From: a virus | Taxonomy: Duplodnaviria; Caudoviricetes | Strand: one strand, 5' to 3' | DNA: 34,289 nt | Virus record (IMG/VR): IMGVR_UViG_3300046778_000122 | Span: 1 to 34,289 of that record | Part shown: one piece after another, positions 1 through 34,289 of the stretch | Layout of the letters: every line of letters starts with the position of its first letter | Position numbering within the stretch: the first letter of the stretch is position 1 | Notes under the pieces: model-generated | Databases searched by the model: none | What the model saw: only the letters and a program-made list of their open reading frames with translations | Told to the model about the DNA's origin: nothing | Made by a program: the position numbers and the translations under genes

Positions 1-127
1 CAGCTGAAACAAAAATAGGAGGATTGACAATTGGGAAAGACTTAAAAATCACCAATGATAAATGGATTGCTTTTGGAACTTCTGTGACTGACTTAGATAA
101 GTACACAGTTCCAGCAGCTAAAATGAT
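1..127. repeat. Terminal direct repeat copy 1 (circular assembly overlap)
   Basis: 1-127 is identical to 34163-34289; 127 is a common assembler k-mer and the repeat lies inside a continuous ORF. Confidence 0.95.
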
Positions 128-2057
128 GAATGTTGATGTTCTGAACTACGGAGTATCTGGATCAAACTCCTCAACATTAGCAGGGTTGTATTCAAATATT
201 CCGACTTATACACCTGAATATAGATTATTAACCATAGAGCATACAATTAACGATTGCCAAACATACGTATCATTACCTACATTTAGAGCCAATATTTTAG
301 GAGCGATAAATAACGCCAGAAGCAAAGGATTTCCAAATGACAGAATGGCTTTAATTAACGGCAACGAATGTAGTAATGTGTTGCCTAATAATGCAAACTT
401 TCAATTGTATGCCGATGAGGTTATTAATTTAGCAAAATCAGAAGGACTACAATATTTCGATGCCTACAATTACACTAAGAATAACGGCAGCACTTCTCTT
501 ACAGACGACGGAATTCATCCAAATGATTTTGGTGGAGAAATATACGCAAGAGGTCTAATTGCTAGTTTGCAAGGTGGAATGGAAATAGGCGGCGGTTTGA
601 CAGTTGACAATTCCATTAAAACTTTTGGCAGTTTAGAAGCAAAAAAAGACATCGCTACTTTAGGTAGTATTAAAACTGGAAATGACCCACAGAATAATCC
701 AACACACAATATTGTTGGAGATATTTATATACCTACGAATGCAGGGATAGGTTCACAATTTGTGAATAGCAATTACCAAACAAGGATTACACCATTAGAA
801 ATAATCGGTGGGTCGTATTTAGCAACAACATTTAGAAATTATACAAATTTTGGCGGTTTTGAGTGGTATACAGCAAACGGAGTTGCTGGTGCGCAAAATA
901 ATTCTCTATCGTTAAGACACGATGGTATGTTGACTTCAAGAACAGGTATTACAACCCCGGCGTTGTATTTTTCAAACCCAGCATACACAAATTATTTATT
1001 TAAAACAGACGGTAGTATATATGACATTGCTAATATATTTCCAAGTTCTGGAGGAACAATCAATGGAAACGTAACAATAGATGGTAAATTCAAATATAAA
1101 TATTCAAATAGTATTGCTTCAACTGATTTAAATAATTTAAAAGAAGCGGGTTTCTATAACGGATATTCGTTATCGAATGCGCCAAATGGTAATTCAGGAT
1201 TTTTCTGGATCACAGTAGAAAATCACGATAGTTCTGATACATGGACTCATCAAACAGCTACTTCTTATGGCTCAAGCAACACAACCAATGAAATATATAC
1301 AAGAACACAACAAGATGGAACGTGGACGGCTTGGAAAAGAATTTTAGATGCAGATTCACCAACCCTAACAGGAACACCAACAGCACCAACGGCGGCAGCG
1401 GGAACGAATACAACGCAGATAGCCACAACGGCTTTTGTGCAAGCAAAAACTACTGATTGGACAAAGACAGGAAACGATATTCGGAACAATAATAGTGGTG
1501 AGATTGAACTCAAACCATTGACAAAAGTATCTATTCTTAATTCTTCGAATGTCGAAAAGGCAAGTATAGACAATGTGGGTAGGGTCTCTGGAAGTAGTTT
1601 TCAAGACGTGTTTTGGAATTCTGGAATGTCATTTTTTGATGGTGGACAGTTTTTAAACTTTCATACTAATAACGGAAATACTAATTATCCTGTATTTTCT
1701 TTTACACCAGACTATTCTAGTTTTAATACAGGTGCAGGAGTGGGATTTATAGGAATGTATCAAGGGTACACGATTGCGCCAACTTCTGGAAGCGTACCTC
1801 ATACAATGCTACAATTAACACCCACTATTAATCAAACAGGCGGGGCAAACGGAATCACACGAGCCATTTATATAAATCCAACACTTACAAGTGCGGCGGA
1901 TTTTAGGGCAATTGAAGTTACAGCAGGAAAGGTAGTTGTTCCAAACATAACCGCTACAGCTGTTCAAGAGTACGCAGATAACGCAGCAGCAGTTACGGCA
2001 GGGTTATCTGTAGGTACTTTTTACAGAACTGGGGATTTACTAAAAGTGGTACATTGA
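1..2057 (+). CDS. Tail fibre/spike with SGNH(GDSL) esterase domain; 3' part of a ~752 aa ORF starting at 33961
   Basis: In frame with ATG 33961 across the junction; SGNH blocks FGTS..., G, N, DGIHP; fibre motifs DLNNLKEAGFY...WTAWKRI and SPTLTGTPTAPTAAAGTNTTQIATTAFV. Confidence 0.8.
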   Translation, partial: AETKIGGLTIGKDLKITNDKWIAFGTSVTDLDKYTVPAAKMMNVDVLNYGVSGSNSSTLAGLYSNIPTYTPEYRLLTIEHTINDCQTYVSLPTFRANILGAINNARSKGFPNDRMALINGNECSNVLPNNANFQLYADEVINLAKSEGLQYFDAYNYTKNNGSTSLTDDGIHPNDFGGEIYARGLIASLQGGMEIGGGLTVDNSIKTFGSLEAKKDIATLGSIKTGNDPQNNPTHNIVGDIYIPTNAGIGSQFVNSNYQTRITPLEIIGGSYLATTFRNYTNFGGFEWYTANGVAGAQNNSLSLRHDGMLTSRTGITTPALYFSNPAYTNYLFKTDGSIYDIANIFPSSGGTINGNVTIDGKFKYKYSNSIASTDLNNLKEAGFYNGYSLSNAPNGNSGFFWITVENHDSSDTWTHQTATSYGSSNTTNEIYTRTQQDGTWTAWKRILDADSPTLTGTPTAPTAAAGTNTTQIATTAFVQAKTTDWTKTGNDIRNNNSGEIELKPLTKVSILNSSNVEKASIDNVGRVSGSSFQDVFWNSGMSFFDGGQFLNFHTNNGNTNYPVFSFTPDYSSFNTGAGVGFIGMYQGYTIAPTSGSVPHTMLQLTPTINQTGGANGITRAIYINPTLTSAADFRAIEVTAGKVVVPNITATAVQEYADNAAAVTAGLSVGTFYRTGDLLKVVH

Positions 2058-2260
2058 TAACTATTTTACTACAAGCCTCAATAGTTGCAAGCGGAACATC
2101 TGACTATACAGTAGGCGAAGTGTTTCCAATAATGCAACAGGGTTTTAAGCAAAAAGAAATATCTTTGAGCATACCGACATACACTATCGAAACGCCAAAA
2201 CCGATAGCAATCAAAAAATTAACATTTTGGCAGAAACTTTTAAAACTATTTGGATTATGA
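2054..2260 (+). CDS. Small hypothetical protein
   Basis: Fills the gap; stop overlaps next ATG (ATGA); TTG start uncertain. Confidence 0.4.
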   Translation: MITILLQASIVASGTSDYTVGEVFPIMQQGFKQKEISLSIPTYTIETPKPIAIKKLTFWQKLLKLFGL

Positions 2261-2484
2261 AAAATTGGAAAACATCCTTAATTGGATTCTTAGGTGCTTT
2301 TTGGTTGGTAGCGCAGCCTATTATAACTAATGGAGATTTTGATTTACAAAGAGATTGGAAAACCTTAATTGGTGCTGCAATCGCTACGGCTTTTGGATTA
2401 TTTGCCAAAGACAAAAACGTTACGGGTGGTACTGTAAAGCAAGAAGGAATCCTTGGAACAGACCGCCCAGATGATAGAAAATAA
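2257..2484 (+). CDS. Holin-like two-TM protein
   Basis: MKNWKTSLIG...; two hydrophobic segments and a charged C-terminus; upstream of endolysin. Confidence 0.55.
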   Translation: MKNWKTSLIGFLGAFWLVAQPIITNGDFDLQRDWKTLIGAAIATAFGLFAKDKNVTGGTVKQEGILGTDRPDDRK

Positions 2485-2758
2485 GCTAATATTATATTTT
2501 GCTTTAATATTTGCCGTGCTTGCCGATATGGTGCACGGCTTTTATTATATCGGAACAGCATTATTTTTTATGTTAATTTCTTTATACGTTTTCCTTGAAG
2601 ATAAATTTAGTTTTATTAAATTTGTGTTGTTGTGGCTATCGGTTTGGAACTTATTTAAGGAATTATTTTTAGACCCGCTTCATTTCACAATTAAAGAAAT
2701 GGCTATTATTTTTATAGTCATAATTGCCCGATTATTTTATAAACAAAAGACCTACTGA
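2471..2758 (+). CDS. Multi-TM membrane protein (holin/antiholin candidate)
   Basis: Almost entirely hydrophobic, 3-4 TM segments, lysis module. Confidence 0.5.
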   Translation: MIENKLILYFALIFAVLADMVHGFYYIGTALFFMLISLYVFLEDKFSFIKFVLLWLSVWNLFKELFLDPLHFTIKEMAIIFIVIIARLFYKQKTY

Positions 2759-2761
2759 ATT

Positions 2762-3157
2762 ATGGTTGAATACATTGCATTTATGGGAGTGGTACTTGGT
2801 TACCCGTTAGCTTGGTACTTTGGAGGAAAAAGAAAAACAGAATCAGAAGCAAAGAAAAATGACGTTGACGTAGTCACAGCAATTTCCGAAATGTATAACA
2901 CTTTTCTTGTCCAATATAAAACCCGAATGGAGGAAATGCAAGTTGAAGTTACTTGTGTTAAAAACCATTATAAAGCAATTCAGCTACAATTTAACGATAT
3001 GAGTTTAGCTTATGGTCGTGAAGTAGAAGTTTCACAAAATTGGGAAAAACTACACAAAGAATTGACAGTAAAATACATAGAGTTAGAAAAGAAATACGAC
3101 GCTTTGAAAAAAGACCACGATTTACTAAAACTAGATTATGAACTAAATAAATTATGA
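2762..3157 (+). CDS. N-terminal TM plus coiled-coil lysis-module protein
   Basis: One N-terminal TM helix followed by a heptad-rich helix; overlaps the endolysin start. Confidence 0.55.
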   Translation: MVEYIAFMGVVLGYPLAWYFGGKRKTESEAKKNDVDVVTAISEMYNTFLVQYKTRMEEMQVEVTCVKNHYKAIQLQFNDMSLAYGREVEVSQNWEKLHKELTVKYIELEKKYDALKKDHDLLKLDYELNKL

Positions 3158-3714
3158 CGCTACCACAAAAATACAAATCGCTATTCGAAAAATACGAACT
3201 TAACATACCGTTAAGAATTGCTCATTTTATGGCGCAAATTGAACACGAAAGTGGATTAAAACCGATTAGTGAAAAGTTTAATTATAGCGCAGATAGACTT
3301 TTAAAAATATTTCCAAAGTATTTTAATAAAGAACAGTCATTAGCTTATTCCAGACAACAATCGAGAATAGCTAATCGTGTTTATGCCAACCGTATGGGTA
3401 ACGGCTCAGAATCAAGTGGCGAAGGTTGGAAATATAGAGGTCGTGGATTCATTCAAATAACAGGCAAAGAAAACTATTTTAGATTAGCAAACGATACTGA
3501 TTTAGATTGCTTAAAAAATCCTGATTTATTACTTGAAGAAGCAAACGCAATGATTGGTGCATTATGGTTTTGGAATTTAAAAGGATTGAATAAATACGCA
3601 GACCAAAACGATGTTATTACAATCACTAAAAGGATAAACGGCGGATTGAATGGAATTGACCACCGCAAACAATTACTTGTAAAATGGAAAAATACATTAG
3701 AAAACACTCTTTAG
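3154..3714 (+). CDS. Glycoside hydrolase family 19 endolysin
   Basis: AHFMAQIEHESG, YRGRGFIQITGKENY, ITKRINGGLNG motifs. Confidence 0.9.
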   Translation: MTLPQKYKSLFEKYELNIPLRIAHFMAQIEHESGLKPISEKFNYSADRLLKIFPKYFNKEQSLAYSRQQSRIANRVYANRMGNGSESSGEGWKYRGRGFIQITGKENYFRLANDTDLDCLKNPDLLLEEANAMIGALWFWNLKGLNKYADQNDVITITKRINGGLNGIDHRKQLLVKWKNTLENTL

Positions 3715-3842
3715 AAACGGCTTTGTTTTTTGTCGTTGTTTTGTTTGTGATTGGGAAACATTTGTTGGACTGAGGTGTTCTCGGTCGAATTTAACCAGAT
3801 ACTTTTTGCATCAGTTTTTTATTACCTTTTAAATAAAAAGTT

Positions 3843-4250
3843 ATGAAAAAAATAATCATAATTATCATCTTCCTGATGTCGGGAATGTGGTATGGCTGCG
3901 GAGGAACTCGCCAAACTGCAACGGAAAAACATTCTAATTTTGAAGTGCAAAATAGTTACTCAGAAGGCTCGAAAATAGTTTTAGGCAACACTTTTACCTA
4001 TACCCCATTTGATGCGCTAAAACCTATGAAAATCGAGGGAAAAGTTTACAATAATGTGATAGTTTCAAATGATAAAAGTAAAACTATTACTAAATGGAAA
4101 AACCGAAACATTACTAAAACAATAACTATCGACAAAACAAAAAAAACAACCCGAGAGGACAACACTTGGCTATATCTTGGGATTGTTCTAATAATTGGAT
4201 GTTTGGTTTTTTTATGGTTTTACTTGCCTAGGATTAAAACGGGCATTTAA
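3843..4250 (+). CDS. Lipoprotein with C-terminal TM; unimolecular spanin candidate
   Basis: MKK-hydrophobic-...YGC lipobox-like Cys; C-terminal WLYLGIVLIIGCLVFLWFYL; follows the endolysin. Confidence 0.6.
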   Translation: MKKIIIIIIFLMSGMWYGCGGTRQTATEKHSNFEVQNSYSEGSKIVLGNTFTYTPFDALKPMKIEGKVYNNVIVSNDKSKTITKWKNRNITKTITIDKTKKTTREDNTWLYLGIVLIIGCLVFLWFYLPRIKTGI

Positions 4251-4416
4251 ACTTTTCTGACTTGGGAATTAAATTCGAGTACTCATTTTTTATCTTTTCC
4301 GCTATTGCATCACGGCAAAACTTACCAACATCCACGTTATAAGATTTCATTTTTTGCAGTGTTTTATGTTGAATTTCTGAAATACGTATAACCTTTGTTT
4401 TTGTGTATAATTTCAT
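4234..4416 (-). CDS. Small ribbon-helix-helix-like DNA-binding protein
   Basis: 60 aa basic protein; TKVIRIS strand followed by two helices (KFCRDAIAEKI); last gene of the left arm. Confidence 0.5.
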   Translation of the reverse strand: MKLYTKTKVIRISEIQHKTLQKMKSYNVDVGKFCRDAIAEKIKNEYSNLIPKSEKFKCPF

Positions 4417-4431
4417 AATTGTAATACATTT

Positions 4432-4457
4432 GTAGCTGTTAGCAAGTAGTTATGCTC
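4432..4457 (+). other. Terminal hairpin-less recombination core (attI-like candidate)
   Basis: GTTAGCaagtaGTTATGCTC; GTTATGCTC complements GAGCATAAC at 4887-4895; no stem upstream. Confidence 0.45.
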
Positions 4458-4860
4458 CATTGCTACACTTGTGCCAAAATCGAGACGGTAGATGGATATT
4501 TAAAACATTAACAGCCTCTTTAAATAACGGTGCTACTTCTTTTGGTTTCAATCCTGCCAATCCACAACCTATTTCAGTTACAAGGAAAATCAAATTTTCA
4601 TTAGCCTTTGCAAACTCAATAAACTCATCAACAAAAGGCTTAATTTCTTCAATGGTTAATGTTCTTCTAATACTTGCATCTTTCGTCGGTATTCCATAAG
4701 TTCTACCTTGTAAGCCTTTTGCTTGTCCCCATTTTGCACCCCAACCAAGTGCAGATTTAGCAGCACCTTTTCCGTGCCTACCTGATAAGTTTGAGCCAAA
4801 CACAAAAATTTGATTTTCTGCAAGGCTGTTAATGTTTTCTGGTGTTGTTCTTTCAATCAT
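4450..4860 (-). CDS. Cassette gene: A1S_2505-like phage protein (macrodomain-like)
   Basis: IFVFGSNLSGRHGKGAA, TYGIPTK, FLVTEIGCGLAG motifs; TAA stop in the site core. Confidence 0.7.
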   Translation of the reverse strand: MIERTTPENINSLAENQIFVFGSNLSGRHGKGAAKSALGWGAKWGQAKGLQGRTYGIPTKDASIRRTLTIEEIKPFVDEFIEFAKANENLIFLVTEIGCGLAGLKPKEVAPLFKEAVNVLNIHLPSRFWHKCSNGA

Positions 4861-4888
4861 AATTTATCGTTTTAAAACCGCAACGAGA

Positions 4889-5020
4889 GCATAACAGCGT
4901 GTATATGCAAGTGGCGACTATGTGGTTTATTCAACATTTGTTCTTTTATCAAACATTCTGCATAATTGAAAGGTTAGCATTTCTAATCGCCACCTGACAT
5001 ATACACGCAAAACGTTATGC
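4889..5020. repeat. attC-like hairpin site S1
   Basis: GCATAAC a GCGTGTATATG CAAGTGGCGA ... TCGCCACCTG A CATATACACGC aaaac GTTATGC. Confidence 0.85.
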
Positions 5021-5359
5021 GTTATTGTAACGCGACTTGAACAACTTATACGTTTCATTAAAACTTCCTCCTGTTTTATCCATTTCTGCTGATAGTTTTT
5101 CGGATAATTCTAAATCTATTTCACAAACTTGAAAGAAGTCTAAAACGCAACACTCACGTTCTATATTTCTATCAAAATTTGGAATATCTTCTTCAGTTTC
5201 TTCATCAGTATCATAATACTGTGAACAACTTGCTTCTTTTGCGTAAACAGCACCATAATCGCTATCTCCAACTTCTTCGTGTCGATAAAATTCGCAATTA
5301 GAACAACAACGCATAACAGTCGTTTGGCTCAATGGCGGTATTGTTTTGTTTTTGTCCAT
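5015..5359 (-). CDS. Cassette gene: Cys-rich acidic hypothetical protein
   Basis: Likely start MDKNK at 5359 inside the S2 loop; CCSNC motif; stop in the S1 core. Confidence 0.65.
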   Translation of the reverse strand: MDKNKTIPPLSQTTVMRCCSNCEFYRHEEVGDSDYGAVYAKEASCSQYYDTDEETEEDIPNFDRNIERECCVLDFFQVCEIDLELSEKLSAEMDKTGGSFNETYKLFKSRYNNA

Positions 5360-5447
5360 AATGGTTTTTAATTTAATTATTAGTCTATTTTTGTTAGGCT
5401 TAGGTCTTGAATCGTCCGCCACTAAGCCAAGCGACAGAATGTTATGC
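5311..5447. repeat. attC-like hairpin site S2
   Basis: GCATAAC a GTCGTTTGGCT CAATGGCGG ... CCGCCACTA AGCCAAGCGAC agaat GTTATGC. Confidence 0.85.
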
Positions 5448-5837
5448 GTCAGCTTGCTCGAAATCGTGAATAGAAATAGCTAAACCTTTTTCAATTAATC
5501 CAAAAACATCAAAATGATTTTCAAACAAATAGTCAAGTTCGTTTAATCTTGTATAATTTTCGTTTTTTCGCTTAACCATCAACCCATCTGAATTGTCAAA
5601 ATCTATGTAATAATTCTCTCTAAATTTTGAGTGATGTTTACTGTTTATTTCAGAAAGTGGGTAAAGTATTGGTTTGCAGTTTTCAATTTGCCAAAACATA
5701 TTGTGCTGAAAAGAAACAGAATTTTCAGAAAGTTTATGTATTCTGCCAATTTCTATCTTATTATTAAGCATTCCTTTGAATTGGCATTTTAAACCGTAAG
5801 GAAAATAAGGAGCTAAATGTTTTAATTCTAATTTCAT
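5442..5837 (-). CDS. Cassette gene: hypothetical phage protein
   Basis: MKLELKHLAPYFPYGLK...HFDVFGLIEKGLAI; stop in the S2 core. Confidence 0.7.
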   Translation of the reverse strand: MKLELKHLAPYFPYGLKCQFKGMLNNKIEIGRIHKLSENSVSFQHNMFWQIENCKPILYPLSEINSKHHSKFRENYYIDFDNSDGLMVKRKNENYTRLNELDYLFENHFDVFGLIEKGLAISIHDFEQADA

Positions 5838-5884
5838 AATTATTGATTTAATTGATTAATATTGTTGTGGAAATAAAGCCGAAC

Positions 5885-6017
5885 GCATAACACACGCTAC
5901 AAGCAATTGGGGTTTTAGGCTCAATTTAAAGATGGTTTTGTATCAGGGAAACTTGTGTTTATCCGAAGATTTACGCTTCCTTAATCCCCAACTACTTGTA
6001 GCGCGGGAACGTTATAG
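5885..6017. repeat. attC-like hairpin site S3
   Basis: GCATAAC aca CGCTACAAG CAATTGGGG ... CCCCAACTA CTTGTAGCG cgggaac GTTATAG. Confidence 0.85.
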
Positions 6018-6023
6018 GCAAGC

Positions 6024-6057
6024 AAAAAGCCAATCATTACGGATAAAGATTGGCTTT
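6024..6057 (-). terminator. Intrinsic terminator inside cassette 4
   Basis: AAAGCCAATC (6026-6035) / GATTGGCTTT (6048-6057), T-tract on the - strand, just after the HTH gene. Confidence 0.55.
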
Positions 6058-6080
6058 GAAATTTTGAAAATTAGATGTGT

Positions 6081-6434
6081 TTAATTTTTGGGCAACTTAT
6101 CAACTCTACGACCGAGTTGTTCCATTGCTTTTTCCATTGCTTTTTCCATTGCTTTTTCCATTGCTTTTTCCATTGCTTTTTCCATTGCTAAATTCAAATC
6201 GGTTTTATCTTCTTTGTCTTCAAAGAAAAAATTAACCCCAATTGCTTTTGATATTTTTAAAAAAGTTGGTAAAGTTGGAGGAAATTTACAACTGAAAAAA
6301 CGAGAAGTATGAGCAGGAGCAATCCCACTTAATTCTGAAACTTTTAAATTTGATAGTTTTTTTTGTTGTCTGATTTCATCGAGAAGTAAAACGAGCAACA
6401 TCCATTGCTCGTTTTGGTTTGTGTTTTGTGACAT
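6081..6434 (-). CDS. XRE-family HTH regulator with AMEK repeats
   Basis: IRQQKKLSNLKVSELSGIAPAHTSRFFSCKFPPTLPTFLKISKAIG fits the Cro/C1 HTH pattern. Confidence 0.8.
   Translation of the reverse strand: MSQNTNQNEQWMLLVLLLDEIRQQKKLSNLKVSELSGIAPAHTSRFFSCKFPPTLPTFLKISKAIGVNFFFEDKEDKTDLNLAMEKAMEKAMEKAMEKAMEKAMEQLGRRVDKLPKN
6120..6189. repeat. 12-bp tandem repeat (TTCCATTGCTTT) x5.8
   Basis: Directly visible; encodes (AMEK)5-AMEQ. Confidence 0.95.
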
Positions 6435-6438
6435 ATTT

Positions 6439-6879
6439 TTATTTTATTTCAGCATCAATTAATCCAAGTTCGTAATATTGAGGGGAAATTCCACCAACGA
6501 AATAACACATTTTAACTCCGTCAATAATTTTAGAAAGATTTGATTTTTTACGACCATCAAAAGTAATTTCAATTGTTACTTTTTCAATTAAAGCTTCTTT
6601 TTCTGCTTTGATAGTTTTTGAAATTTCTAACATTTCTTTATCCAAATAAGTAGTGTCAATTCCTTCAAACATTCTTTGTCTTGCTCTTGCTCTTTCGTTT
6701 TTTCTTGCTTGACCTGATTTTGTTTGGTTGTTACAAAAATCTGAGTAAGATTCTCTTACTAATAAATAATTTTTCAATTCTCTATTTTCAGTTCTTTCTA
6801 AGATTTCAAAGTTTGTAACTTCTACTTTTTCATTTCCTTTGTTGATTTTTACTGTAGTTTTCATTTTAATTTTTGCCAT
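6439..6879 (-). CDS. Cassette gene: basic hypothetical protein
   Basis: 146 aa ORF, 4-nt gap to the HTH gene, own promoter upstream. Confidence 0.65.
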   Translation of the reverse strand: MAKIKMKTTVKINKGNEKVEVTNFEILERTENRELKNYLLVRESYSDFCNNQTKSGQARKNERARARQRMFEGIDTTYLDKEMLEISKTIKAEKEALIEKVTIEITFDGRKKSNLSKIIDGVKMCYFVGGISPQYYELGLIDAEIK

Positions 6880-6944
6880 TTGTTATGAAGTTGCTGATCT
6901 CCTTTTTAAAGTTTGCCGTGTAAATCACTTCCTTAACTCTTGTA

Positions 6945-6989
6945 CAAATATACAACTGTTATTTGGATAAATTACCATAAATGGTAATT
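6945..6989 (-). promoter_or_regulatory. Bacteroidota -7 promoter plus palindromic operator
   Basis: TATATTTG on - (6945-6952); perfect palindrome AATTACCAT-AA-ATGGTAATT (6970-6989). Confidence 0.65.
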
Positions 6990-7093
6990 ATTTTTAATTT
7001 ATTTTCACTTTTCCTTATTTTAAAAGGGTTTACAAGTGATAATAATTTTATCTAATTTCCAAAATTTCAAAGAACTTGGTGCAAATTGCCTGC

Positions 7094-7183
7094 CTATAAC
7101 CTATGCTACTGGCAATTTGCAGAACTCCCTACTATTATTCACGTTTTGTGGTGGCAAACTGCCAGTAGCATCCGCCGTTATAA
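7094..7183. repeat. attC-like hairpin site S4 (short)
   Basis: CTATAAC ct ATGCTACTGG CAATTTGC ... GCAAACTG CCAGTAGCAT ccgcc GTTATAA. Confidence 0.85.
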
Positions 7184-7546
7184 CTCATTTTGCGGAAGAG
7201 AACGTGCTAATTCTGCTTTTAATCTTGAATTTTCAGAAAGTAACTCTGCAATTCTTTTAGTAGGTTCTGCTCCAATTCCTGCACCCGCCCAAATTGATAC
7301 TATTTGCTTTTCTCCTTCGTCAGGATGAATGTAAGCAATATGTGTCATCATATGCCTATTGTCCGTTGCGGCTTTCATTATCATTACTAATAAATCAGAA
7401 CACATTTTAAATGTACTTTCTTTAAGGGTGTCAGGTTTTTTGAATGCCCAAATGAATAATTTAAAAGCATTTGATAACCGATAATAAAAACGAGGCATAA
7501 CATCGTGTATAAGAGATTGCTTATTTGGTTTTGTATCTGAATTCAT
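7178..7546 (-). CDS. Cassette gene: hypothetical protein
   Basis: Starts in the S5 loop; stop in the S4 core. Confidence 0.65.
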   Translation of the reverse strand: MNSDTKPNKQSLIHDVMPRFYYRLSNAFKLFIWAFKKPDTLKESTFKMCSDLLVMIMKAATDNRHMMTHIAYIHPDEGEKQIVSIWAGAGIGAEPTKRIAELLSENSRLKAELARSLPQNEL

Positions 7547-7628
7547 AATTTTTGAATTTAATGATTAGTAATTTTTGGAAGTATCGGTTTCAATCGGCGC
7601 AACCTCCCATACACGCCGTCCGTTATAC
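7495..7628. repeat. attC-like hairpin site S5
   Basis: GCATAAC at CGTGTAT AAGAGATTGC ... GCAACCTCCC ATACACG ccgtcc GTTATAC. Confidence 0.8.
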
Positions 7629-7634
7629 CTAATG

Positions 7635-7862
7635 CTACGAACCGAACTCAAAGAAATCGACATCTCCTTTTTGTTTTGTAATTTTTTTGTATTCCAAAAT
7701 GTTGACATTGTTTTTATTGATTTTGTCAGCAACAAGCGTAATGCTTTTAACTGTATCGTGATCAAGCGTTCCACGTCTAACATCCATCAATACACCAGTA
7801 AGCATTTCATTTAATTGCTTTGCGTTTTTTACTTCAAAATTCAAATCTCTTTTAGCTTCCAT
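7635..7862 (-). CDS. Small helical hypothetical protein
   Basis: 75 aa ORF; same position after a CxxC protein as 9479-9736. Confidence 0.6.
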   Translation of the reverse strand: MEAKRDLNFEVKNAKQLNEMLTGVLMDVRRGTLDHDTVKSITLVADKINKNNVNILEYKKITKQKGDVDFFEFGS

Positions 7863-7872
7863 AATTTTTGTT

Positions 7873-8519
7873 TTAAATTGTTTTTAAATTGTTTAATTCT
7901 CTTCGTAATTGTATTGTTAATCTTTTGAAATCTATCATTTCTTTTGGTGCTTCTTTTACTTTTGCCTTTAAGGTCAAAGCAATATACGCATCGGTTAAAT
8001 TGACAATTCCACTTTTTCTAAGTTTTTCTTTTGGCACAAAATCAACATCACCATAATCATACTTTCGTTTTATTTGACTTATAATTTTTCTGCAATCAAT
8101 TCTATATTGCTCATAGTTTGTAAAAACATAACCATCTTTTATTTTTTTCTTATAACGCCTTGAACTCCTTTTGGAAGATGTGAAATTTCTTTTACGAATG
8201 TTCTAGTTTCTGAATATTGTTTTTTCCAATTTTCTCTATAATCCGAAACATCACAATTCATTTCTTTGCATCTTTTTTTAATTCTATTCGCCTCTCCTTT
8301 TTTATTATTACAACTTTTGCATATTGCCCTGAATGAATGATAAATTGCTAATCCACTTTTATTTTGTTGTTTAATTACTTTTGCAAAAAAATAATCTTCT
8401 GTTTTTGGAAACTCCAAATTACAACACGTACATTTTTTAAGAACAAAAGCACTAGGTATAACACTCGTTTGGCAAGATTGGGTTTCGGGCTTAATTTGAT
8501 GTTGGTCTTGTACTTTCAT
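7873..8519 (-). pseudogene. Zn-finger (CxxC...CxxC) protein split by a frameshift at an A7 tract
   Basis: 8139-8519 stops right after AGA AAA AAA; the -1 frame stays open to 7873 and encodes LTDAYIALTLK...PKEMIDFKR, resembling the C-terminus of 9723-10115. Confidence 0.7.
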
Positions 8520-8586
8520 TTTTTAGTCTTAAATTTAATTATTCGGGTTTATTTTTCCCAACCTCGCCAAGTTGCAAACGTTACAG
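8456..8586. repeat. attC-like hairpin site S6
   Basis: GTATAAC actcgt TTGGCAAGATTGGG ... CCCAACCTCGCCAA gttgcaaac GTTACAG. Confidence 0.8.
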
Positions 8587-9474
8587 GAGATTTTGGGAAG
8601 CCACTAACTCGTGTTCTAAAAATCTTTTAGAAGGCATTTTTATTCTTTGGTTTTTTTCTATTTCCATTATTTCAGGTAAACAGTGTTTTTTTATAAACGC
8701 ATTTATTCTGTTTGGAGTAGTATCAAATTTTTCAGCTAATTTCACAGTCGAGAAATGGATTTTAAAATCTTCTAAAAGGGCATTTTTATCAATAACAAGC
8801 TCCATCGCTTGCATAGATAAGCTTATTGTATTTTTCCTGTTTTGGTTCTGTTTTTTATAATTTGATTTTTCCATATTATTATCATCGATATATTTTGAAA
8901 CTGTAAGCCGATGAACTTTTAATATTTTCCCGATGGCGCTTACTGAAAGTCCTAATTTTATATAATTTTTTATTCTCGATTCAAAAGGTTTTAATTTTGA
9001 TACTTCAGGATTGCTTTTTGAGCCTCTAGGTCTGCCTAAAATAACTCCTTCGGCTTTCTTTCTTGCTAATGCCTCTTTTGTCCTTTTAGAAATCATATCT
9101 CTTTCTATTTCCGCAGCTAAAGCAAACGCAAAAGCCAAAACTTTTGACTGAATATTGTCGCCTAATTCATATCCATCTTTTACCGTGTAGACTTTGCATT
9201 CCATCTTCATACAGTGCTCTAAAATTCGCATTACCATAAACAACGAACGTCCTAATCTTGATAATTCAGAAGAGATTATAGTATCTCCTTTTTTTATTTT
9301 TTTTAGAAGCTTTCCAAGCTTTCTTTCTTCCGGCTCTTTTGTTCCTGAAACGCCGTCGTCGATTATCCAACTTTCAATTTCAAAACCTAAATCTTTAGCT
9401 TTTTGAATAACTCCGTGTTTTTGATTTTCAGTATCCTGAACATCTGTGGAAACTCTTAAATATCCGTATATCAT
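8581..9474 (-). CDS. Small serine recombinase (resolvase/invertase family) with extended HTH C-terminus
   Basis: MIYGYLRVST, DDGVSG, SELSRLGRS, AEIERDMISKRTKEAL...GVILGRP; no large-integrase zinc ribbon. Confidence 0.92.
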   Translation of the reverse strand: MIYGYLRVSTDVQDTENQKHGVIQKAKDLGFEIESWIIDDGVSGTKEPEERKLGKLLKKIKKGDTIISSELSRLGRSLFMVMRILEHCMKMECKVYTVKDGYELGDNIQSKVLAFAFALAAEIERDMISKRTKEALARKKAEGVILGRPRGSKSNPEVSKLKPFESRIKNYIKLGLSVSAIGKILKVHRLTVSKYIDDNNMEKSNYKKQNQNRKNTISLSMQAMELVIDKNALLEDFKIHFSTVKLAEKFDTTPNRINAFIKKHCLPEIMEIEKNQRIKMPSKRFLEHELVASQNLL

Positions 9475-9478
9475 AATG

Positions 9479-9736
9479 TTAGTTCTTTAATTGTTTTGGC
9501 TTAACGGTATCGATTTCAGTAGGTAAATCTTTTGCGTCTATTTCTCCTTTGGCAATTAATTTTAAAGCATCCATAGAAATTTTATTGATTTCAATAATAT
9601 TTACAGCTATTTCTCCCATAGCTTTAGCTCGCTTCATTTCTATTCCAAATTGTTCAGGAGAAAGTTCTTCATCATTCAGCCTTTCCATCTGTTCGAAAAG
9701 ATGATTGTTTAAATCTGATAGTTTATTTTTTGCCAT
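9479..9736 (-). CDS. Conserved small phage protein (KNKLSDLNNHLFEQMERL type)
   Basis: Recognisable N-terminal motif; overlaps the upstream gene. Confidence 0.7.
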   Translation of the reverse strand: MAKNKLSDLNNHLFEQMERLNDEELSPEQFGIEMKRAKAMGEIAVNIIEINKISMDALKLIAKGEIDAKDLPTEIDTVKPKQLKN

Positions 9737-10115
9737 TTTTAAGCTTTTTAATTATCCTACTTGTTAATATTTTGGTTCTTTTAGCTTCAATAATTTCAGG
9801 AGTTGAACGCATATTTTTATTAGATTCTCCTTTTAAAGTTTGTTTTAATTTATTCAAAACATATCTATCTGATAGTCTATCACGTTGTTCTTTATCGTTG
9901 TTTTTTTTCCAATCTTTTCGTTCTGTATTTTGGTAATTCAGAATTTTTACTTTGTTTTTTTTATAATGTTCTTTTGCTCGTTGATTTGCATTTTTTTGAG
10001 CACAAGGGATACAATAATTACCTAATCTGTATTTTTGTCTTGATTTAGAAAAATATCTATGGTAATCTTCGATTGGTTTTTCTATTTTACAAATAGGACA
10101 AACTTTACTTTCCAT
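9723..10115 (-). CDS. Basic Zn-finger protein
   Basis: CPIC...CIPC pairs, Lys/Arg rich. Confidence 0.65.
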   Translation of the reverse strand: MESKVCPICKIEKPIEDYHRYFSKSRQKYRLGNYCIPCAQKNANQRAKEHYKKNKVKILNYQNTERKDWKKNNDKEQRDRLSDRYVLNKLKQTLKGESNKNMRSTPEIIEAKRTKILTSRIIKKLKNGKK

Positions 10116-10169
10116 TACTTTAAAATATTAATTGGTAAAATACCTCGTCCTTTGTTCCTTTAAAATTAC

Positions 10170-10394
10170 TCATAATGCTTTCAATTTATTAATTACTAAA
10201 TAATTTCTATTGTCTTCATTCGGTTGCTCTAAAATCTCGATACATTCGGTAATACCTTTTTTGTACTTTTCAATCTTAGATAAAAGCTCTTGATTCCATT
10301 CTTGTTGTTCTTCAAGTTCGGTATGTGGCTCGCGTTCTATTTCCTTGATGTTTGCGGGATGTTTCGGATTGTGTTCGTCGTGAGTGTCTAACAT
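10170..10394 (-). CDS. Hypothetical protein
   Basis: Tightly packed in the leftward operon. Confidence 0.55.
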   Translation of the reverse strand: MLDTHDEHNPKHPANIKEIEREPHTELEEQQEWNQELLSKIEKYKKGITECIEILEQPNEDNRNYLVINKLKAL

Positions 10395-10399
10395 AATTT

Positions 10400-10606
10400 C
10401 TATTGATTAAGTGCAACAATTCTAAAAGCATTTACCATTCGTTCGGTATCTTTAATATAAACATTTCCCATTTTCTTCATCCATTCGTAGAATCTTAGAA
10501 CGTCGGATTCATCTTTTGGCGGATTAATTACGTTTTTCGATAGCGTTACAGCTAAGTTGTGTTCAAAAATTAATTGTTTCATTGCGTGTGATGCGATTGG
10601 TTTCAT
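10400..10606 (-). CDS. Hypothetical protein
   Basis: ATGA overlap with the upstream gene. Confidence 0.55.
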   Translation of the reverse strand: MKPIASHAMKQLIFEHNLAVTLSKNVINPPKDESDVLRFYEWMKKMGNVYIKDTERMVNAFRIVALNQ

Positions 10607-10785
10607 AAAAATTTTTCTTTTAATTTTGTTAATACTAAATCTTGGTGTTCAGCAGGTATTGACCAGAACGAACCCATCCAGTGGTTATAGATTGTTCTTG
10701 CTCCCGTTCCAGTAAGTTCTGATATTTCAGAACAAAATGCTTTTTTAGCTTTTAGCTTTCTGTACAATGTTTTGATTTCTTCCAT
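10603..10785 (-). CDS. Cro-like small HTH protein
   Basis: Likely start MEEIK; EISELTGTGARTIYNHW is HTH-like; first gene after the leftward promoter. Confidence 0.5.
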   Translation of the reverse strand: MEEIKTLYRKLKAKKAFCSEISELTGTGARTIYNHWMGSFWSIPAEHQDLVLTKLKEKFL

Positions 10786-10811
10786 AGTTATTTTAGTTTT
10801 AAATTGTTTAG

Positions 10812-10918
10812 CAAATGTATGAATAATATTTGGATAAATAACCACCACAAGCGTAATTTAGAATCAGAATAAATTAGAGTGGTGGTGGTTATTTATATTG
10901 AAATAATTTGTATATTTG
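10812..10918. promoter_or_regulatory. Divergent promoter pair with 15-bp inverted repeat
   Basis: TACATTTG on - (10812-10819), TATATTTG on + (10911-10918); ATAAATAACCACCAC (10834-10848) / GTGGTGGTTATTTAT (10882-10896). Confidence 0.7.
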
Positions 10919-10951
10919 TTAAAACTTTAAAATTTAACCTAAAACCTAAAA

Positions 10952-10979
10952 CGGTAATAGCGCAAAATTGCTGTTATAG
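10952..10979. repeat. Orphan attC-like half-site (GTTA side)
   Basis: cggtaaTagcgcaaaattgct GTTATAG; invariant T at -15 from GTTA. Confidence 0.5.
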
Positions 10980-11005
10980 TTTGTGGTTTTCAAAACTGAA
11001 TATTT

Positions 11006-11404
11006 ATGCCTTACAAAAAGCAAAGACAAAATGTTTACGATAAATACAAAGGTCATTGTGCTTATTGCGGAAAGCAAATTGCAATAAAAGATATGCAAAT
11101 TGACCACATTATCCCACAATTAAATTACGAATGGATTTTCAAGAATAAAATATTGAAAATGATTCCTGAATTTCTAAATCATTTAACTGAAAAAGATGTA
11201 CATAATATTGACAACCTAAACCCAGCCTGTAGAGTTTGTAATAAATGGAAATCAGCCTATCATTTGGAATTATTTAGAAGCGAAATTCAAGAACAAACTA
11301 AAAGACTTCAATTAAGAAGTTCGAATTATAGAATGGCTAAATTATACGGATTAGTTTCTGAAAGTGATGTGAAAGTAAAATTTCATTTTGAAAACCAAAC
11401 GTAA
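11006..11404 (+). CDS. HNH endonuclease
   Basis: CAYCG, DHIIP, NLNPACRVCNKWK. Confidence 0.88.
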   Translation: MPYKKQRQNVYDKYKGHCAYCGKQIAIKDMQIDHIIPQLNYEWIFKNKILKMIPEFLNHLTEKDVHNIDNLNPACRVCNKWKSAYHLELFRSEIQEQTKRLQLRSSNYRMAKLYGLVSESDVKVKFHFENQT

Positions 11405-11410
11405 TATTGC

Positions 11411-11443
11411 TTGTAACATCCTGTGGCTTTGTCGTCGTTGCCG
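11411..11443. repeat. Orphan attC-like half-site (TAAC side)
   Basis: TTGTAAC atcctgtggctttgtcgtcgttgccg directly after the HNH stop; no partner arm downstream. Confidence 0.5.
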
Positions 11444-11476
11444 AAAAATAAGACCTAATTTTTAAATTTAAAAACA

Positions 11477-11719
11477 ATGAATACAACTGCAACTTCAGAA
11501 CAATTAAGAAAAGCAAAAGAAGATTTTTTAAAAAGAACTGAACCATTTATGAATGAATTAGCAAAATTAGCTCAATTAAAAAAACCTATTTTACAATATG
11601 ATTTGACAACTAATTTTTATTCTTTTAAATTTGAAAAAGACACTAAAGGAGAGGAAAATTTAAAAAAGATAATAAGCGATATTAGAGATGATATTTCGGA
11701 AAATTTAGATATGTATTAA
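11477..11719 (+). CDS. Hypothetical protein
   Basis: 80 aa ORF between the half-site and S7. Confidence 0.6.
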   Translation: MNTTATSEQLRKAKEDFLKRTEPFMNELAKLAQLKKPILQYDLTTNFYSFKFEKDTKGEENLKKIISDIRDDISENLDMY

Positions 11720-11736
11720 GTTGCTCAATAGCTGAC

Positions 11737-11866
11737 GCATAACGGGAAAGATTGTCGTAGTTGGGATAAAAGAAAAACTAATAATTAAATTTAAAACAAA
11801 TAATTCAGATGAAAAACAATGTAAAAATTAAAGACAATACCCAATCACTACAATCGTGTGTTAGTG
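11737..11866. repeat. attC-like hairpin site S7 (inverted relative to the left arm)
   Basis: GCATAAC gggaaa GATTGTCGTAGTTGGG ... CCCAATCACTACAATC gtgt GTTAGTG. Confidence 0.8.
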
Positions 11867-12327
11867 TTTCGGTTACGGATTTAAGAATAGGTAATTGGAT
11901 TATGGATAGAGGAAATAAAGCGTGGCAAATTGATTGCTGGGAACATAGTACAAAAGTAGCATCTAAAGAACCGATTATTGGGATTTGTAATTTTACTAAA
12001 AAACCAATTCACGGACATCCATTAACAGAAGAAGTTAACTTTTTAAAACCAATACCGCTAACAGAAGAGTGGTTATTGAAGTTTGGGTTTAAACAAAAAC
12101 CGATAAATGGGTTTGAGATAAATTATTTTACAGATTGCAAGGAATCAGCAGAGAAAATGGGAATATTAATTAATTTATGCTCTAATAGATGCGCAATACT
12201 TGATACCGATACAGACGAACAAAGTGCTATGACTTCAAAGATAATTTATTATGTTCATCAATTGCAAAACATATACTTCGCTTTGACAGGTTCGGAATTG
12301 CAGATTGGTAATTTAACTGAACACTAA
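11809..12327 (+). CDS. Cassette gene: conserved Bacteroidota phage hypothetical protein
   Basis: DLRIGNW...PIPLTEEWLLKFGF...VHQLQNIYFALTG; starts in the S7 loop, stop in the S8 core. Confidence 0.75.
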   Translation: MKNNVKIKDNTQSLQSCVSVSVTDLRIGNWIMDRGNKAWQIDCWEHSTKVASKEPIIGICNFTKKPIHGHPLTEEVNFLKPIPLTEEWLLKFGFKQKPINGFEINYFTDCKESAEKMGILINLCSNRCAILDTDTDEQSAMTSKIIYYVHQLQNIYFALTGSELQIGNLTEH

Positions 12328-12455
12328 CGATCGGTGCTTTGCGAGGTTTTTCAGCACGAGAAACGAAAGCCTTTCGGAGTAGCAAAAACAAACCAAGTAC
12401 AAAACCAACTTTAAAGTTTGCCTTAAACCCCAATTGCGCCAAACCGCTGTTGTGC
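12322..12455. repeat. Degenerate/hybrid attC-like site S8
   Basis: CACTAAC gatcggtgctttgcg ... caaTtgcgccaaaccgct GTTGTGC; same length class (134 bp), arms pair poorly. Confidence 0.6.
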
Positions 12456-12491
12456 GTTCGGTTTTCTCTTTACAAATTAAAAAATATTATT

Positions 12492-12728
12492 ATGAAATTA
12501 ATTGATAAATTATTACACTGTCCAGACGAAAATGGTTGGACAAATCCAAATATTACTAGGTCTGAAAATTTAGAAAAAATAGCAGAAGATTTCGCTGTTG
12601 AATTTTCAAAATGGTTAAGAAAAAATACTGCTCAAACTAAAGGTGGTTCTTACAAACTTTTTAATGATTTTCAGAAATACAATTTAACCGAATTAGTTCA
12701 AATATTTAAAAACCAAAAAAATATTTAA
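12492..12728 (+). CDS. Hypothetical protein
   Basis: Likely start MKLIDK after an AT-rich leader. Confidence 0.55.
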   Translation: MKLIDKLLHCPDENGWTNPNITRSENLEKIAEDFAVEFSKWLRKNTAQTKGGSYKLFNDFQKYNLTELVQIFKNQKNI

Positions 12729-12730
12729 TT

Positions 12731-12889
12731 ATGAAAATAGAAGACGTTACAAATTTACTCGCAAACAGAATTAACCAACCACATTATGTAAAAGATTGGT
12801 TAGAAAAATTTTACAATCAAGGTTTTCAAGATGCAAAAAAATTAACTTTCGGATTATTACAAATCTTACTGACACAAAACAATTATTAA
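12731..12889 (+). CDS. Small hypothetical protein (52 aa, not in the ORF track)
   Basis: MKIEDVTNLLANRINQPHYVKDWLEKFYNQGFQDAK...; 2 nt after the previous stop. Confidence 0.45.
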   Translation: MKIEDVTNLLANRINQPHYVKDWLEKFYNQGFQDAKKLTFGLLQILLTQNNY

Positions 12890-12901
12890 ATTTAACCTAA
12901 A

Positions 12902-12930
12902 GCCTGAATAGCGGTTAGCGTATGTTACTG
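12902..12930. repeat. Orphan attC-like half-site (GTTA side)
   Basis: GTTACTGGCTGTGTT (12924-12938) complements AACATAGCCAGTAAC (13313-13327) at 14/15. Confidence 0.65.
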
Positions 12931-12954
12931 GCTGTGTTTTTAAAATCAAACATT

Positions 12955-13314
12955 ATGGAATTAAGACAATTGAAAAACCTTTTTGAACAAATGGAATCAG
13001 GAAAAGTATTAGATTACAAATTAAGCGAGCCTTTTTCTTGGAGAGGTATTTATGCTGAATGTGCTTTTGAAATATTAAAAGAAAGTTCTACTAAAAAAGA
13101 AAATTTAGAGCAAATAAAAAAAGCATTGAAAGAAGAATTTGAAGGTTATAAAGGTGGAGATTTTAGATATGATTTAGATACCGAAGTTCATTTTGAAACT
13201 GACTATGGAAGCTATACTGATGGCGGATATAGTAAAAGACTTATTGAAGAAATAAAAAGAGAAAAAGCATACGATTCTTTCGAGGAAGAACTCGTTAATC
13301 TGATATTTCTGTAA
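12955..13314 (+). CDS. Cassette gene: acidic hypothetical protein
   Basis: Likely start MELRQ; PFSWRGIY and FEGYKGGDF motifs. Confidence 0.7.
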   Translation: MELRQLKNLFEQMESGKVLDYKLSEPFSWRGIYAECAFEILKESSTKKENLEQIKKALKEEFEGYKGGDFRYDLDTEVHFETDYGSYTDGGYSKRLIEEIKREKAYDSFEEELVNLIFL

Positions 13315-13320
13315 CATAGC

Positions 13321-13454
13321 CAGTAACGTTATGTAGCCTTGTGCTGGTGGCAAGATTCAAGATCAATGCCAACAAAAACAAAACAATAATTACGACTATC
13401 CGAGTCTTTTCGGACACAAAACCAACTGCCACTAGCTCAAGGCTACTATTATGC
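13321..13454. repeat. attC-like hairpin site S9
   Basis: CAGTAAC gttat GTAGCCTTGTGCTGGTGGCA ... TGCCACTAGCTCAAGGCTAC t ATTATGC (G>A in the core). Confidence 0.8.
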
Positions 13455-13613
13455 CTAGTGCTTTTAAACTACAAATTATGTATTATAAAATTGAAAACAA
13501 AGAATGTGACATTAGTTGAAATTTATCAAAAAAACGAATTTATAACCGTTCCAAATTGCAAAAATTTTGAAGATTTAAAGCAATTATGCAGATTGTTTTT
13601 GTAAATTAGCAGA

Positions 13614-13692
13614 GTCGTAGCACTACCGACAGGAAAATTTAAGTCTTGACAGACCGAGAGCCCCTAACCGATAGTAGTGCATTGGTTGGGGT
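13614..13692 (+). promoter_or_regulatory. Structured 5' leader (two hairpins with complementary loops)
   Basis: GCACTAC (13620-13626) complements GTAGTGC (13674-13680) in the loop of CCCCTAACCGAT/ATTGGTTGGGG. Confidence 0.5.
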
Positions 13693-13709
13693 TTTTAAAT
13701 TTTATTATT

Positions 13710-14183
13710 ATGAGTAAATCAAAAAAAATGTTTCAAGAAATTCAAAACGAATTATTCGAAACGAAAAATCAAGTTTTTGAAGGCGAATTGTCAAATATTG
13801 ACGGTTTAATTAAAATGCGTAAAGCAAAAAAAGAAGCCGAAACTATTTTGGAAATTGTGAAAGATTTTGAAAATGAAAGGCTTTATGAAATCGCAACCGA
13901 GACCGAGGCAAACGATGGCAAATACCACGGTTATGAAATCAAACAGGTAGCAGGTCGTGAATTGTTCAGTTTTAAAAATGTACCTCAAATTGTCGAATTG
14001 GATTCTAATAAAAAAACACTGGAAGACAAATTTAAAACAGCATTTAAAGGCGTAATTAAAGGCGTTGTTCAAACTACGTTAATTGATGGGGTTACGCATT
14101 GGATTGACGAAAACGGAGAAGTTCAACCGCTTCCTGAACTAAATATCGGAAAGTCTTTTTTAACTGTAAAAGAACCGAAATAA
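13710..14183 (+). CDS. Hypothetical replication/recombination-module protein
   Basis: Likely start MSKSKK; directly upstream of the SSB-like gene. Confidence 0.7.
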   Translation: MSKSKKMFQEIQNELFETKNQVFEGELSNIDGLIKMRKAKKEAETILEIVKDFENERLYEIATETEANDGKYHGYEIKQVAGRELFSFKNVPQIVELDSNKKTLEDKFKTAFKGVIKGVVQTTLIDGVTHWIDENGEVQPLPELNIGKSFLTVKEPK

Positions 14184-14215
14184 AAGGGTAAGGACTTCGC
14201 CCTTTCTTGAAGTCC
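14183..14215 (+). promoter_or_regulatory. H-type RNA pseudoknot candidate
   Basis: GGGT (14186-14189)/GCCC (14199-14202) crossed by GGACTTC (14192-14198)/GAAGTCC (14209-14215). Confidence 0.55.
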
Positions 14216-14235
14216 GATAAATAAATATATAAATT

Positions 14236-14898
14236 ATGGCAATTAATGCAAAATCAACAAGCAACGAACCGAGAGAACTTATTCCAGCAGGAAATTATGT
14301 AGCAAGATGTTACAAGATGATTGAACTCGGCACGATTCAAGAGGAATTTAAAGGAGTTCCGAAAATGCAACACAAAGTTTGGATTGAATGGGAATTACCC
14401 AACGAACTTAAAATTTTTAATCCTGAAAAAGGGGAACAACCTTTATCAAAAGGTAAGGAGTATACGCTTTCATTAGCTGATAAATCTAATTTAAGACGAG
14501 ACCTCAACAGTTGGAGAGGAAAAGATTTTACGCCACAAGAAGCCGATAATTTCGATATTACCAAATTATTAGGCGTGCCTTGTATGTTGAATATTATTCA
14601 CGCCTCAGGAAAAACTAATCCTGAAAAAAAATACGACAATATAAGCTCTATTTCTCCTTTACCAAAAGGTTTTGAATGTCCAAAACAAATAAACGAAACT
14701 TTTGTTTTCGAGTTTGAAAACTACGACCAAGCGAAATTTGAAAGTTTACCACAGTTTCTGAAAGACAAAATAATCACTTCTAATGAATACAAAATCATTC
14801 ACGGTGGCGAAGTCAAGGAAAACGCTTTGCCGAGTGCAGTCGATACTTATTTAGGCAAAGAAACACCTCTTGAAGATGATGAAGAACTAGCTTTTTAA
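14236..14898 (+). CDS. Putative ssDNA-binding protein (NGO0469/DUF669-like)
   Basis: IPAGNYVARCY...IELGT, KSNLRRDLNSWRG, FDITKLLGVPCML; acidic tail EDDEELAF. Confidence 0.65.
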   Translation: MAINAKSTSNEPRELIPAGNYVARCYKMIELGTIQEEFKGVPKMQHKVWIEWELPNELKIFNPEKGEQPLSKGKEYTLSLADKSNLRRDLNSWRGKDFTPQEADNFDITKLLGVPCMLNIIHASGKTNPEKKYDNISSISPLPKGFECPKQINETFVFEFENYDQAKFESLPQFLKDKIITSNEYKIIHGGEVKENALPSAVDTYLGKETPLEDDEELAF

Positions 14899-14903
14899 TT
14901 ATT

Positions 14904-14929
14904 AAACCACCTTAACGGGTGGTTTTTTT
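14904..14929 (+). terminator. Intrinsic terminator
   Basis: AAACCACC-TTAACG-GGTGGTTT followed by a T-run, after the stop. Confidence 0.8.
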
Positions 14930-14933
14930 ATTT

Positions 14934-15115
14934 ATAGCAAACATTAAAATTAATTTCTACTATACGCCCCTCCGAAATAGATGTTAGTTTTTATAGGGGG
15001 GGGGCAAAAGTAAAAACAATGTTTGCTATTTGCTGTTTTTAGGCTATAAAGTACCGTAAATACTACGAAACATTATTCTTAATAAACGTTTATAAAAATA
15101 AAAAACGTTTATTAA
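14934..15115. other. Putative replication origin/control region
   Basis: 12-bp IR 14934-14945/15018-15029, G9 at 14996-15004, 13-bp IR 15079-15091/15103-15115; noncoding, upstream of the primase. Confidence 0.4.
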
Positions 15116-15126
15116 AAAATAATTAT

Positions 15127-15213
15127 TATATTTGCTGAACTCTTACTCATTAAAAATATTATATTAATCCGATAATGAAACACAGGGTAAGAGAGGTGTG
15201 GATTTATCGGATT
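15127..15213 (+). promoter_or_regulatory. -7 promoter and structured leader of primase-helicase
   Basis: TATATTTG (15127-15134); CTCTTAC (15140-15146) complements loop GTAAGAG (15187-15193) of AATCCGATAA/TTATCGGATT. Confidence 0.55.
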
Positions 15214-15230
15214 TCTTATTTTAAAAATAT

Positions 15231-17573
15231 ATGGATTATAATTTTTCTGTTTTCAAAGAACTTCTTAAATCTAAAGAAGTACCTTATCTTGTTGATTTGA
15301 CAAAAATTGTCAAAAGAATAAAACAAGGAAGTTCTAAGCCAATTATTGACCTCGTCAGGGCAGGACAAAAAGATTTAAAAAATACATTGCCCTGCATTGT
15401 ATTTGGCGGACAATTTTCTGAACGAAACGGAAATAGTTTGGTAGAACATTCAGGTCTTATGTGTGTTGATTTCGACAAATACCCGAACGATGACACGATG
15501 ATTGAGCACCGAAAATTATTAGAAAAAAATCCACATTTTATTTTACTTTTCACTTCGCCAAGTGGAAACGGTACTAAAGGAGTAGTTCGTATTCCAAAAG
15601 CTACAAAAGAAACACATCCTAAATATTTTTCTGCTTTTCAAAAACAGTTCGATTTTGACTATTGGGACAAATCGTGTTCAAACGTTGATAGGGTGTGTTT
15701 TGAAAGTTTTGACCCAGAAATTTACGTAAATGAAAATGCAGTAATTTTTGAACCTCAACTAATTGACACAGGTTATTCTAACCACGAAAAAGTGGCTATT
15801 ATTCCAATTACTGACGAAGATAAAATTATTGATAAAATAATGAATTTTGGATGGAAAAAAGATTTTGTCGAAGGAGAAAGAAATGCTTTTGTTTTTGATT
15901 TGGCTGGATCTTTTTGCGAATATGGAATAACCCAAAGTACAGCCGAGGGTTATATTTTTAATAATGTTGTAATCGGTAATTTTTCAGAAAATGAAACAAT
16001 AACCACTATAAAGTCTGCGTACAAAAAAAGACAATTTAATTCAAAATATTTTGAAGATTATAAAAAAATAGATAACGTAAAAGCCGATTTAAAAAAAGGA
16101 AAAGAAGCCGTTTTAAAACTTCATAAAATTTCGGAAGAAACTTTCAACGAAATAAAAGAAGTTCAAGAGCACGAGGATTTTTGGTACTATACCTATGATA
16201 AAAATGGAAAGGAAAAATTAAATATGGATGCTTTGAAATATAAGTTTTTTCTTGAAAGAAATGGGTTTAAAAAGCACTATCCAAACGATAGCCAAAAACC
16301 AACTTGGGTATTTATTCAGTCAAATAAAGTTAAAATTACAAGTGTTGAAATAATCAAAGATTTTGTCCTGGATTATTTAATGAAAAAAAAAGAATATGAT
16401 GTTTGGAATTATTGCGCTAAATATCAAAATTTATTCGCAGAAAATTTTCTTTTGATGTTAGAAAGTATCGAGTTAAAGATGCTGACAGATACTAGAAGTA
16501 CTTCTTATATTGCTTTTAAAAATGGGGTTTTGGAGGTTAAAAAAGATGAAATAAAATTAGTGGATTATATCGATATTGATTTCTATATTTGGCACGATCA
16601 TATTTTAGATCGGGATTTCTCGCCTTTAATTATTTTTGAAAATGATTACAAGAAATTCATAAATAATATTTCAAACGGAGAGCCAACGGCTATTGAATGC
16701 GCAGTTGGCTATCTTATTTCTACTTATAAAAATCGTTCAAATAATAAAGCAATAATTTTGAACGATGAAGTTATTTCGGAAAATCCAGAGGGGGGAACCG
16801 GAAAAGGAGTTTTTGTTCAAGGTATTTCTCAAATAAGAAAGACTTCGCTAATCGATGGAAAATTATTTGACGGTAAAAAATCTTTTCCATACCAAACGGT
16901 AAGTTTGGACACAAAAATTTTGGTATTTGATGATGTCGTTAAAAATTTCAATTTTGAAGAAAAATTTAGTTTAGTTACCGAAGGATTGACTTTAGAGAGA
17001 AAAAATAAAGATGCCATAAAACTAAATGTTCACGATAGCCCAAAACTCATAATATCAACTAATTACGCTATTCGTGGCGAGGGAAACAGCCACGACAGGC
17101 GAAGATATGAATTAGAAATAGCACAGTATTACGGGAAAGATTTGACTCCTGAAGATGAATTTGGCAGGCAATTATTTGATGATTGGAATGCTGACGATTA
17201 TTTGAAATTTGACAACTATGTTGTTTATTGTTTGCAATTATTTTTATCAACTGGACTAATAAAACAAAACGCAAAAAATATCAAAATGCGTAAATTTATC
17301 GCTGAAACATCGATGGAATTTTACGAATTTATCAAAGAAAAAGATAACGTGCCAAGAAATTCAAGAAATGATAAAAAGGTTTATTTTGATAAATTTTTAG
17401 ATGAATACCCCGATTTTAAAAAATGGCTAACTCGCAAGAAATTTAACATTTGGGTACAAAAATTCTGTTCATTTATGAAATACGAATATTTGTCAGATAA
17501 TTCCAATGGTCTACAATGGTTTGAAATTAAAACAGACGATTCTCAAGATGTTGAAGATGAACTAATTTTTTAA
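15231..17573 (+). CDS. Primase (BT4734/VirE-N type) - PriCT - SF3 helicase
   Basis: HSGLMCVDFD, FTSPSGNGTK, EGERNAFVF, Walker A GGTGKG, Walker B VFDD, IISTNY. Confidence 0.85.
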   Translation: MDYNFSVFKELLKSKEVPYLVDLTKIVKRIKQGSSKPIIDLVRAGQKDLKNTLPCIVFGGQFSERNGNSLVEHSGLMCVDFDKYPNDDTMIEHRKLLEKNPHFILLFTSPSGNGTKGVVRIPKATKETHPKYFSAFQKQFDFDYWDKSCSNVDRVCFESFDPEIYVNENAVIFEPQLIDTGYSNHEKVAIIPITDEDKIIDKIMNFGWKKDFVEGERNAFVFDLAGSFCEYGITQSTAEGYIFNNVVIGNFSENETITTIKSAYKKRQFNSKYFEDYKKIDNVKADLKKGKEAVLKLHKISEETFNEIKEVQEHEDFWYYTYDKNGKEKLNMDALKYKFFLERNGFKKHYPNDSQKPTWVFIQSNKVKITSVEIIKDFVLDYLMKKKEYDVWNYCAKYQNLFAENFLLMLESIELKMLTDTRSTSYIAFKNGVLEVKKDEIKLVDYIDIDFYIWHDHILDRDFSPLIIFENDYKKFINNISNGEPTAIECAVGYLISTYKNRSNNKAIILNDEVISENPEGGTGKGVFVQGISQIRKTSLIDGKLFDGKKSFPYQTVSLDTKILVFDDVVKNFNFEEKFSLVTEGLTLERKNKDAIKLNVHDSPKLIISTNYAIRGEGNSHDRRRYELEIAQYYGKDLTPEDEFGRQLFDDWNADDYLKFDNYVVYCLQLFLSTGLIKQNAKNIKMRKFIAETSMEFYEFIKEKDNVPRNSRNDKKVYFDKFLDEYPDFKKWLTRKKFNIWVQKFCSFMKYEYLSDNSNGLQWFEIKTDDSQDVEDELIF

Positions 17574-17576
17574 AAT

Positions 17577-19205
17577 ATGAGTTACATTTTAAGACCTCCG
17601 CAAAAAATAATCTTTGATAAAATTAGAGATTGTTTGGCTCGTAAAAATAAAAAAATATTAGTCGTTGCTCCGACGGGTTTTGGTAAAACAGCCCTTGCTT
17701 ACTGCATTATTGAAGCAGCTAATAAAATAGGAAATTCGGTGCTATTTACAAGCCATAGAATTGATTTAGCAAAACAAACAAAAGCAAAATTCAAAGGATT
17801 GGATGCCGATTATTTTCAAGGAAAAAACAACGACTTTAACCCCGATTTTAAATGTTTGGTTGCAACCATTCAAACGTTACAAAAGCACGAAATAAAACAG
17901 CCAAAGATTGTAATAATTGATGAAGTGCATTATGCTTATGAATCAAAATTGATTCAAGATTTATTTAAGCGTTTCCCTAACTCTATTTTCATTTGTTTGA
18001 CCGCAACGCCTACCGACAATGCAGGCTATTTACTGGATGGATTTGATGCAGTTGTGCAAGATTACCAAACAAAAGACCTTATTGATTTAGGGTGGTTGGT
18101 ACCGATGAAATGCTATGCTCCGATGACTATTGATGTTTCAGAAGTCAAACGAAAAGGGCAGGATTTTGACAGCGAAGATTTAGAAAAGACAATAAATAAA
18201 GAAGATATTAATTTATCTATTTACGAAAATTATAAAAAATTTGCTGATGGAAGAAAATTTATAATTTTTGCTTCAAATAAAAATCACTGCGAAAGTTTAA
18301 AAAAAACATTTAAATGCAGCGAAATAATTTCTGCGGATGTTCCCGAAAAGAAACGAGAGCAGATCCTTTCAGATTTTAAAATCGGAAAAATAAAGGGGTT
18401 AATATCAATTGAAATTTTAACTGCTGGTTTTGACGAAGAAAGCTTAAGCTGCGTAATTTTCGCAACTGCTACAATGCAATGGAAAAAGTACATACAATGT
18501 ATAGGACGTGGTTTAAGGCTATTTGGTCAGTCAATTGAGGAAAGCATAAGTAACGGCAAAAGTGATTGTATTGTTTTGGATTTTTGCGGTAATATCGAAC
18601 GCCACGACCTGCCAGATGTTCACAAAGTATTTGAATTGAAGGCTAAATTTAGCCGAATAGTCGATAGGCAATTAGGGATAAATGAAGATGTTGAAGAATC
18701 TCAAAGAGTATTCAAAGAAATTTCAGAAGAAAAAAAAGTTTACTTAAAACAAATCGGTTCGATGCTCGATTTGTACGATGGAAAAGTTTACTTGAAAGAG
18801 TCTGATTTACAGGAGGATGTGAATAATTTTCTAAAGAAAACTAACTTTTACGGCTGGCGACAAAACAGCGGTAAGATGTTTAAGGATGGGCGTTGGATTC
18901 ATTTTGCATCAAAAAACGGCTTGCCTGACAACGCCGTTTATTACAAAAATTCCTCGATTTATTTTGGCTTGGAATTGAAATTACCAAAAGGACGACTTAC
19001 TGATTATCAAAAACAAACATTACCAGAATTCATTCTAAACAATGTTTTGTTTTTTATTTGCGAATCGGTTTTCGATGTTTTTTTGGCAATTTGCCACATT
19101 GAAGAAAATATTATTGATAATGAAAATTTTTTAGTAATGGACAAAAAAATATACGATTATCCAGATTGGCAGAAACAGTTGAGGTCTAATTTAAAATTAA
19201 TCTAA
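17577..19205 (+). CDS. SF2 DEAD/DEAH-type helicase fused to a VRR-NUC-like nuclease
   Basis: APTGFGKT, DEVH, TAT, QCIGRGLR; C-terminal ESDLQ...GLPD...ELK...GRLTDYQK. Confidence 0.88.
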   Translation: MSYILRPPQKIIFDKIRDCLARKNKKILVVAPTGFGKTALAYCIIEAANKIGNSVLFTSHRIDLAKQTKAKFKGLDADYFQGKNNDFNPDFKCLVATIQTLQKHEIKQPKIVIIDEVHYAYESKLIQDLFKRFPNSIFICLTATPTDNAGYLLDGFDAVVQDYQTKDLIDLGWLVPMKCYAPMTIDVSEVKRKGQDFDSEDLEKTINKEDINLSIYENYKKFADGRKFIIFASNKNHCESLKKTFKCSEIISADVPEKKREQILSDFKIGKIKGLISIEILTAGFDEESLSCVIFATATMQWKKYIQCIGRGLRLFGQSIEESISNGKSDCIVLDFCGNIERHDLPDVHKVFELKAKFSRIVDRQLGINEDVEESQRVFKEISEEKKVYLKQIGSMLDLYDGKVYLKESDLQEDVNNFLKKTNFYGWRQNSGKMFKDGRWIHFASKNGLPDNAVYYKNSSIYFGLELKLPKGRLTDYQKQTLPEFILNNVLFFICESVFDVFLAICHIEENIIDNENFLVMDKKIYDYPDWQKQLRSNLKLI

Positions 19206-19445
19206 ATGGCTGATTTTATCGATGCAAAAGGAACGAAAATATATTTGAATTTTGAAACTCAAATATCAAAGTTAGGACGTCCGTTTAGATTGTCAGGAAC
19301 ACGTAAAGTTGATAATGAAAAATGGATTAATCGAGAATTAAAAAGTCATTGGGTACATTCATTTATTTATCTTGATGAACAGGGTGGGTTTTTCGAAATT
19401 GAATTAAATTTTCACAAAGAATTTGTAAAGCTAACCAAATTATGA
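19206..19445 (+). CDS. Hypothetical protein
   Basis: ATG immediately follows the helicase stop. Confidence 0.6.
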   Translation: MADFIDAKGTKIYLNFETQISKLGRPFRLSGTRKVDNEKWINRELKSHWVHSFIYLDEQGGFFEIELNFHKEFVKLTKL

Positions 19446-19577
19446 AAGCATCAAGACCTGAACAGCTAAAAAAGGAAACTACGAACTAGGTAAACAATTA
19501 CAAGAGGAATTATTTAAATTTAATCACGGATCGAAATGAAAACAAGGTAAAAAAATAACATTAAAAATTAAGGAATT

Positions 19578-19652
19578 ATGAAACAAATAATCACAATAGT
19601 AGTATTCGCAGTCATTTTAGTTTTGGTCATCGCATTTGGTGATATGAGTTAA
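19578..19652 (+). CDS. 24-aa single-TM peptide candidate
   Basis: MKQIITIVVFAVILVLVIAFGDMS*. Confidence 0.3.
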   Translation: MKQIITIVVFAVILVLVIAFGDMS

Positions 19653-19658
19653 ATTTTG

Positions 19659-19666
19659 TAAATTTG
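19659..19666 (+). promoter_or_regulatory. -7 promoter element for the packaging/tail operon
   Basis: TAAATTTG 26 nt upstream of terS. Confidence 0.5.
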
Positions 19667-19692
19667 TATTTACTAAAGTAGTTAAAGTAGTT

Positions 19693-19956
19693 ATGCCAAA
19701 AGGATTGAAAGCAGGCGGAAGAGTTGCGGGAGTTCCAAATAAGGATACAGCCTCGATAAGAGACGCTTTTAAATCTTTGATAGAATGTAACCTCGAACAA
19801 TTAAAAGAGGATTTAGAAAGCTTAAAACCAGCTGAAAGAATACGTGCTATTACTGAACTTTCAAAATTTTGCGTTCCAACTTTAAAAGCCGTTGATTTTA
19901 CCGATAAAACAGAAATTCCAAAAGAACCGGTTAGGATTATATTTGAAAAGAAATGA
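19693..19956 (+). CDS. terS: Terminase small subunit
   Basis: GGRVAGVPNK motif; ATGA overlap with terL. Confidence 0.65.
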   Translation: MPKGLKAGGRVAGVPNKDTASIRDAFKSLIECNLEQLKEDLESLKPAERIRAITELSKFCVPTLKAVDFTDKTEIPKEPVRIIFEKK

Positions 19957-21233
19957 TTAAGTTTTCAGAAAAATACTACCCATTATTCGAACTATTGGAA
20001 GGCAAGCACCCGAAGGTAGACGTTGTTTTGATATCAGGAGGTAGGGACTCTGGCAAAACATTTGCAAAAGGAGTTTGGACTGGTGTAGCTGCTGATAGTT
20101 ACAATCATCGTATTTTATACACCCGTTATACAATGAGTTCAACTAACAACTCTATCACAAGAGCGTTAGACAATAGATTGGAACTACTTAATATTCAAAG
20201 CCGTTTTACTTTTGCTAATAACGATTACACTTCGAAGTCTGGCAAAGGATTGATTTCTATTACGGGACAAAAAACAAGTTCAGGGGAACAAACAGCAAAA
20301 CTAAAATCAATCGAAGGTTATTCTGTCTTTACGACCGAAGAAGGTGAAGAACTTACTTCATTTGACGATTGGGAAAAAATAAAACGTTCAATACGTGCTA
20401 ATGATGTGCAAGCTTTGTCCGTGATTGTTTTCAATCCACCAACAAAAGATCATTGGCTATACACTCAGTTTTATTTAGGTGTTCCAGATGGTTTTAATGG
20501 AATTATTGAAAACGTTATGTACATTCACACTACTTATCTTGACAACGGTAAGGAAAATATGGCACCACATAACTGGAACGAATACGAAAGATTACGTTTG
20601 GTTTATGAATTTTGGATTAAAAACCAAGATACAAAAGATAAAAAAATAATAAAGGAAGCGAAGAATTATAAAAACACAATCCTTGGAGCGTTCCGAGAAA
20701 TTGCCGAGGGCGTTATATTTGAATATGAAATAGGAGAGTTCAATCCTCACAAGTTCCCTACTACTTTTGGAATGGATTTTGGATTTAATGACCCTACAAC
20801 TTTGGTTGAGGTTGCTATCGATAACAAAAGAAAAAAAGCGTGGTTGAAATTGCATTTATATCAAAGTGGAATTTTAGCCGAACAAGTATATGAAAAGATA
20901 AAAGACATCGTAGGCCTGTCTTTGATATTAGGTGATGCTGCGAAAATTGACGATATTACCAGATTACAAATTCTTGGATTGAATATTGAAAAATGTTTTA
21001 AAGGCGGCGGCCTGAACGGTTCTAGTATTTTGCCTGGAATAAAAGCAATGAAGGATTTTGAATTGATCATTGATCCAGAAAGCAAAGAGATGTTGGACGA
21101 GTTCAACACTTATTGTTGGGATGTTCGAAAGATTGAAACGCCAATAGACAAGAAAAACCACACAATCGACCCGGCCAGATATGTTATTTACGATAACGAA
21201 ATTAATTCAAATTCAGGATTATGTTTAGGATAA
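19953..21233 (+). CDS. terL: Terminase large subunit (PBSX/SPP1-like)
   Basis: GGRDSGKT, EEGEE, FNPP, GMDFGFNDPT, NHTIDPARY. Confidence 0.92.
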   Translation: MIKFSEKYYPLFELLEGKHPKVDVVLISGGRDSGKTFAKGVWTGVAADSYNHRILYTRYTMSSTNNSITRALDNRLELLNIQSRFTFANNDYTSKSGKGLISITGQKTSSGEQTAKLKSIEGYSVFTTEEGEELTSFDDWEKIKRSIRANDVQALSVIVFNPPTKDHWLYTQFYLGVPDGFNGIIENVMYIHTTYLDNGKENMAPHNWNEYERLRLVYEFWIKNQDTKDKKIIKEAKNYKNTILGAFREIAEGVIFEYEIGEFNPHKFPTTFGMDFGFNDPTTLVEVAIDNKRKKAWLKLHLYQSGILAEQVYEKIKDIVGLSLILGDAAKIDDITRLQILGLNIEKCFKGGGLNGSSILPGIKAMKDFELIIDPESKEMLDEFNTYCWDVRKIETPIDKKNHTIDPARYVIYDNEINSNSGLCLG

Positions 21234-21655
21234 AAGATTTAAAAGCGGGCGAGTTCATCGACATTGATAACTACTATCGTGAGTTTGAAACTGGCGACAA
21301 TAATTCTGAACTTTTGTTTTTCGATATACTCAAAATCGAAAAGCCAACAAACCAACAAGAATACTTGGATTTCTTTAAAGAGTACGAAATTCAGATGACT
21401 GAAATCAAAGAAAATTATGAGTTCGTTTACAACCCGCCGCCATTGCCTAGCACACTAAGCACCGAACAAAATACAATCGGGACAGAGTATCGAAAAGAAT
21501 TTTCGCAAATGTATGGCGGATATGTTGAAAATGTTTATTTACTTTCAACTATTTTTCATAAATTGCCGAATGAAATTTTAGAAATGAATGCACTGGACTT
21601 TCTTTTTTGGGCGAATTATCTAAATCATAAGAAGTGGTGCGAACAAATAAAGTAA
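21221..21655 (+). CDS. Tail assembly chaperone-like hypothetical protein
   Basis: C-terminal PNEILEMNALDFLFW pattern; context. Confidence 0.35.
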   Translation: MFRIKDLKAGEFIDIDNYYREFETGDNNSELLFFDILKIEKPTNQQEYLDFFKEYEIQMTEIKENYEFVYNPPPLPSTLSTEQNTIGTEYRKEFSQMYGGYVENVYLLSTIFHKLPNEILEMNALDFLFWANYLNHKKWCEQIK

Positions 21656-21718
21656 GTTATGAAATTCAAAAAAGTGTTTTTTATTGTTTGGATGGTATTT
21701 TTATAAAGCAAATAAATT

Positions 21719-22171
21719 ATGTTTTCAAAAGTAACTAATTATATCGTAAATAGATTCCAAGCCGATGCGCTTGTGAATACTATTTCGCTGAGCGCTATCG
21801 ACTTGATTGACACTAAAAAAGAAAATATATACCCATTAGTTTCTATTAAATTCAACGAAAAAGATTTATCCGTTGATGAGGTTGCTACGTATGATTACAC
21901 GGTTACCGTTTTACAACAACGTGACAATCGAAAAGTTGAAAAGCCGTCGAAGTTAATGGATGAAGATAATTATATCGACAACATGAATGAATGCGACTCG
22001 ATTTGCACAAATTTTGTAAATTACATTCGCAGGATGGAAATTAACGAAAATATAAATGTTGAATCTATTTCTGTTTTCGAAGAGTTAAACGGTTTTGGAG
22101 GTGCGAATTTGGATGGTTTTAGATTTGAAATAACACTGGCAATTCCTAACACTGGTTATTGTGGTGTATAG
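21719..22171 (+). CDS. Tail terminator/completion-like protein
   Basis: 150 aa acidic protein with YPLV motif, beta-rich; context. Confidence 0.45.
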   Translation: MFSKVTNYIVNRFQADALVNTISLSAIDLIDTKKENIYPLVSIKFNEKDLSVDEVATYDYTVTVLQQRDNRKVEKPSKLMDEDNYIDNMNECDSICTNFVNYIRRMEINENINVESISVFEELNGFGGANLDGFRFEITLAIPNTGYCGV

Positions 22172-22589
22172 CGAAACCGAACTAAGAGCCATAGCACGTG
22201 ACATTGTCACTAAAAGCAAAAAAGCGGCTCACGTTGATACTGGAAGATTGAAACGCTCTATATCTTTTGTAGTAAATTTACAAGGAGTTATTACATTTAC
22301 CGAAGTGTTTTACGGGCAGTTTGGCGATAATTCAGATTTAGAAGAAAACATAAATAGGTTCTGGCCGAAAAGCGAACCTTTCAATTTGATTTACGTTGAT
22401 GATAATGGCAACCCTTATCAAGTAGTAAGAAAAACAAGTTCGGGAAGAGCAAACGTATCGACGGCAACGAAGGCAACCACTAGAAAATCACTTGGTATTG
22501 ACGGGACTAAAAACTTCTTGAAAAATTATGGCAAAGCGAAGAACGAAGGCACAGATAGCGAGCGACAAGATAATCAAACAGAATCTTGA
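22161..22589 (+). CDS. Neck/tail-completion protein (HK97 gp10-like motif)
   Basis: VDTGRLKRSI. Confidence 0.55.
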   Translation: MVYSETELRAIARDIVTKSKKAAHVDTGRLKRSISFVVNLQGVITFTEVFYGQFGDNSDLEENINRFWPKSEPFNLIYVDDNGNPYQVVRKTSSGRANVSTATKATTRKSLGIDGTKNFLKNYGKAKNEGTDSERQDNQTES

Positions 22590-22857
22590 AGTATTAGGGC
22601 AACAAATTTATAAGCAAGCCAGAAAAACTACAAGGGTGTTGACTGGTAGCTTGAAAAATTCCATTAATTATGGAGTTAAACCCGATACAACTTTGACTTT
22701 CTACCAAAATGATTATGGCAAGGATGTAAGACCGGCAGGACAAAAGACAGGTGAAAACGATGCATTGTTGATCGTGATAAAAGAATTAGTACCTTTGGCT
22801 ATTGAAGTAATAAAAAAAGACCTAACCGAAAGTATAATATATCCATTTCGTAAATGA
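22528..22857 (+). CDS. Second HK97 gp10-like protein
   Basis: VLTGSLKNSI. Confidence 0.5.
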   Translation: MAKRRTKAQIASDKIIKQNLEVLGQQIYKQARKTTRVLTGSLKNSINYGVKPDTTLTFYQNDYGKDVRPAGQKTGENDALLIVIKELVPLAIEVIKKDLTESIIYPFRK

Positions 22858-23987
22858 TAACACCTACAACAATAACCACCGAAGACCAGATTTATTTGAC
22901 TGGTTCACCAATTAATTTAAGAATCCAAAATGCTGCATCCGATACGACAATTAAAAGTGTTGTTTGTGAATTATATGTTTGGAGCGGCAACCTCAACAAT
23001 CCACCTACACTACCTTCTTACACATTGGTAGCTGATAAAGTGAGTGCGAATGACAACTATATCAACTTTCAAATAGCTGAAATTGTCGCAAGCCATATCA
23101 AAGGAACTAAATTTGCTTGGGCGAGTGGCGACAACGTTCCATCTATTGCAGGTGAAGGAGTGTTCTTTCATTACAAATACCAAGTCACAAGCGCAACAGT
23201 TGAAGCTGCGGTTGAAAGCTATACCAACTTTGCAACATTGGGGTATCGTTGGGATTACGAACAAATAGGCGATACTACAAACCAACAACCTTATTTGGGA
23301 TTAGTGCCGATTAATTACTCCAGAAAATATACCGAAAGAATAAAGTACTTTAAACGTGATTTCGATTTTACCAAGTCACTCGAAACTTGCACCAGCGAAA
23401 ATATAATTTCATCAATTGCCAATGTTCCGACTTTGACTAAATGCCAGTTGGGCGATAAATATTTAGTAGTTTATTTGAACCGTCACGGATTATGGGATTA
23501 TTTCACTACATACGGCAAAGCGGTTAAATCAATTAAAATTGACGGCGATACCGTACCGAGATTATATCGAAATCCAAACAGCATAAACAACAATGTAAAT
23601 CATTCAAAAAGTAGAATGATTGAAACGACCGACCAAACGTATACTATCAACACGGGAGATTTGCACGAAACAATGACTGAACAAGTTGAAGAGGTGATGT
23701 ATTCGCCTTTGGTTTACTTGATAGAGTTCACAGGCGAAACTTTTATCACGACAAATATTGGTTTAACAGTTGATACTACAACCGTAACGGTTGACAGCAC
23801 AGCATACACGGTTGACAACGAAACCGTGACAACACAGGATTTAGGCTATTTTTCCACTTTCAAACAAATACCTGTAACTAACGACAACAAGGAATTCATT
23901 CGAAAAACCCGTTTAAACGACAAGGCAAAAATAAACTACGATTTGAATTTTGGTGTAACGATGGGACGAATTAATCAATTAAAATAA
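22854..23987 (+). CDS. Distal tail/baseplate structural protein
   Basis: YLNRHGLWDYF motif, Thr-rich insert; context. Confidence 0.5.
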   Translation: MITPTTITTEDQIYLTGSPINLRIQNAASDTTIKSVVCELYVWSGNLNNPPTLPSYTLVADKVSANDNYINFQIAEIVASHIKGTKFAWASGDNVPSIAGEGVFFHYKYQVTSATVEAAVESYTNFATLGYRWDYEQIGDTTNQQPYLGLVPINYSRKYTERIKYFKRDFDFTKSLETCTSENIISSIANVPTLTKCQLGDKYLVVYLNRHGLWDYFTTYGKAVKSIKIDGDTVPRLYRNPNSINNNVNHSKSRMIETTDQTYTINTGDLHETMTEQVEEVMYSPLVYLIEFTGETFITTNIGLTVDTTTVTVDSTAYTVDNETVTTQDLGYFSTFKQIPVTNDNKEFIRKTRLNDKAKINYDLNFGVTMGRINQLK

Positions 23988-26233
23988 TGAAATTACAAAC
24001 CGAGGTTTACATATCCATCGATAACGACAACTTTTTCAAAATTGATTTAGCGAAAAACGAATCAATAAATATGAAGTACGTGTTGAAAGACACTACGGAT
24101 TTAAGCAAGGTGTTTTCTCCATTTAGCTTGTCGTTTACTTTCCCTGGAACATTGAACAATCAAAATATTTTCGGTTTTGTTGGTAATACAAAAGTTTTTA
24201 AAACGAAAACCGATAATTTATTTGCGTGCAAAATCTATTCAAATGGCTTGTTGGCTCAAACAGGGAAACTAAAACTTACCGAGGTTCGGGAGGAAAATGG
24301 ATTTGTAAAATCTTTCACGGCAAATTTCACAACTACGATGCTATCTTTAGCTTTGCGAATGGGTGAAGATTTAATTAACGATTTACCAACTACGCCTGTA
24401 AGAATAAATTGGATACCAAACGAAGTTTTTCAAAGCATCAGTTCAATTAGGCTAGCCAACACACAGCCGATGACAGGAATTGATGTTAAGTATTACGTGC
24501 CGTTAATTTCAAATATTCGAATTTTTCAACGTCAACAAGTAACAACTACCAATTATTTAGACAACGTCCGTTATTTAGCAGCGTCCGACCCGTCAAGTGC
24601 AAAAGTCTTAAAGAGCGAGGAATTTTCGCCAGCCGTACAAGCTAGAACCATCATTGATATGATGAAAATTAAATACGGTTTAGATATTGAAATGCCTTTG
24701 GAGAATACGCAAGAATACAATGACTGGTTTATTTGGTGTAATTCGGCAAAAGCACAAGCGACAGATTTTATTTATTTTGATTTAATTAAGCCGTTTGGTT
24801 CATCAATTGAATATGACTATCAAAGACCCGACAGGATACCCAATGAAAGGAAATACAACATAACTGGTAACTTGTCAACAAATCAAATGACCATCACGAA
24901 AGACCCTGCCTCCAGTGGAAATTTTTACGACCATTTGAATTTAAGATTAACTTTCAACAATATAGTTTCGACAAAAGGGGAAAGTGATGTTGACGTAATT
25001 TTTGCGGTCGAATTGTCGAATGGTGCAATTTTCAATCAAATCACTTCTAAAGTTGAAAACGGAACTGTAACCGCTGATTTTTTGATTAAGGACACGGACT
25101 TTCTTTCTGGAACATTTATTTTTAAAGTAAAAGTCAAACCAACATCTCCTATCTTGTGGACTTCAAGTGATATTGGAATTTACAACGGATATTATGACCA
25201 CAACGCAGGAGGAGGTTCTACCCGTTCGGCTTGGGCGAGTTACAAGCAAGAAAGCCTTGGAAATAACAACAGTAGCACGATGGGAGGCACTAGAATTGAT
25301 TTATACAAGTCGTTGCCCGATATGAAGTGTACCGATTTTTTGGCGAGTTTCGTTAAGATGTTTAACATTTCCATTTTCGATGCCTCACCAAGTAACGACA
25401 AGTTGTTTTGGCTAACTCCAAATGACTTATTGATTGCTAATAAAAGCTATTCAAAAAAAGAAGTTGATTACACCGATTTTATAATTTCAAAATCAGTTAC
25501 TAAAACAATTGCAGCCGATTACAATTACTATAATTTCAAACATAAAACATCGAAGTACAAATCTAATGCCGATTATTTGGCAGCACGTGGAATTGAATTT
25601 GGACAAACGACTTATCCAACGATAAAACCAACACAGGATTTATTGGAATTTAAAGTAGAAACTGCATTTAGCATACTGGAAGCGTTGCCAATTGCGGGAA
25701 TGGTGGACGAACTTACATCTTACGGTTTTACGGACGAAACACCCGAAACATTGGTGACCGGAGAAAAGAGATACAAGCCAAACACGGAAGATTTTACCAT
25801 ATTTTTTGCGTGCGGATTGCGAAACTTGACGGGAGATAAAACGCTTGGATTTCAAAAAACAAATATTTCAAACATCGTTGTTACGGGGGAATTGAAAAGT
25901 TATATAAAAACAAGTCCCGTGCATCCTTTGGGAACTTCATTTGGTTTCTCATTGATACAAGAGGCAACGGTAAGGAGTTTGTATTATGATTTTTACAAGA
26001 GGCAAACCGAAAGACTATTGAACCCAAACACATTAAAGCAATTATATAAGTTGAGATTGCCAGCATCTGAACTGGTTTTAAATTATAAAACAACACAGGC
26101 GGGAATGTCGCAAGTACCAGACGGTTTCAGATTGCAGAACGAAATAGTTTTACAAGAACAAAGATTTTCAATTATCGATGCCCAAATAGATATAACAACA
26201 GGCGAGGCTTCAATGAACTTATTAAATTTTTAA
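23987..26233 (+). CDS. Tail tip/hub protein
   Basis: FSLSFTFPGTLNNQNIF N-terminus, DFLASFVKMFN; 748 aa, next to the tape measure gene. Confidence 0.55.
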   Translation: MKLQTEVYISIDNDNFFKIDLAKNESINMKYVLKDTTDLSKVFSPFSLSFTFPGTLNNQNIFGFVGNTKVFKTKTDNLFACKIYSNGLLAQTGKLKLTEVREENGFVKSFTANFTTTMLSLALRMGEDLINDLPTTPVRINWIPNEVFQSISSIRLANTQPMTGIDVKYYVPLISNIRIFQRQQVTTTNYLDNVRYLAASDPSSAKVLKSEEFSPAVQARTIIDMMKIKYGLDIEMPLENTQEYNDWFIWCNSAKAQATDFIYFDLIKPFGSSIEYDYQRPDRIPNERKYNITGNLSTNQMTITKDPASSGNFYDHLNLRLTFNNIVSTKGESDVDVIFAVELSNGAIFNQITSKVENGTVTADFLIKDTDFLSGTFIFKVKVKPTSPILWTSSDIGIYNGYYDHNAGGGSTRSAWASYKQESLGNNNSSTMGGTRIDLYKSLPDMKCTDFLASFVKMFNISIFDASPSNDKLFWLTPNDLLIANKSYSKKEVDYTDFIISKSVTKTIAADYNYYNFKHKTSKYKSNADYLAARGIEFGQTTYPTIKPTQDLLEFKVETAFSILEALPIAGMVDELTSYGFTDETPETLVTGEKRYKPNTEDFTIFFACGLRNLTGDKTLGFQKTNISNIVVTGELKSYIKTSPVHPLGTSFGFSLIQEATVRSLYYDFYKRQTERLLNPNTLKQLYKLRLPASELVLNYKTTQAGMSQVPDGFRLQNEIVLQEQRFSIIDAQIDITTGEASMNLLNF

Positions 26234-26236
26234 ACA

Positions 26237-28189
26237 ATGGCAGAAAATAAAGAAAAGTACTCGATAGATTTTCAAACGAATGCAGACGCGGCCGCAAAGG
26301 ACGTGCAAGGATTAAGCGCATCGATTGATCAAAGTACGGAAGCGGCAAAGAAAAACAAAGGAGCAACAGACAACCAAGAAGAAAGCTACAAAACTTTAAA
26401 AGTTCAACTTCGTGAGGCTATCGTTGAACAGCAAAAACTTTCTGCACAATATGGCTCAACTAGTGCTGAGGCAATAAAAGCCACTAAGGCAGTCGCAGGA
26501 ATAAAAGACGAAATTGGATTTCAAAAAAAATTAGTTGAGTCTTATAATCCAGACGACAAGTTTAGAAAACTGACCCAAACAGCAGGTGTTGCGGCATTGG
26601 CATTGGGTGGCGTTAAAGATGGTTTTTCTGCTTTGGGAATTGAGAGTAAAGTATTAGATAAAGTAATTGGCAGCGCACAAGCTATACTTGGAGTTACAAG
26701 TGCGGTTGCTGGAATGTCGGATGCTTATGCGGTATTAACCGCTGCAAAAAAAGCAAAAGTAGCAACTGACATTGTAGAGGCTGGAACAACACAGGCGGTG
26801 GCGGTTGCCGAGGGCGAGGCTGCCGCTGCGACTTGGAGTTGGAACGCTGCATTATTGGCTAATCCAGCCATTGCCATTGCCGCAGGTATTTTGGCTTTAG
26901 GTGCAGGTATTTACGCATTTGTCAAAATAACAGGCGATGCCGTTAAAGAAGAAGAAAAAGCGAAGGTAGCTAGTATGCAATTAACTGTAGCTATCGATAA
27001 CCAAGCAAAAGCATTCGAAAATAACAACAAGTTTGCAACAGCAAGCAACAGCCACAAGATTGAAATGCTCAGGGCTAGAGGGGCAAGCGAGGCGCAAATA
27101 TACAAGGAAACAAAAGCGTTAGCAGAACAAGAGCTACAACTTGCAAAGAATTATCGAGCCGAAGCAATATTGGCAGAACAGAAAGCCTACGAAGTCAACA
27201 GGGATAACCCAACGGAATTTAATGCAGCAACTTTAAAAAAGGCACAGGAAAATATAGAGAAAGCCAAAACAGCCGTTAGCGTTGGTTATGATGGATTGAT
27301 TTCTTTGCAAAATTCGCACGAAGTAGCAGTTGTTCAAGCGCAAACGGATGCGGCACAAAAAGCGCAAGAAAAAGCAGAACAAGCGAGACAAAAAGAAATT
27401 GACGACGCAAAAAAAGCACAAGAAAAAGCGATTCAAGATAAAAAAGAATATCTGGCAAAAGCAAACGAAGTTGAAGATGAGTTTGATTTAATAAAATCAG
27501 AATCGCTATCTGAAAAAAGGCAGTCGGAAAATGATGCGATGACCGAATATTTAGCGGCAAAATTAGTCATTGAAACAAACAACAATGAAGAAAGAAAAAG
27601 AACGTTAGAGCAAGCGGCCGAAGAAGAAATAAGAATTGAAAACTATAAGAAAGACCAGAAAAAAGCAATTCAAGATGGGTCTTTTGCCATTGCGGGACAA
27701 GCTATTGAATTAGCTAAAACACTGGGAGGAAAAAGCCGTGCAATACAAAAAGCCGCCTTAGTAGCTGAAAGCGCGGTGGGCATCGGGAAAACAATTCAGA
27801 ACACAGTAACGGGTAATGCCGCTGCACTGGCTCAGGGAATCGTGCAAGCGGGACCAATAGCGGGTCCCGCAATAGCCGCGCCAGCCATTGCAACGAATAC
27901 TGTCCTAGGAGGCTTAAGTGTTGCGACAAATATAGCCGCAACCGTAAAGGCATTAGGAGCGTTAGGCGGTGGCGGTGCGCCATCTGCTGGTGGCGCAATA
28001 CCATCAGTTAGTGGCGTGGGCGCAACGCCACAAACTGGATTCCAAGCGAGTAGCGAAAACCAAATAGCAACATCAATTTCAGCACAACAAAATAATATGC
28101 CAATTATCAAAACCTACGTAGTTGGCAGCGAGGTCAAAACACAAACTGACCTTGATGCAAAATTAATTCAACAAAATAGCTTTGGTTAA
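26237..28189 (+). CDS. Tape measure protein
   Basis: Ala-rich helical; WNAALLANP...IAAGILAL TM-like segment; long coiled coil. Confidence 0.85.
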   Translation: MAENKEKYSIDFQTNADAAAKDVQGLSASIDQSTEAAKKNKGATDNQEESYKTLKVQLREAIVEQQKLSAQYGSTSAEAIKATKAVAGIKDEIGFQKKLVESYNPDDKFRKLTQTAGVAALALGGVKDGFSALGIESKVLDKVIGSAQAILGVTSAVAGMSDAYAVLTAAKKAKVATDIVEAGTTQAVAVAEGEAAAATWSWNAALLANPAIAIAAGILALGAGIYAFVKITGDAVKEEEKAKVASMQLTVAIDNQAKAFENNNKFATASNSHKIEMLRARGASEAQIYKETKALAEQELQLAKNYRAEAILAEQKAYEVNRDNPTEFNAATLKKAQENIEKAKTAVSVGYDGLISLQNSHEVAVVQAQTDAAQKAQEKAEQARQKEIDDAKKAQEKAIQDKKEYLAKANEVEDEFDLIKSESLSEKRQSENDAMTEYLAAKLVIETNNNEERKRTLEQAAEEEIRIENYKKDQKKAIQDGSFAIAGQAIELAKTLGGKSRAIQKAALVAESAVGIGKTIQNTVTGNAAALAQGIVQAGPIAGPAIAAPAIATNTVLGGLSVATNIAATVKALGALGGGGAPSAGGAIPSVSGVGATPQTGFQASSENQIATSISAQQNNMPIIKTYVVGSEVKTQTDLDAKLIQQNSFG

Positions 28190-28200
28190 TAAAAAATTAT

Positions 28201-28313
28201 TATATTTGTAAATGAAATTTGTGTGAAGATGCACAAAACCAAAATTTAGCCATTTTGAAAACAGTATTAAAAGACCGAAAAAGCCTAATTGATTAAATTC
28301 GATTAGGCTTTTT
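28201..28313 (+). promoter_or_regulatory. Promoter, leader hairpin and terminator-like hairpin before the head operon
   Basis: TATATTTG (28201-28208); hairpin 28218-28237; AAAAAGCCTAATTGA/TCGATTAGGCTTTTT (28278-28313). Confidence 0.55.
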
Positions 28314-28327
28314 GTCGTTATACCAAT

Positions 28328-29356
28328 ATGAAAAGATATAAAATACATACAGGCGAAGATTCCAAGGGGCTTTTAAAAGTTTCCTTTGTTGCCGAGCCTG
28401 CTATTCAATCAAAATTGATGTATTTCACGGAAGAAAAAAAACGCTTTGTTTTTACTGATGAAGAAAAACGTATTATTTATGCGCCAGCTTTGATTCCTGA
28501 TTTAGATATTTTTAGAAAAAATATAAATGGCGAACCAGCAAACGTGTTCTTTGATAAAGAAACTATCTTAAAACTTCATTTAGACGGTTGCCGTAACGGT
28601 TATGATTCTAAAATAAACCTAAATCACAGCGAAACCGAAGATATTACAGGCGTTTATTGCTTCGAAAACTGGATAGTTGGCGAAGATAACAGAGCCGAAA
28701 AGTTAGGTTTTGAAGTTCCGGAAGGTACTTTGATGAAAGGATACAAAGTTGACAATGAAGAACTTTGGCAAGACATAAAAGCTGGTAAAGTAACTGGATT
28801 AAGCATTGAAGCGGCTCTTATGCCGATAGAAGAAGAACCAATTAATAAATTTAATATGAATAAAAAAACAATCATTGAAAAGATAGTTGCTCTATTCGCT
28901 GACGAAAAAACCGAGTACGCAACAGGCTTTTTTGGCAATTCATTAGAAAGCGGGTCAATTATCACAGATGCCGATGGCAATCCATTAGCTGATAAAGAAT
29001 TTGAATTTGACGGCAAAAAATACAAAACGGATGCCGAGGGCAAAGTTTCTGAAGTTGTTGCCGAAGAAAAAGAAGTTGAATTGGAAGACGATAGCGCATC
29101 TAAAATCACAGCTCTTGAAACTGAAATTGCAGACTTAAAAGCACAATTGGCAGCCAAAGAAGAAATGAAAATGACAGCCGAAACGGAACTTTCAACTTTG
29201 AAATTAAGTAACGAAACACAAGTTACTGAAATTGTTAAGTTGACTGCTGATTTGATTGAAGCGAAAAAAGTTCAGAATTTTCAAAAACAGGAAGACATTC
29301 CTTATGAAAAAATGAGCAACGTTCAAAAAGCTAAATTTAACCGAGGAAAATTATAA
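28328..29356 (+). CDS. Prohead protease (XkdF-like) with scaffold C-terminus
   Basis: EEKRIIYAPALIPD, NLNH, IKAGKVTGLSIEA; acidic coiled-coil tail. Confidence 0.75.
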   Translation: MKRYKIHTGEDSKGLLKVSFVAEPAIQSKLMYFTEEKKRFVFTDEEKRIIYAPALIPDLDIFRKNINGEPANVFFDKETILKLHLDGCRNGYDSKINLNHSETEDITGVYCFENWIVGEDNRAEKLGFEVPEGTLMKGYKVDNEELWQDIKAGKVTGLSIEAALMPIEEEPINKFNMNKKTIIEKIVALFADEKTEYATGFFGNSLESGSIITDADGNPLADKEFEFDGKKYKTDAEGKVSEVVAEEKEVELEDDSASKITALETEIADLKAQLAAKEEMKMTAETELSTLKLSNETQVTEIVKLTADLIEAKKVQNFQKQEDIPYEKMSNVQKAKFNRGKL

Positions 29357-29376
29357 ACCAATAAAAAAATAAACCA

Positions 29377-30408
29377 ATGGCAGTAACTTATACAGGTACA
29401 AAGACCGAAGCTGGCGAGTACGCAGAAATTGTTCAGGAAATCTACGCAGATTCCCCGACCTTTCGAGGTGAAACAATCGAAATTGTAGAGGGTCACAAAT
29501 CAGGAATGGACATTTACGAAAGTTCAGCAGAAATCACTTTTTCGGCAGCTAACTATGGAGCGGTAACCGCTGACAACGTGGCTTTGAAAACTCAAAAATC
29601 CAAAGTAGATTTAGCGACATTTAATGTTGAAGGGGTTATAGACGAAAGCTCTTTAAAAGGAACTCGTTTTGAAAAATCAATGAAAGCAGGGGCGTTCAAT
29701 GTCGTTTCAGATGAGTTTGATCAAAAAGTTTTGATTCAAGTGCAGCCAGCCGTTGGTGCAAAATTAGAGGCTTGGGTTTGGGATGGAGCTACGGCTGCCA
29801 CAAAAGTGGCTATCGCAGCCTTAACACCGGGCGCAGGTCAAGGAAGTATAACGGCAGCGGCTCAAACAAAAGTTGCAGCAATGGCAACTACATTGTTTGA
29901 TTCAATTCCTACTACAATGCTTTATAATGCATCACAATCCAAAGCAGCACCGGGTGCAGGATTGGGAGATTATTTAAAAGTAACAGGAACAACCGTTACG
30001 ACTTCAAATATTGTTGCGGAATATGTAAAAATCTACAATGCAATTCCAGACGATGTTTTGGTAAAAACGGGAGACGATGCGCCGATTATTTATGCTCCTA
30101 AAGGAGATTACAAATTAATCAAATCTGTAAACAGAGTTCAAGGGGCTGCGCTTCAAGAAAACTTCGTTGGAAATTCATTTAACGACATGTATTTCAATGA
30201 CGTAAAAATCATTTTTGTTGACTTAGTAGGTTTCAGAATTGCCGCTCAAAAAACAAACTTGAAATTGATTATGGATTTGTTGTCTGATTCTTCTCAATTG
30301 ATTATCGAAAAAGAAGCCAACGCTTCGACTCGAAGAATCTTGAAATTAATCAACACAATGAACACTTGGGTTGTTAAGCAAAAATGGAACGTTCTTTACA
30401 ACGGATAA
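29377..30408 (+). CDS. Major capsid protein
   Basis: 343 aa, directly after the protease/scaffold and followed by a terminator. Confidence 0.7.
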   Translation: MAVTYTGTKTEAGEYAEIVQEIYADSPTFRGETIEIVEGHKSGMDIYESSAEITFSAANYGAVTADNVALKTQKSKVDLATFNVEGVIDESSLKGTRFEKSMKAGAFNVVSDEFDQKVLIQVQPAVGAKLEAWVWDGATAATKVAIAALTPGAGQGSITAAAQTKVAAMATTLFDSIPTTMLYNASQSKAAPGAGLGDYLKVTGTTVTTSNIVAEYVKIYNAIPDDVLVKTGDDAPIIYAPKGDYKLIKSVNRVQGAALQENFVGNSFNDMYFNDVKIIFVDLVGFRIAAQKTNLKLIMDLLSDSSQLIIEKEANASTRRILKLINTMNTWVVKQKWNVLYNG

Positions 30409-30429
30409 TCTATAACAATTCTAAATAAC

Positions 30430-30456
30430 AAGCCCTCTCATTTGAGGGGGTTTTTT
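30430..30456 (+). terminator. Intrinsic terminator
   Basis: AAGCCCTCTCA-TT-TGAGGGGGTT followed by a T-run. Confidence 0.75.
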
Positions 30457-30470
30457 AATACAAAAAGTTT

Positions 30471-30773
30471 ATGCCACGAATTAATTTAGGAGTTCTTAAT
30501 TGTTTGCCAGAAAACAAATTACCGATTGGTTACAAAAAACCACTGGTAAATACATTTCCTGCCTACAATTCAATTGAAAAATTAACTTTGAATGTTTTGA
30601 AATCTGACGTTAAAAAACCAATGATTGATTTGGTTAACGAATTGAAAAAACAAATCAATTCTTTGGTTGAAAAAAGAGAACATATAGAAACATTCGGAGT
30701 ATTCAAAAACATTTCAGAAAATGCAACTTCATTTATTTGTGAAGTTGATTTGTACATTAAAAAAATAACTTAA
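30471..30773 (+). CDS. Hypothetical protein
   Basis: Fills the gap between capsid and tail tube. Confidence 0.55.
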   Translation: MPRINLGVLNCLPENKLPIGYKKPLVNTFPAYNSIEKLTLNVLKSDVKKPMIDLVNELKKQINSLVEKREHIETFGVFKNISENATSFICEVDLYIKKIT

Positions 30774-30785
30774 AAAATAAAAGAT

Positions 30786-31307
30786 ATGTGCGGAACTACG
30801 CTAACAGCATCGAGAAAAAAAACTGGCTTTATTAAGCCAAAAGGGTATAAAGCCATCGGTTTTGCCGTATGGGACAGTGCAAATATAATCCAAAACACTT
30901 CTACTGGGGTAATAGCTTTGCCCGCTGGAATTACGGCCGTTTACCGTTTTGAAGTAAAAAATACTGCCGATAATTTTATTGAAACAGCATCGAAAGACCC
31001 TGTTACAATGACGGGGAACAAAGCAGGAGTTGGAACATTCGCCTTAATGTATTGCGAAAGAATTAAGAATTTAGCTGATGCGCAAGCGTTATTGGACGGT
31101 GTATTCAACGTGTTTTTCGAACATAATGACGGCACAAGTATCACGCTTGCAGGGGCTGCCAATGGCGCAGATATAATTACAATAGTAGAAAGCACGGATG
31201 CGCAAGGCTTCTTGTTTACTCTAAATACTTTTGAACCCGCATTTGCCTACACTTTGGCAGCGGCTGGAGTTACTGCTTATAATGCAATCATTGCAGACGT
31301 AGTATAA
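30786..31307 (+). CDS. Major tail tube protein (putative)
   Basis: MCG start, AGAANGAD, GFLFTLNTFEP pattern; 173 aa. Confidence 0.55.
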   Translation: MCGTTLTASRKKTGFIKPKGYKAIGFAVWDSANIIQNTSTGVIALPAGITAVYRFEVKNTADNFIETASKDPVTMTGNKAGVGTFALMYCERIKNLADAQALLDGVFNVFFEHNDGTSITLAGAANGADIITIVESTDAQGFLFTLNTFEPAFAYTLAAAGVTAYNAIIADVV

Positions 31308-31633
31308 TGAAAGTTTTGAAATTAAATACTCCTTTTGAAATTAGCGTAGTCCCTAGGATTGCGCTTGTTTCATCGGACGAATTAATTTTCACGGCAAGAA
31401 ATGAAGCAACTGGATTGAGTGCCGAATACACATTGTTTTGGTCATTGATTAATGGGCGTTTGAATTTTGAACTTCCAGACACGAACGCTGATTTTTTAGC
31501 AGGAAATAAATACGAAATTTTCATAACTTCCAACGATGTAATAATTTATCGCGGAAAAATGATAATTGTAAAAGAAGACACGAACATTCAAAACTATACA
31601 CCATCGAAACAAACGACACCCAGATTTCTTTAA
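31307..31633 (+). CDS. Small structural protein
   Basis: IIYRGKM motif; TAATG coupling on both sides. Confidence 0.5.
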   Translation: MKVLKLNTPFEISVVPRIALVSSDELIFTARNEATGLSAEYTLFWSLINGRLNFELPDTNADFLAGNKYEIFITSNDVIIYRGKMIIVKEDTNIQNYTPSKQTTPRFL

Positions 31634-32685
31634 TGGCGTTTTCGGCTTATATGCCGACAATAAAAGAAATACAAATAGGCACAAAATACGTACTAAATGG
31701 GTTGAATAACAAAAATTATAAGCTATTTACAGATGCTTATGACGATTCAGTAACCAATTCAGCTTGCATAAATGACATCTCTAACCTGATTAAAGGCGAA
31801 GGATTGACAAATAAATCAGGCGGCAAGTCGCCAACGTCAATCATATCAGATGACGATTGGGGTTTGCTTGTTTTGGACTATAAAAAACAAGGGCAAACAG
31901 CCTTACAAATCATTTGGTACGCTGGAAAACCAATTAAAATATATCATATTCCATTGGAAAACACCGCATTGAATGTTGACGAAACAGGAATGAAAGTAAA
32001 CGGATATTGGTATTGCTACGATTGGAAAAGACAATACAAATACAAGCCAGTTCTTTATCCTAAATTCGATAAAGAAAATCCAGAGAACAAAACGCAAATG
32101 TTAATTATCAAAAGACCGTCAAATGAACCGTTATTCGCAAGGCCTGACTGGTTTCCCGCATTAAGATGGGCGCAAGATGAGGGATTAATGGCACAGCATT
32201 CGTTTAACGATGTTGCAACAGGTTTTTCTGGTCAAAAGGTAATTAACTGGGTTGGTGGTCGTGGATTAACAGCAGACGAAAAAAGAGCAGTTATCGCTGA
32301 AATAAGAGAAAAGTTTTCTGGAATTAATGGACAGAGATTAATTATTTCTGTAAATGATTCTCCTGAGAATTCCGTAGTAGTCGACAACATTGACCCGCCA
32401 AGCGTAAATGCAACCTACGTAAATTATACCGAAGAAGCTGAAAGAAAAATTTTGATAGCTCACTCGTATCCATCTATTTTATTGGCAGGATCTAAAACGG
32501 GATTTTCTTCAAATGCGGATGAAATTGCGGTTGCAACTAAATCGTTTTTTCGTAGGGTAATAAATCCGGCAAGAAAAACTTTATTATCAGGATTGCAAAG
32601 TATATTTGACATAATTGGAGAAGGGATCGTTTTGGACGTGAAAGATTTTGAAAGCGAAGAACTTGACAATAACACAAGCGAATAA
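31633..32685 (+). CDS. Portal protein (putative)
   Basis: DSVTNSACI, KILIAHSYPSILLAG...GFSSNADEI, VINPARKTLL. Confidence 0.75.
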   Translation: MAFSAYMPTIKEIQIGTKYVLNGLNNKNYKLFTDAYDDSVTNSACINDISNLIKGEGLTNKSGGKSPTSIISDDDWGLLVLDYKKQGQTALQIIWYAGKPIKIYHIPLENTALNVDETGMKVNGYWYCYDWKRQYKYKPVLYPKFDKENPENKTQMLIIKRPSNEPLFARPDWFPALRWAQDEGLMAQHSFNDVATGFSGQKVINWVGGRGLTADEKRAVIAEIREKFSGINGQRLIISVNDSPENSVVVDNIDPPSVNATYVNYTEEAERKILIAHSYPSILLAGSKTGFSSNADEIAVATKSFFRRVINPARKTLLSGLQSIFDIIGEGIVLDVKDFESEELDNNTSE

Positions 32686-32687
32686 TT

Positions 32688-33164
32688 ATGAGTACAATTA
32701 AACTAATGATACAGCCAGCGGACGCGATAGCATTGACACAGCTCGATGGAAACATTGACGTTGACAACTTGAAGCCTAGCATTTACGCAGCTCAAACGAC
32801 TCATTTAAAAGCTTTTTTAGGATTGAAATTGTATACGAAAATATATACTGATTTTGATTCAGACGATTTGGCTGGCGAATATTTGATTATTTTCAACGAT
32901 TACATCAAAGATTTTCTTTCTTACTACGCTTCGGCTTTGTTCGTGGATTTTGGAGGCTACAAGGTTTCTGAAAACGGCTTACATAAAGTAGCTGGGGAAA
33001 ATATGACATCACTTTCTGAAACGGAAATAGCTACTTTGTCGTTAAAATACACTAAATTAGTAGCCAACGTAGAGGCGAATTTTAAAGAATATGTTTCAGA
33101 TAAAAACTTGCCAGAATTAAGCTGCAATTCAATTAACATTCAAAGCGACCACCCATGGCTATAA
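32688..33164 (+). CDS. Head-tail adaptor (putative)
   Basis: GNIDVDNLKPSIYAAQTTHLKAFLGLKLY; follows the portal. Confidence 0.55.
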   Translation: MSTIKLMIQPADAIALTQLDGNIDVDNLKPSIYAAQTTHLKAFLGLKLYTKIYTDFDSDDLAGEYLIIFNDYIKDFLSYYASALFVDFGGYKVSENGLHKVAGENMTSLSETEIATLSLKYTKLVANVEANFKEYVSDKNLPELSCNSINIQSDHPWL

Positions 33165-33961
33165 TTCAAGTAGTAAATGTTTCGACTCCAAATGACGGAT
33201 TAGGCGACACTTTAAGGGTATCTCAGGTAAAAAGAAATGCAAACGAGTCTGAACTAAACGACAAGAAAGTTGAAAAGGTTGCAGGTTTCGATTTGTCGGA
33301 AAATAATTTTACCGATACAGAAAAAGCTAAACTTGCCGTAATTGAAGAAGGCGCACAGGTAAATGTTCGCGGCAATATGCAGCAGCAAGATCCAGATGCG
33401 CCAGATTATATACTTGGAAAAACGACAAGCGGAAACATAATTTCTTTTGGTAATTATTCTTTAGTTGGACAAAAATTGACTATTTTTGCGGGTTGGTTTT
33501 GGAAAATAAATGATGTGTTGTATTCGAATTCAACAAATATTGTAATTAATTTTCCTTATGCAGCAACTGGATTACAAAGATTAGATGCCGTTGTTTTCGA
33601 TACTTTCAATTCAGCTCAAAGAGTTGACGGTGACGAGGTGGCAAGTTCGCCAACTATTCCGTTATTGATCCCTGACTCTATTTTATTTTCAATTTCTTTA
33701 ATTACAGACGGCTCGGTAGGTGCGCCATCTACTCCAAAAGCAACAGGAATTTCATTAAAACGTTTCTCTGGCTCAGGACAAACATATGCCATCCCAACAG
33801 GCGAAACGGCAATGATTGCCTATATAGATGGATATGTGCAATATCTTGAAGATTCATCATTTACGGCCGACCTAAACACGTTCACGCAAACAGGTAACAT
33901 AGTTGCCTTCAAAACAACAATCGAAGCAGGTTCACAAATTCTAATCCAATATTACATATAA
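33155..33961 (+). CDS. Tail fibre-associated structural protein
   Basis: PNDGLGDTLR...NANESEL and LSENNFTDTEKAKL...IEEGAQVNV motifs. Confidence 0.6.
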   Translation: MAIIQVVNVSTPNDGLGDTLRVSQVKRNANESELNDKKVEKVAGFDLSENNFTDTEKAKLAVIEEGAQVNVRGNMQQQDPDAPDYILGKTTSGNIISFGNYSLVGQKLTIFAGWFWKINDVLYSNSTNIVINFPYAATGLQRLDAVVFDTFNSAQRVDGDEVASSPTIPLLIPDSILFSISLITDGSVGAPSTPKATGISLKRFSGSGQTYAIPTGETAMIAYIDGYVQYLEDSSFTADLNTFTQTGNIVAFKTTIEAGSQILIQYYI

Positions 33962-34289
33962 TGAAAAAACTGATTTTATTTTTACTCACGATTTCAGCAT
34001 TCGGTCAAAACCCTACTAATTTTCCTTACGGGATTAAGAACACGGCAGCGGCAACAAATGGCACACCGACGTATATTGTTACCTCGGAGGTTGATGGCGT
34101 TCATAAAAAAACACCAGCCTCATTGTTTGCGAAAACAGCCGAGGTAATTCATAATAACGGAACAGCTGAAACAAAAATAGGAGGATTGACAATTGGGAAA
34201 GACTTAAAAATCACCAATGATAAATGGATTGCTTTTGGAACTTCTGTGACTGACTTAGATAAGTACACAGTTCCAGCAGCTAAAATGAT
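33961..34289 (+). CDS. 5' part of the tail fibre/SGNH ORF (continues through 1-2057)
   Basis: MKKLILFLLTISAFGQNPTNFPYG...GGLTIGKDLK is open through the terminal repeat. Confidence 0.85.
   Translation, partial: MKKLILFLLTISAFGQNPTNFPYGIKNTAAATNGTPTYIVTSEVDGVHKKTPASLFAKTAEVIHNNGTAETKIGGLTIGKDLKITNDKWIAFGTSVTDLDKYTVPAAKM
34163..34289. repeat. Terminal direct repeat copy 2
   Basis: Identical to 1-127. Confidence 0.95.

Follow-up and report, generated by a model that had tools for sequence, protein, structure and literature searches.

How does a phage come to carry rows of accessory genes separated by hairpins that resemble integron attC sites, and what moves them? The locus lies in a window of 34,289 nucleotides (Caudoviricetes; IMG/VR record IMGVR_UViG_3300046778_000122), whose first-pass annotation proposed that the phage gains, loses and reorders these genes as mobile cassettes. 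Our analysis favors a reading in which six cassettes follow an attI-like docking site in the left arm, a decaying row of the same kind of sites makes up the right arm, and a Xer-like recombinase supplied in trans, by the host or by another phage, likely moves the cassettes through integron-type site-specific recombination at G|TT (probability about 0.8; Table 1).

Table 1 Features of the cassette arrays and their surroundings (positions in the window).
Feature	Position	Strand	Remark
RHH-like gene, 60 aa	4234..4416	-	fixed end of the array, where other phages have a recombinase
attI-like docking site	4417..4455	+	putative crossover between G4449 and T4450
Cassette 1 gene, A1S_2505 family phage non-structural protein	4450..4860	-	stop within docking-site core
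attC-like site 1	4889-5020	+	AAC end complements GTTATGC at 4449
Cassette 2 gene	5015..5359	-	starts at ATG within site 2 loop
attC-like site 2	5311-5447	+	91% identity to a phage 6H site with other neighbor genes
Cassette 3 gene	5442..5837	-	antisense cassette of chromosomal array L302 is homologous (31% identity)
attC-like site 3, host-type	5885-6017	+	90% identity over 130 nt to chromosomal array site L303
Cassette 4 cargo	6081..6879	-	HTH gene 6081-6434, gene 6439-6879; promoter-like box 6952
attC-like site 4, short	7094-7183	+	R1 E 8.7e-5; left out of R1 training
Cassette 5 gene	7178..7546	-	starts within site 5 loop
attC-like site 5	7495-7628	+	sole 7-mer neighbor mismatch: GTTATAA vs GCATAAC
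Cassette 6 cargo	7635..8519	-	ORFs 7635-7862, 7873-8037, 8139-8519; last starts within site 6
attC-like site 6	8456-8586	+	polarity as in sites 1-5
Mpi-family serine invertase gene	8581..9474	-	final left-array unit, without own remaining site
Divergent promoter-like boxes	10812..10918	10819 on -, 10911 on +	flank inverted repeat 10836-10894
Truncated site	11411-11521	-	ORF 11477-11719 (+) starts in former loop
attC-like site 7	11737-11866	-	89% identity to L103 site; ORF 11809-12327 (+) starts within loop
attC-like site 8	12322-12455	-	weak pairing
Truncated site	about 12821-12930	-	AAC end complements site 9 GTT end
attC-like site 9	13321-13454	-	AAT replaces AAC at one end

The nine elements of 90–137 bp lie at the starts first assigned to them, in two opposite polarities, and their orientation flips with transcription between the two arms, as had been claimed. 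The layout TAAC…GTTA given to all nine holds for eight, site 9 being the exception, and the term intergenic fails for four, in whose loops an ORF starts (5359, 7546, 8519 and 11809). Three further elements listed as half-sites are indeed incomplete, but the one at 4449 is the docking site and the other two are truncated sites. In a fixed geometry, seven of the nine sites have 13 or more of 20 Watson-Crick pairs; the corresponding number in 200 dinucleotide shuffles of the local sequence averaged 0.5 and peaked at 3, and a scan of the window's other 25,189 bases gave 0 matches; pairing is kept in eight of nine, the element at 12322 being the worst with 9/20 pairs. Whole-site folding z-scores are strong in five of nine sites (-3.5 to -5.3) and weak in the others because long A+T loops dilute them. 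Structure is conserved over sequence, as proposed: compensatory changes occur at all 16 inner-stem pairs, and covariation is 0.669 versus 0.179 in shuffles (0/500 reach the value), a result biased in its favor because the sites were picked by arm complementarity. Site model R1, trained on eight of the nine window sites, has the inner stem correct, and its E-values are rough, the four-pair core helix being one column off. The suggested Rfam check gave four weak matches in the whole window, none within the array region, and the Flavo-1 RNA motif (RF01705), likewise a repeated structured element of Flavobacteria, did not match the sites.

The sites resemble those of classical integrons (IntI, attI, attC; class 1, Vibrio VchIntIA) in their AAC…GTT hairpins, putative G|TT crossover, accompanying docking site and complementary cassette ends, and in having one strand stabilized by G·T pairs (PMC5027507). 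The attC reading stands for the cores and the cassette behavior, but the sites are not classical attC. Each consists of two 15-bp arms (G-Y-T-W-N6-A-N4) placed head to head around an asymmetric 1/5 spacer, with a fixed T·G wobble at position 11 of both arms; the corresponding A·C on one strand is found in 137/141 and 147/148 inner arms and in 154/192 and 88/105 outer arms. Classical attC sites have two or three conserved extrahelical bases near the L box, and integron recombination is held to require such bases (PMC5027507); no conserved extrahelical base was found near the L box, where the A·C / T·G apposition is fixed instead. The arms remain in register beyond pair 12 in 138/140 chromosomal and 92/132 phage sites. 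The six ORF stops first noted in TAAC are present, but whereas ordinary cassettes have their stop codons in the AAC-end core, here they sit in the GTT-end core read backwards.

The AAC end of a site pairs with the GTT end of the preceding site and not with its own. This holds for 7/8 neighbors in the window, three of the seven 7-mer matches being the commonest 7-mer, for 101/125 in phage loci (shuffled mean 6.8, maximum 17) and for 123/125 in chromosomes; complementarity within a site was seen in 6/184 phage sites. Some of the 24/125 phage mismatches are overlapping mis-calls or missed sites. For the phage complementarity and orientation counts, six near-duplicate and five repeat loci were removed. 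The ends of cassette 4 (GTTATAG / CTATAAC) and cassette 6 (GTTATAC / GTATAAC) are complementary in this way. Pairing between cargo ends extends through position 15 and is interrupted by a forced mismatch at 11, positions 1–7 being true by construction because the set was chosen by exact 7-mer match; cassettes were reduced to unique cargo, and related phages remain in the set. In a circularized cassette, the AAC and GTT cores would be complementary, as they are for attC.

The fixed end of the left array is marked by the RHH-like gene, which occupies the position of the integrase in classical integrons and was found in 76 IMG/VR loci and 12 phage records. In 68 of the 76 loci the docking site is kept up to GTTA and followed by divergence, and 65 loci have 61 distinct first 25-mers behind it; the ends of the first cassettes match in 49/54 and mismatch in 5/54. 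The docking site is unpaired, unlike the hairpin sites. Related loci have a fixed entry site at G|TT, which is the property expected of attI. A promoter-like box near it (4401-4432) would read the cassette genes antisense and is not conserved, and no Pc-type promoter expressing cassettes from the attI end was found. Ribbon-helix-helix (RHH) proteins have a strand-helix-helix fold; the RHH-like protein has a predicted two-helix model (pLDDT 77.6) whose top Foldseek rows are Arc/CopG-type and nearly all RHH (best E 0.46, none significant); by sequence it has a weak RelB match and no match in the PDB, and the cassette 1 protein also found no PDB match. A search beyond site 9 found no docking site in the right arm.

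Gain, loss and reordering, as first proposed, are seen in relatives, with indels coinciding with the GTT core: an insertion bounded exactly by GTT distinguishes L123 from L120, L148 and L149 differ by an indel in mid-array, and L224 and L226 hold four identical cassettes in different order. Cultured phages 6H, 23T, 2A, D35 and F7 share a docking site followed by four different first cassettes, and near-identical phages differ by identical whole cassettes whose borders are exactly GTT. Cassettes move as gene-plus-site units in these relatives. Whole window cassettes were not found at high identity in other loci, and the case for mobile cassettes in the phage studied here is therefore drawn from its relatives. 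Some borders in cultured phages lie within similar arms, and in 4/5 diverged-cargo pairs the site differs, which is not what strict integron chemistry predicts. Assembled contigs, which cannot exclude such joints, showed no junction circularizing or skipping a cassette. In run X1, probably the source sample, breaks between contigs fall at 4449-4478 and 4981-5017, and loose ends occur at 5017/5018; these may stem from other phages with similar sites and were not counted as evidence.

It is improbable that the array is a frozen relic, built by a recombinase-bearing ancestor and now altered by ordinary phage–phage recombination. A relic would agree with the window's want of a recombinase, with its right arm, where three sites are damaged, with the lack of an exact window-cassette copy elsewhere, and with the family recombinase (described below) found elsewhere in the genome in 2 of 25 RHH-platform phages; the other 23 have no family-level match, yet 61/65 first cassettes are distinct from GTT on, and near-identical cultured phages without the family recombinase differ by whole cassettes.

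Cassette genes are antisense, pointing to the docking site, in 119/122 phage cassettes, and sense in 103/125 chromosomal ones. The first reading recognized the cassettes but overlooked the docking site, the reversed orientation of the genes and the in-loop start codons. About half of the long sites have an in-frame start codon in the loop; a loop ATG and an open cargo frame share the same reading frame in 61/133 sites versus 23.2 in shuffles (maximum 37), and A occurs at -13/-12 of the loop ATG at 0.80/0.77 versus a background of 0.49, positions at which A favors initiation in F. johnsoniae (PMC6847099). To judge from sequence, these start codons may be used for translation. The cassette 2 leader also precedes unrelated genes in phage 6H and L101, and the site 7 leader fronts a different gene in L103. 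The divergent boxes at 10819 and 10911, which are promoter-like by comparison with the consensus, are likely the source of both array transcripts, a putative function.

Loops that hold start regions, a coding strand that folds better in 170/196 phage sites and borders within similar arms would also suit hairpins acting in RNA processing, termination or translation control, with swaps by homologous recombination between similar hairpins. We regard this as very unlikely, since it leaves unexplained the pairing of a site with its neighbor's end, for which a DNA circle is needed, and accounts for neither the unpaired docking site nor the recombinase linkage; moreover, in chromosomes the same strand is non-coding, yet folds better in 107/152 sites, and Rfam gives no match.

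No tyrosine recombinase is encoded in the window, in line with the earlier statement that an IntI-type enzyme is missing. Integrons are defined by an IntI integrase with an integron-specific insertion, which recombination is held to require; identity as an IntI integron was rejected on this ground, there being no recombinase here and no insertion in the linked enzymes. The expectation of a host-supplied or non-canonical enzyme agrees on both counts with a Xer-like tyrosine recombinase without the IntI insertion, which adjoins site arrays in Flavobacterium chromosomes and in other phages, heading them as in classical integrons, and is absent here. Sites lie upstream of 39/49 family members (10/49 have none) versus 0/27 other tyrosine recombinases, loci with less than 900 nt upstream (18/94) being excluded. 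Among genomes of a genus labeled Flavobacterium, at least 35 of 41 have sites: 25/25 with a family recombinase and at least 10 of 16 without, the other six having none among the scored candidates; these counts are floors, 82 candidates having been scored per genome. In the stretch that takes up 61 residues in VchIntIA the linked enzymes count 18, which makes them ~43 residues shorter at its insertion, and the score against TIGR02249 is 157 bits in two stretches (cut-off 265). Like XerA/XerC/XerD, they align to XerA and XerD structures without a large gap, but they score below the XerC, XerD and XerA cut-offs, branch apart from XerD-like rows and adjoin cassette arrays. The tree includes no IntI row, and its phage-type rows are not firmly a single clade (54/33). 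A scan of contigs with a single recombinase query found none; one with the recombinase alignment found 15 loci. Upstream of a host recombinase there is one Flavo-1 copy, apart from the sites.

A different enzyme, either the phage serine invertase or host XerC/XerD, is likewise very unlikely as the mover. The Mpi-type invertase does sit in the left array, a XerD-level match is present in 41/41 genomes, and the arm length and spacing of the sites are dif-like; against this, none of the fetched loci contains a homologue of the invertase, and the sites track a separate recombinase family. MITE- or REP-like elements placed between genes by a transposase, suggested by similar sites adjoining unrelated genes and by published MITE-like sequences that Bacteroidota have in common with their phages (PMC11602168), are already disfavored and the least probable reading, because identical cassettes travel as units of gene and site bordered by GTT, polarity is uniform among the sites of an array, and the inverted repeat belongs to the cargo ends and not to the site ends.

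Having no recombinase of its own, this Flavobacterium-type phage likely relies on a Xer-like enzyme borrowed from its host for the gain, loss and reordering of genes; recombination, cassette circles and the role of the enzyme are what we infer from the patterns above. The hairpin would fold from the strand that is coding in the phage, and the recombinase would bind the two head-to-head 15-bp arms. The T·G wobble at position 11 of each arm, which only the fold of that strand contains, would mark the strand in place of extrahelical bases. An excised cassette would be a circle in which the joined ends form a full 15-bp outer stem, and it would re-enter mostly at the docking site. As the phage genes are antisense, an early transcript starting at the 10.8-kb promoter would run from the oldest cassette to the RHH-like gene, and each gene would often receive a short leader and an A-rich start region from the site ahead of it. 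Rarer AAC-end crossovers may exchange sites, and hence leaders, between genes. Tentatively, and at a little under even odds, Flavobacteria and their phages may harbor a second, I2-independent integron system, in which an enzyme-free RHH/docking platform hijacks the host recombinase, two symmetric T·G wobbles choose the strand, AAC-end exchange reshuffles start regions and leaders, and cassettes pass both ways between phage and host.

A widespread system with neither the IntI insertion nor extrahelical bases would make a Xer-like origin of folded-strand recombination testable, and part of phage mosaicism would then have a site-specific mechanism. The same platform is present in cultured phages (6H group, P12002S). 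Site-derived leaders would explain odd N-termini on many hypothetical Bacteroidota phage proteins, whose start calls may be site-derived. IntegronFinder 2 found hardly any integrons in Bacteroidetes (PMC9024848). The literature covered, mostly outside subscription journals, gave no account of such a system. The nearest case is a two-site cluster without integrase (CALIN) in Polaribacter phage P12002L, whose sites were treated as IntI substrates (Qi 2023, PMC9892861); the accessible part of that report describes no site family, docking site, enzyme or polarity. P12002L_attC1, the only site there that IntI1 failed to recombine (PMC9892861), is a short, reversed member of the present family (L311:30005-30059), and attC2 looks as if it ends at a docking junction.

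With its terminal repeats, the window amounts to an entire phage genome of 34 kb. It encodes terminase, portal, primase, helicase and endolysin, and the named phages that match it most closely are those of Flavobacterium, Cellulophaga, Polaribacter and Tenacibaculum. The region between 4.2 and 13.5 kb contains small genes in two divergently read runs, the left and right arms. Comparison of related phages supports the claim of the first-pass annotation that these genes are gained, lost and reordered as cassettes: the borders of gain, loss and reordering fall at GTT, with the site placed after its cargo. Specifically, phage locus L123 has one cassette more than L120, at its docking site (an attI-like half-site), L148 has a mid-array block additional to L149, and L224 and L226 share four cassettes that are 100% identical and stand in a different order. 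The cultured phages 6H, 23T, FPSV-F7, FPSV-D35 and 2A have the docking site in common; four different cassettes stand first behind it, and identical cassettes recur at differing places among these phages. Counting against movement, no other locus yielded a highly identical copy of any complete window cassette. We put the probability that cassettes move by site-specific recombination between G and TT at about 90%. Of five pairs whose cargo has diverged, four also differ in the attached site; one such pair has 97.8% identical cargo and its border at TAACA. Crossovers at the AAC end would be a fair explanation for the differing sites, because the IntI assays described in PMC5027507 show that removing extrahelical bases shifts recombination in favour of the opposite strand. 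The first cassette of phage 6H duplicates an older one.

The nine attC-like hairpins stand at the positions first proposed. Under a fixed geometry, seven of the nine sites reach 13 of 20 pairs; shuffled sequence gives 0.5 such sites on average, and the remaining genome gives none. Compensatory changes occur at 16/16 inner pairs in an alignment of eight window and 16 related sites chosen for complementarity, and no Rfam family matches the hairpins. The top strand is defined as reading AAC-arm-loop-arm-GTT, with spacers of one base towards the AAC end and five towards the GTT end; it is the plus strand in the left arm and the minus strand in the right, with genes on the opposite strand in both. 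In register past the spacer, each hairpin arm reads G-Y-T-W-N6-A-N4 outward from the centre, and the docking site's left arm follows the same pattern. The position-11 A, present in 9/9 window sites, lies opposite C on the top strand and yields T·G on the bottom strand (A·C in 137/141 and 147/148 inner arms, and in 154/192 and 88/105 outer arms). The bottom strand folds better in 170/196 phage and 107/152 chromosomal sites, and the site family has no conserved bulged base. The position-11 wobble may serve as a strand marker.

Pairing links neighbours: the 7-mer of a site that ends on AAC is complementary to the preceding site's GTT end, not to that of the site itself. This holds at 7/8 testable junctions in the window (with rare 7-mers at four), at 101/125 in related phages, versus 6/184 inside individual sites and 6.8 on average after shuffling, and at 123/125 in chromosomal arrays. 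Complementarity continues as far as position 15, interrupted by a forced mismatch at position 11. Since the end-to-end stem forms only when the two ends of a cassette are joined, the pattern argues for movement via a circular intermediate.

The half-site at 4449 forms no hairpin and adjoins the start of a 60-aa gene common to 76 IMG/VR loci, of which 68 have GTT at equal distance from it. Sequences diverge directly past this GTT (61 distinct 25-mers in 65 loci), and the first downstream site complements the docking site in 49/54 loci. The 60-aa product is probably, on weak evidence, a ribbon-helix-helix (RHH) protein. A sequence past site 9 that loosely resembles the docking sites of recombinase-bearing phages may be a remnant or chance.

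Coordinates of features in the window and in related loci
Feature	Sequence	Position	Strand	Remark
RHH-like gene	window	4234-4416	-	60 aa
Docking site	window	4417-4455		inferred crossover between G4449 and T4450
Repeat in HTH gene	window	6117-6190		12-nt unit six times in tandem (MEKA repeats); four units shorter in contigs of two other runs
Common motif, copy in cassette 4	window	6952-6985		TTTGGATAAAT, then inverted repeat
Common motif, second copy	window	10829-10894		beside divergent promoters
Mpi-family serine invertase	window	8581-9474	-	long C-terminal extension; gene end in site core
Promoter-like boxes	window	10819 and 10911		matched to a promoter consensus
Docking-site-like sequence	window	13460-13490	-	just past site 9; AATACAT...GTAGTT, loosely like docking sites of recombinase-bearing phages
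Site	L056 (phage)	15016-15149		loop resembles reversed tRNA fragment
Host-like piece	L087 (phage 6H)	~5350-6200		cytochrome c oxidase subunit I; splits an array site
Flavo-1 element	L296 (chromosomal)	7639-7714		between release-factor gene and host recombinase
Family sites, ~200 nt	L311 (phage P12002L)	31114-31317, 32488-32698, 39512-39713, 39827-40053		loops seem to contain small annotated genes

The phage had been said to lack an IntI-type enzyme; our search of the window found no tyrosine recombinase at all. In phage locus L056 the position of the RHH-like gene is occupied by a 277-aa Xer-like recombinase, which has at least 675 homologues. Across 94 recombinase loci there are 118 site matches, every one of them upstream and on the opposite strand. 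Sites lie upstream of 39/49 family members with enough flank and of 0/27 other tyrosine recombinases. The RHH-like gene and the family recombinase never share a locus, and 2/25 phages with the RHH platform encode a family recombinase elsewhere in the genome. Across 41 genomes from the genus of one Flavobacterium-labelled assembly, sites occur in 35 and the family recombinase in 25 (24 host-type, one phage-type); all 25 carry sites, and the six site-free genomes have no family recombinase. Most host recombinases lie immediately ahead of the array and point the same way. Host recombinases are ~43 residues short of the Vibrio integrase VchIntIA and cluster with those of the phage type, separately from XerD-like rows, in a tree that included no IntI row. 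This linked family is the likely source of the enzyme, acting in trans. In PLSDB, plasmids of Chryseobacterium, Klebsiella, Aeromonas and Acinetobacter carry proteins related to the host recombinase at 48-59% identity.

Genes are antisense in 119/122 phage cassettes and sense in 103/125 chromosomal ones. The promoter-like boxes would drive both arms, and the HTH cassette (cassette 4) may come with an operator and promoter of its own. The serine invertase has no homologue among the loci compared. A loop leader is present at 79/133 phage versus 30/152 chromosomal sites, and a loop ATG feeds an open cargo frame in 61/133 long-site phage cassettes versus 23.2 for shuffled site-cargo combinations. 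One leader precedes unrelated genes in different phages. We lean towards the loop starts being used; A is enriched at their -13/-12 positions, a trait of well-translated F. johnsoniae genes (PMC6847099).

Integrase-less clusters in phages were described by Qi et al. 2023 (PMC9892861), one of them in Polaribacter phage P12002L. Its attC1, the only site reported there that IntI1 did not recombine, is a reversed member of the present family, and our site model and scanner located further family sites in that genome, where DNA methyltransferase genes are cargo. A review lists Bacteroidota among integron-bearing phyla (PMC8618304), and in Bacteroidetes proper IntegronFinder 2 detected a single complete integron (PMC9024848). 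The literature searched, mostly outside subscription journals, yielded no account of the present cassette system. The array is integron-like in its working, but is not an integron as judged by IntI, Pc and extrahelical bases, in each of which it differs.

Site 3, at 5885, shares 90% identity with a chromosomal site, and the cassette 3 gene (5442) has a homologue that forms an antisense cassette in a chromosomal array; together, these matches point to exchange with hosts. About ten chromosomal cassettes hold phage-like antisense genes. In one genome (G028, loci L296-L298), a short cassette that contains no clear ORF is repeated several times across two chromosomal arrays.

Follow-up and report, generated by a model that had tools for sequence, protein, structure and literature searches.

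A barely described integron-like gene-swapping system in Bacteroidota and their phages

The simple recombination sites of Xer/dif and Cre/lox consist of two inverted arms of 11–14 bp around a spacer of 6–8 nt. Integrons, as described in the accessible parts of PMC5027507 and PMC2095811, keep their cassettes in an array that follows a first site without a hairpin, with an AAC/GTT core and crossover at G^TT. Their folded attC sites have spacers of 5–6 nt in each arm, a conserved extrahelical G/T near L'' (PMC5027507) and a 7-bp R box, and folding of the bottom strand is favoured, with a G·T skew. Bacteroidetes have almost no complete integrons (PMC9024848). In virulent phages, Qi et al. 2023 (PMC9892861) report integrase-less clusters of at least two attC-like sites (CALINs), which the accessible text treats as classical attC; there, IntI1 recombined attC2 of Polaribacter phage P12002L, and P12002L_attC1, alone among six, was not. 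The rAID-1 clusters of gut Bacteroidales, in the available part of Ross et al. (bioRxiv 10.1101/471110), have at the 5' end a co-oriented XerD-like recombinase more than 44% identical to BF9343_RS08045, followed by orphan immunity genes in forward orientation and by intergenic sites "reminiscent of integrons"; that part gives no site anatomy, mechanism or phage form.

We analysed a 34,289-nt stretch of phage DNA, hereafter the window. The phage is a freshwater one, and a blastn search of its replication/terminase region against annotated phages gave no match. Like the phage CALINs, the window holds an integrase-less cluster of sites, six intact on the left and two near-intact on the right, and its cargo consists of small phage genes, HTH and HNH genes and a resolvase, as opposed to the immunity genes of rAID-1. 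The features are as follows, the two chimeric units being read from the sequence.

4234..4416, minus strand: 60-aa gene (PHROG 25647; weak DUF6290) adjoining the insertion site, conserved in related phages
4418..4452, plus strand: attI-like insertion site without a hairpin; the crossover is placed, by inference, between G4449 and T4450
4450..5014, plus strand: cassette 1, arms 4449–4463 and 4880–4895; reversed gene 4450–4860 (PHROG 2072); hairpin site 4892–5017
5015..5441, plus strand: cassette 2, arms 5014–5028 and 5303–5317; reversed gene 5015–5359, its ATG within hairpin site 5314–5444
5442..6011, plus strand: cassette 3, arms 5441–5455 and 5876–5891; reversed gene 5442–5837; hairpin site 5888–6014
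6012..7177, plus strand: cassette 4, arms 6011–6025 and 7086–7100; reversed genes 6081–6434 (HTH) and 6439–6879; short hairpin site 7097–7180
7178..7622, plus strand: cassette 5, arms 7177–7191 and 7487–7501 with two extra mismatches; reversed gene 7178–7546, its start within hairpin site 7498–7625
7623..8580, plus strand: cassette 6, arms 7622–7636 and 8448–8462; reversed open reading frames 7635–7862 and 8139–8519, the latter starting within hairpin site 8459–8583
8580..9474, minus strand: orphan left arm 8580–8594 (position 11 is A) at the end of serine resolvase/invertase gene 8581–9474
10973..11417, plus strand: chimeric unit of the second array, HNH gene 11006–11404 between two arms
11740..12328, minus strand (the top strand of this cassette): cassette 7, arms 12314–12328 and 11860–11875; gene 11809–12327 on plus, starting within hairpin site 11740–11863
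12325..12452, minus strand: chimeric hairpin with two poorly matched arms, then an orphan arm at 12449
12888..13327, minus strand: cassette 8, arms 13313–13327 and 12924–12938; gene 12955–13314 on plus; half of the hairpin remaining (12888–12927)
13324..13451, minus strand: hairpin site with altered core (ATTA for GTTA on plus), its cassette decayed

Cassettes 7 and 8 belong to a second, decayed array in opposite orientation, in which no attI-like site was found. The arms of the chimeric HNH unit keep their position-11 bases, yet do not match each other, and a search for the far end matching orphan arm 8580–8594 found none. We read the serine resolvase/invertase gene as cargo.

An earlier note had reported that the sequence after each GTTA complements that before the next TAAC. 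All eight GTTA and TAAC motifs were confirmed, and the match counts (9/9, 14/15, 9/9, 14/15, 12/15, 14/15, 9/9 and 14/15 for cassettes 1 to 8) were reproduced from the sequence. We compared own-end with swapped-end complementarity by permutation. With the GTTA core excluded, positions 5–15 gave 68 matches out of 88, where permuted pairings averaged 36.9; 68 was reached by one of the 40,320 pairings, the true one, which beat all 40,319 others. Positions 10–15 alone gave 30/48 matches (p=0.005), and positions 16–30 lay at background (29/120, mean 33.8). The ends follow a fixed grammar: 10 bp come first, position 11 is an A/C mismatch, and 4 bp more follow. In the window, A invariably faces C in this mismatch on the top strand, which makes it G·T on the coding strand. 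The earlier list thus had the right counts but overlooked the constant mismatch, as well as the extension to about 15 nt in the three 9/9 pairs, which needs one extra base in the alignments. At the variable positions, seven of the eight pairs match at 10/10, the 7177/7501 pair of cassette 5 at 8/10. A generic inverted-repeat finder was swamped in the window by AT-rich chance pairs.

The same grammar recurred in 86 of 89 matched viral pairs and 37 of 38 matched chromosomal pairs. Position 11 matched in only one of the 89 and none of the 38, and position 12 in 97–99%. We note that sites were detected with an in-house heuristic and that most loci were seeded with one motif from site 1. When all adjacent pairs were taken unfiltered, positions 12–15 gave 320 matches in 122 viral pairs (shuffled mean 175, maximum 220) and 128 in 43 chromosomal pairs (mean 70, maximum 88), and position 11 of the left end was A in 120/122 and 43/43, respectively. 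End sequences were private to each cassette. Genes lay on the bottom strand, back to front, in 119 of the 122 viral pairs and on the top strand in 36 of the 43 chromosomal pairs, and 47 of 121 viral cassettes had a start codon in the hairpin loop. Flavobacterium phage 2A, a cultured phage, carries such an array, and P12002L, in the accessible account of Qi et al. 2023, carries the same site family as the window. Related phages L274 and L279 had no array after the lysis gene, and relatives of the 220-aa gene at six loci gave three weak single matches and no array.

The grammar was absent from 33 classical integron cassettes, a control of 32 chromosomal pairs and one class 1 integron pair, mostly chromosomal because the canonical detector gave only one pair for class 1 integron loci. 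These classical cassettes nevertheless paired above chance at positions 8–10 (54/99 against 31). The claim that pairing here is longer than the canonical 7-bp R box therefore holds for the arm of about 15 nt but not as something unique; what sets these ends apart is an arm of 15 nt that carries a fixed mispair, not pairing beyond 7 bp as such. We found no description of this arm, of the fixed mispair, of reversed phage cassettes or of a symmetry between half-sites in a search of a literature collection with few subscription papers; likewise, the accessible part of Qi et al. 2023 does not describe the grammar of the ends, the reversal of the genes, the attI-like site or a cognate recombinase.

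Comparison of loci bears out the earlier claim that these units move as DNA cassettes rather than being terminators: cassettes recur with different neighbours, and the likeness begins exactly at G^TT. Of 18 distinct close copies of cassette 1, 13 begin at 4449, and the sequence upstream is different in every one of these. L020 and L038/L085 share a 295-nt cassette with 100% identity between its G and the following GTTAT, next to different neighbours. The segment 4418..4452 is kept in 7/7 aligned phage loci with different cassettes after GTTA. On this comparative evidence, the exact G^TT boundary, shuffling from phage to phage and a shared insertion site at 4449 are established, and mobility is read from them. 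Gene copies also differ in their ends. The L337 copy of cassette 1 has positions 5–9 changed at both ends as a compensating block; other copies bear several different hairpins, so cargo and hairpin do not always move together. The same genes were found armless in L424 and L438, and one gene was seen in three states: armless, carrying the arms of the window, and with hairpin and both arms exchanged as a block.

The ends had also been taken as a signature of circular intermediates. In silico circularisation agreed with this, as the circle folded 4–11 kcal/mol better than the array junction in five of six cases; cassette 5 showed no gain. The bottom strand of the circle junction folded better in 6/6 cases. 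From these modelled folds we infer a circular intermediate. Contigs of six runs, which drop rare variants, held no circle or excision joint, and none of the contig joints among those listed fell at a cassette boundary. A 34-nt contig in run X1 (depth 4 versus 66) joins exactly at 4449 with four other letters, which a circle or another phage would fit equally; X1 may be the sample of origin, and runs with a small share were left out of any reading of habitat.

The architecture of the hairpins suggests what the arms are for. The spacer was 1 nt on one arm and 5 nt on the other in 233 of 332 detected sites, a geometry that the detector favours, and inner-stem position 14 was a bottom-strand G·T in 199 of these 233, with the stem in register. 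After removal of 119 seed-motif sites, outer and inner arm profiles correlated at r=0.66 with a 6-nt spacer, against −0.23 to 0.27 at seven other spacers; 3 of 20,000 column shuffles reached this value. All six left-block sites have T as second and A as tenth base in both arms. The outer arm thus mirrors the inner arm of the hairpin across a 6-nt spacer, and the paired outer arm is therefore likely one of the two half-sites of a folded recombination site, completed on circularisation and complete only in the excised circle. Two inverted arms around a short spacer recall Xer/dif and Cre/lox. Unlike those, the window site is likely a folded single strand whose sequence is private to each cassette and which would be recognised by its conserved mispairs.

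No tyrosine recombinase (PF00589) matched in the complete phage genome at E<=1, and we therefore assume that the enzyme acts in trans. On Bacteroidota chromosomes, six arrays lie directly downstream of a co-oriented recombinase, with the first cassette at a hairpin-less GTT close behind it in five. Among 29 recombinase genes examined, several at incomplete loci, a site was detected within 1.5 kb downstream of nine. This recombinase type was carried by 25 of 121 sampled genomes of one Bacteroidota order. The enzyme is Xer/IntI-related, about 30–33% identical to IntI1, and six Bacteroidota enzymes lack some 31+10 residues present in IntI1, that is, the IntI insertion. TIGR02249 scored 188–214 bits in two pieces (cut-off 265), XerA-type NF040815 ranked first or second among NCBIfam matches, and archaeal XerA and VchIntIA headed the fold matches. 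At the N-terminus, HARP was matched in 3/23 members (best E 5.5e-5) and DUF5710 in 6/23; this domain had no PDB sequence match and weak fold matches (UvsW Z 4.1, MotA-C Z 3.2, none at Z>=5). The recombinases heading two rAID-type clusters (L237, L238) are 38–40% identical to these host enzymes and also lack the insertion; none occurs in the phage. Like the window, the two clusters have repeated integron-like intergenic sites in a TAAC-A...N5-core layout and own-end matches, shorter at 9–10 nt. Their hairpins are also short (about 45 nt) and end in ATTA, and the pairs seen show no clear position-11 mispair or 12–15 extension.

Each unit is thus best read as a mobile cassette that begins at G^TT, contains a reversed gene and finishes with its hairpin, with matched 15-nt ends that likely form a half-site complete only in the excised circle; we give this reading a probability of about 0.72. 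The bottom strand, here the coding and better-folding strand, would fold, with G·T as the tenth pair of each half-site, a spacer of 6 nt and, on the cut strand, a bulge of 4 nt. The Bacteroidota host or a co-infecting phage would supply a tyrosine recombinase related to Xer and IntI, which would cut between A and C of AAC. Excision would join a cassette's own two ends into a circle with a perfect outer half-site, which would favour insertion at the attI-like site over excision. Back-to-front phage cassettes would be read by phage transcription running towards the insertion site, often from a hairpin start codon.

Other explanations of the matched ends were weighed against this one. Own ends could instead pair across the gene in the single-stranded array and, with the flanking hairpins, pre-form a four-way junction for the recombinase. 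The same pairing is possible in the linear bottom strand, and in cassette 2 its predicted probability (0.28) is close to that of the left hairpin core (0.26), but in the other two of three cassettes folded it was 0.02 and 0.00, and the mirroring of the inner half-site at a fixed 6-nt spacer fits a hairpin substrate; we consider this arrangement unlikely. The ends might also be a passive scar, left when cassettes arise or when palindromes are corrected in folded circles, with the core and about 7 bp sufficing, as in integrons. The above-chance pairing of classical cassettes at positions 8–10, the block replacement in L337 and the armless copies of the same genes would suit such a scar. Correction would erase the mismatch, however, and position 11 hardly ever matches beside a position 12 that nearly always does, and the mispair is mirrored in the inner arm, which makes a scar improbable. 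Inversion by the phage serine resolvase/invertase, as in shufflons, would account for inverted repeats flanking each gene beside a DNA-invertase-like gene, and for the opposite gene orientation in phage and host cassettes. Against it, inversion at the core would bring G to the left end, where A is kept in almost every pair; tblastx found no opposite-orientation cargo pair among 244 units, the resolvase had no tblastn match in the array-bearing viral loci searched, and each cassette has private ends. We regard inversion as very improbable.

Two further readings concern the hairpins themselves. As terminators or regulatory RNAs, with incidental end matches, they would explain the many start codons in loops, and the mRNA would fold as well, because folding is better on the coding strand. 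Only two terminator-like hits occurred in 4200–14000, neither at a site, so the sites do not show the short GC-rich stem and U tract that mark an intrinsic terminator behind a gene; no Rfam family reached its gathering score in the window or E<=1 in 4300–14000; chromosomes keep the G·T polarity though their genes lie on the other strand; and the matched ends are hundreds of bases apart. We find this reading scarcely credible, and terminators as the sole explanation are refuted by the exact-boundary shuffling. That the units are ordinary attC cassettes moved by classical IntI has in its favour the invariant AAC/GTT core, the bottom-strand G·T skew, the attI-like first site and the recombination of P12002L attC2 by IntI1; the attC2 sequence runs up to the first GTT of the P12002L array, which has no hairpin. 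P12002L_attC1, in the accessible account the only hairpin of the window's family that was tested, was not recombined, though it was cloned without its outer arm. With complete integrons so rare in the phylum and the adjacent host enzyme lacking the IntI insertion, classical IntI has a very low probability.

The comparison with integrons drawn in the earlier note therefore holds for the own-end R box match, and likeness extends to the core, the attI-like site, the G·T skew and a related tyrosine recombinase. It fails for the sites as classical attC: spacers are 1 and 5 nt, two G·T pairs are fixed in place of an extrahelical G/T, the outer arm is 15 nt long, phage cassette genes are reversed where classical genes lie on the top strand, and no intI gene stands beside the attI-like site in the phage genome. 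The enzyme differs in lacking the insertion (helix I2), in a possibly HARP-like N-terminal domain in hosts and in its co-orientation with the array. The window system works like an integron and is not one. Tentatively, and with odds somewhat against it as a whole, it may be a second integron-like lineage between Xer/dif and integrons, in which a recombinase without the insertion reads two symmetric G·T pairs on folded single strands; Bacteroidota phages would keep a back-to-front cassette pool and an attI of their own, and new cassettes would arise from ordinary phage genes by grafted arm-plus-hairpin modules.

Bacteroidota have been thought almost integron-free, yet about a fifth of the genomes sampled in one order carry the recombinase and many phages carry cassettes. 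A link to the origin of tet(X3) is possible, from one locus seen in passing. The system links accessory-gene shuffling in phages to the rAID immunity arrays of gut bacteria. Gene copies with different arms or none allow direct study of cassette genesis, a long-standing question. The site also offers a simple model for the recombination of single-stranded hairpins by an Xer-like enzyme that has no IntI insertion, a matter relevant to the origins of integrons.

Cassettes in the window carried ends that matched each other over about 15 nt, the left end following GTTA and the right end preceding the next TAAC. All eight own-end pairs claimed in an earlier note were found as written, and the match between ends of the same cassette exceeded that of re-paired ends in a permutation analysis. 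With the fixed core left out, positions 5–15 matched at 68 of 88 places (permuted mean 36.9), a value reached by the true pairing only among all 40,320 pairings. The own-end pairing is genuine and far from chance. Matching past position 15 was at background level. The mismatch was not random, as it fell at position 11, where a left-end A faces a right-end C on the top strand (G·T on the other strand), and one extra base preceded it in three of the eight pairs. The relevant parts of the window are as follows.

4234–4416: gene for a 60-aa product
4450–8580, genes on the bottom strand: left block, cassettes 1–6 with hairpin sites
10973–13451, opposite orientation: right-hand block, a second array with half-hairpins and chimeric ends

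The same end pattern occurred widely in viral and host arrays. A search motif taken from the window's first hairpin recovered 109 viral loci and at least 120 genome loci, in which our own heuristic site detection gave 122 viral and 43 chromosomal distinct pairs of adjacent sites. At least four of positions 5–9 matched in 89 viral and 38 chromosomal pairs (shuffled means 11.4 and 5.8). Among these matched pairs, to which the position table was restricted by dropping the other 33 and 5, position 11 was A/G in 86/89 viral and 37/38 chromosomal pairs, positions 12–14 matched at 93%–100%, and matching was at background from position 16 on. When all pairs were kept, positions 12–15 still showed 320 viral matches versus a shuffled mean of 175, and 128 versus 70 for chromosomal pairs. 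Classical integrons served as a control, with 33 pairs drawn from 20 regions next to TIGR02249 genes and from three class 1 loci. Their matching was 94% at position 5 and decayed to 36% at position 12, with positions 8–10 above chance (54/99 versus 31), no excess at positions 12–15 (32/132 versus 28, p = 0.22), and no fixed mismatch.

Cassette genes lay on the bottom strand in 119/122 viral pairs; in 36/43 chromosomal pairs they lay on the top strand. Across 244 units, no cargo was found in both orientations. The start codon fell within the hairpin in 47/121 viral and 5/36 chromosomal cassettes, and the stop inside the far arm in 75/121 and 7/36, respectively. Since the polarity of the mispair is alike in both sets, a protein or mRNA constraint does not account for it.

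Hairpin geometry suggests what the matched ends may be. Of 332 sites, 233 had the top-strand layout TAAC, 1 nt, stem, stem, 5 nt, GTT, a register favoured by the detector, and 199 of these 233 had a bottom-strand G·T at stem position 14. In the direction away from the cut, positions 2–15 of the outer arm and the inner arm past a 6-nt spacer shared a profile, with T second, G seventh, A tenth (the mispair), and T eleventh, which all six left-block sites fit. The two profiles correlated at 0.69 with the 6-nt spacer (250 sites) and at 0.66 once 119 seed-motif sites and duplicates were removed, a value reached by 3 of 20,000 column shuffles; other spacers gave −0.23 to 0.27. In simple tyrosine-recombinase sites, a 6-nt spacer separates two arms of about 14 bp in inverted orientation. 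Because the arm symmetry follows this layout, the matched cassette ends are likely one recombinase half-site. In the array, this half-site would be built from the ends of two different cassettes and be mismatched; in the circle, it would be perfect. The proposal that complementary ends mark circular intermediates found partial agreement in modelled bottom-strand folds, as circle junctions were 4–11 kcal/mol better than the array in five of six cassettes, with no gain for cassette 5. The bottom strand was predicted to fold better than the top in 6/6 cassettes. The excised circle itself is inferred.

The claim that these units move as DNA cassettes was upheld by an identical unit with unrelated neighbours and by a common start at 4449. 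The former, a 295-nt unit, showed 100% identity between loci L020 and L038/L085 over its whole length, from the G of one GTT up to the following GTTAT. Relatives of the cassette 1 gene occurred at 160 loci, among which 18 distinct copies reached 84% identity or more over 330 nt. Of these, 13 started exactly at 4449, each behind different upstream sequence; contig ends truncated two more, two others started inside the gene (one without arms), and one was L337. There, the cargo is 95% like that of window 4449–4895, positions 5–9 of both arms are altered in a compensating block, and the hairpin differs, which fits the exchange of an arm-hairpin-arm module, contiguous only in a circle. One hairpin type, 58%–66% like the window's (five measured), was common to eight copies, and others carried different hairpins, so the hairpin is usually, not always, inherited with the cargo. 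On sequence comparison, the cassettes are mobile. For cassettes 8 and 1, the genes were found elsewhere with no arms at all (L424 and L438) or flanked by arms of unrelated sequence (L350), suggestive of recurrent capture or loss. In L340 and L434, likeness to the cassette 1 gene stops at window 4819; L340 has at this break a 910-nt insertion, which includes an endonuclease-like ORF and may be a homing intron.

The array's left end lacks a hairpin. The 30 nt upstream of 4449 were kept in 7/7 aligned phage loci, which diverged into different cassettes directly after GTTA, and two further phage relatives had no array at this locus. This stretch constitutes a phage attI-like site.

Related arrays occurred on plasmids and chromosomes. 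In plasmid FJ012881 (L240:6907–8111), tet(X3) follows tnpF, which encodes a short homologue of the host-array recombinase family. A left arm with GTTA and a right arm with TAAC flank tet(X3), both retaining the position-11 A/G and positions 8–15, and half a hairpin comes after the right arm. The unit resembles a captured cassette of the kind described here. A Chryseobacterium plasmid array (L239:12390–13202, 15720–17825) was interrupted by an IS110 and by a group II intron, inserted at, or close to, cassette sites; it also contained a repeated element bearing small hairpins of its own. One chromosomal array (L165:10069–11297, 13205–14433) carried one IS twice, each just past a cassette start.

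Within the window, the first 14 nt are identical in two orphan half-hairpins (10930 and 12888), and the left and right arrays have a cassette arm in common (5441 and 11730); both findings suggest internal rearrangement. An HTH gene contains a 12-nt tandem repeat encoding repeated AMEK (6120–6180), 48 nt of which are skipped in contigs of sequencing runs X4 and X6. A 10-nt motif occurs three times (6637, 6962, and 10829; one inverted) around the cassette 4 genes and the divergence point at ~10,850, a possible operator for the HTH protein.

The system shares its logic with integrons but differs in site and enzyme (PMC5027507); it is integron-like in working, yet tests of integron membership place it outside them. 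Complete integrons are almost missing from Bacteroidetes (PMC9024848). Of the rAID-1 immunity gene clusters of gut Bacteroidales (bioRxiv 10.1101/471110), two had, in our analysis, the related enzyme together with short versions of the site and own-end matches of 9–10 nt. Integrase-less site clusters (CALINs) were reported in phages by Qi et al. 2023 (PMC9892861). Their P12002L_attC1, the only one of six sites tested on which IntI1 failed, is a short site of the window's hairpin family (phage coordinates 30004–30059); attC2, which IntI1 recombined, terminates at the hairpin-less first GTT of the P12002L array. Our literature search found no account of a 15-nt arm, mispair, or reversed cassettes, and Fig. 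S4 of the rAID-1 paper may show the motif.

The window is a complete virus record of 34,289 nt with a 127-nt terminal repeat, and encodes terminase, portal, primase/helicase, and GH19 lysin. Because the 60-aa gene has a counterpart of 75% identity in Flavobacterium phage 2A, where an array of this kind comes after it, the host is probably a member of Bacteroidota. The two runs with the best coverage of the window are freshwater metagenomes and may represent its own source sample.

No PF00589 match (tyrosine recombinase) was found anywhere in the window. An orphan arm forms the end of its serine resolvase gene, for which the viral loci searched yielded no homologue. Of the 22 genome loci with at least two sites, six were preceded by a tyrosine recombinase gene in the same orientation, and in five of the six a hairpin-less, matched GTT followed shortly after its stop. 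These array-linked enzymes scored 197–226 bits against NF040815 (cut-off 220) and 188–214 against TIGR02249 (cut-off 265), lacked the IntI-specific insertion described in PMC2095811, and had an N-terminal domain of 60–70 aa whose HARP/DUF5710 signal was weak. At E ≤ 1e-100, the recombinase profile matched 25/121 genomes of the sampled order, and a site was detected within 1.5 kb of 9/29 such genes. Seven viral loci (L012, L028, L033, L037, L069, L070, and L074) had a short recombinase (270–320 aa) without the N-terminal domain, in the spot of the window's 60-aa gene; in all six listed in detail, it lay near the array on the strand of the cassette genes. Some phages therefore bring their own enzyme. 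The window phage would presumably borrow its recombinase from elsewhere.

Follow-up and report, generated by a model that had tools for sequence, protein, structure and literature searches.

Hairpin sites and the reading frames that open in them

The window, by which we mean the whole stretch of 34,289 nucleotides analyzed here, is a complete, circular phage genome of 34 kb whose host is likely to be a Flavobacterium-type bacterium. It carries nine full hairpin sites, and in four of these nine the reading frame of a gene opens at an ATG in the hairpin loop. Read on the gene strand, the cassette unit consists of C, the hairpin, GTT, a gene body, and TAA, with spacers of 5 nt and 1 nt flanking the hairpin stem (5/1 geometry). 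The leader-type hairpins and their genes are as follows.

5311..5447, minus strand: hairpin S2, leader type; ATG 5359 in the loop; order of parts GCATAAC, 5-nt spacer, stem, loop, stem, 1 nt, GTTATGC
5015..5359, minus strand: 114-aa ORF; 14-aa hairpin leader plus body; stop inside the TAAC of S1
7495..7628, minus strand: hairpin S5, leader type; ATG 7546 in the loop
7178..7546, minus strand: 122-aa ORF; 15-aa leader plus body; stop inside the TAAC of S4
8456..8586, minus strand: hairpin S6, leader type; ATG 8519 in the loop; the serine recombinase gene ends at the TAA of this hairpin
8139..8519, minus strand: 126-aa ORF; 19-aa leader plus Cys-rich body
11737..11866, plus strand: hairpin S9, leader type; ATG 11809 in the loop, core GTT at 11860
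11809..12327, plus strand: 172-aa ORF; phrog_10066, "LRIGN" family; 17-aa leader; stop inside the TAAC of S10

As the sequence-only reading had proposed, the four ATGs lie in the unpaired loops of S2, S5, S6, and S9, and the leaders translate as PPLSQTT-V-MRC, QSLIHD-V-MPR, QSCQTS-V-IPS, and QSLQSC-V-SVS, with V being the core GTT in every case. The frames stay open for 100 (5359), 107 (7546), 107 (8519), and about 155 (11809) codons past that GTT. The TAA of S2 is the stop codon of the gene at 5442-5837, and the body of the 5359 gene (5014-5317) has terminal inverted repeats (14/15); the PHROG match of its protein covers residues 1-24 only, that is, the leader. The body of the 8519 gene resembles the N terminus of a Tenacibaculum phage JQ gene annotated as an HNH endonuclease, and the 8519 gene is probably broken by a frameshift in the A-run near 8143-8149. 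Pfam gave no match for the four leader genes, and PADLOC, run on 12 proteins, gave a weak HTH match only.

Starting a gene in the loop is not a general rule: S1, S3, S4, S10, and S12 (five of the nine) have no frame-0 loop-ATG gene. These hairpins and the remaining features are listed here.

4435..4463, plus strand: left-array end without a hairpin, G/TT at 4449; candidate attI-like insertion point
4889..5020, minus strand: hairpin S1, non-leader; then gene 4450-4860 with its own start
5885..6017, minus strand: hairpin S3, non-leader; then gene 5442-5837 with its own start
7094..7183, minus strand: short hairpin S4, non-leader
10812..10918: divergent TAnnTTTG matches (10812 minus, 10911 plus) with an inverted repeat at ~10836-10894 between them
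10950..10979, plus strand: half-site S7, right arm and core, GTT at 10973; heads the rightward array
11411..11500, plus strand: half-site S8 with a decayed right arm; left arm retained, ATG 11477 in the loop
12322..12455, plus strand: hairpin S10 without a loop ATG; then gene 12492-12728
12900..12938, plus strand: half-site S11, right arm and core, GTT at 12924
13321..13454, plus strand: hairpin S12, right core degenerate, ATT for GTT

The S4 body (6011-7100, 1,090 nt, repeats 14/15) holds two genes, one of them an HTH_3 regulator, and the repeat partner of S11 is the left flank of S12 (14/14). The TAnnTTTG pair may represent early promoters of two divergent arrays, TAnnTTTG being what we take to be the Bacteroidota −7 element; single matches are weak, since 75 occur genome-wide where 56.5 are expected.

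Integron-like sites without bulged bases

The hairpins exceed chance: 161 sequences yielded 146 sites, and shuffled sequence totaling 1.09 Mb yielded 4. They share with integron cassettes (IntI, attI, and attC, sedentary chromosomal integrons included) the AAC/GTT cores, crossover at G/TT, an imperfect hairpin, complementary cassette ends, one more stable strand, and an attI-like site by a host tyrosine recombinase. The cores follow the integron-type patterns RYYYAAC and GTTRRRY, with YAAC and GTTR strict and the purine-pyrimidine pattern looser. Cassette ends are complementary between neighbors (82/93) and rarely within one site (6/93), and their terminal repeats are 15 nt long with a mismatch fixed at position 11. 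On folding, the 5/1 strand is the more stable in 81% of 120 phage sites and 70% of 120 host sites; as RNA, S2, S5, and S6 gave z values of −6.9, −3.2, and −3.0, and S9 had no significant fold (−0.9).

Unlike attC, these sites have the 5/1 spacers and 15-nt terminal repeats and lack bulged bases. Across 145 phage and 378 host sites, the stem pairs without gaps over ~20 positions, with a C.A mismatch at position 5 and a G.T at 14, and no extrahelical bases were found near the L box, a result that may be biased by the penalty for bulges in the site finder's scoring. The phage qualifies as a CALIN (two or more attC-type sites without an integrase), with nine full hairpins of noncanonical type: PF00589 found no match in the complete genome, and no phage-encoded tyrosine recombinase was detected. 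Rfam covariance models gave no match over the sites at E values up to 1.

Phage genes are inverted relative to host cassettes

We compared the polarity of genes and sites. Of 107 phage cassettes examined, 104 contain an ORF, and in all 104 the genes are on the 5/1 strand; of 286 chromosomal cassettes examined, 251 contain an ORF, which in 14 is on that strand. The usual attC arrangement, in which the ORF precedes the site on the top strand, was found in 0/104 phage and 237/251 host cassettes. Relative to these sites, phage genes thus point the other way from genes in Bacteroidota chromosomes. A tyrosine recombinase was present in 13 of 124 chromosomal loci; the sites lay downstream of it in 12 of the 13 and upstream in none. 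An attI-like site adjoins this recombinase in the host arrays: the core expected from the first cassette was found 3′ of the recombinase gene in 12/12, 11 of them within 71 to 138 nt. Where IntI4 has 62 residues, the one host enzyme aligned has 20, and three of three host recombinases scored 191 to 208 bits against TIGR02249, below its cutoff of 265. On these alignments, the host enzyme is a Xer-like recombinase without the IntI insertion. That insertion is described in a passage of PMC8138268 as essential for integron function and in part of PMC4792948 as housing the bulged bases.

Two host arrays (L243 and L219) contain phage-type loop-start cassettes. No bodies common at the DNA level were found between 114 phage and 242 chromosomal cassettes, and phage hairpins were only ~66% identical (maximum, 76%) to a subset of host hairpins. 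An origin of phage cassettes by top-strand insertion of host cassettes was rejected, as it predicts 1/5 geometry on the gene strand where 5/1 is observed.

Gene and preceding hairpin normally move as a unit

The sequence-only reading had offered two alternatives: (a) the hairpin travels with the downstream gene, so that genes are inverted, or (b) crossover at G/TT fuses an incoming cassette in frame to a site-encoded start and leader. Among 14 closely related Baltic Flavobacterium phages, 56 of 118 distinct breakpoints, counted pairwise and hence nonindependent, fell within 15 nt of gene-strand TAA/C and 3 within 15 nt of G/TT; most of those listed among the other 59 were at TAAC junctions missed by the finder or at the fixed array end. 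This fixed junction is analogous to the hairpin-less array end at 4449. Clean insertions consisted of a hairpin and its downstream gene. Since the Baltic insertions and deletions occur at gene-strand TAA/C, a gene as a rule keeps its preceding hairpin when it moves.

Partner counts were taken from 20 bodies present in at least two of the 14 phages: 10 bodies had two or more different downstream hairpins, with 17 additional partners, and 4 had two or more upstream hairpins (two close variants, one with the same loop and a different stem, and one unrelated). Outside the Baltic set, 0/6 homologous-body pairs kept the downstream hairpin alone, and 2/6 shared neither hairpin. Relatives of the 11809 gene that bear a leader kept the QS[LR]QSC stem in 22 of 23 cases. 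No joint skipping exactly one cassette of this genome was found in the sequencing-run contigs. Breakpoints and host polarity together make (a) the routine event. Leader fusion as in (b) does occur, at a lower rate, and ordinary cassettes do not enter in this way, because each brings its own hairpin. The two readings are therefore not alternatives; both hold, at different rates.

Hairpins are exchanged between bodies directly after GTTA

Hairpins of a single family precede 15 unrelated bodies, the shared sequence ending immediately past GTTA; in 14 of the 15, frame 0 stays open for 50 codons or more. In same-hairpin pairs, identity fell from 94 to 100% to 36, 28, and 43% at positions 5 to 7 after the G (random, 39, 30, and 30%), the 161 pairs being mostly from one family that was picked by a motif ending in TGTTA and is still included. 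In the 5359 family, the 42 members carry 33 leader forms, which fall into 17 stem families; a body 96% identical to that of the 5359 gene carries another leader, and only 5 of 12 pairs of family bodies at ≥90% identity have a common stem. A ~90% identical copy of S2 heads an unrelated gene in phage 6H, and in sequencing run X4 an S6-related hairpin is joined to other DNA directly after GTTA. Judging from these alignments, hairpin exchange precisely after GTTA is a second, rarer event; leader swaps, as read from the same comparisons, are rarer than routine cassette moves, yet not very rare. Hairpins with the same loop and two different stems also occur, and they lie outside the explanation that we favor.

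The exchange might come from occasional cleavage at a second core, as we prefer (see below), or the cassettes might be inverted in the same way and owe their swaps to cassette birth on reused hairpin templates or to homologous or illegitimate recombination. S2-like hairpins all continue GTTATG, which could provide microhomology; a common loop is found with different stems; and integrons with homogeneous attC sites exist. The largest hairpin family, however, is at background from the first base after GTTA and has nine different 7-nt cores. Because identity drops to background directly after GTTA, almost no homology is usable, and we consider this origin rather unlikely.

The frame of GTT is biased and fixed within families

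We then scored 188 phage hairpins without regard to frame. A strong-context loop ATG with at least 40 codons past the core was found in 71, of which 52 were in frame 0, 17 in frame 1, and 2 in frame 2, in a sample enriched for one frame-0 family (through the search motif) and one gene family. By family (n = 117), 25 were in frame 0, 11 in frame 1, 1 was mixed (frames 1 and 2), and 80 had none. The frame of GTT is thus biased and fixed per family, not single; the claim of one fixed frame stands as a bias toward frame 0 and falls as a universal rule. A frame-free motif scan, which yielded only 15 unique sites in 119 loci, gave five cases in frame 0 and one in frame 1 where ATG and open frame were both present. 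A scan with a 16-nt S2 motif returned 10 loci (9 chance matches and a 6H-like duplicate), one with the 11809 protein alone returned 1 partial locus, and a metagenome scan returned 7 loci, with no leader form among the six listed and two being cassettes that keep the native start.

Some hairpin loops likely supply the start codon

From sequence context, some hairpin loops likely supply the start codon, and their A-rich, unstructured starts are consistent with part of PMC6847099. Against a Bacteroidota start matrix, the loop ATGs scored 3.1 to 7.0 and the Met after V −2.0 and 0.5; this is not decisive, because 3 of 8 control phage starts also scored ≤0.6 and AT-rich loops score high by composition. 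If the loop ATGs were not working starts, genes would begin at or after the core, and the leaders would be translational-coupling upstream ORFs or chance. Met does follow V directly in two of the four genes, and in the 7546 gene it aligns with the native start of leaderless relatives; leader codons show no purifying selection; and in class 1 integrons translation benefits from short attC and attI ORFs (parts of PMC8876359). The 8519 and 11809 genes, however, have no alternative Met, the first in-frame one after the loop start being residue 87 in the former and the next lying past the family's conserved LRIGN in the latter. Moreover, the same strand of host hairpins reads through in only 8 of 381 cases, against the 52, 17, and 2 in phages, and the core replaces native starts rather than preceding them, as in the 11809 gene, where the 17-aa leader stands in place of a short native start. 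We regard starts after the core as very unlikely.

A selected peptide motif x-Q-x-x-V-[MIS] was rejected: loop codons carry 6 synonymous and 24 nonsynonymous changes, and conserved DNA explains the motif. The leader peptide looks like a by-product of its DNA.

A proposed two-strand model and the remaining alternatives

We think it probable that these are inverted integron-like cassettes in which gene and front hairpin move together, translation starts in loops, and leaders are more rarely exchanged after GTTA. The mobile unit runs from C through hairpin, GTT, and body to TAA, with routine insertion and deletion at TAA/C. This junction is the host attI-like G/TT read on the other strand, which places phage genes antisense to host polarity. 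The enzyme is likely the host's ~345-aa Xer-like recombinase without the IntI insertion, which would act on the 5-nt/1-nt strand in its folded form. Ribosomes would start at the A-rich unpaired loop ATG and read the stem as a tolerated leader of 14 to 24 residues. Occasional cleavage of the other strand, at gene-strand G/TT, may cause the observed junctions that re-assort hairpins and bodies; this step is supported because the stems pair without bulges and, according to part of PMC5027507, loss of bulged bases favors top-strand recombination for IntI1. A start-less body would survive only behind a leader in the same frame, so that frame would be fixed per family, with 0 favored as the commonest.

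A pure leader-fusion device, in which the routine crossover is at gene-strand G/TT and bodies travel with the downstream hairpin and take any upstream leader, would account for the one hairpin family on 15 distinct bodies, the 17 leader stems of the 5359 family, and the S2 hairpin on another body in 6H. As the routine route it is contradicted by the 3 versus 56 breakpoints and opposed by the six homologous-body pairs, the clean insertions, and host attI polarity, and we hold it to be highly improbable. Scarcely plausible is shuffling by the phage serine recombinase (8581-9474), whose gene adjoins S6, or RecA-type exchange between RNA-regulatory hairpins like T4 PeSLs, in favor of which the leader hairpins fold well as RNA: random hairpin pairs are ~58% identical, yet breakpoints are base-precise, and host arrays have a dedicated tyrosine recombinase; the serine recombinase was rejected as the shuffler; no serine recombinase is annotated in the fetched regions, as distinct from whole genomes, of the Baltic phages; and sigma-70 promoter-like sites (36 versus 44 expected) and terminator-like sites (3, none inside a hairpin) show no excess.

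Implications and relation to known systems

The preferred two-strand model points to a Bacteroidota integron-like system that has neither the integrase insertion nor bulged bases, both regarded as defining integrons, and that phages seem to use in reversed polarity. Captured genes would get a ready-made start signal from the hairpin. The 15-nt repeats at cassette ends and the replacement of native starts are relevant to how cassettes are born. The recurring N-terminal motif of many "hypothetical" phage proteins would be recombination DNA that is translated, a point of consequence for gene prediction and for defining protein families, and small genes, the methyltransferases of the Baltic phages included, would have a base-precise route of turnover. 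More tentatively, this bulge-free, insertion-less integron might serve Bacteroidota phages as a two-way assembly standard. One hairpin strand would then shuffle whole expression-ready genes; the other would graft start and leader onto start-less bodies in a common frame, giving new proteins; and inversion would mute host cassettes, defense genes included, dropped into a phage array by the shared recombinase.

A literature search by titles and abstract openings, with most subscription journals and bioRxiv supplements outside its scope, found no description of this system, and "cassette" occurs 0 times in the accessible part of PMC7077304, on the Baltic phages. As phage hairpins likely do, ORF-11, ORF-17, and ORF-18 of attI1 and short attC ORFs, in the sections concerned of PMC8876359, supply starts from recombination sites, and some proteins there are fused at the N terminus through the crossover point. 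Most of their effect is by coupling and on the cassette that comes first in an array, whereas here many hairpins each have a likely start of their own, in frame with the gene that follows. PeSL cassettes of T4-type phages, as parts of PMC2839356 describe them, are likewise hairpins between small variable genes, with modular shuffling and expression signals, but are promoter-plus-terminator repeats; no sigma-70 promoter with terminator stem-loop per element was found here, and our hairpins carry putative translation starts, vary widely, recombine with single-base precision, and correspond to those of a site-specific system in hosts. Closest in kind are phage CALINs (Qi et al. 2023, PMC9892861), attC-like clusters without an integrase in virulent phages; section 3.4 and the supplement rows of that paper report no inverted genes, loop starts, or host enzyme. 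The CALIN array of Polaribacter phage P12002L given there holds sites of the present hairpin family. P12002L_attC1 has 5/1 geometry on the gene strand and, within the published set of six sites, was the sole one not recombined by IntI1, while P12002L attC2 appears, from its sequence, to be a hairpin-less array end.

Hairpins and cassettes of the phage genome

The window corresponded to the complete genome of a phage, circular and 34,162 bp long, with a 127-nt terminal repeat. It carried terminase, portal, helicase and endolysin genes, and no tyrosine recombinase was encoded in this complete genome. Its small genes and hairpins match those found in phages of Flavobacterium, Cellulophaga, Olleya and Tenacibaculum, which makes a Flavobacterium-type host likely. 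From 4.4 to 13.5 kb, small genes formed two divergent rows with hairpins between them (nine full hairpins and three half-sites, S1 to S12), laid out on the gene strand as YAAC, 5 unpaired nt, a stem of ~20 bp, an AT-rich loop, the returning stem, 1 nt and GTTR. The site finder returned 146 sites in 161 sequences versus 4 in 1.09 Mb of shuffled sequence. Four hairpins had an ATG in the loop, and these ATGs and their translations through stem and core were as the sequence-only reading had stated:

5359, minus: loop ATG of S2
7546, minus: loop ATG of S5
8519, minus: loop ATG of S6
11809, plus: loop ATG of S9

Stems were bulge-free; position 5 was a C.A mismatch and position 14 a G.T. The two ends of each cassette body (the part after the GTT core) were complementary across 15 nt save position 11, which was paired in 0% of 110 phage and 5% of 255 host bodies; its 3' partner was T in 101/101 phage and 228/228 host cases, and this T follows site polarity, not gene direction. 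In site logos from host and phage, one 12-nt box, including the position of its G.T, recurred in the inner arm (GTT-N4-GCAAT-like) and at the cassette end; by eye, this looks like two long Xer-type binding arms in place of the 7-bp L and R boxes. Further features of the two arrays were as follows:

6011-7100, minus: single large cassette, possibly self-expressed, with a TAnnTTTG match at 6945 and two genes, one of them for an HTH_3 regulator and containing a tandem repeat of 12 nt (6117-6188) whose copy number varied in sequencing runs X4 and X5
8581-9474, minus: Mpi-family serine recombinase, its stop in the S6 core; the gene end had the position-11 signature, and the upstream repeat partner was absent
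10836-10894: inverted repeat (arms of 13 bp) in the gap separating the divergent arrays, with promoter-like motifs on either side; a candidate operator or origin
11729-11743, plus: 15 nt preceding S9, matching (13/14) the 3' end of the cassette preceding S2 in the opposite array (5441-5455), a possible scar of a cassette moved between arms

Hairpins usually travel with the downstream gene

Next, we looked into which hairpin is linked to a gene, taking 14 Flavobacterium phages from the Baltic (14/48 Flavobacterium records) and dividing their arrays into hairpins and bodies. On the gene strand, TAA|C separates a gene stop from the next hairpin and G|TT a hairpin from its body. Among 118 distinct pairwise breakpoints, counted over non-independent genome comparisons, 56 lay no more than 15 nt from TAA|C and 3 equally close to G|TT; the other 59 printed breakpoints were mostly missed TAAC junctions or the fixed hairpin-less array end, with some inside hairpins or genes. 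Clean insertions consisted of a hairpin and the body after it. These results bear out the proposal that the hairpin is linked to the downstream gene. Its corollary, that genes are inverted relative to attC polarity, held as well: genes lay on the strand with the 5-nt spacer before the stem and 1 nt after it (the 5/1 strand) in 104/104 ORF-bearing phage cassettes and on the opposite strand in 237/251 ORF-bearing host cassettes. We consider inversion together with routine hairpin linkage very likely.

We also followed the same gene between genomes, as the sequence-only reading had advised. Of the 20 bodies that two or more Baltic genomes had in common, 10 had several downstream hairpins (17 extra partners) and 4 several upstream hairpins (two close variants, one with the same loop and a new stem, one unrelated). 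Outside the Baltic set, six pairs of homologous bodies kept the upstream hairpin only in three cases (two motif-selected), both hairpins in one and neither in two. The window stem was kept by 22 of 23 leader-bearing LRIGN proteins (relatives of the 11809 gene), and in run X4 the match to the end of the 11809 gene broke off at the next TAAC.

Two hairpins, H5 in locus L003 and H22 in L166 and L170, preceded the same methyltransferase with loop and leader start shared; their stems differed, each self-complementary, with both arms altered together. After hairpin H6, 4 to 8 nt past GTTA differed between L003 and L162, though the phages are near-identical; only one version agreed with the cassette's far end, which suggests a correction or a past swap. 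As many as five genes for DNA methyltransferases are shuffled in the Baltic arrays (L003, L161-L173), and one study ties methyltransferase differences to plating efficiency (PMC7077304).

Leader swaps and reading frame

Leader swaps are real and form a second junction class besides the routine TAA|C crossover. In phage 6H, a copy of S2 (~90% identical) supplied the same leader to an unrelated protein of 145 aa. In the 5359 family, 33 of 42 members had leaders, which fell into 17 stem families; the body nearest to that of the 5359 gene (96%) had a different leader, and body pairs at least 90% identical shared a stem in only 5/12 cases. Leaders were also numerous in the 7546 family. A single hairpin family (18 members) preceded 15 distinct bodies, 14 of them with 50 or more open codons in frame 0; in 161 same-hairpin pairs, chiefly from this motif-selected family, identity was at background from the first base past GTTA, and in run X4 an S6-like hairpin diverged from the window exactly after GTTA. 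The alternative proposal, that crossover at G/TT fuses a site-encoded leader in frame, thus survives for real exchanges right after GTTA and fails as the routine event (3 versus 56 breakpoints).

The fixed frame claimed for read-through proved to be a bias. A strong-context loop ATG whose reading frame continued for 40 or more codons beyond the core was present in 71 of 188 phage hairpins (a frame-blind count, in a sample enriched by the search motifs used): 52 in frame 0, 17 in frame 1 and 2 in frame 2. By family, 25 used frame 0, 11 frame 1 and 1 was mixed, the leader being absent in 80/117 families; the frame is constant per family and not single. Stops in stem or core closed frame 1 in 59% and frame 2 in 56%, versus 31% for frame 0. 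In the window, leader genes followed 4/9 full hairpins, the others preceding genes with their own starts. Since leader loop codons showed 6 synonymous and 24 non-synonymous changes, and given the DNA consensus of the sites, the x-Q-x-x-V-[MIS] motif looks, on sequence grounds, like a by-product of conserved DNA.

Translation starts

We built a start matrix on 376 Bacteroidota long-ORF starts versus 2243 internal ATGs. Scores were 4.6, 7.0, 3.4 and 3.1 for the loop ATGs, against -2.0 and 0.5 for the Met that follows V; because 3/8 control starts scored low too, the matrix is support for loop starts, not proof. The next Met of the 8519 protein came only at residue 87, and that of the 11809 protein after the conserved LRIGN; the native start of the 11809 family is a short Met segment (89/114 aligned relatives). 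Replacement of the native start was likewise seen for the 8519 gene, against its homologue in Tenacibaculum phage JQ, and for the 5359 gene, against its leaderless relatives. In the 7546 gene, loop ATG and core Met may both be working starts, because the core Met coincides with the native start of relatives. RNA folding predicted mostly unpaired loops; upstream adenines and low structure favor initiation in Flavobacterium (PMC6847099).

The 8519 gene (8139-8519, minus) has a probable continuation in another frame (7865-8150, minus) beyond an A-run near 8143-8149, at which no sequence variant was found among the contigs compared. Both its ends resemble one 214-aa JQ gene annotated as an HNH endonuclease. 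As comparison with L415 and L417 shows, the LRIGN family occurs as a plain gene, a cassette with a native start after the core and a hairpin-started cassette, giving three stages of capture.

Host arrays and comparison with integrons

A motif derived from S10, a hairpin without a loop ATG, was used to find the same sites in Bacteroidota genomes. A tyrosine recombinase (~345 aa where complete) was present in 13/124 host loci, with the array downstream of its gene in 12/13; one host recombinase gene lies at L203:10674-11717, minus. In 12 loci an attI-like TATAxAxxAG|TT followed the recombinase gene, its core being that of the first cassette, 11 times within 71 to 138 nt; this G|TT equals AA|C on the phage gene strand. 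The enzyme scored below the integron-integrase cut-off and, in 2/3 cases, above the XerA-like cut-off, and aligned 20 residues against 62 in IntI4 at the IntI insertion. Phage-type loop-start cassettes occurred inside two integrase-linked host arrays; at the DNA level, no body was common to 114 phage and 242 host cassettes. In Bacteroidota chromosomes (L174-L297), arrays next to the insertion-less recombinase, co-oriented with the cassettes, reached 24 sites within 20 kb.

The system behaves like an integron cassette array or CALIN. It is a variant and not a member, because the bulged bases of attC are absent, gene orientation is reversed and the host enzyme falls short at the IntI insertion.

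The cassette unit, the routine crossover, the inversion and the second junction class are demonstrated. Beyond these, a host enzyme would recombine the folded 5/1 strand in trans, ribosomes would initiate in the hairpin loop, leader swaps would arise through cleavage of the other strand and selection would retain only same-frame fusions. Other-strand cleavage by IntI1 is favored without bulged bases (PMC5027507). The whole chain, from inverted cassettes and host enzyme to loop starts, other-strand swaps and frame selection, seems to us reasonably probable.

We found no published description of the system in a literature search that covered few subscription journals; this analysis adds estimates of how often each junction is used, the position-11 rule and a reading of the site of Polaribacter phage P12002L. 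That site, attC1, has the same geometry as the sites here and, in PMC9892861, was the only one of six that IntI1 failed to recombine.
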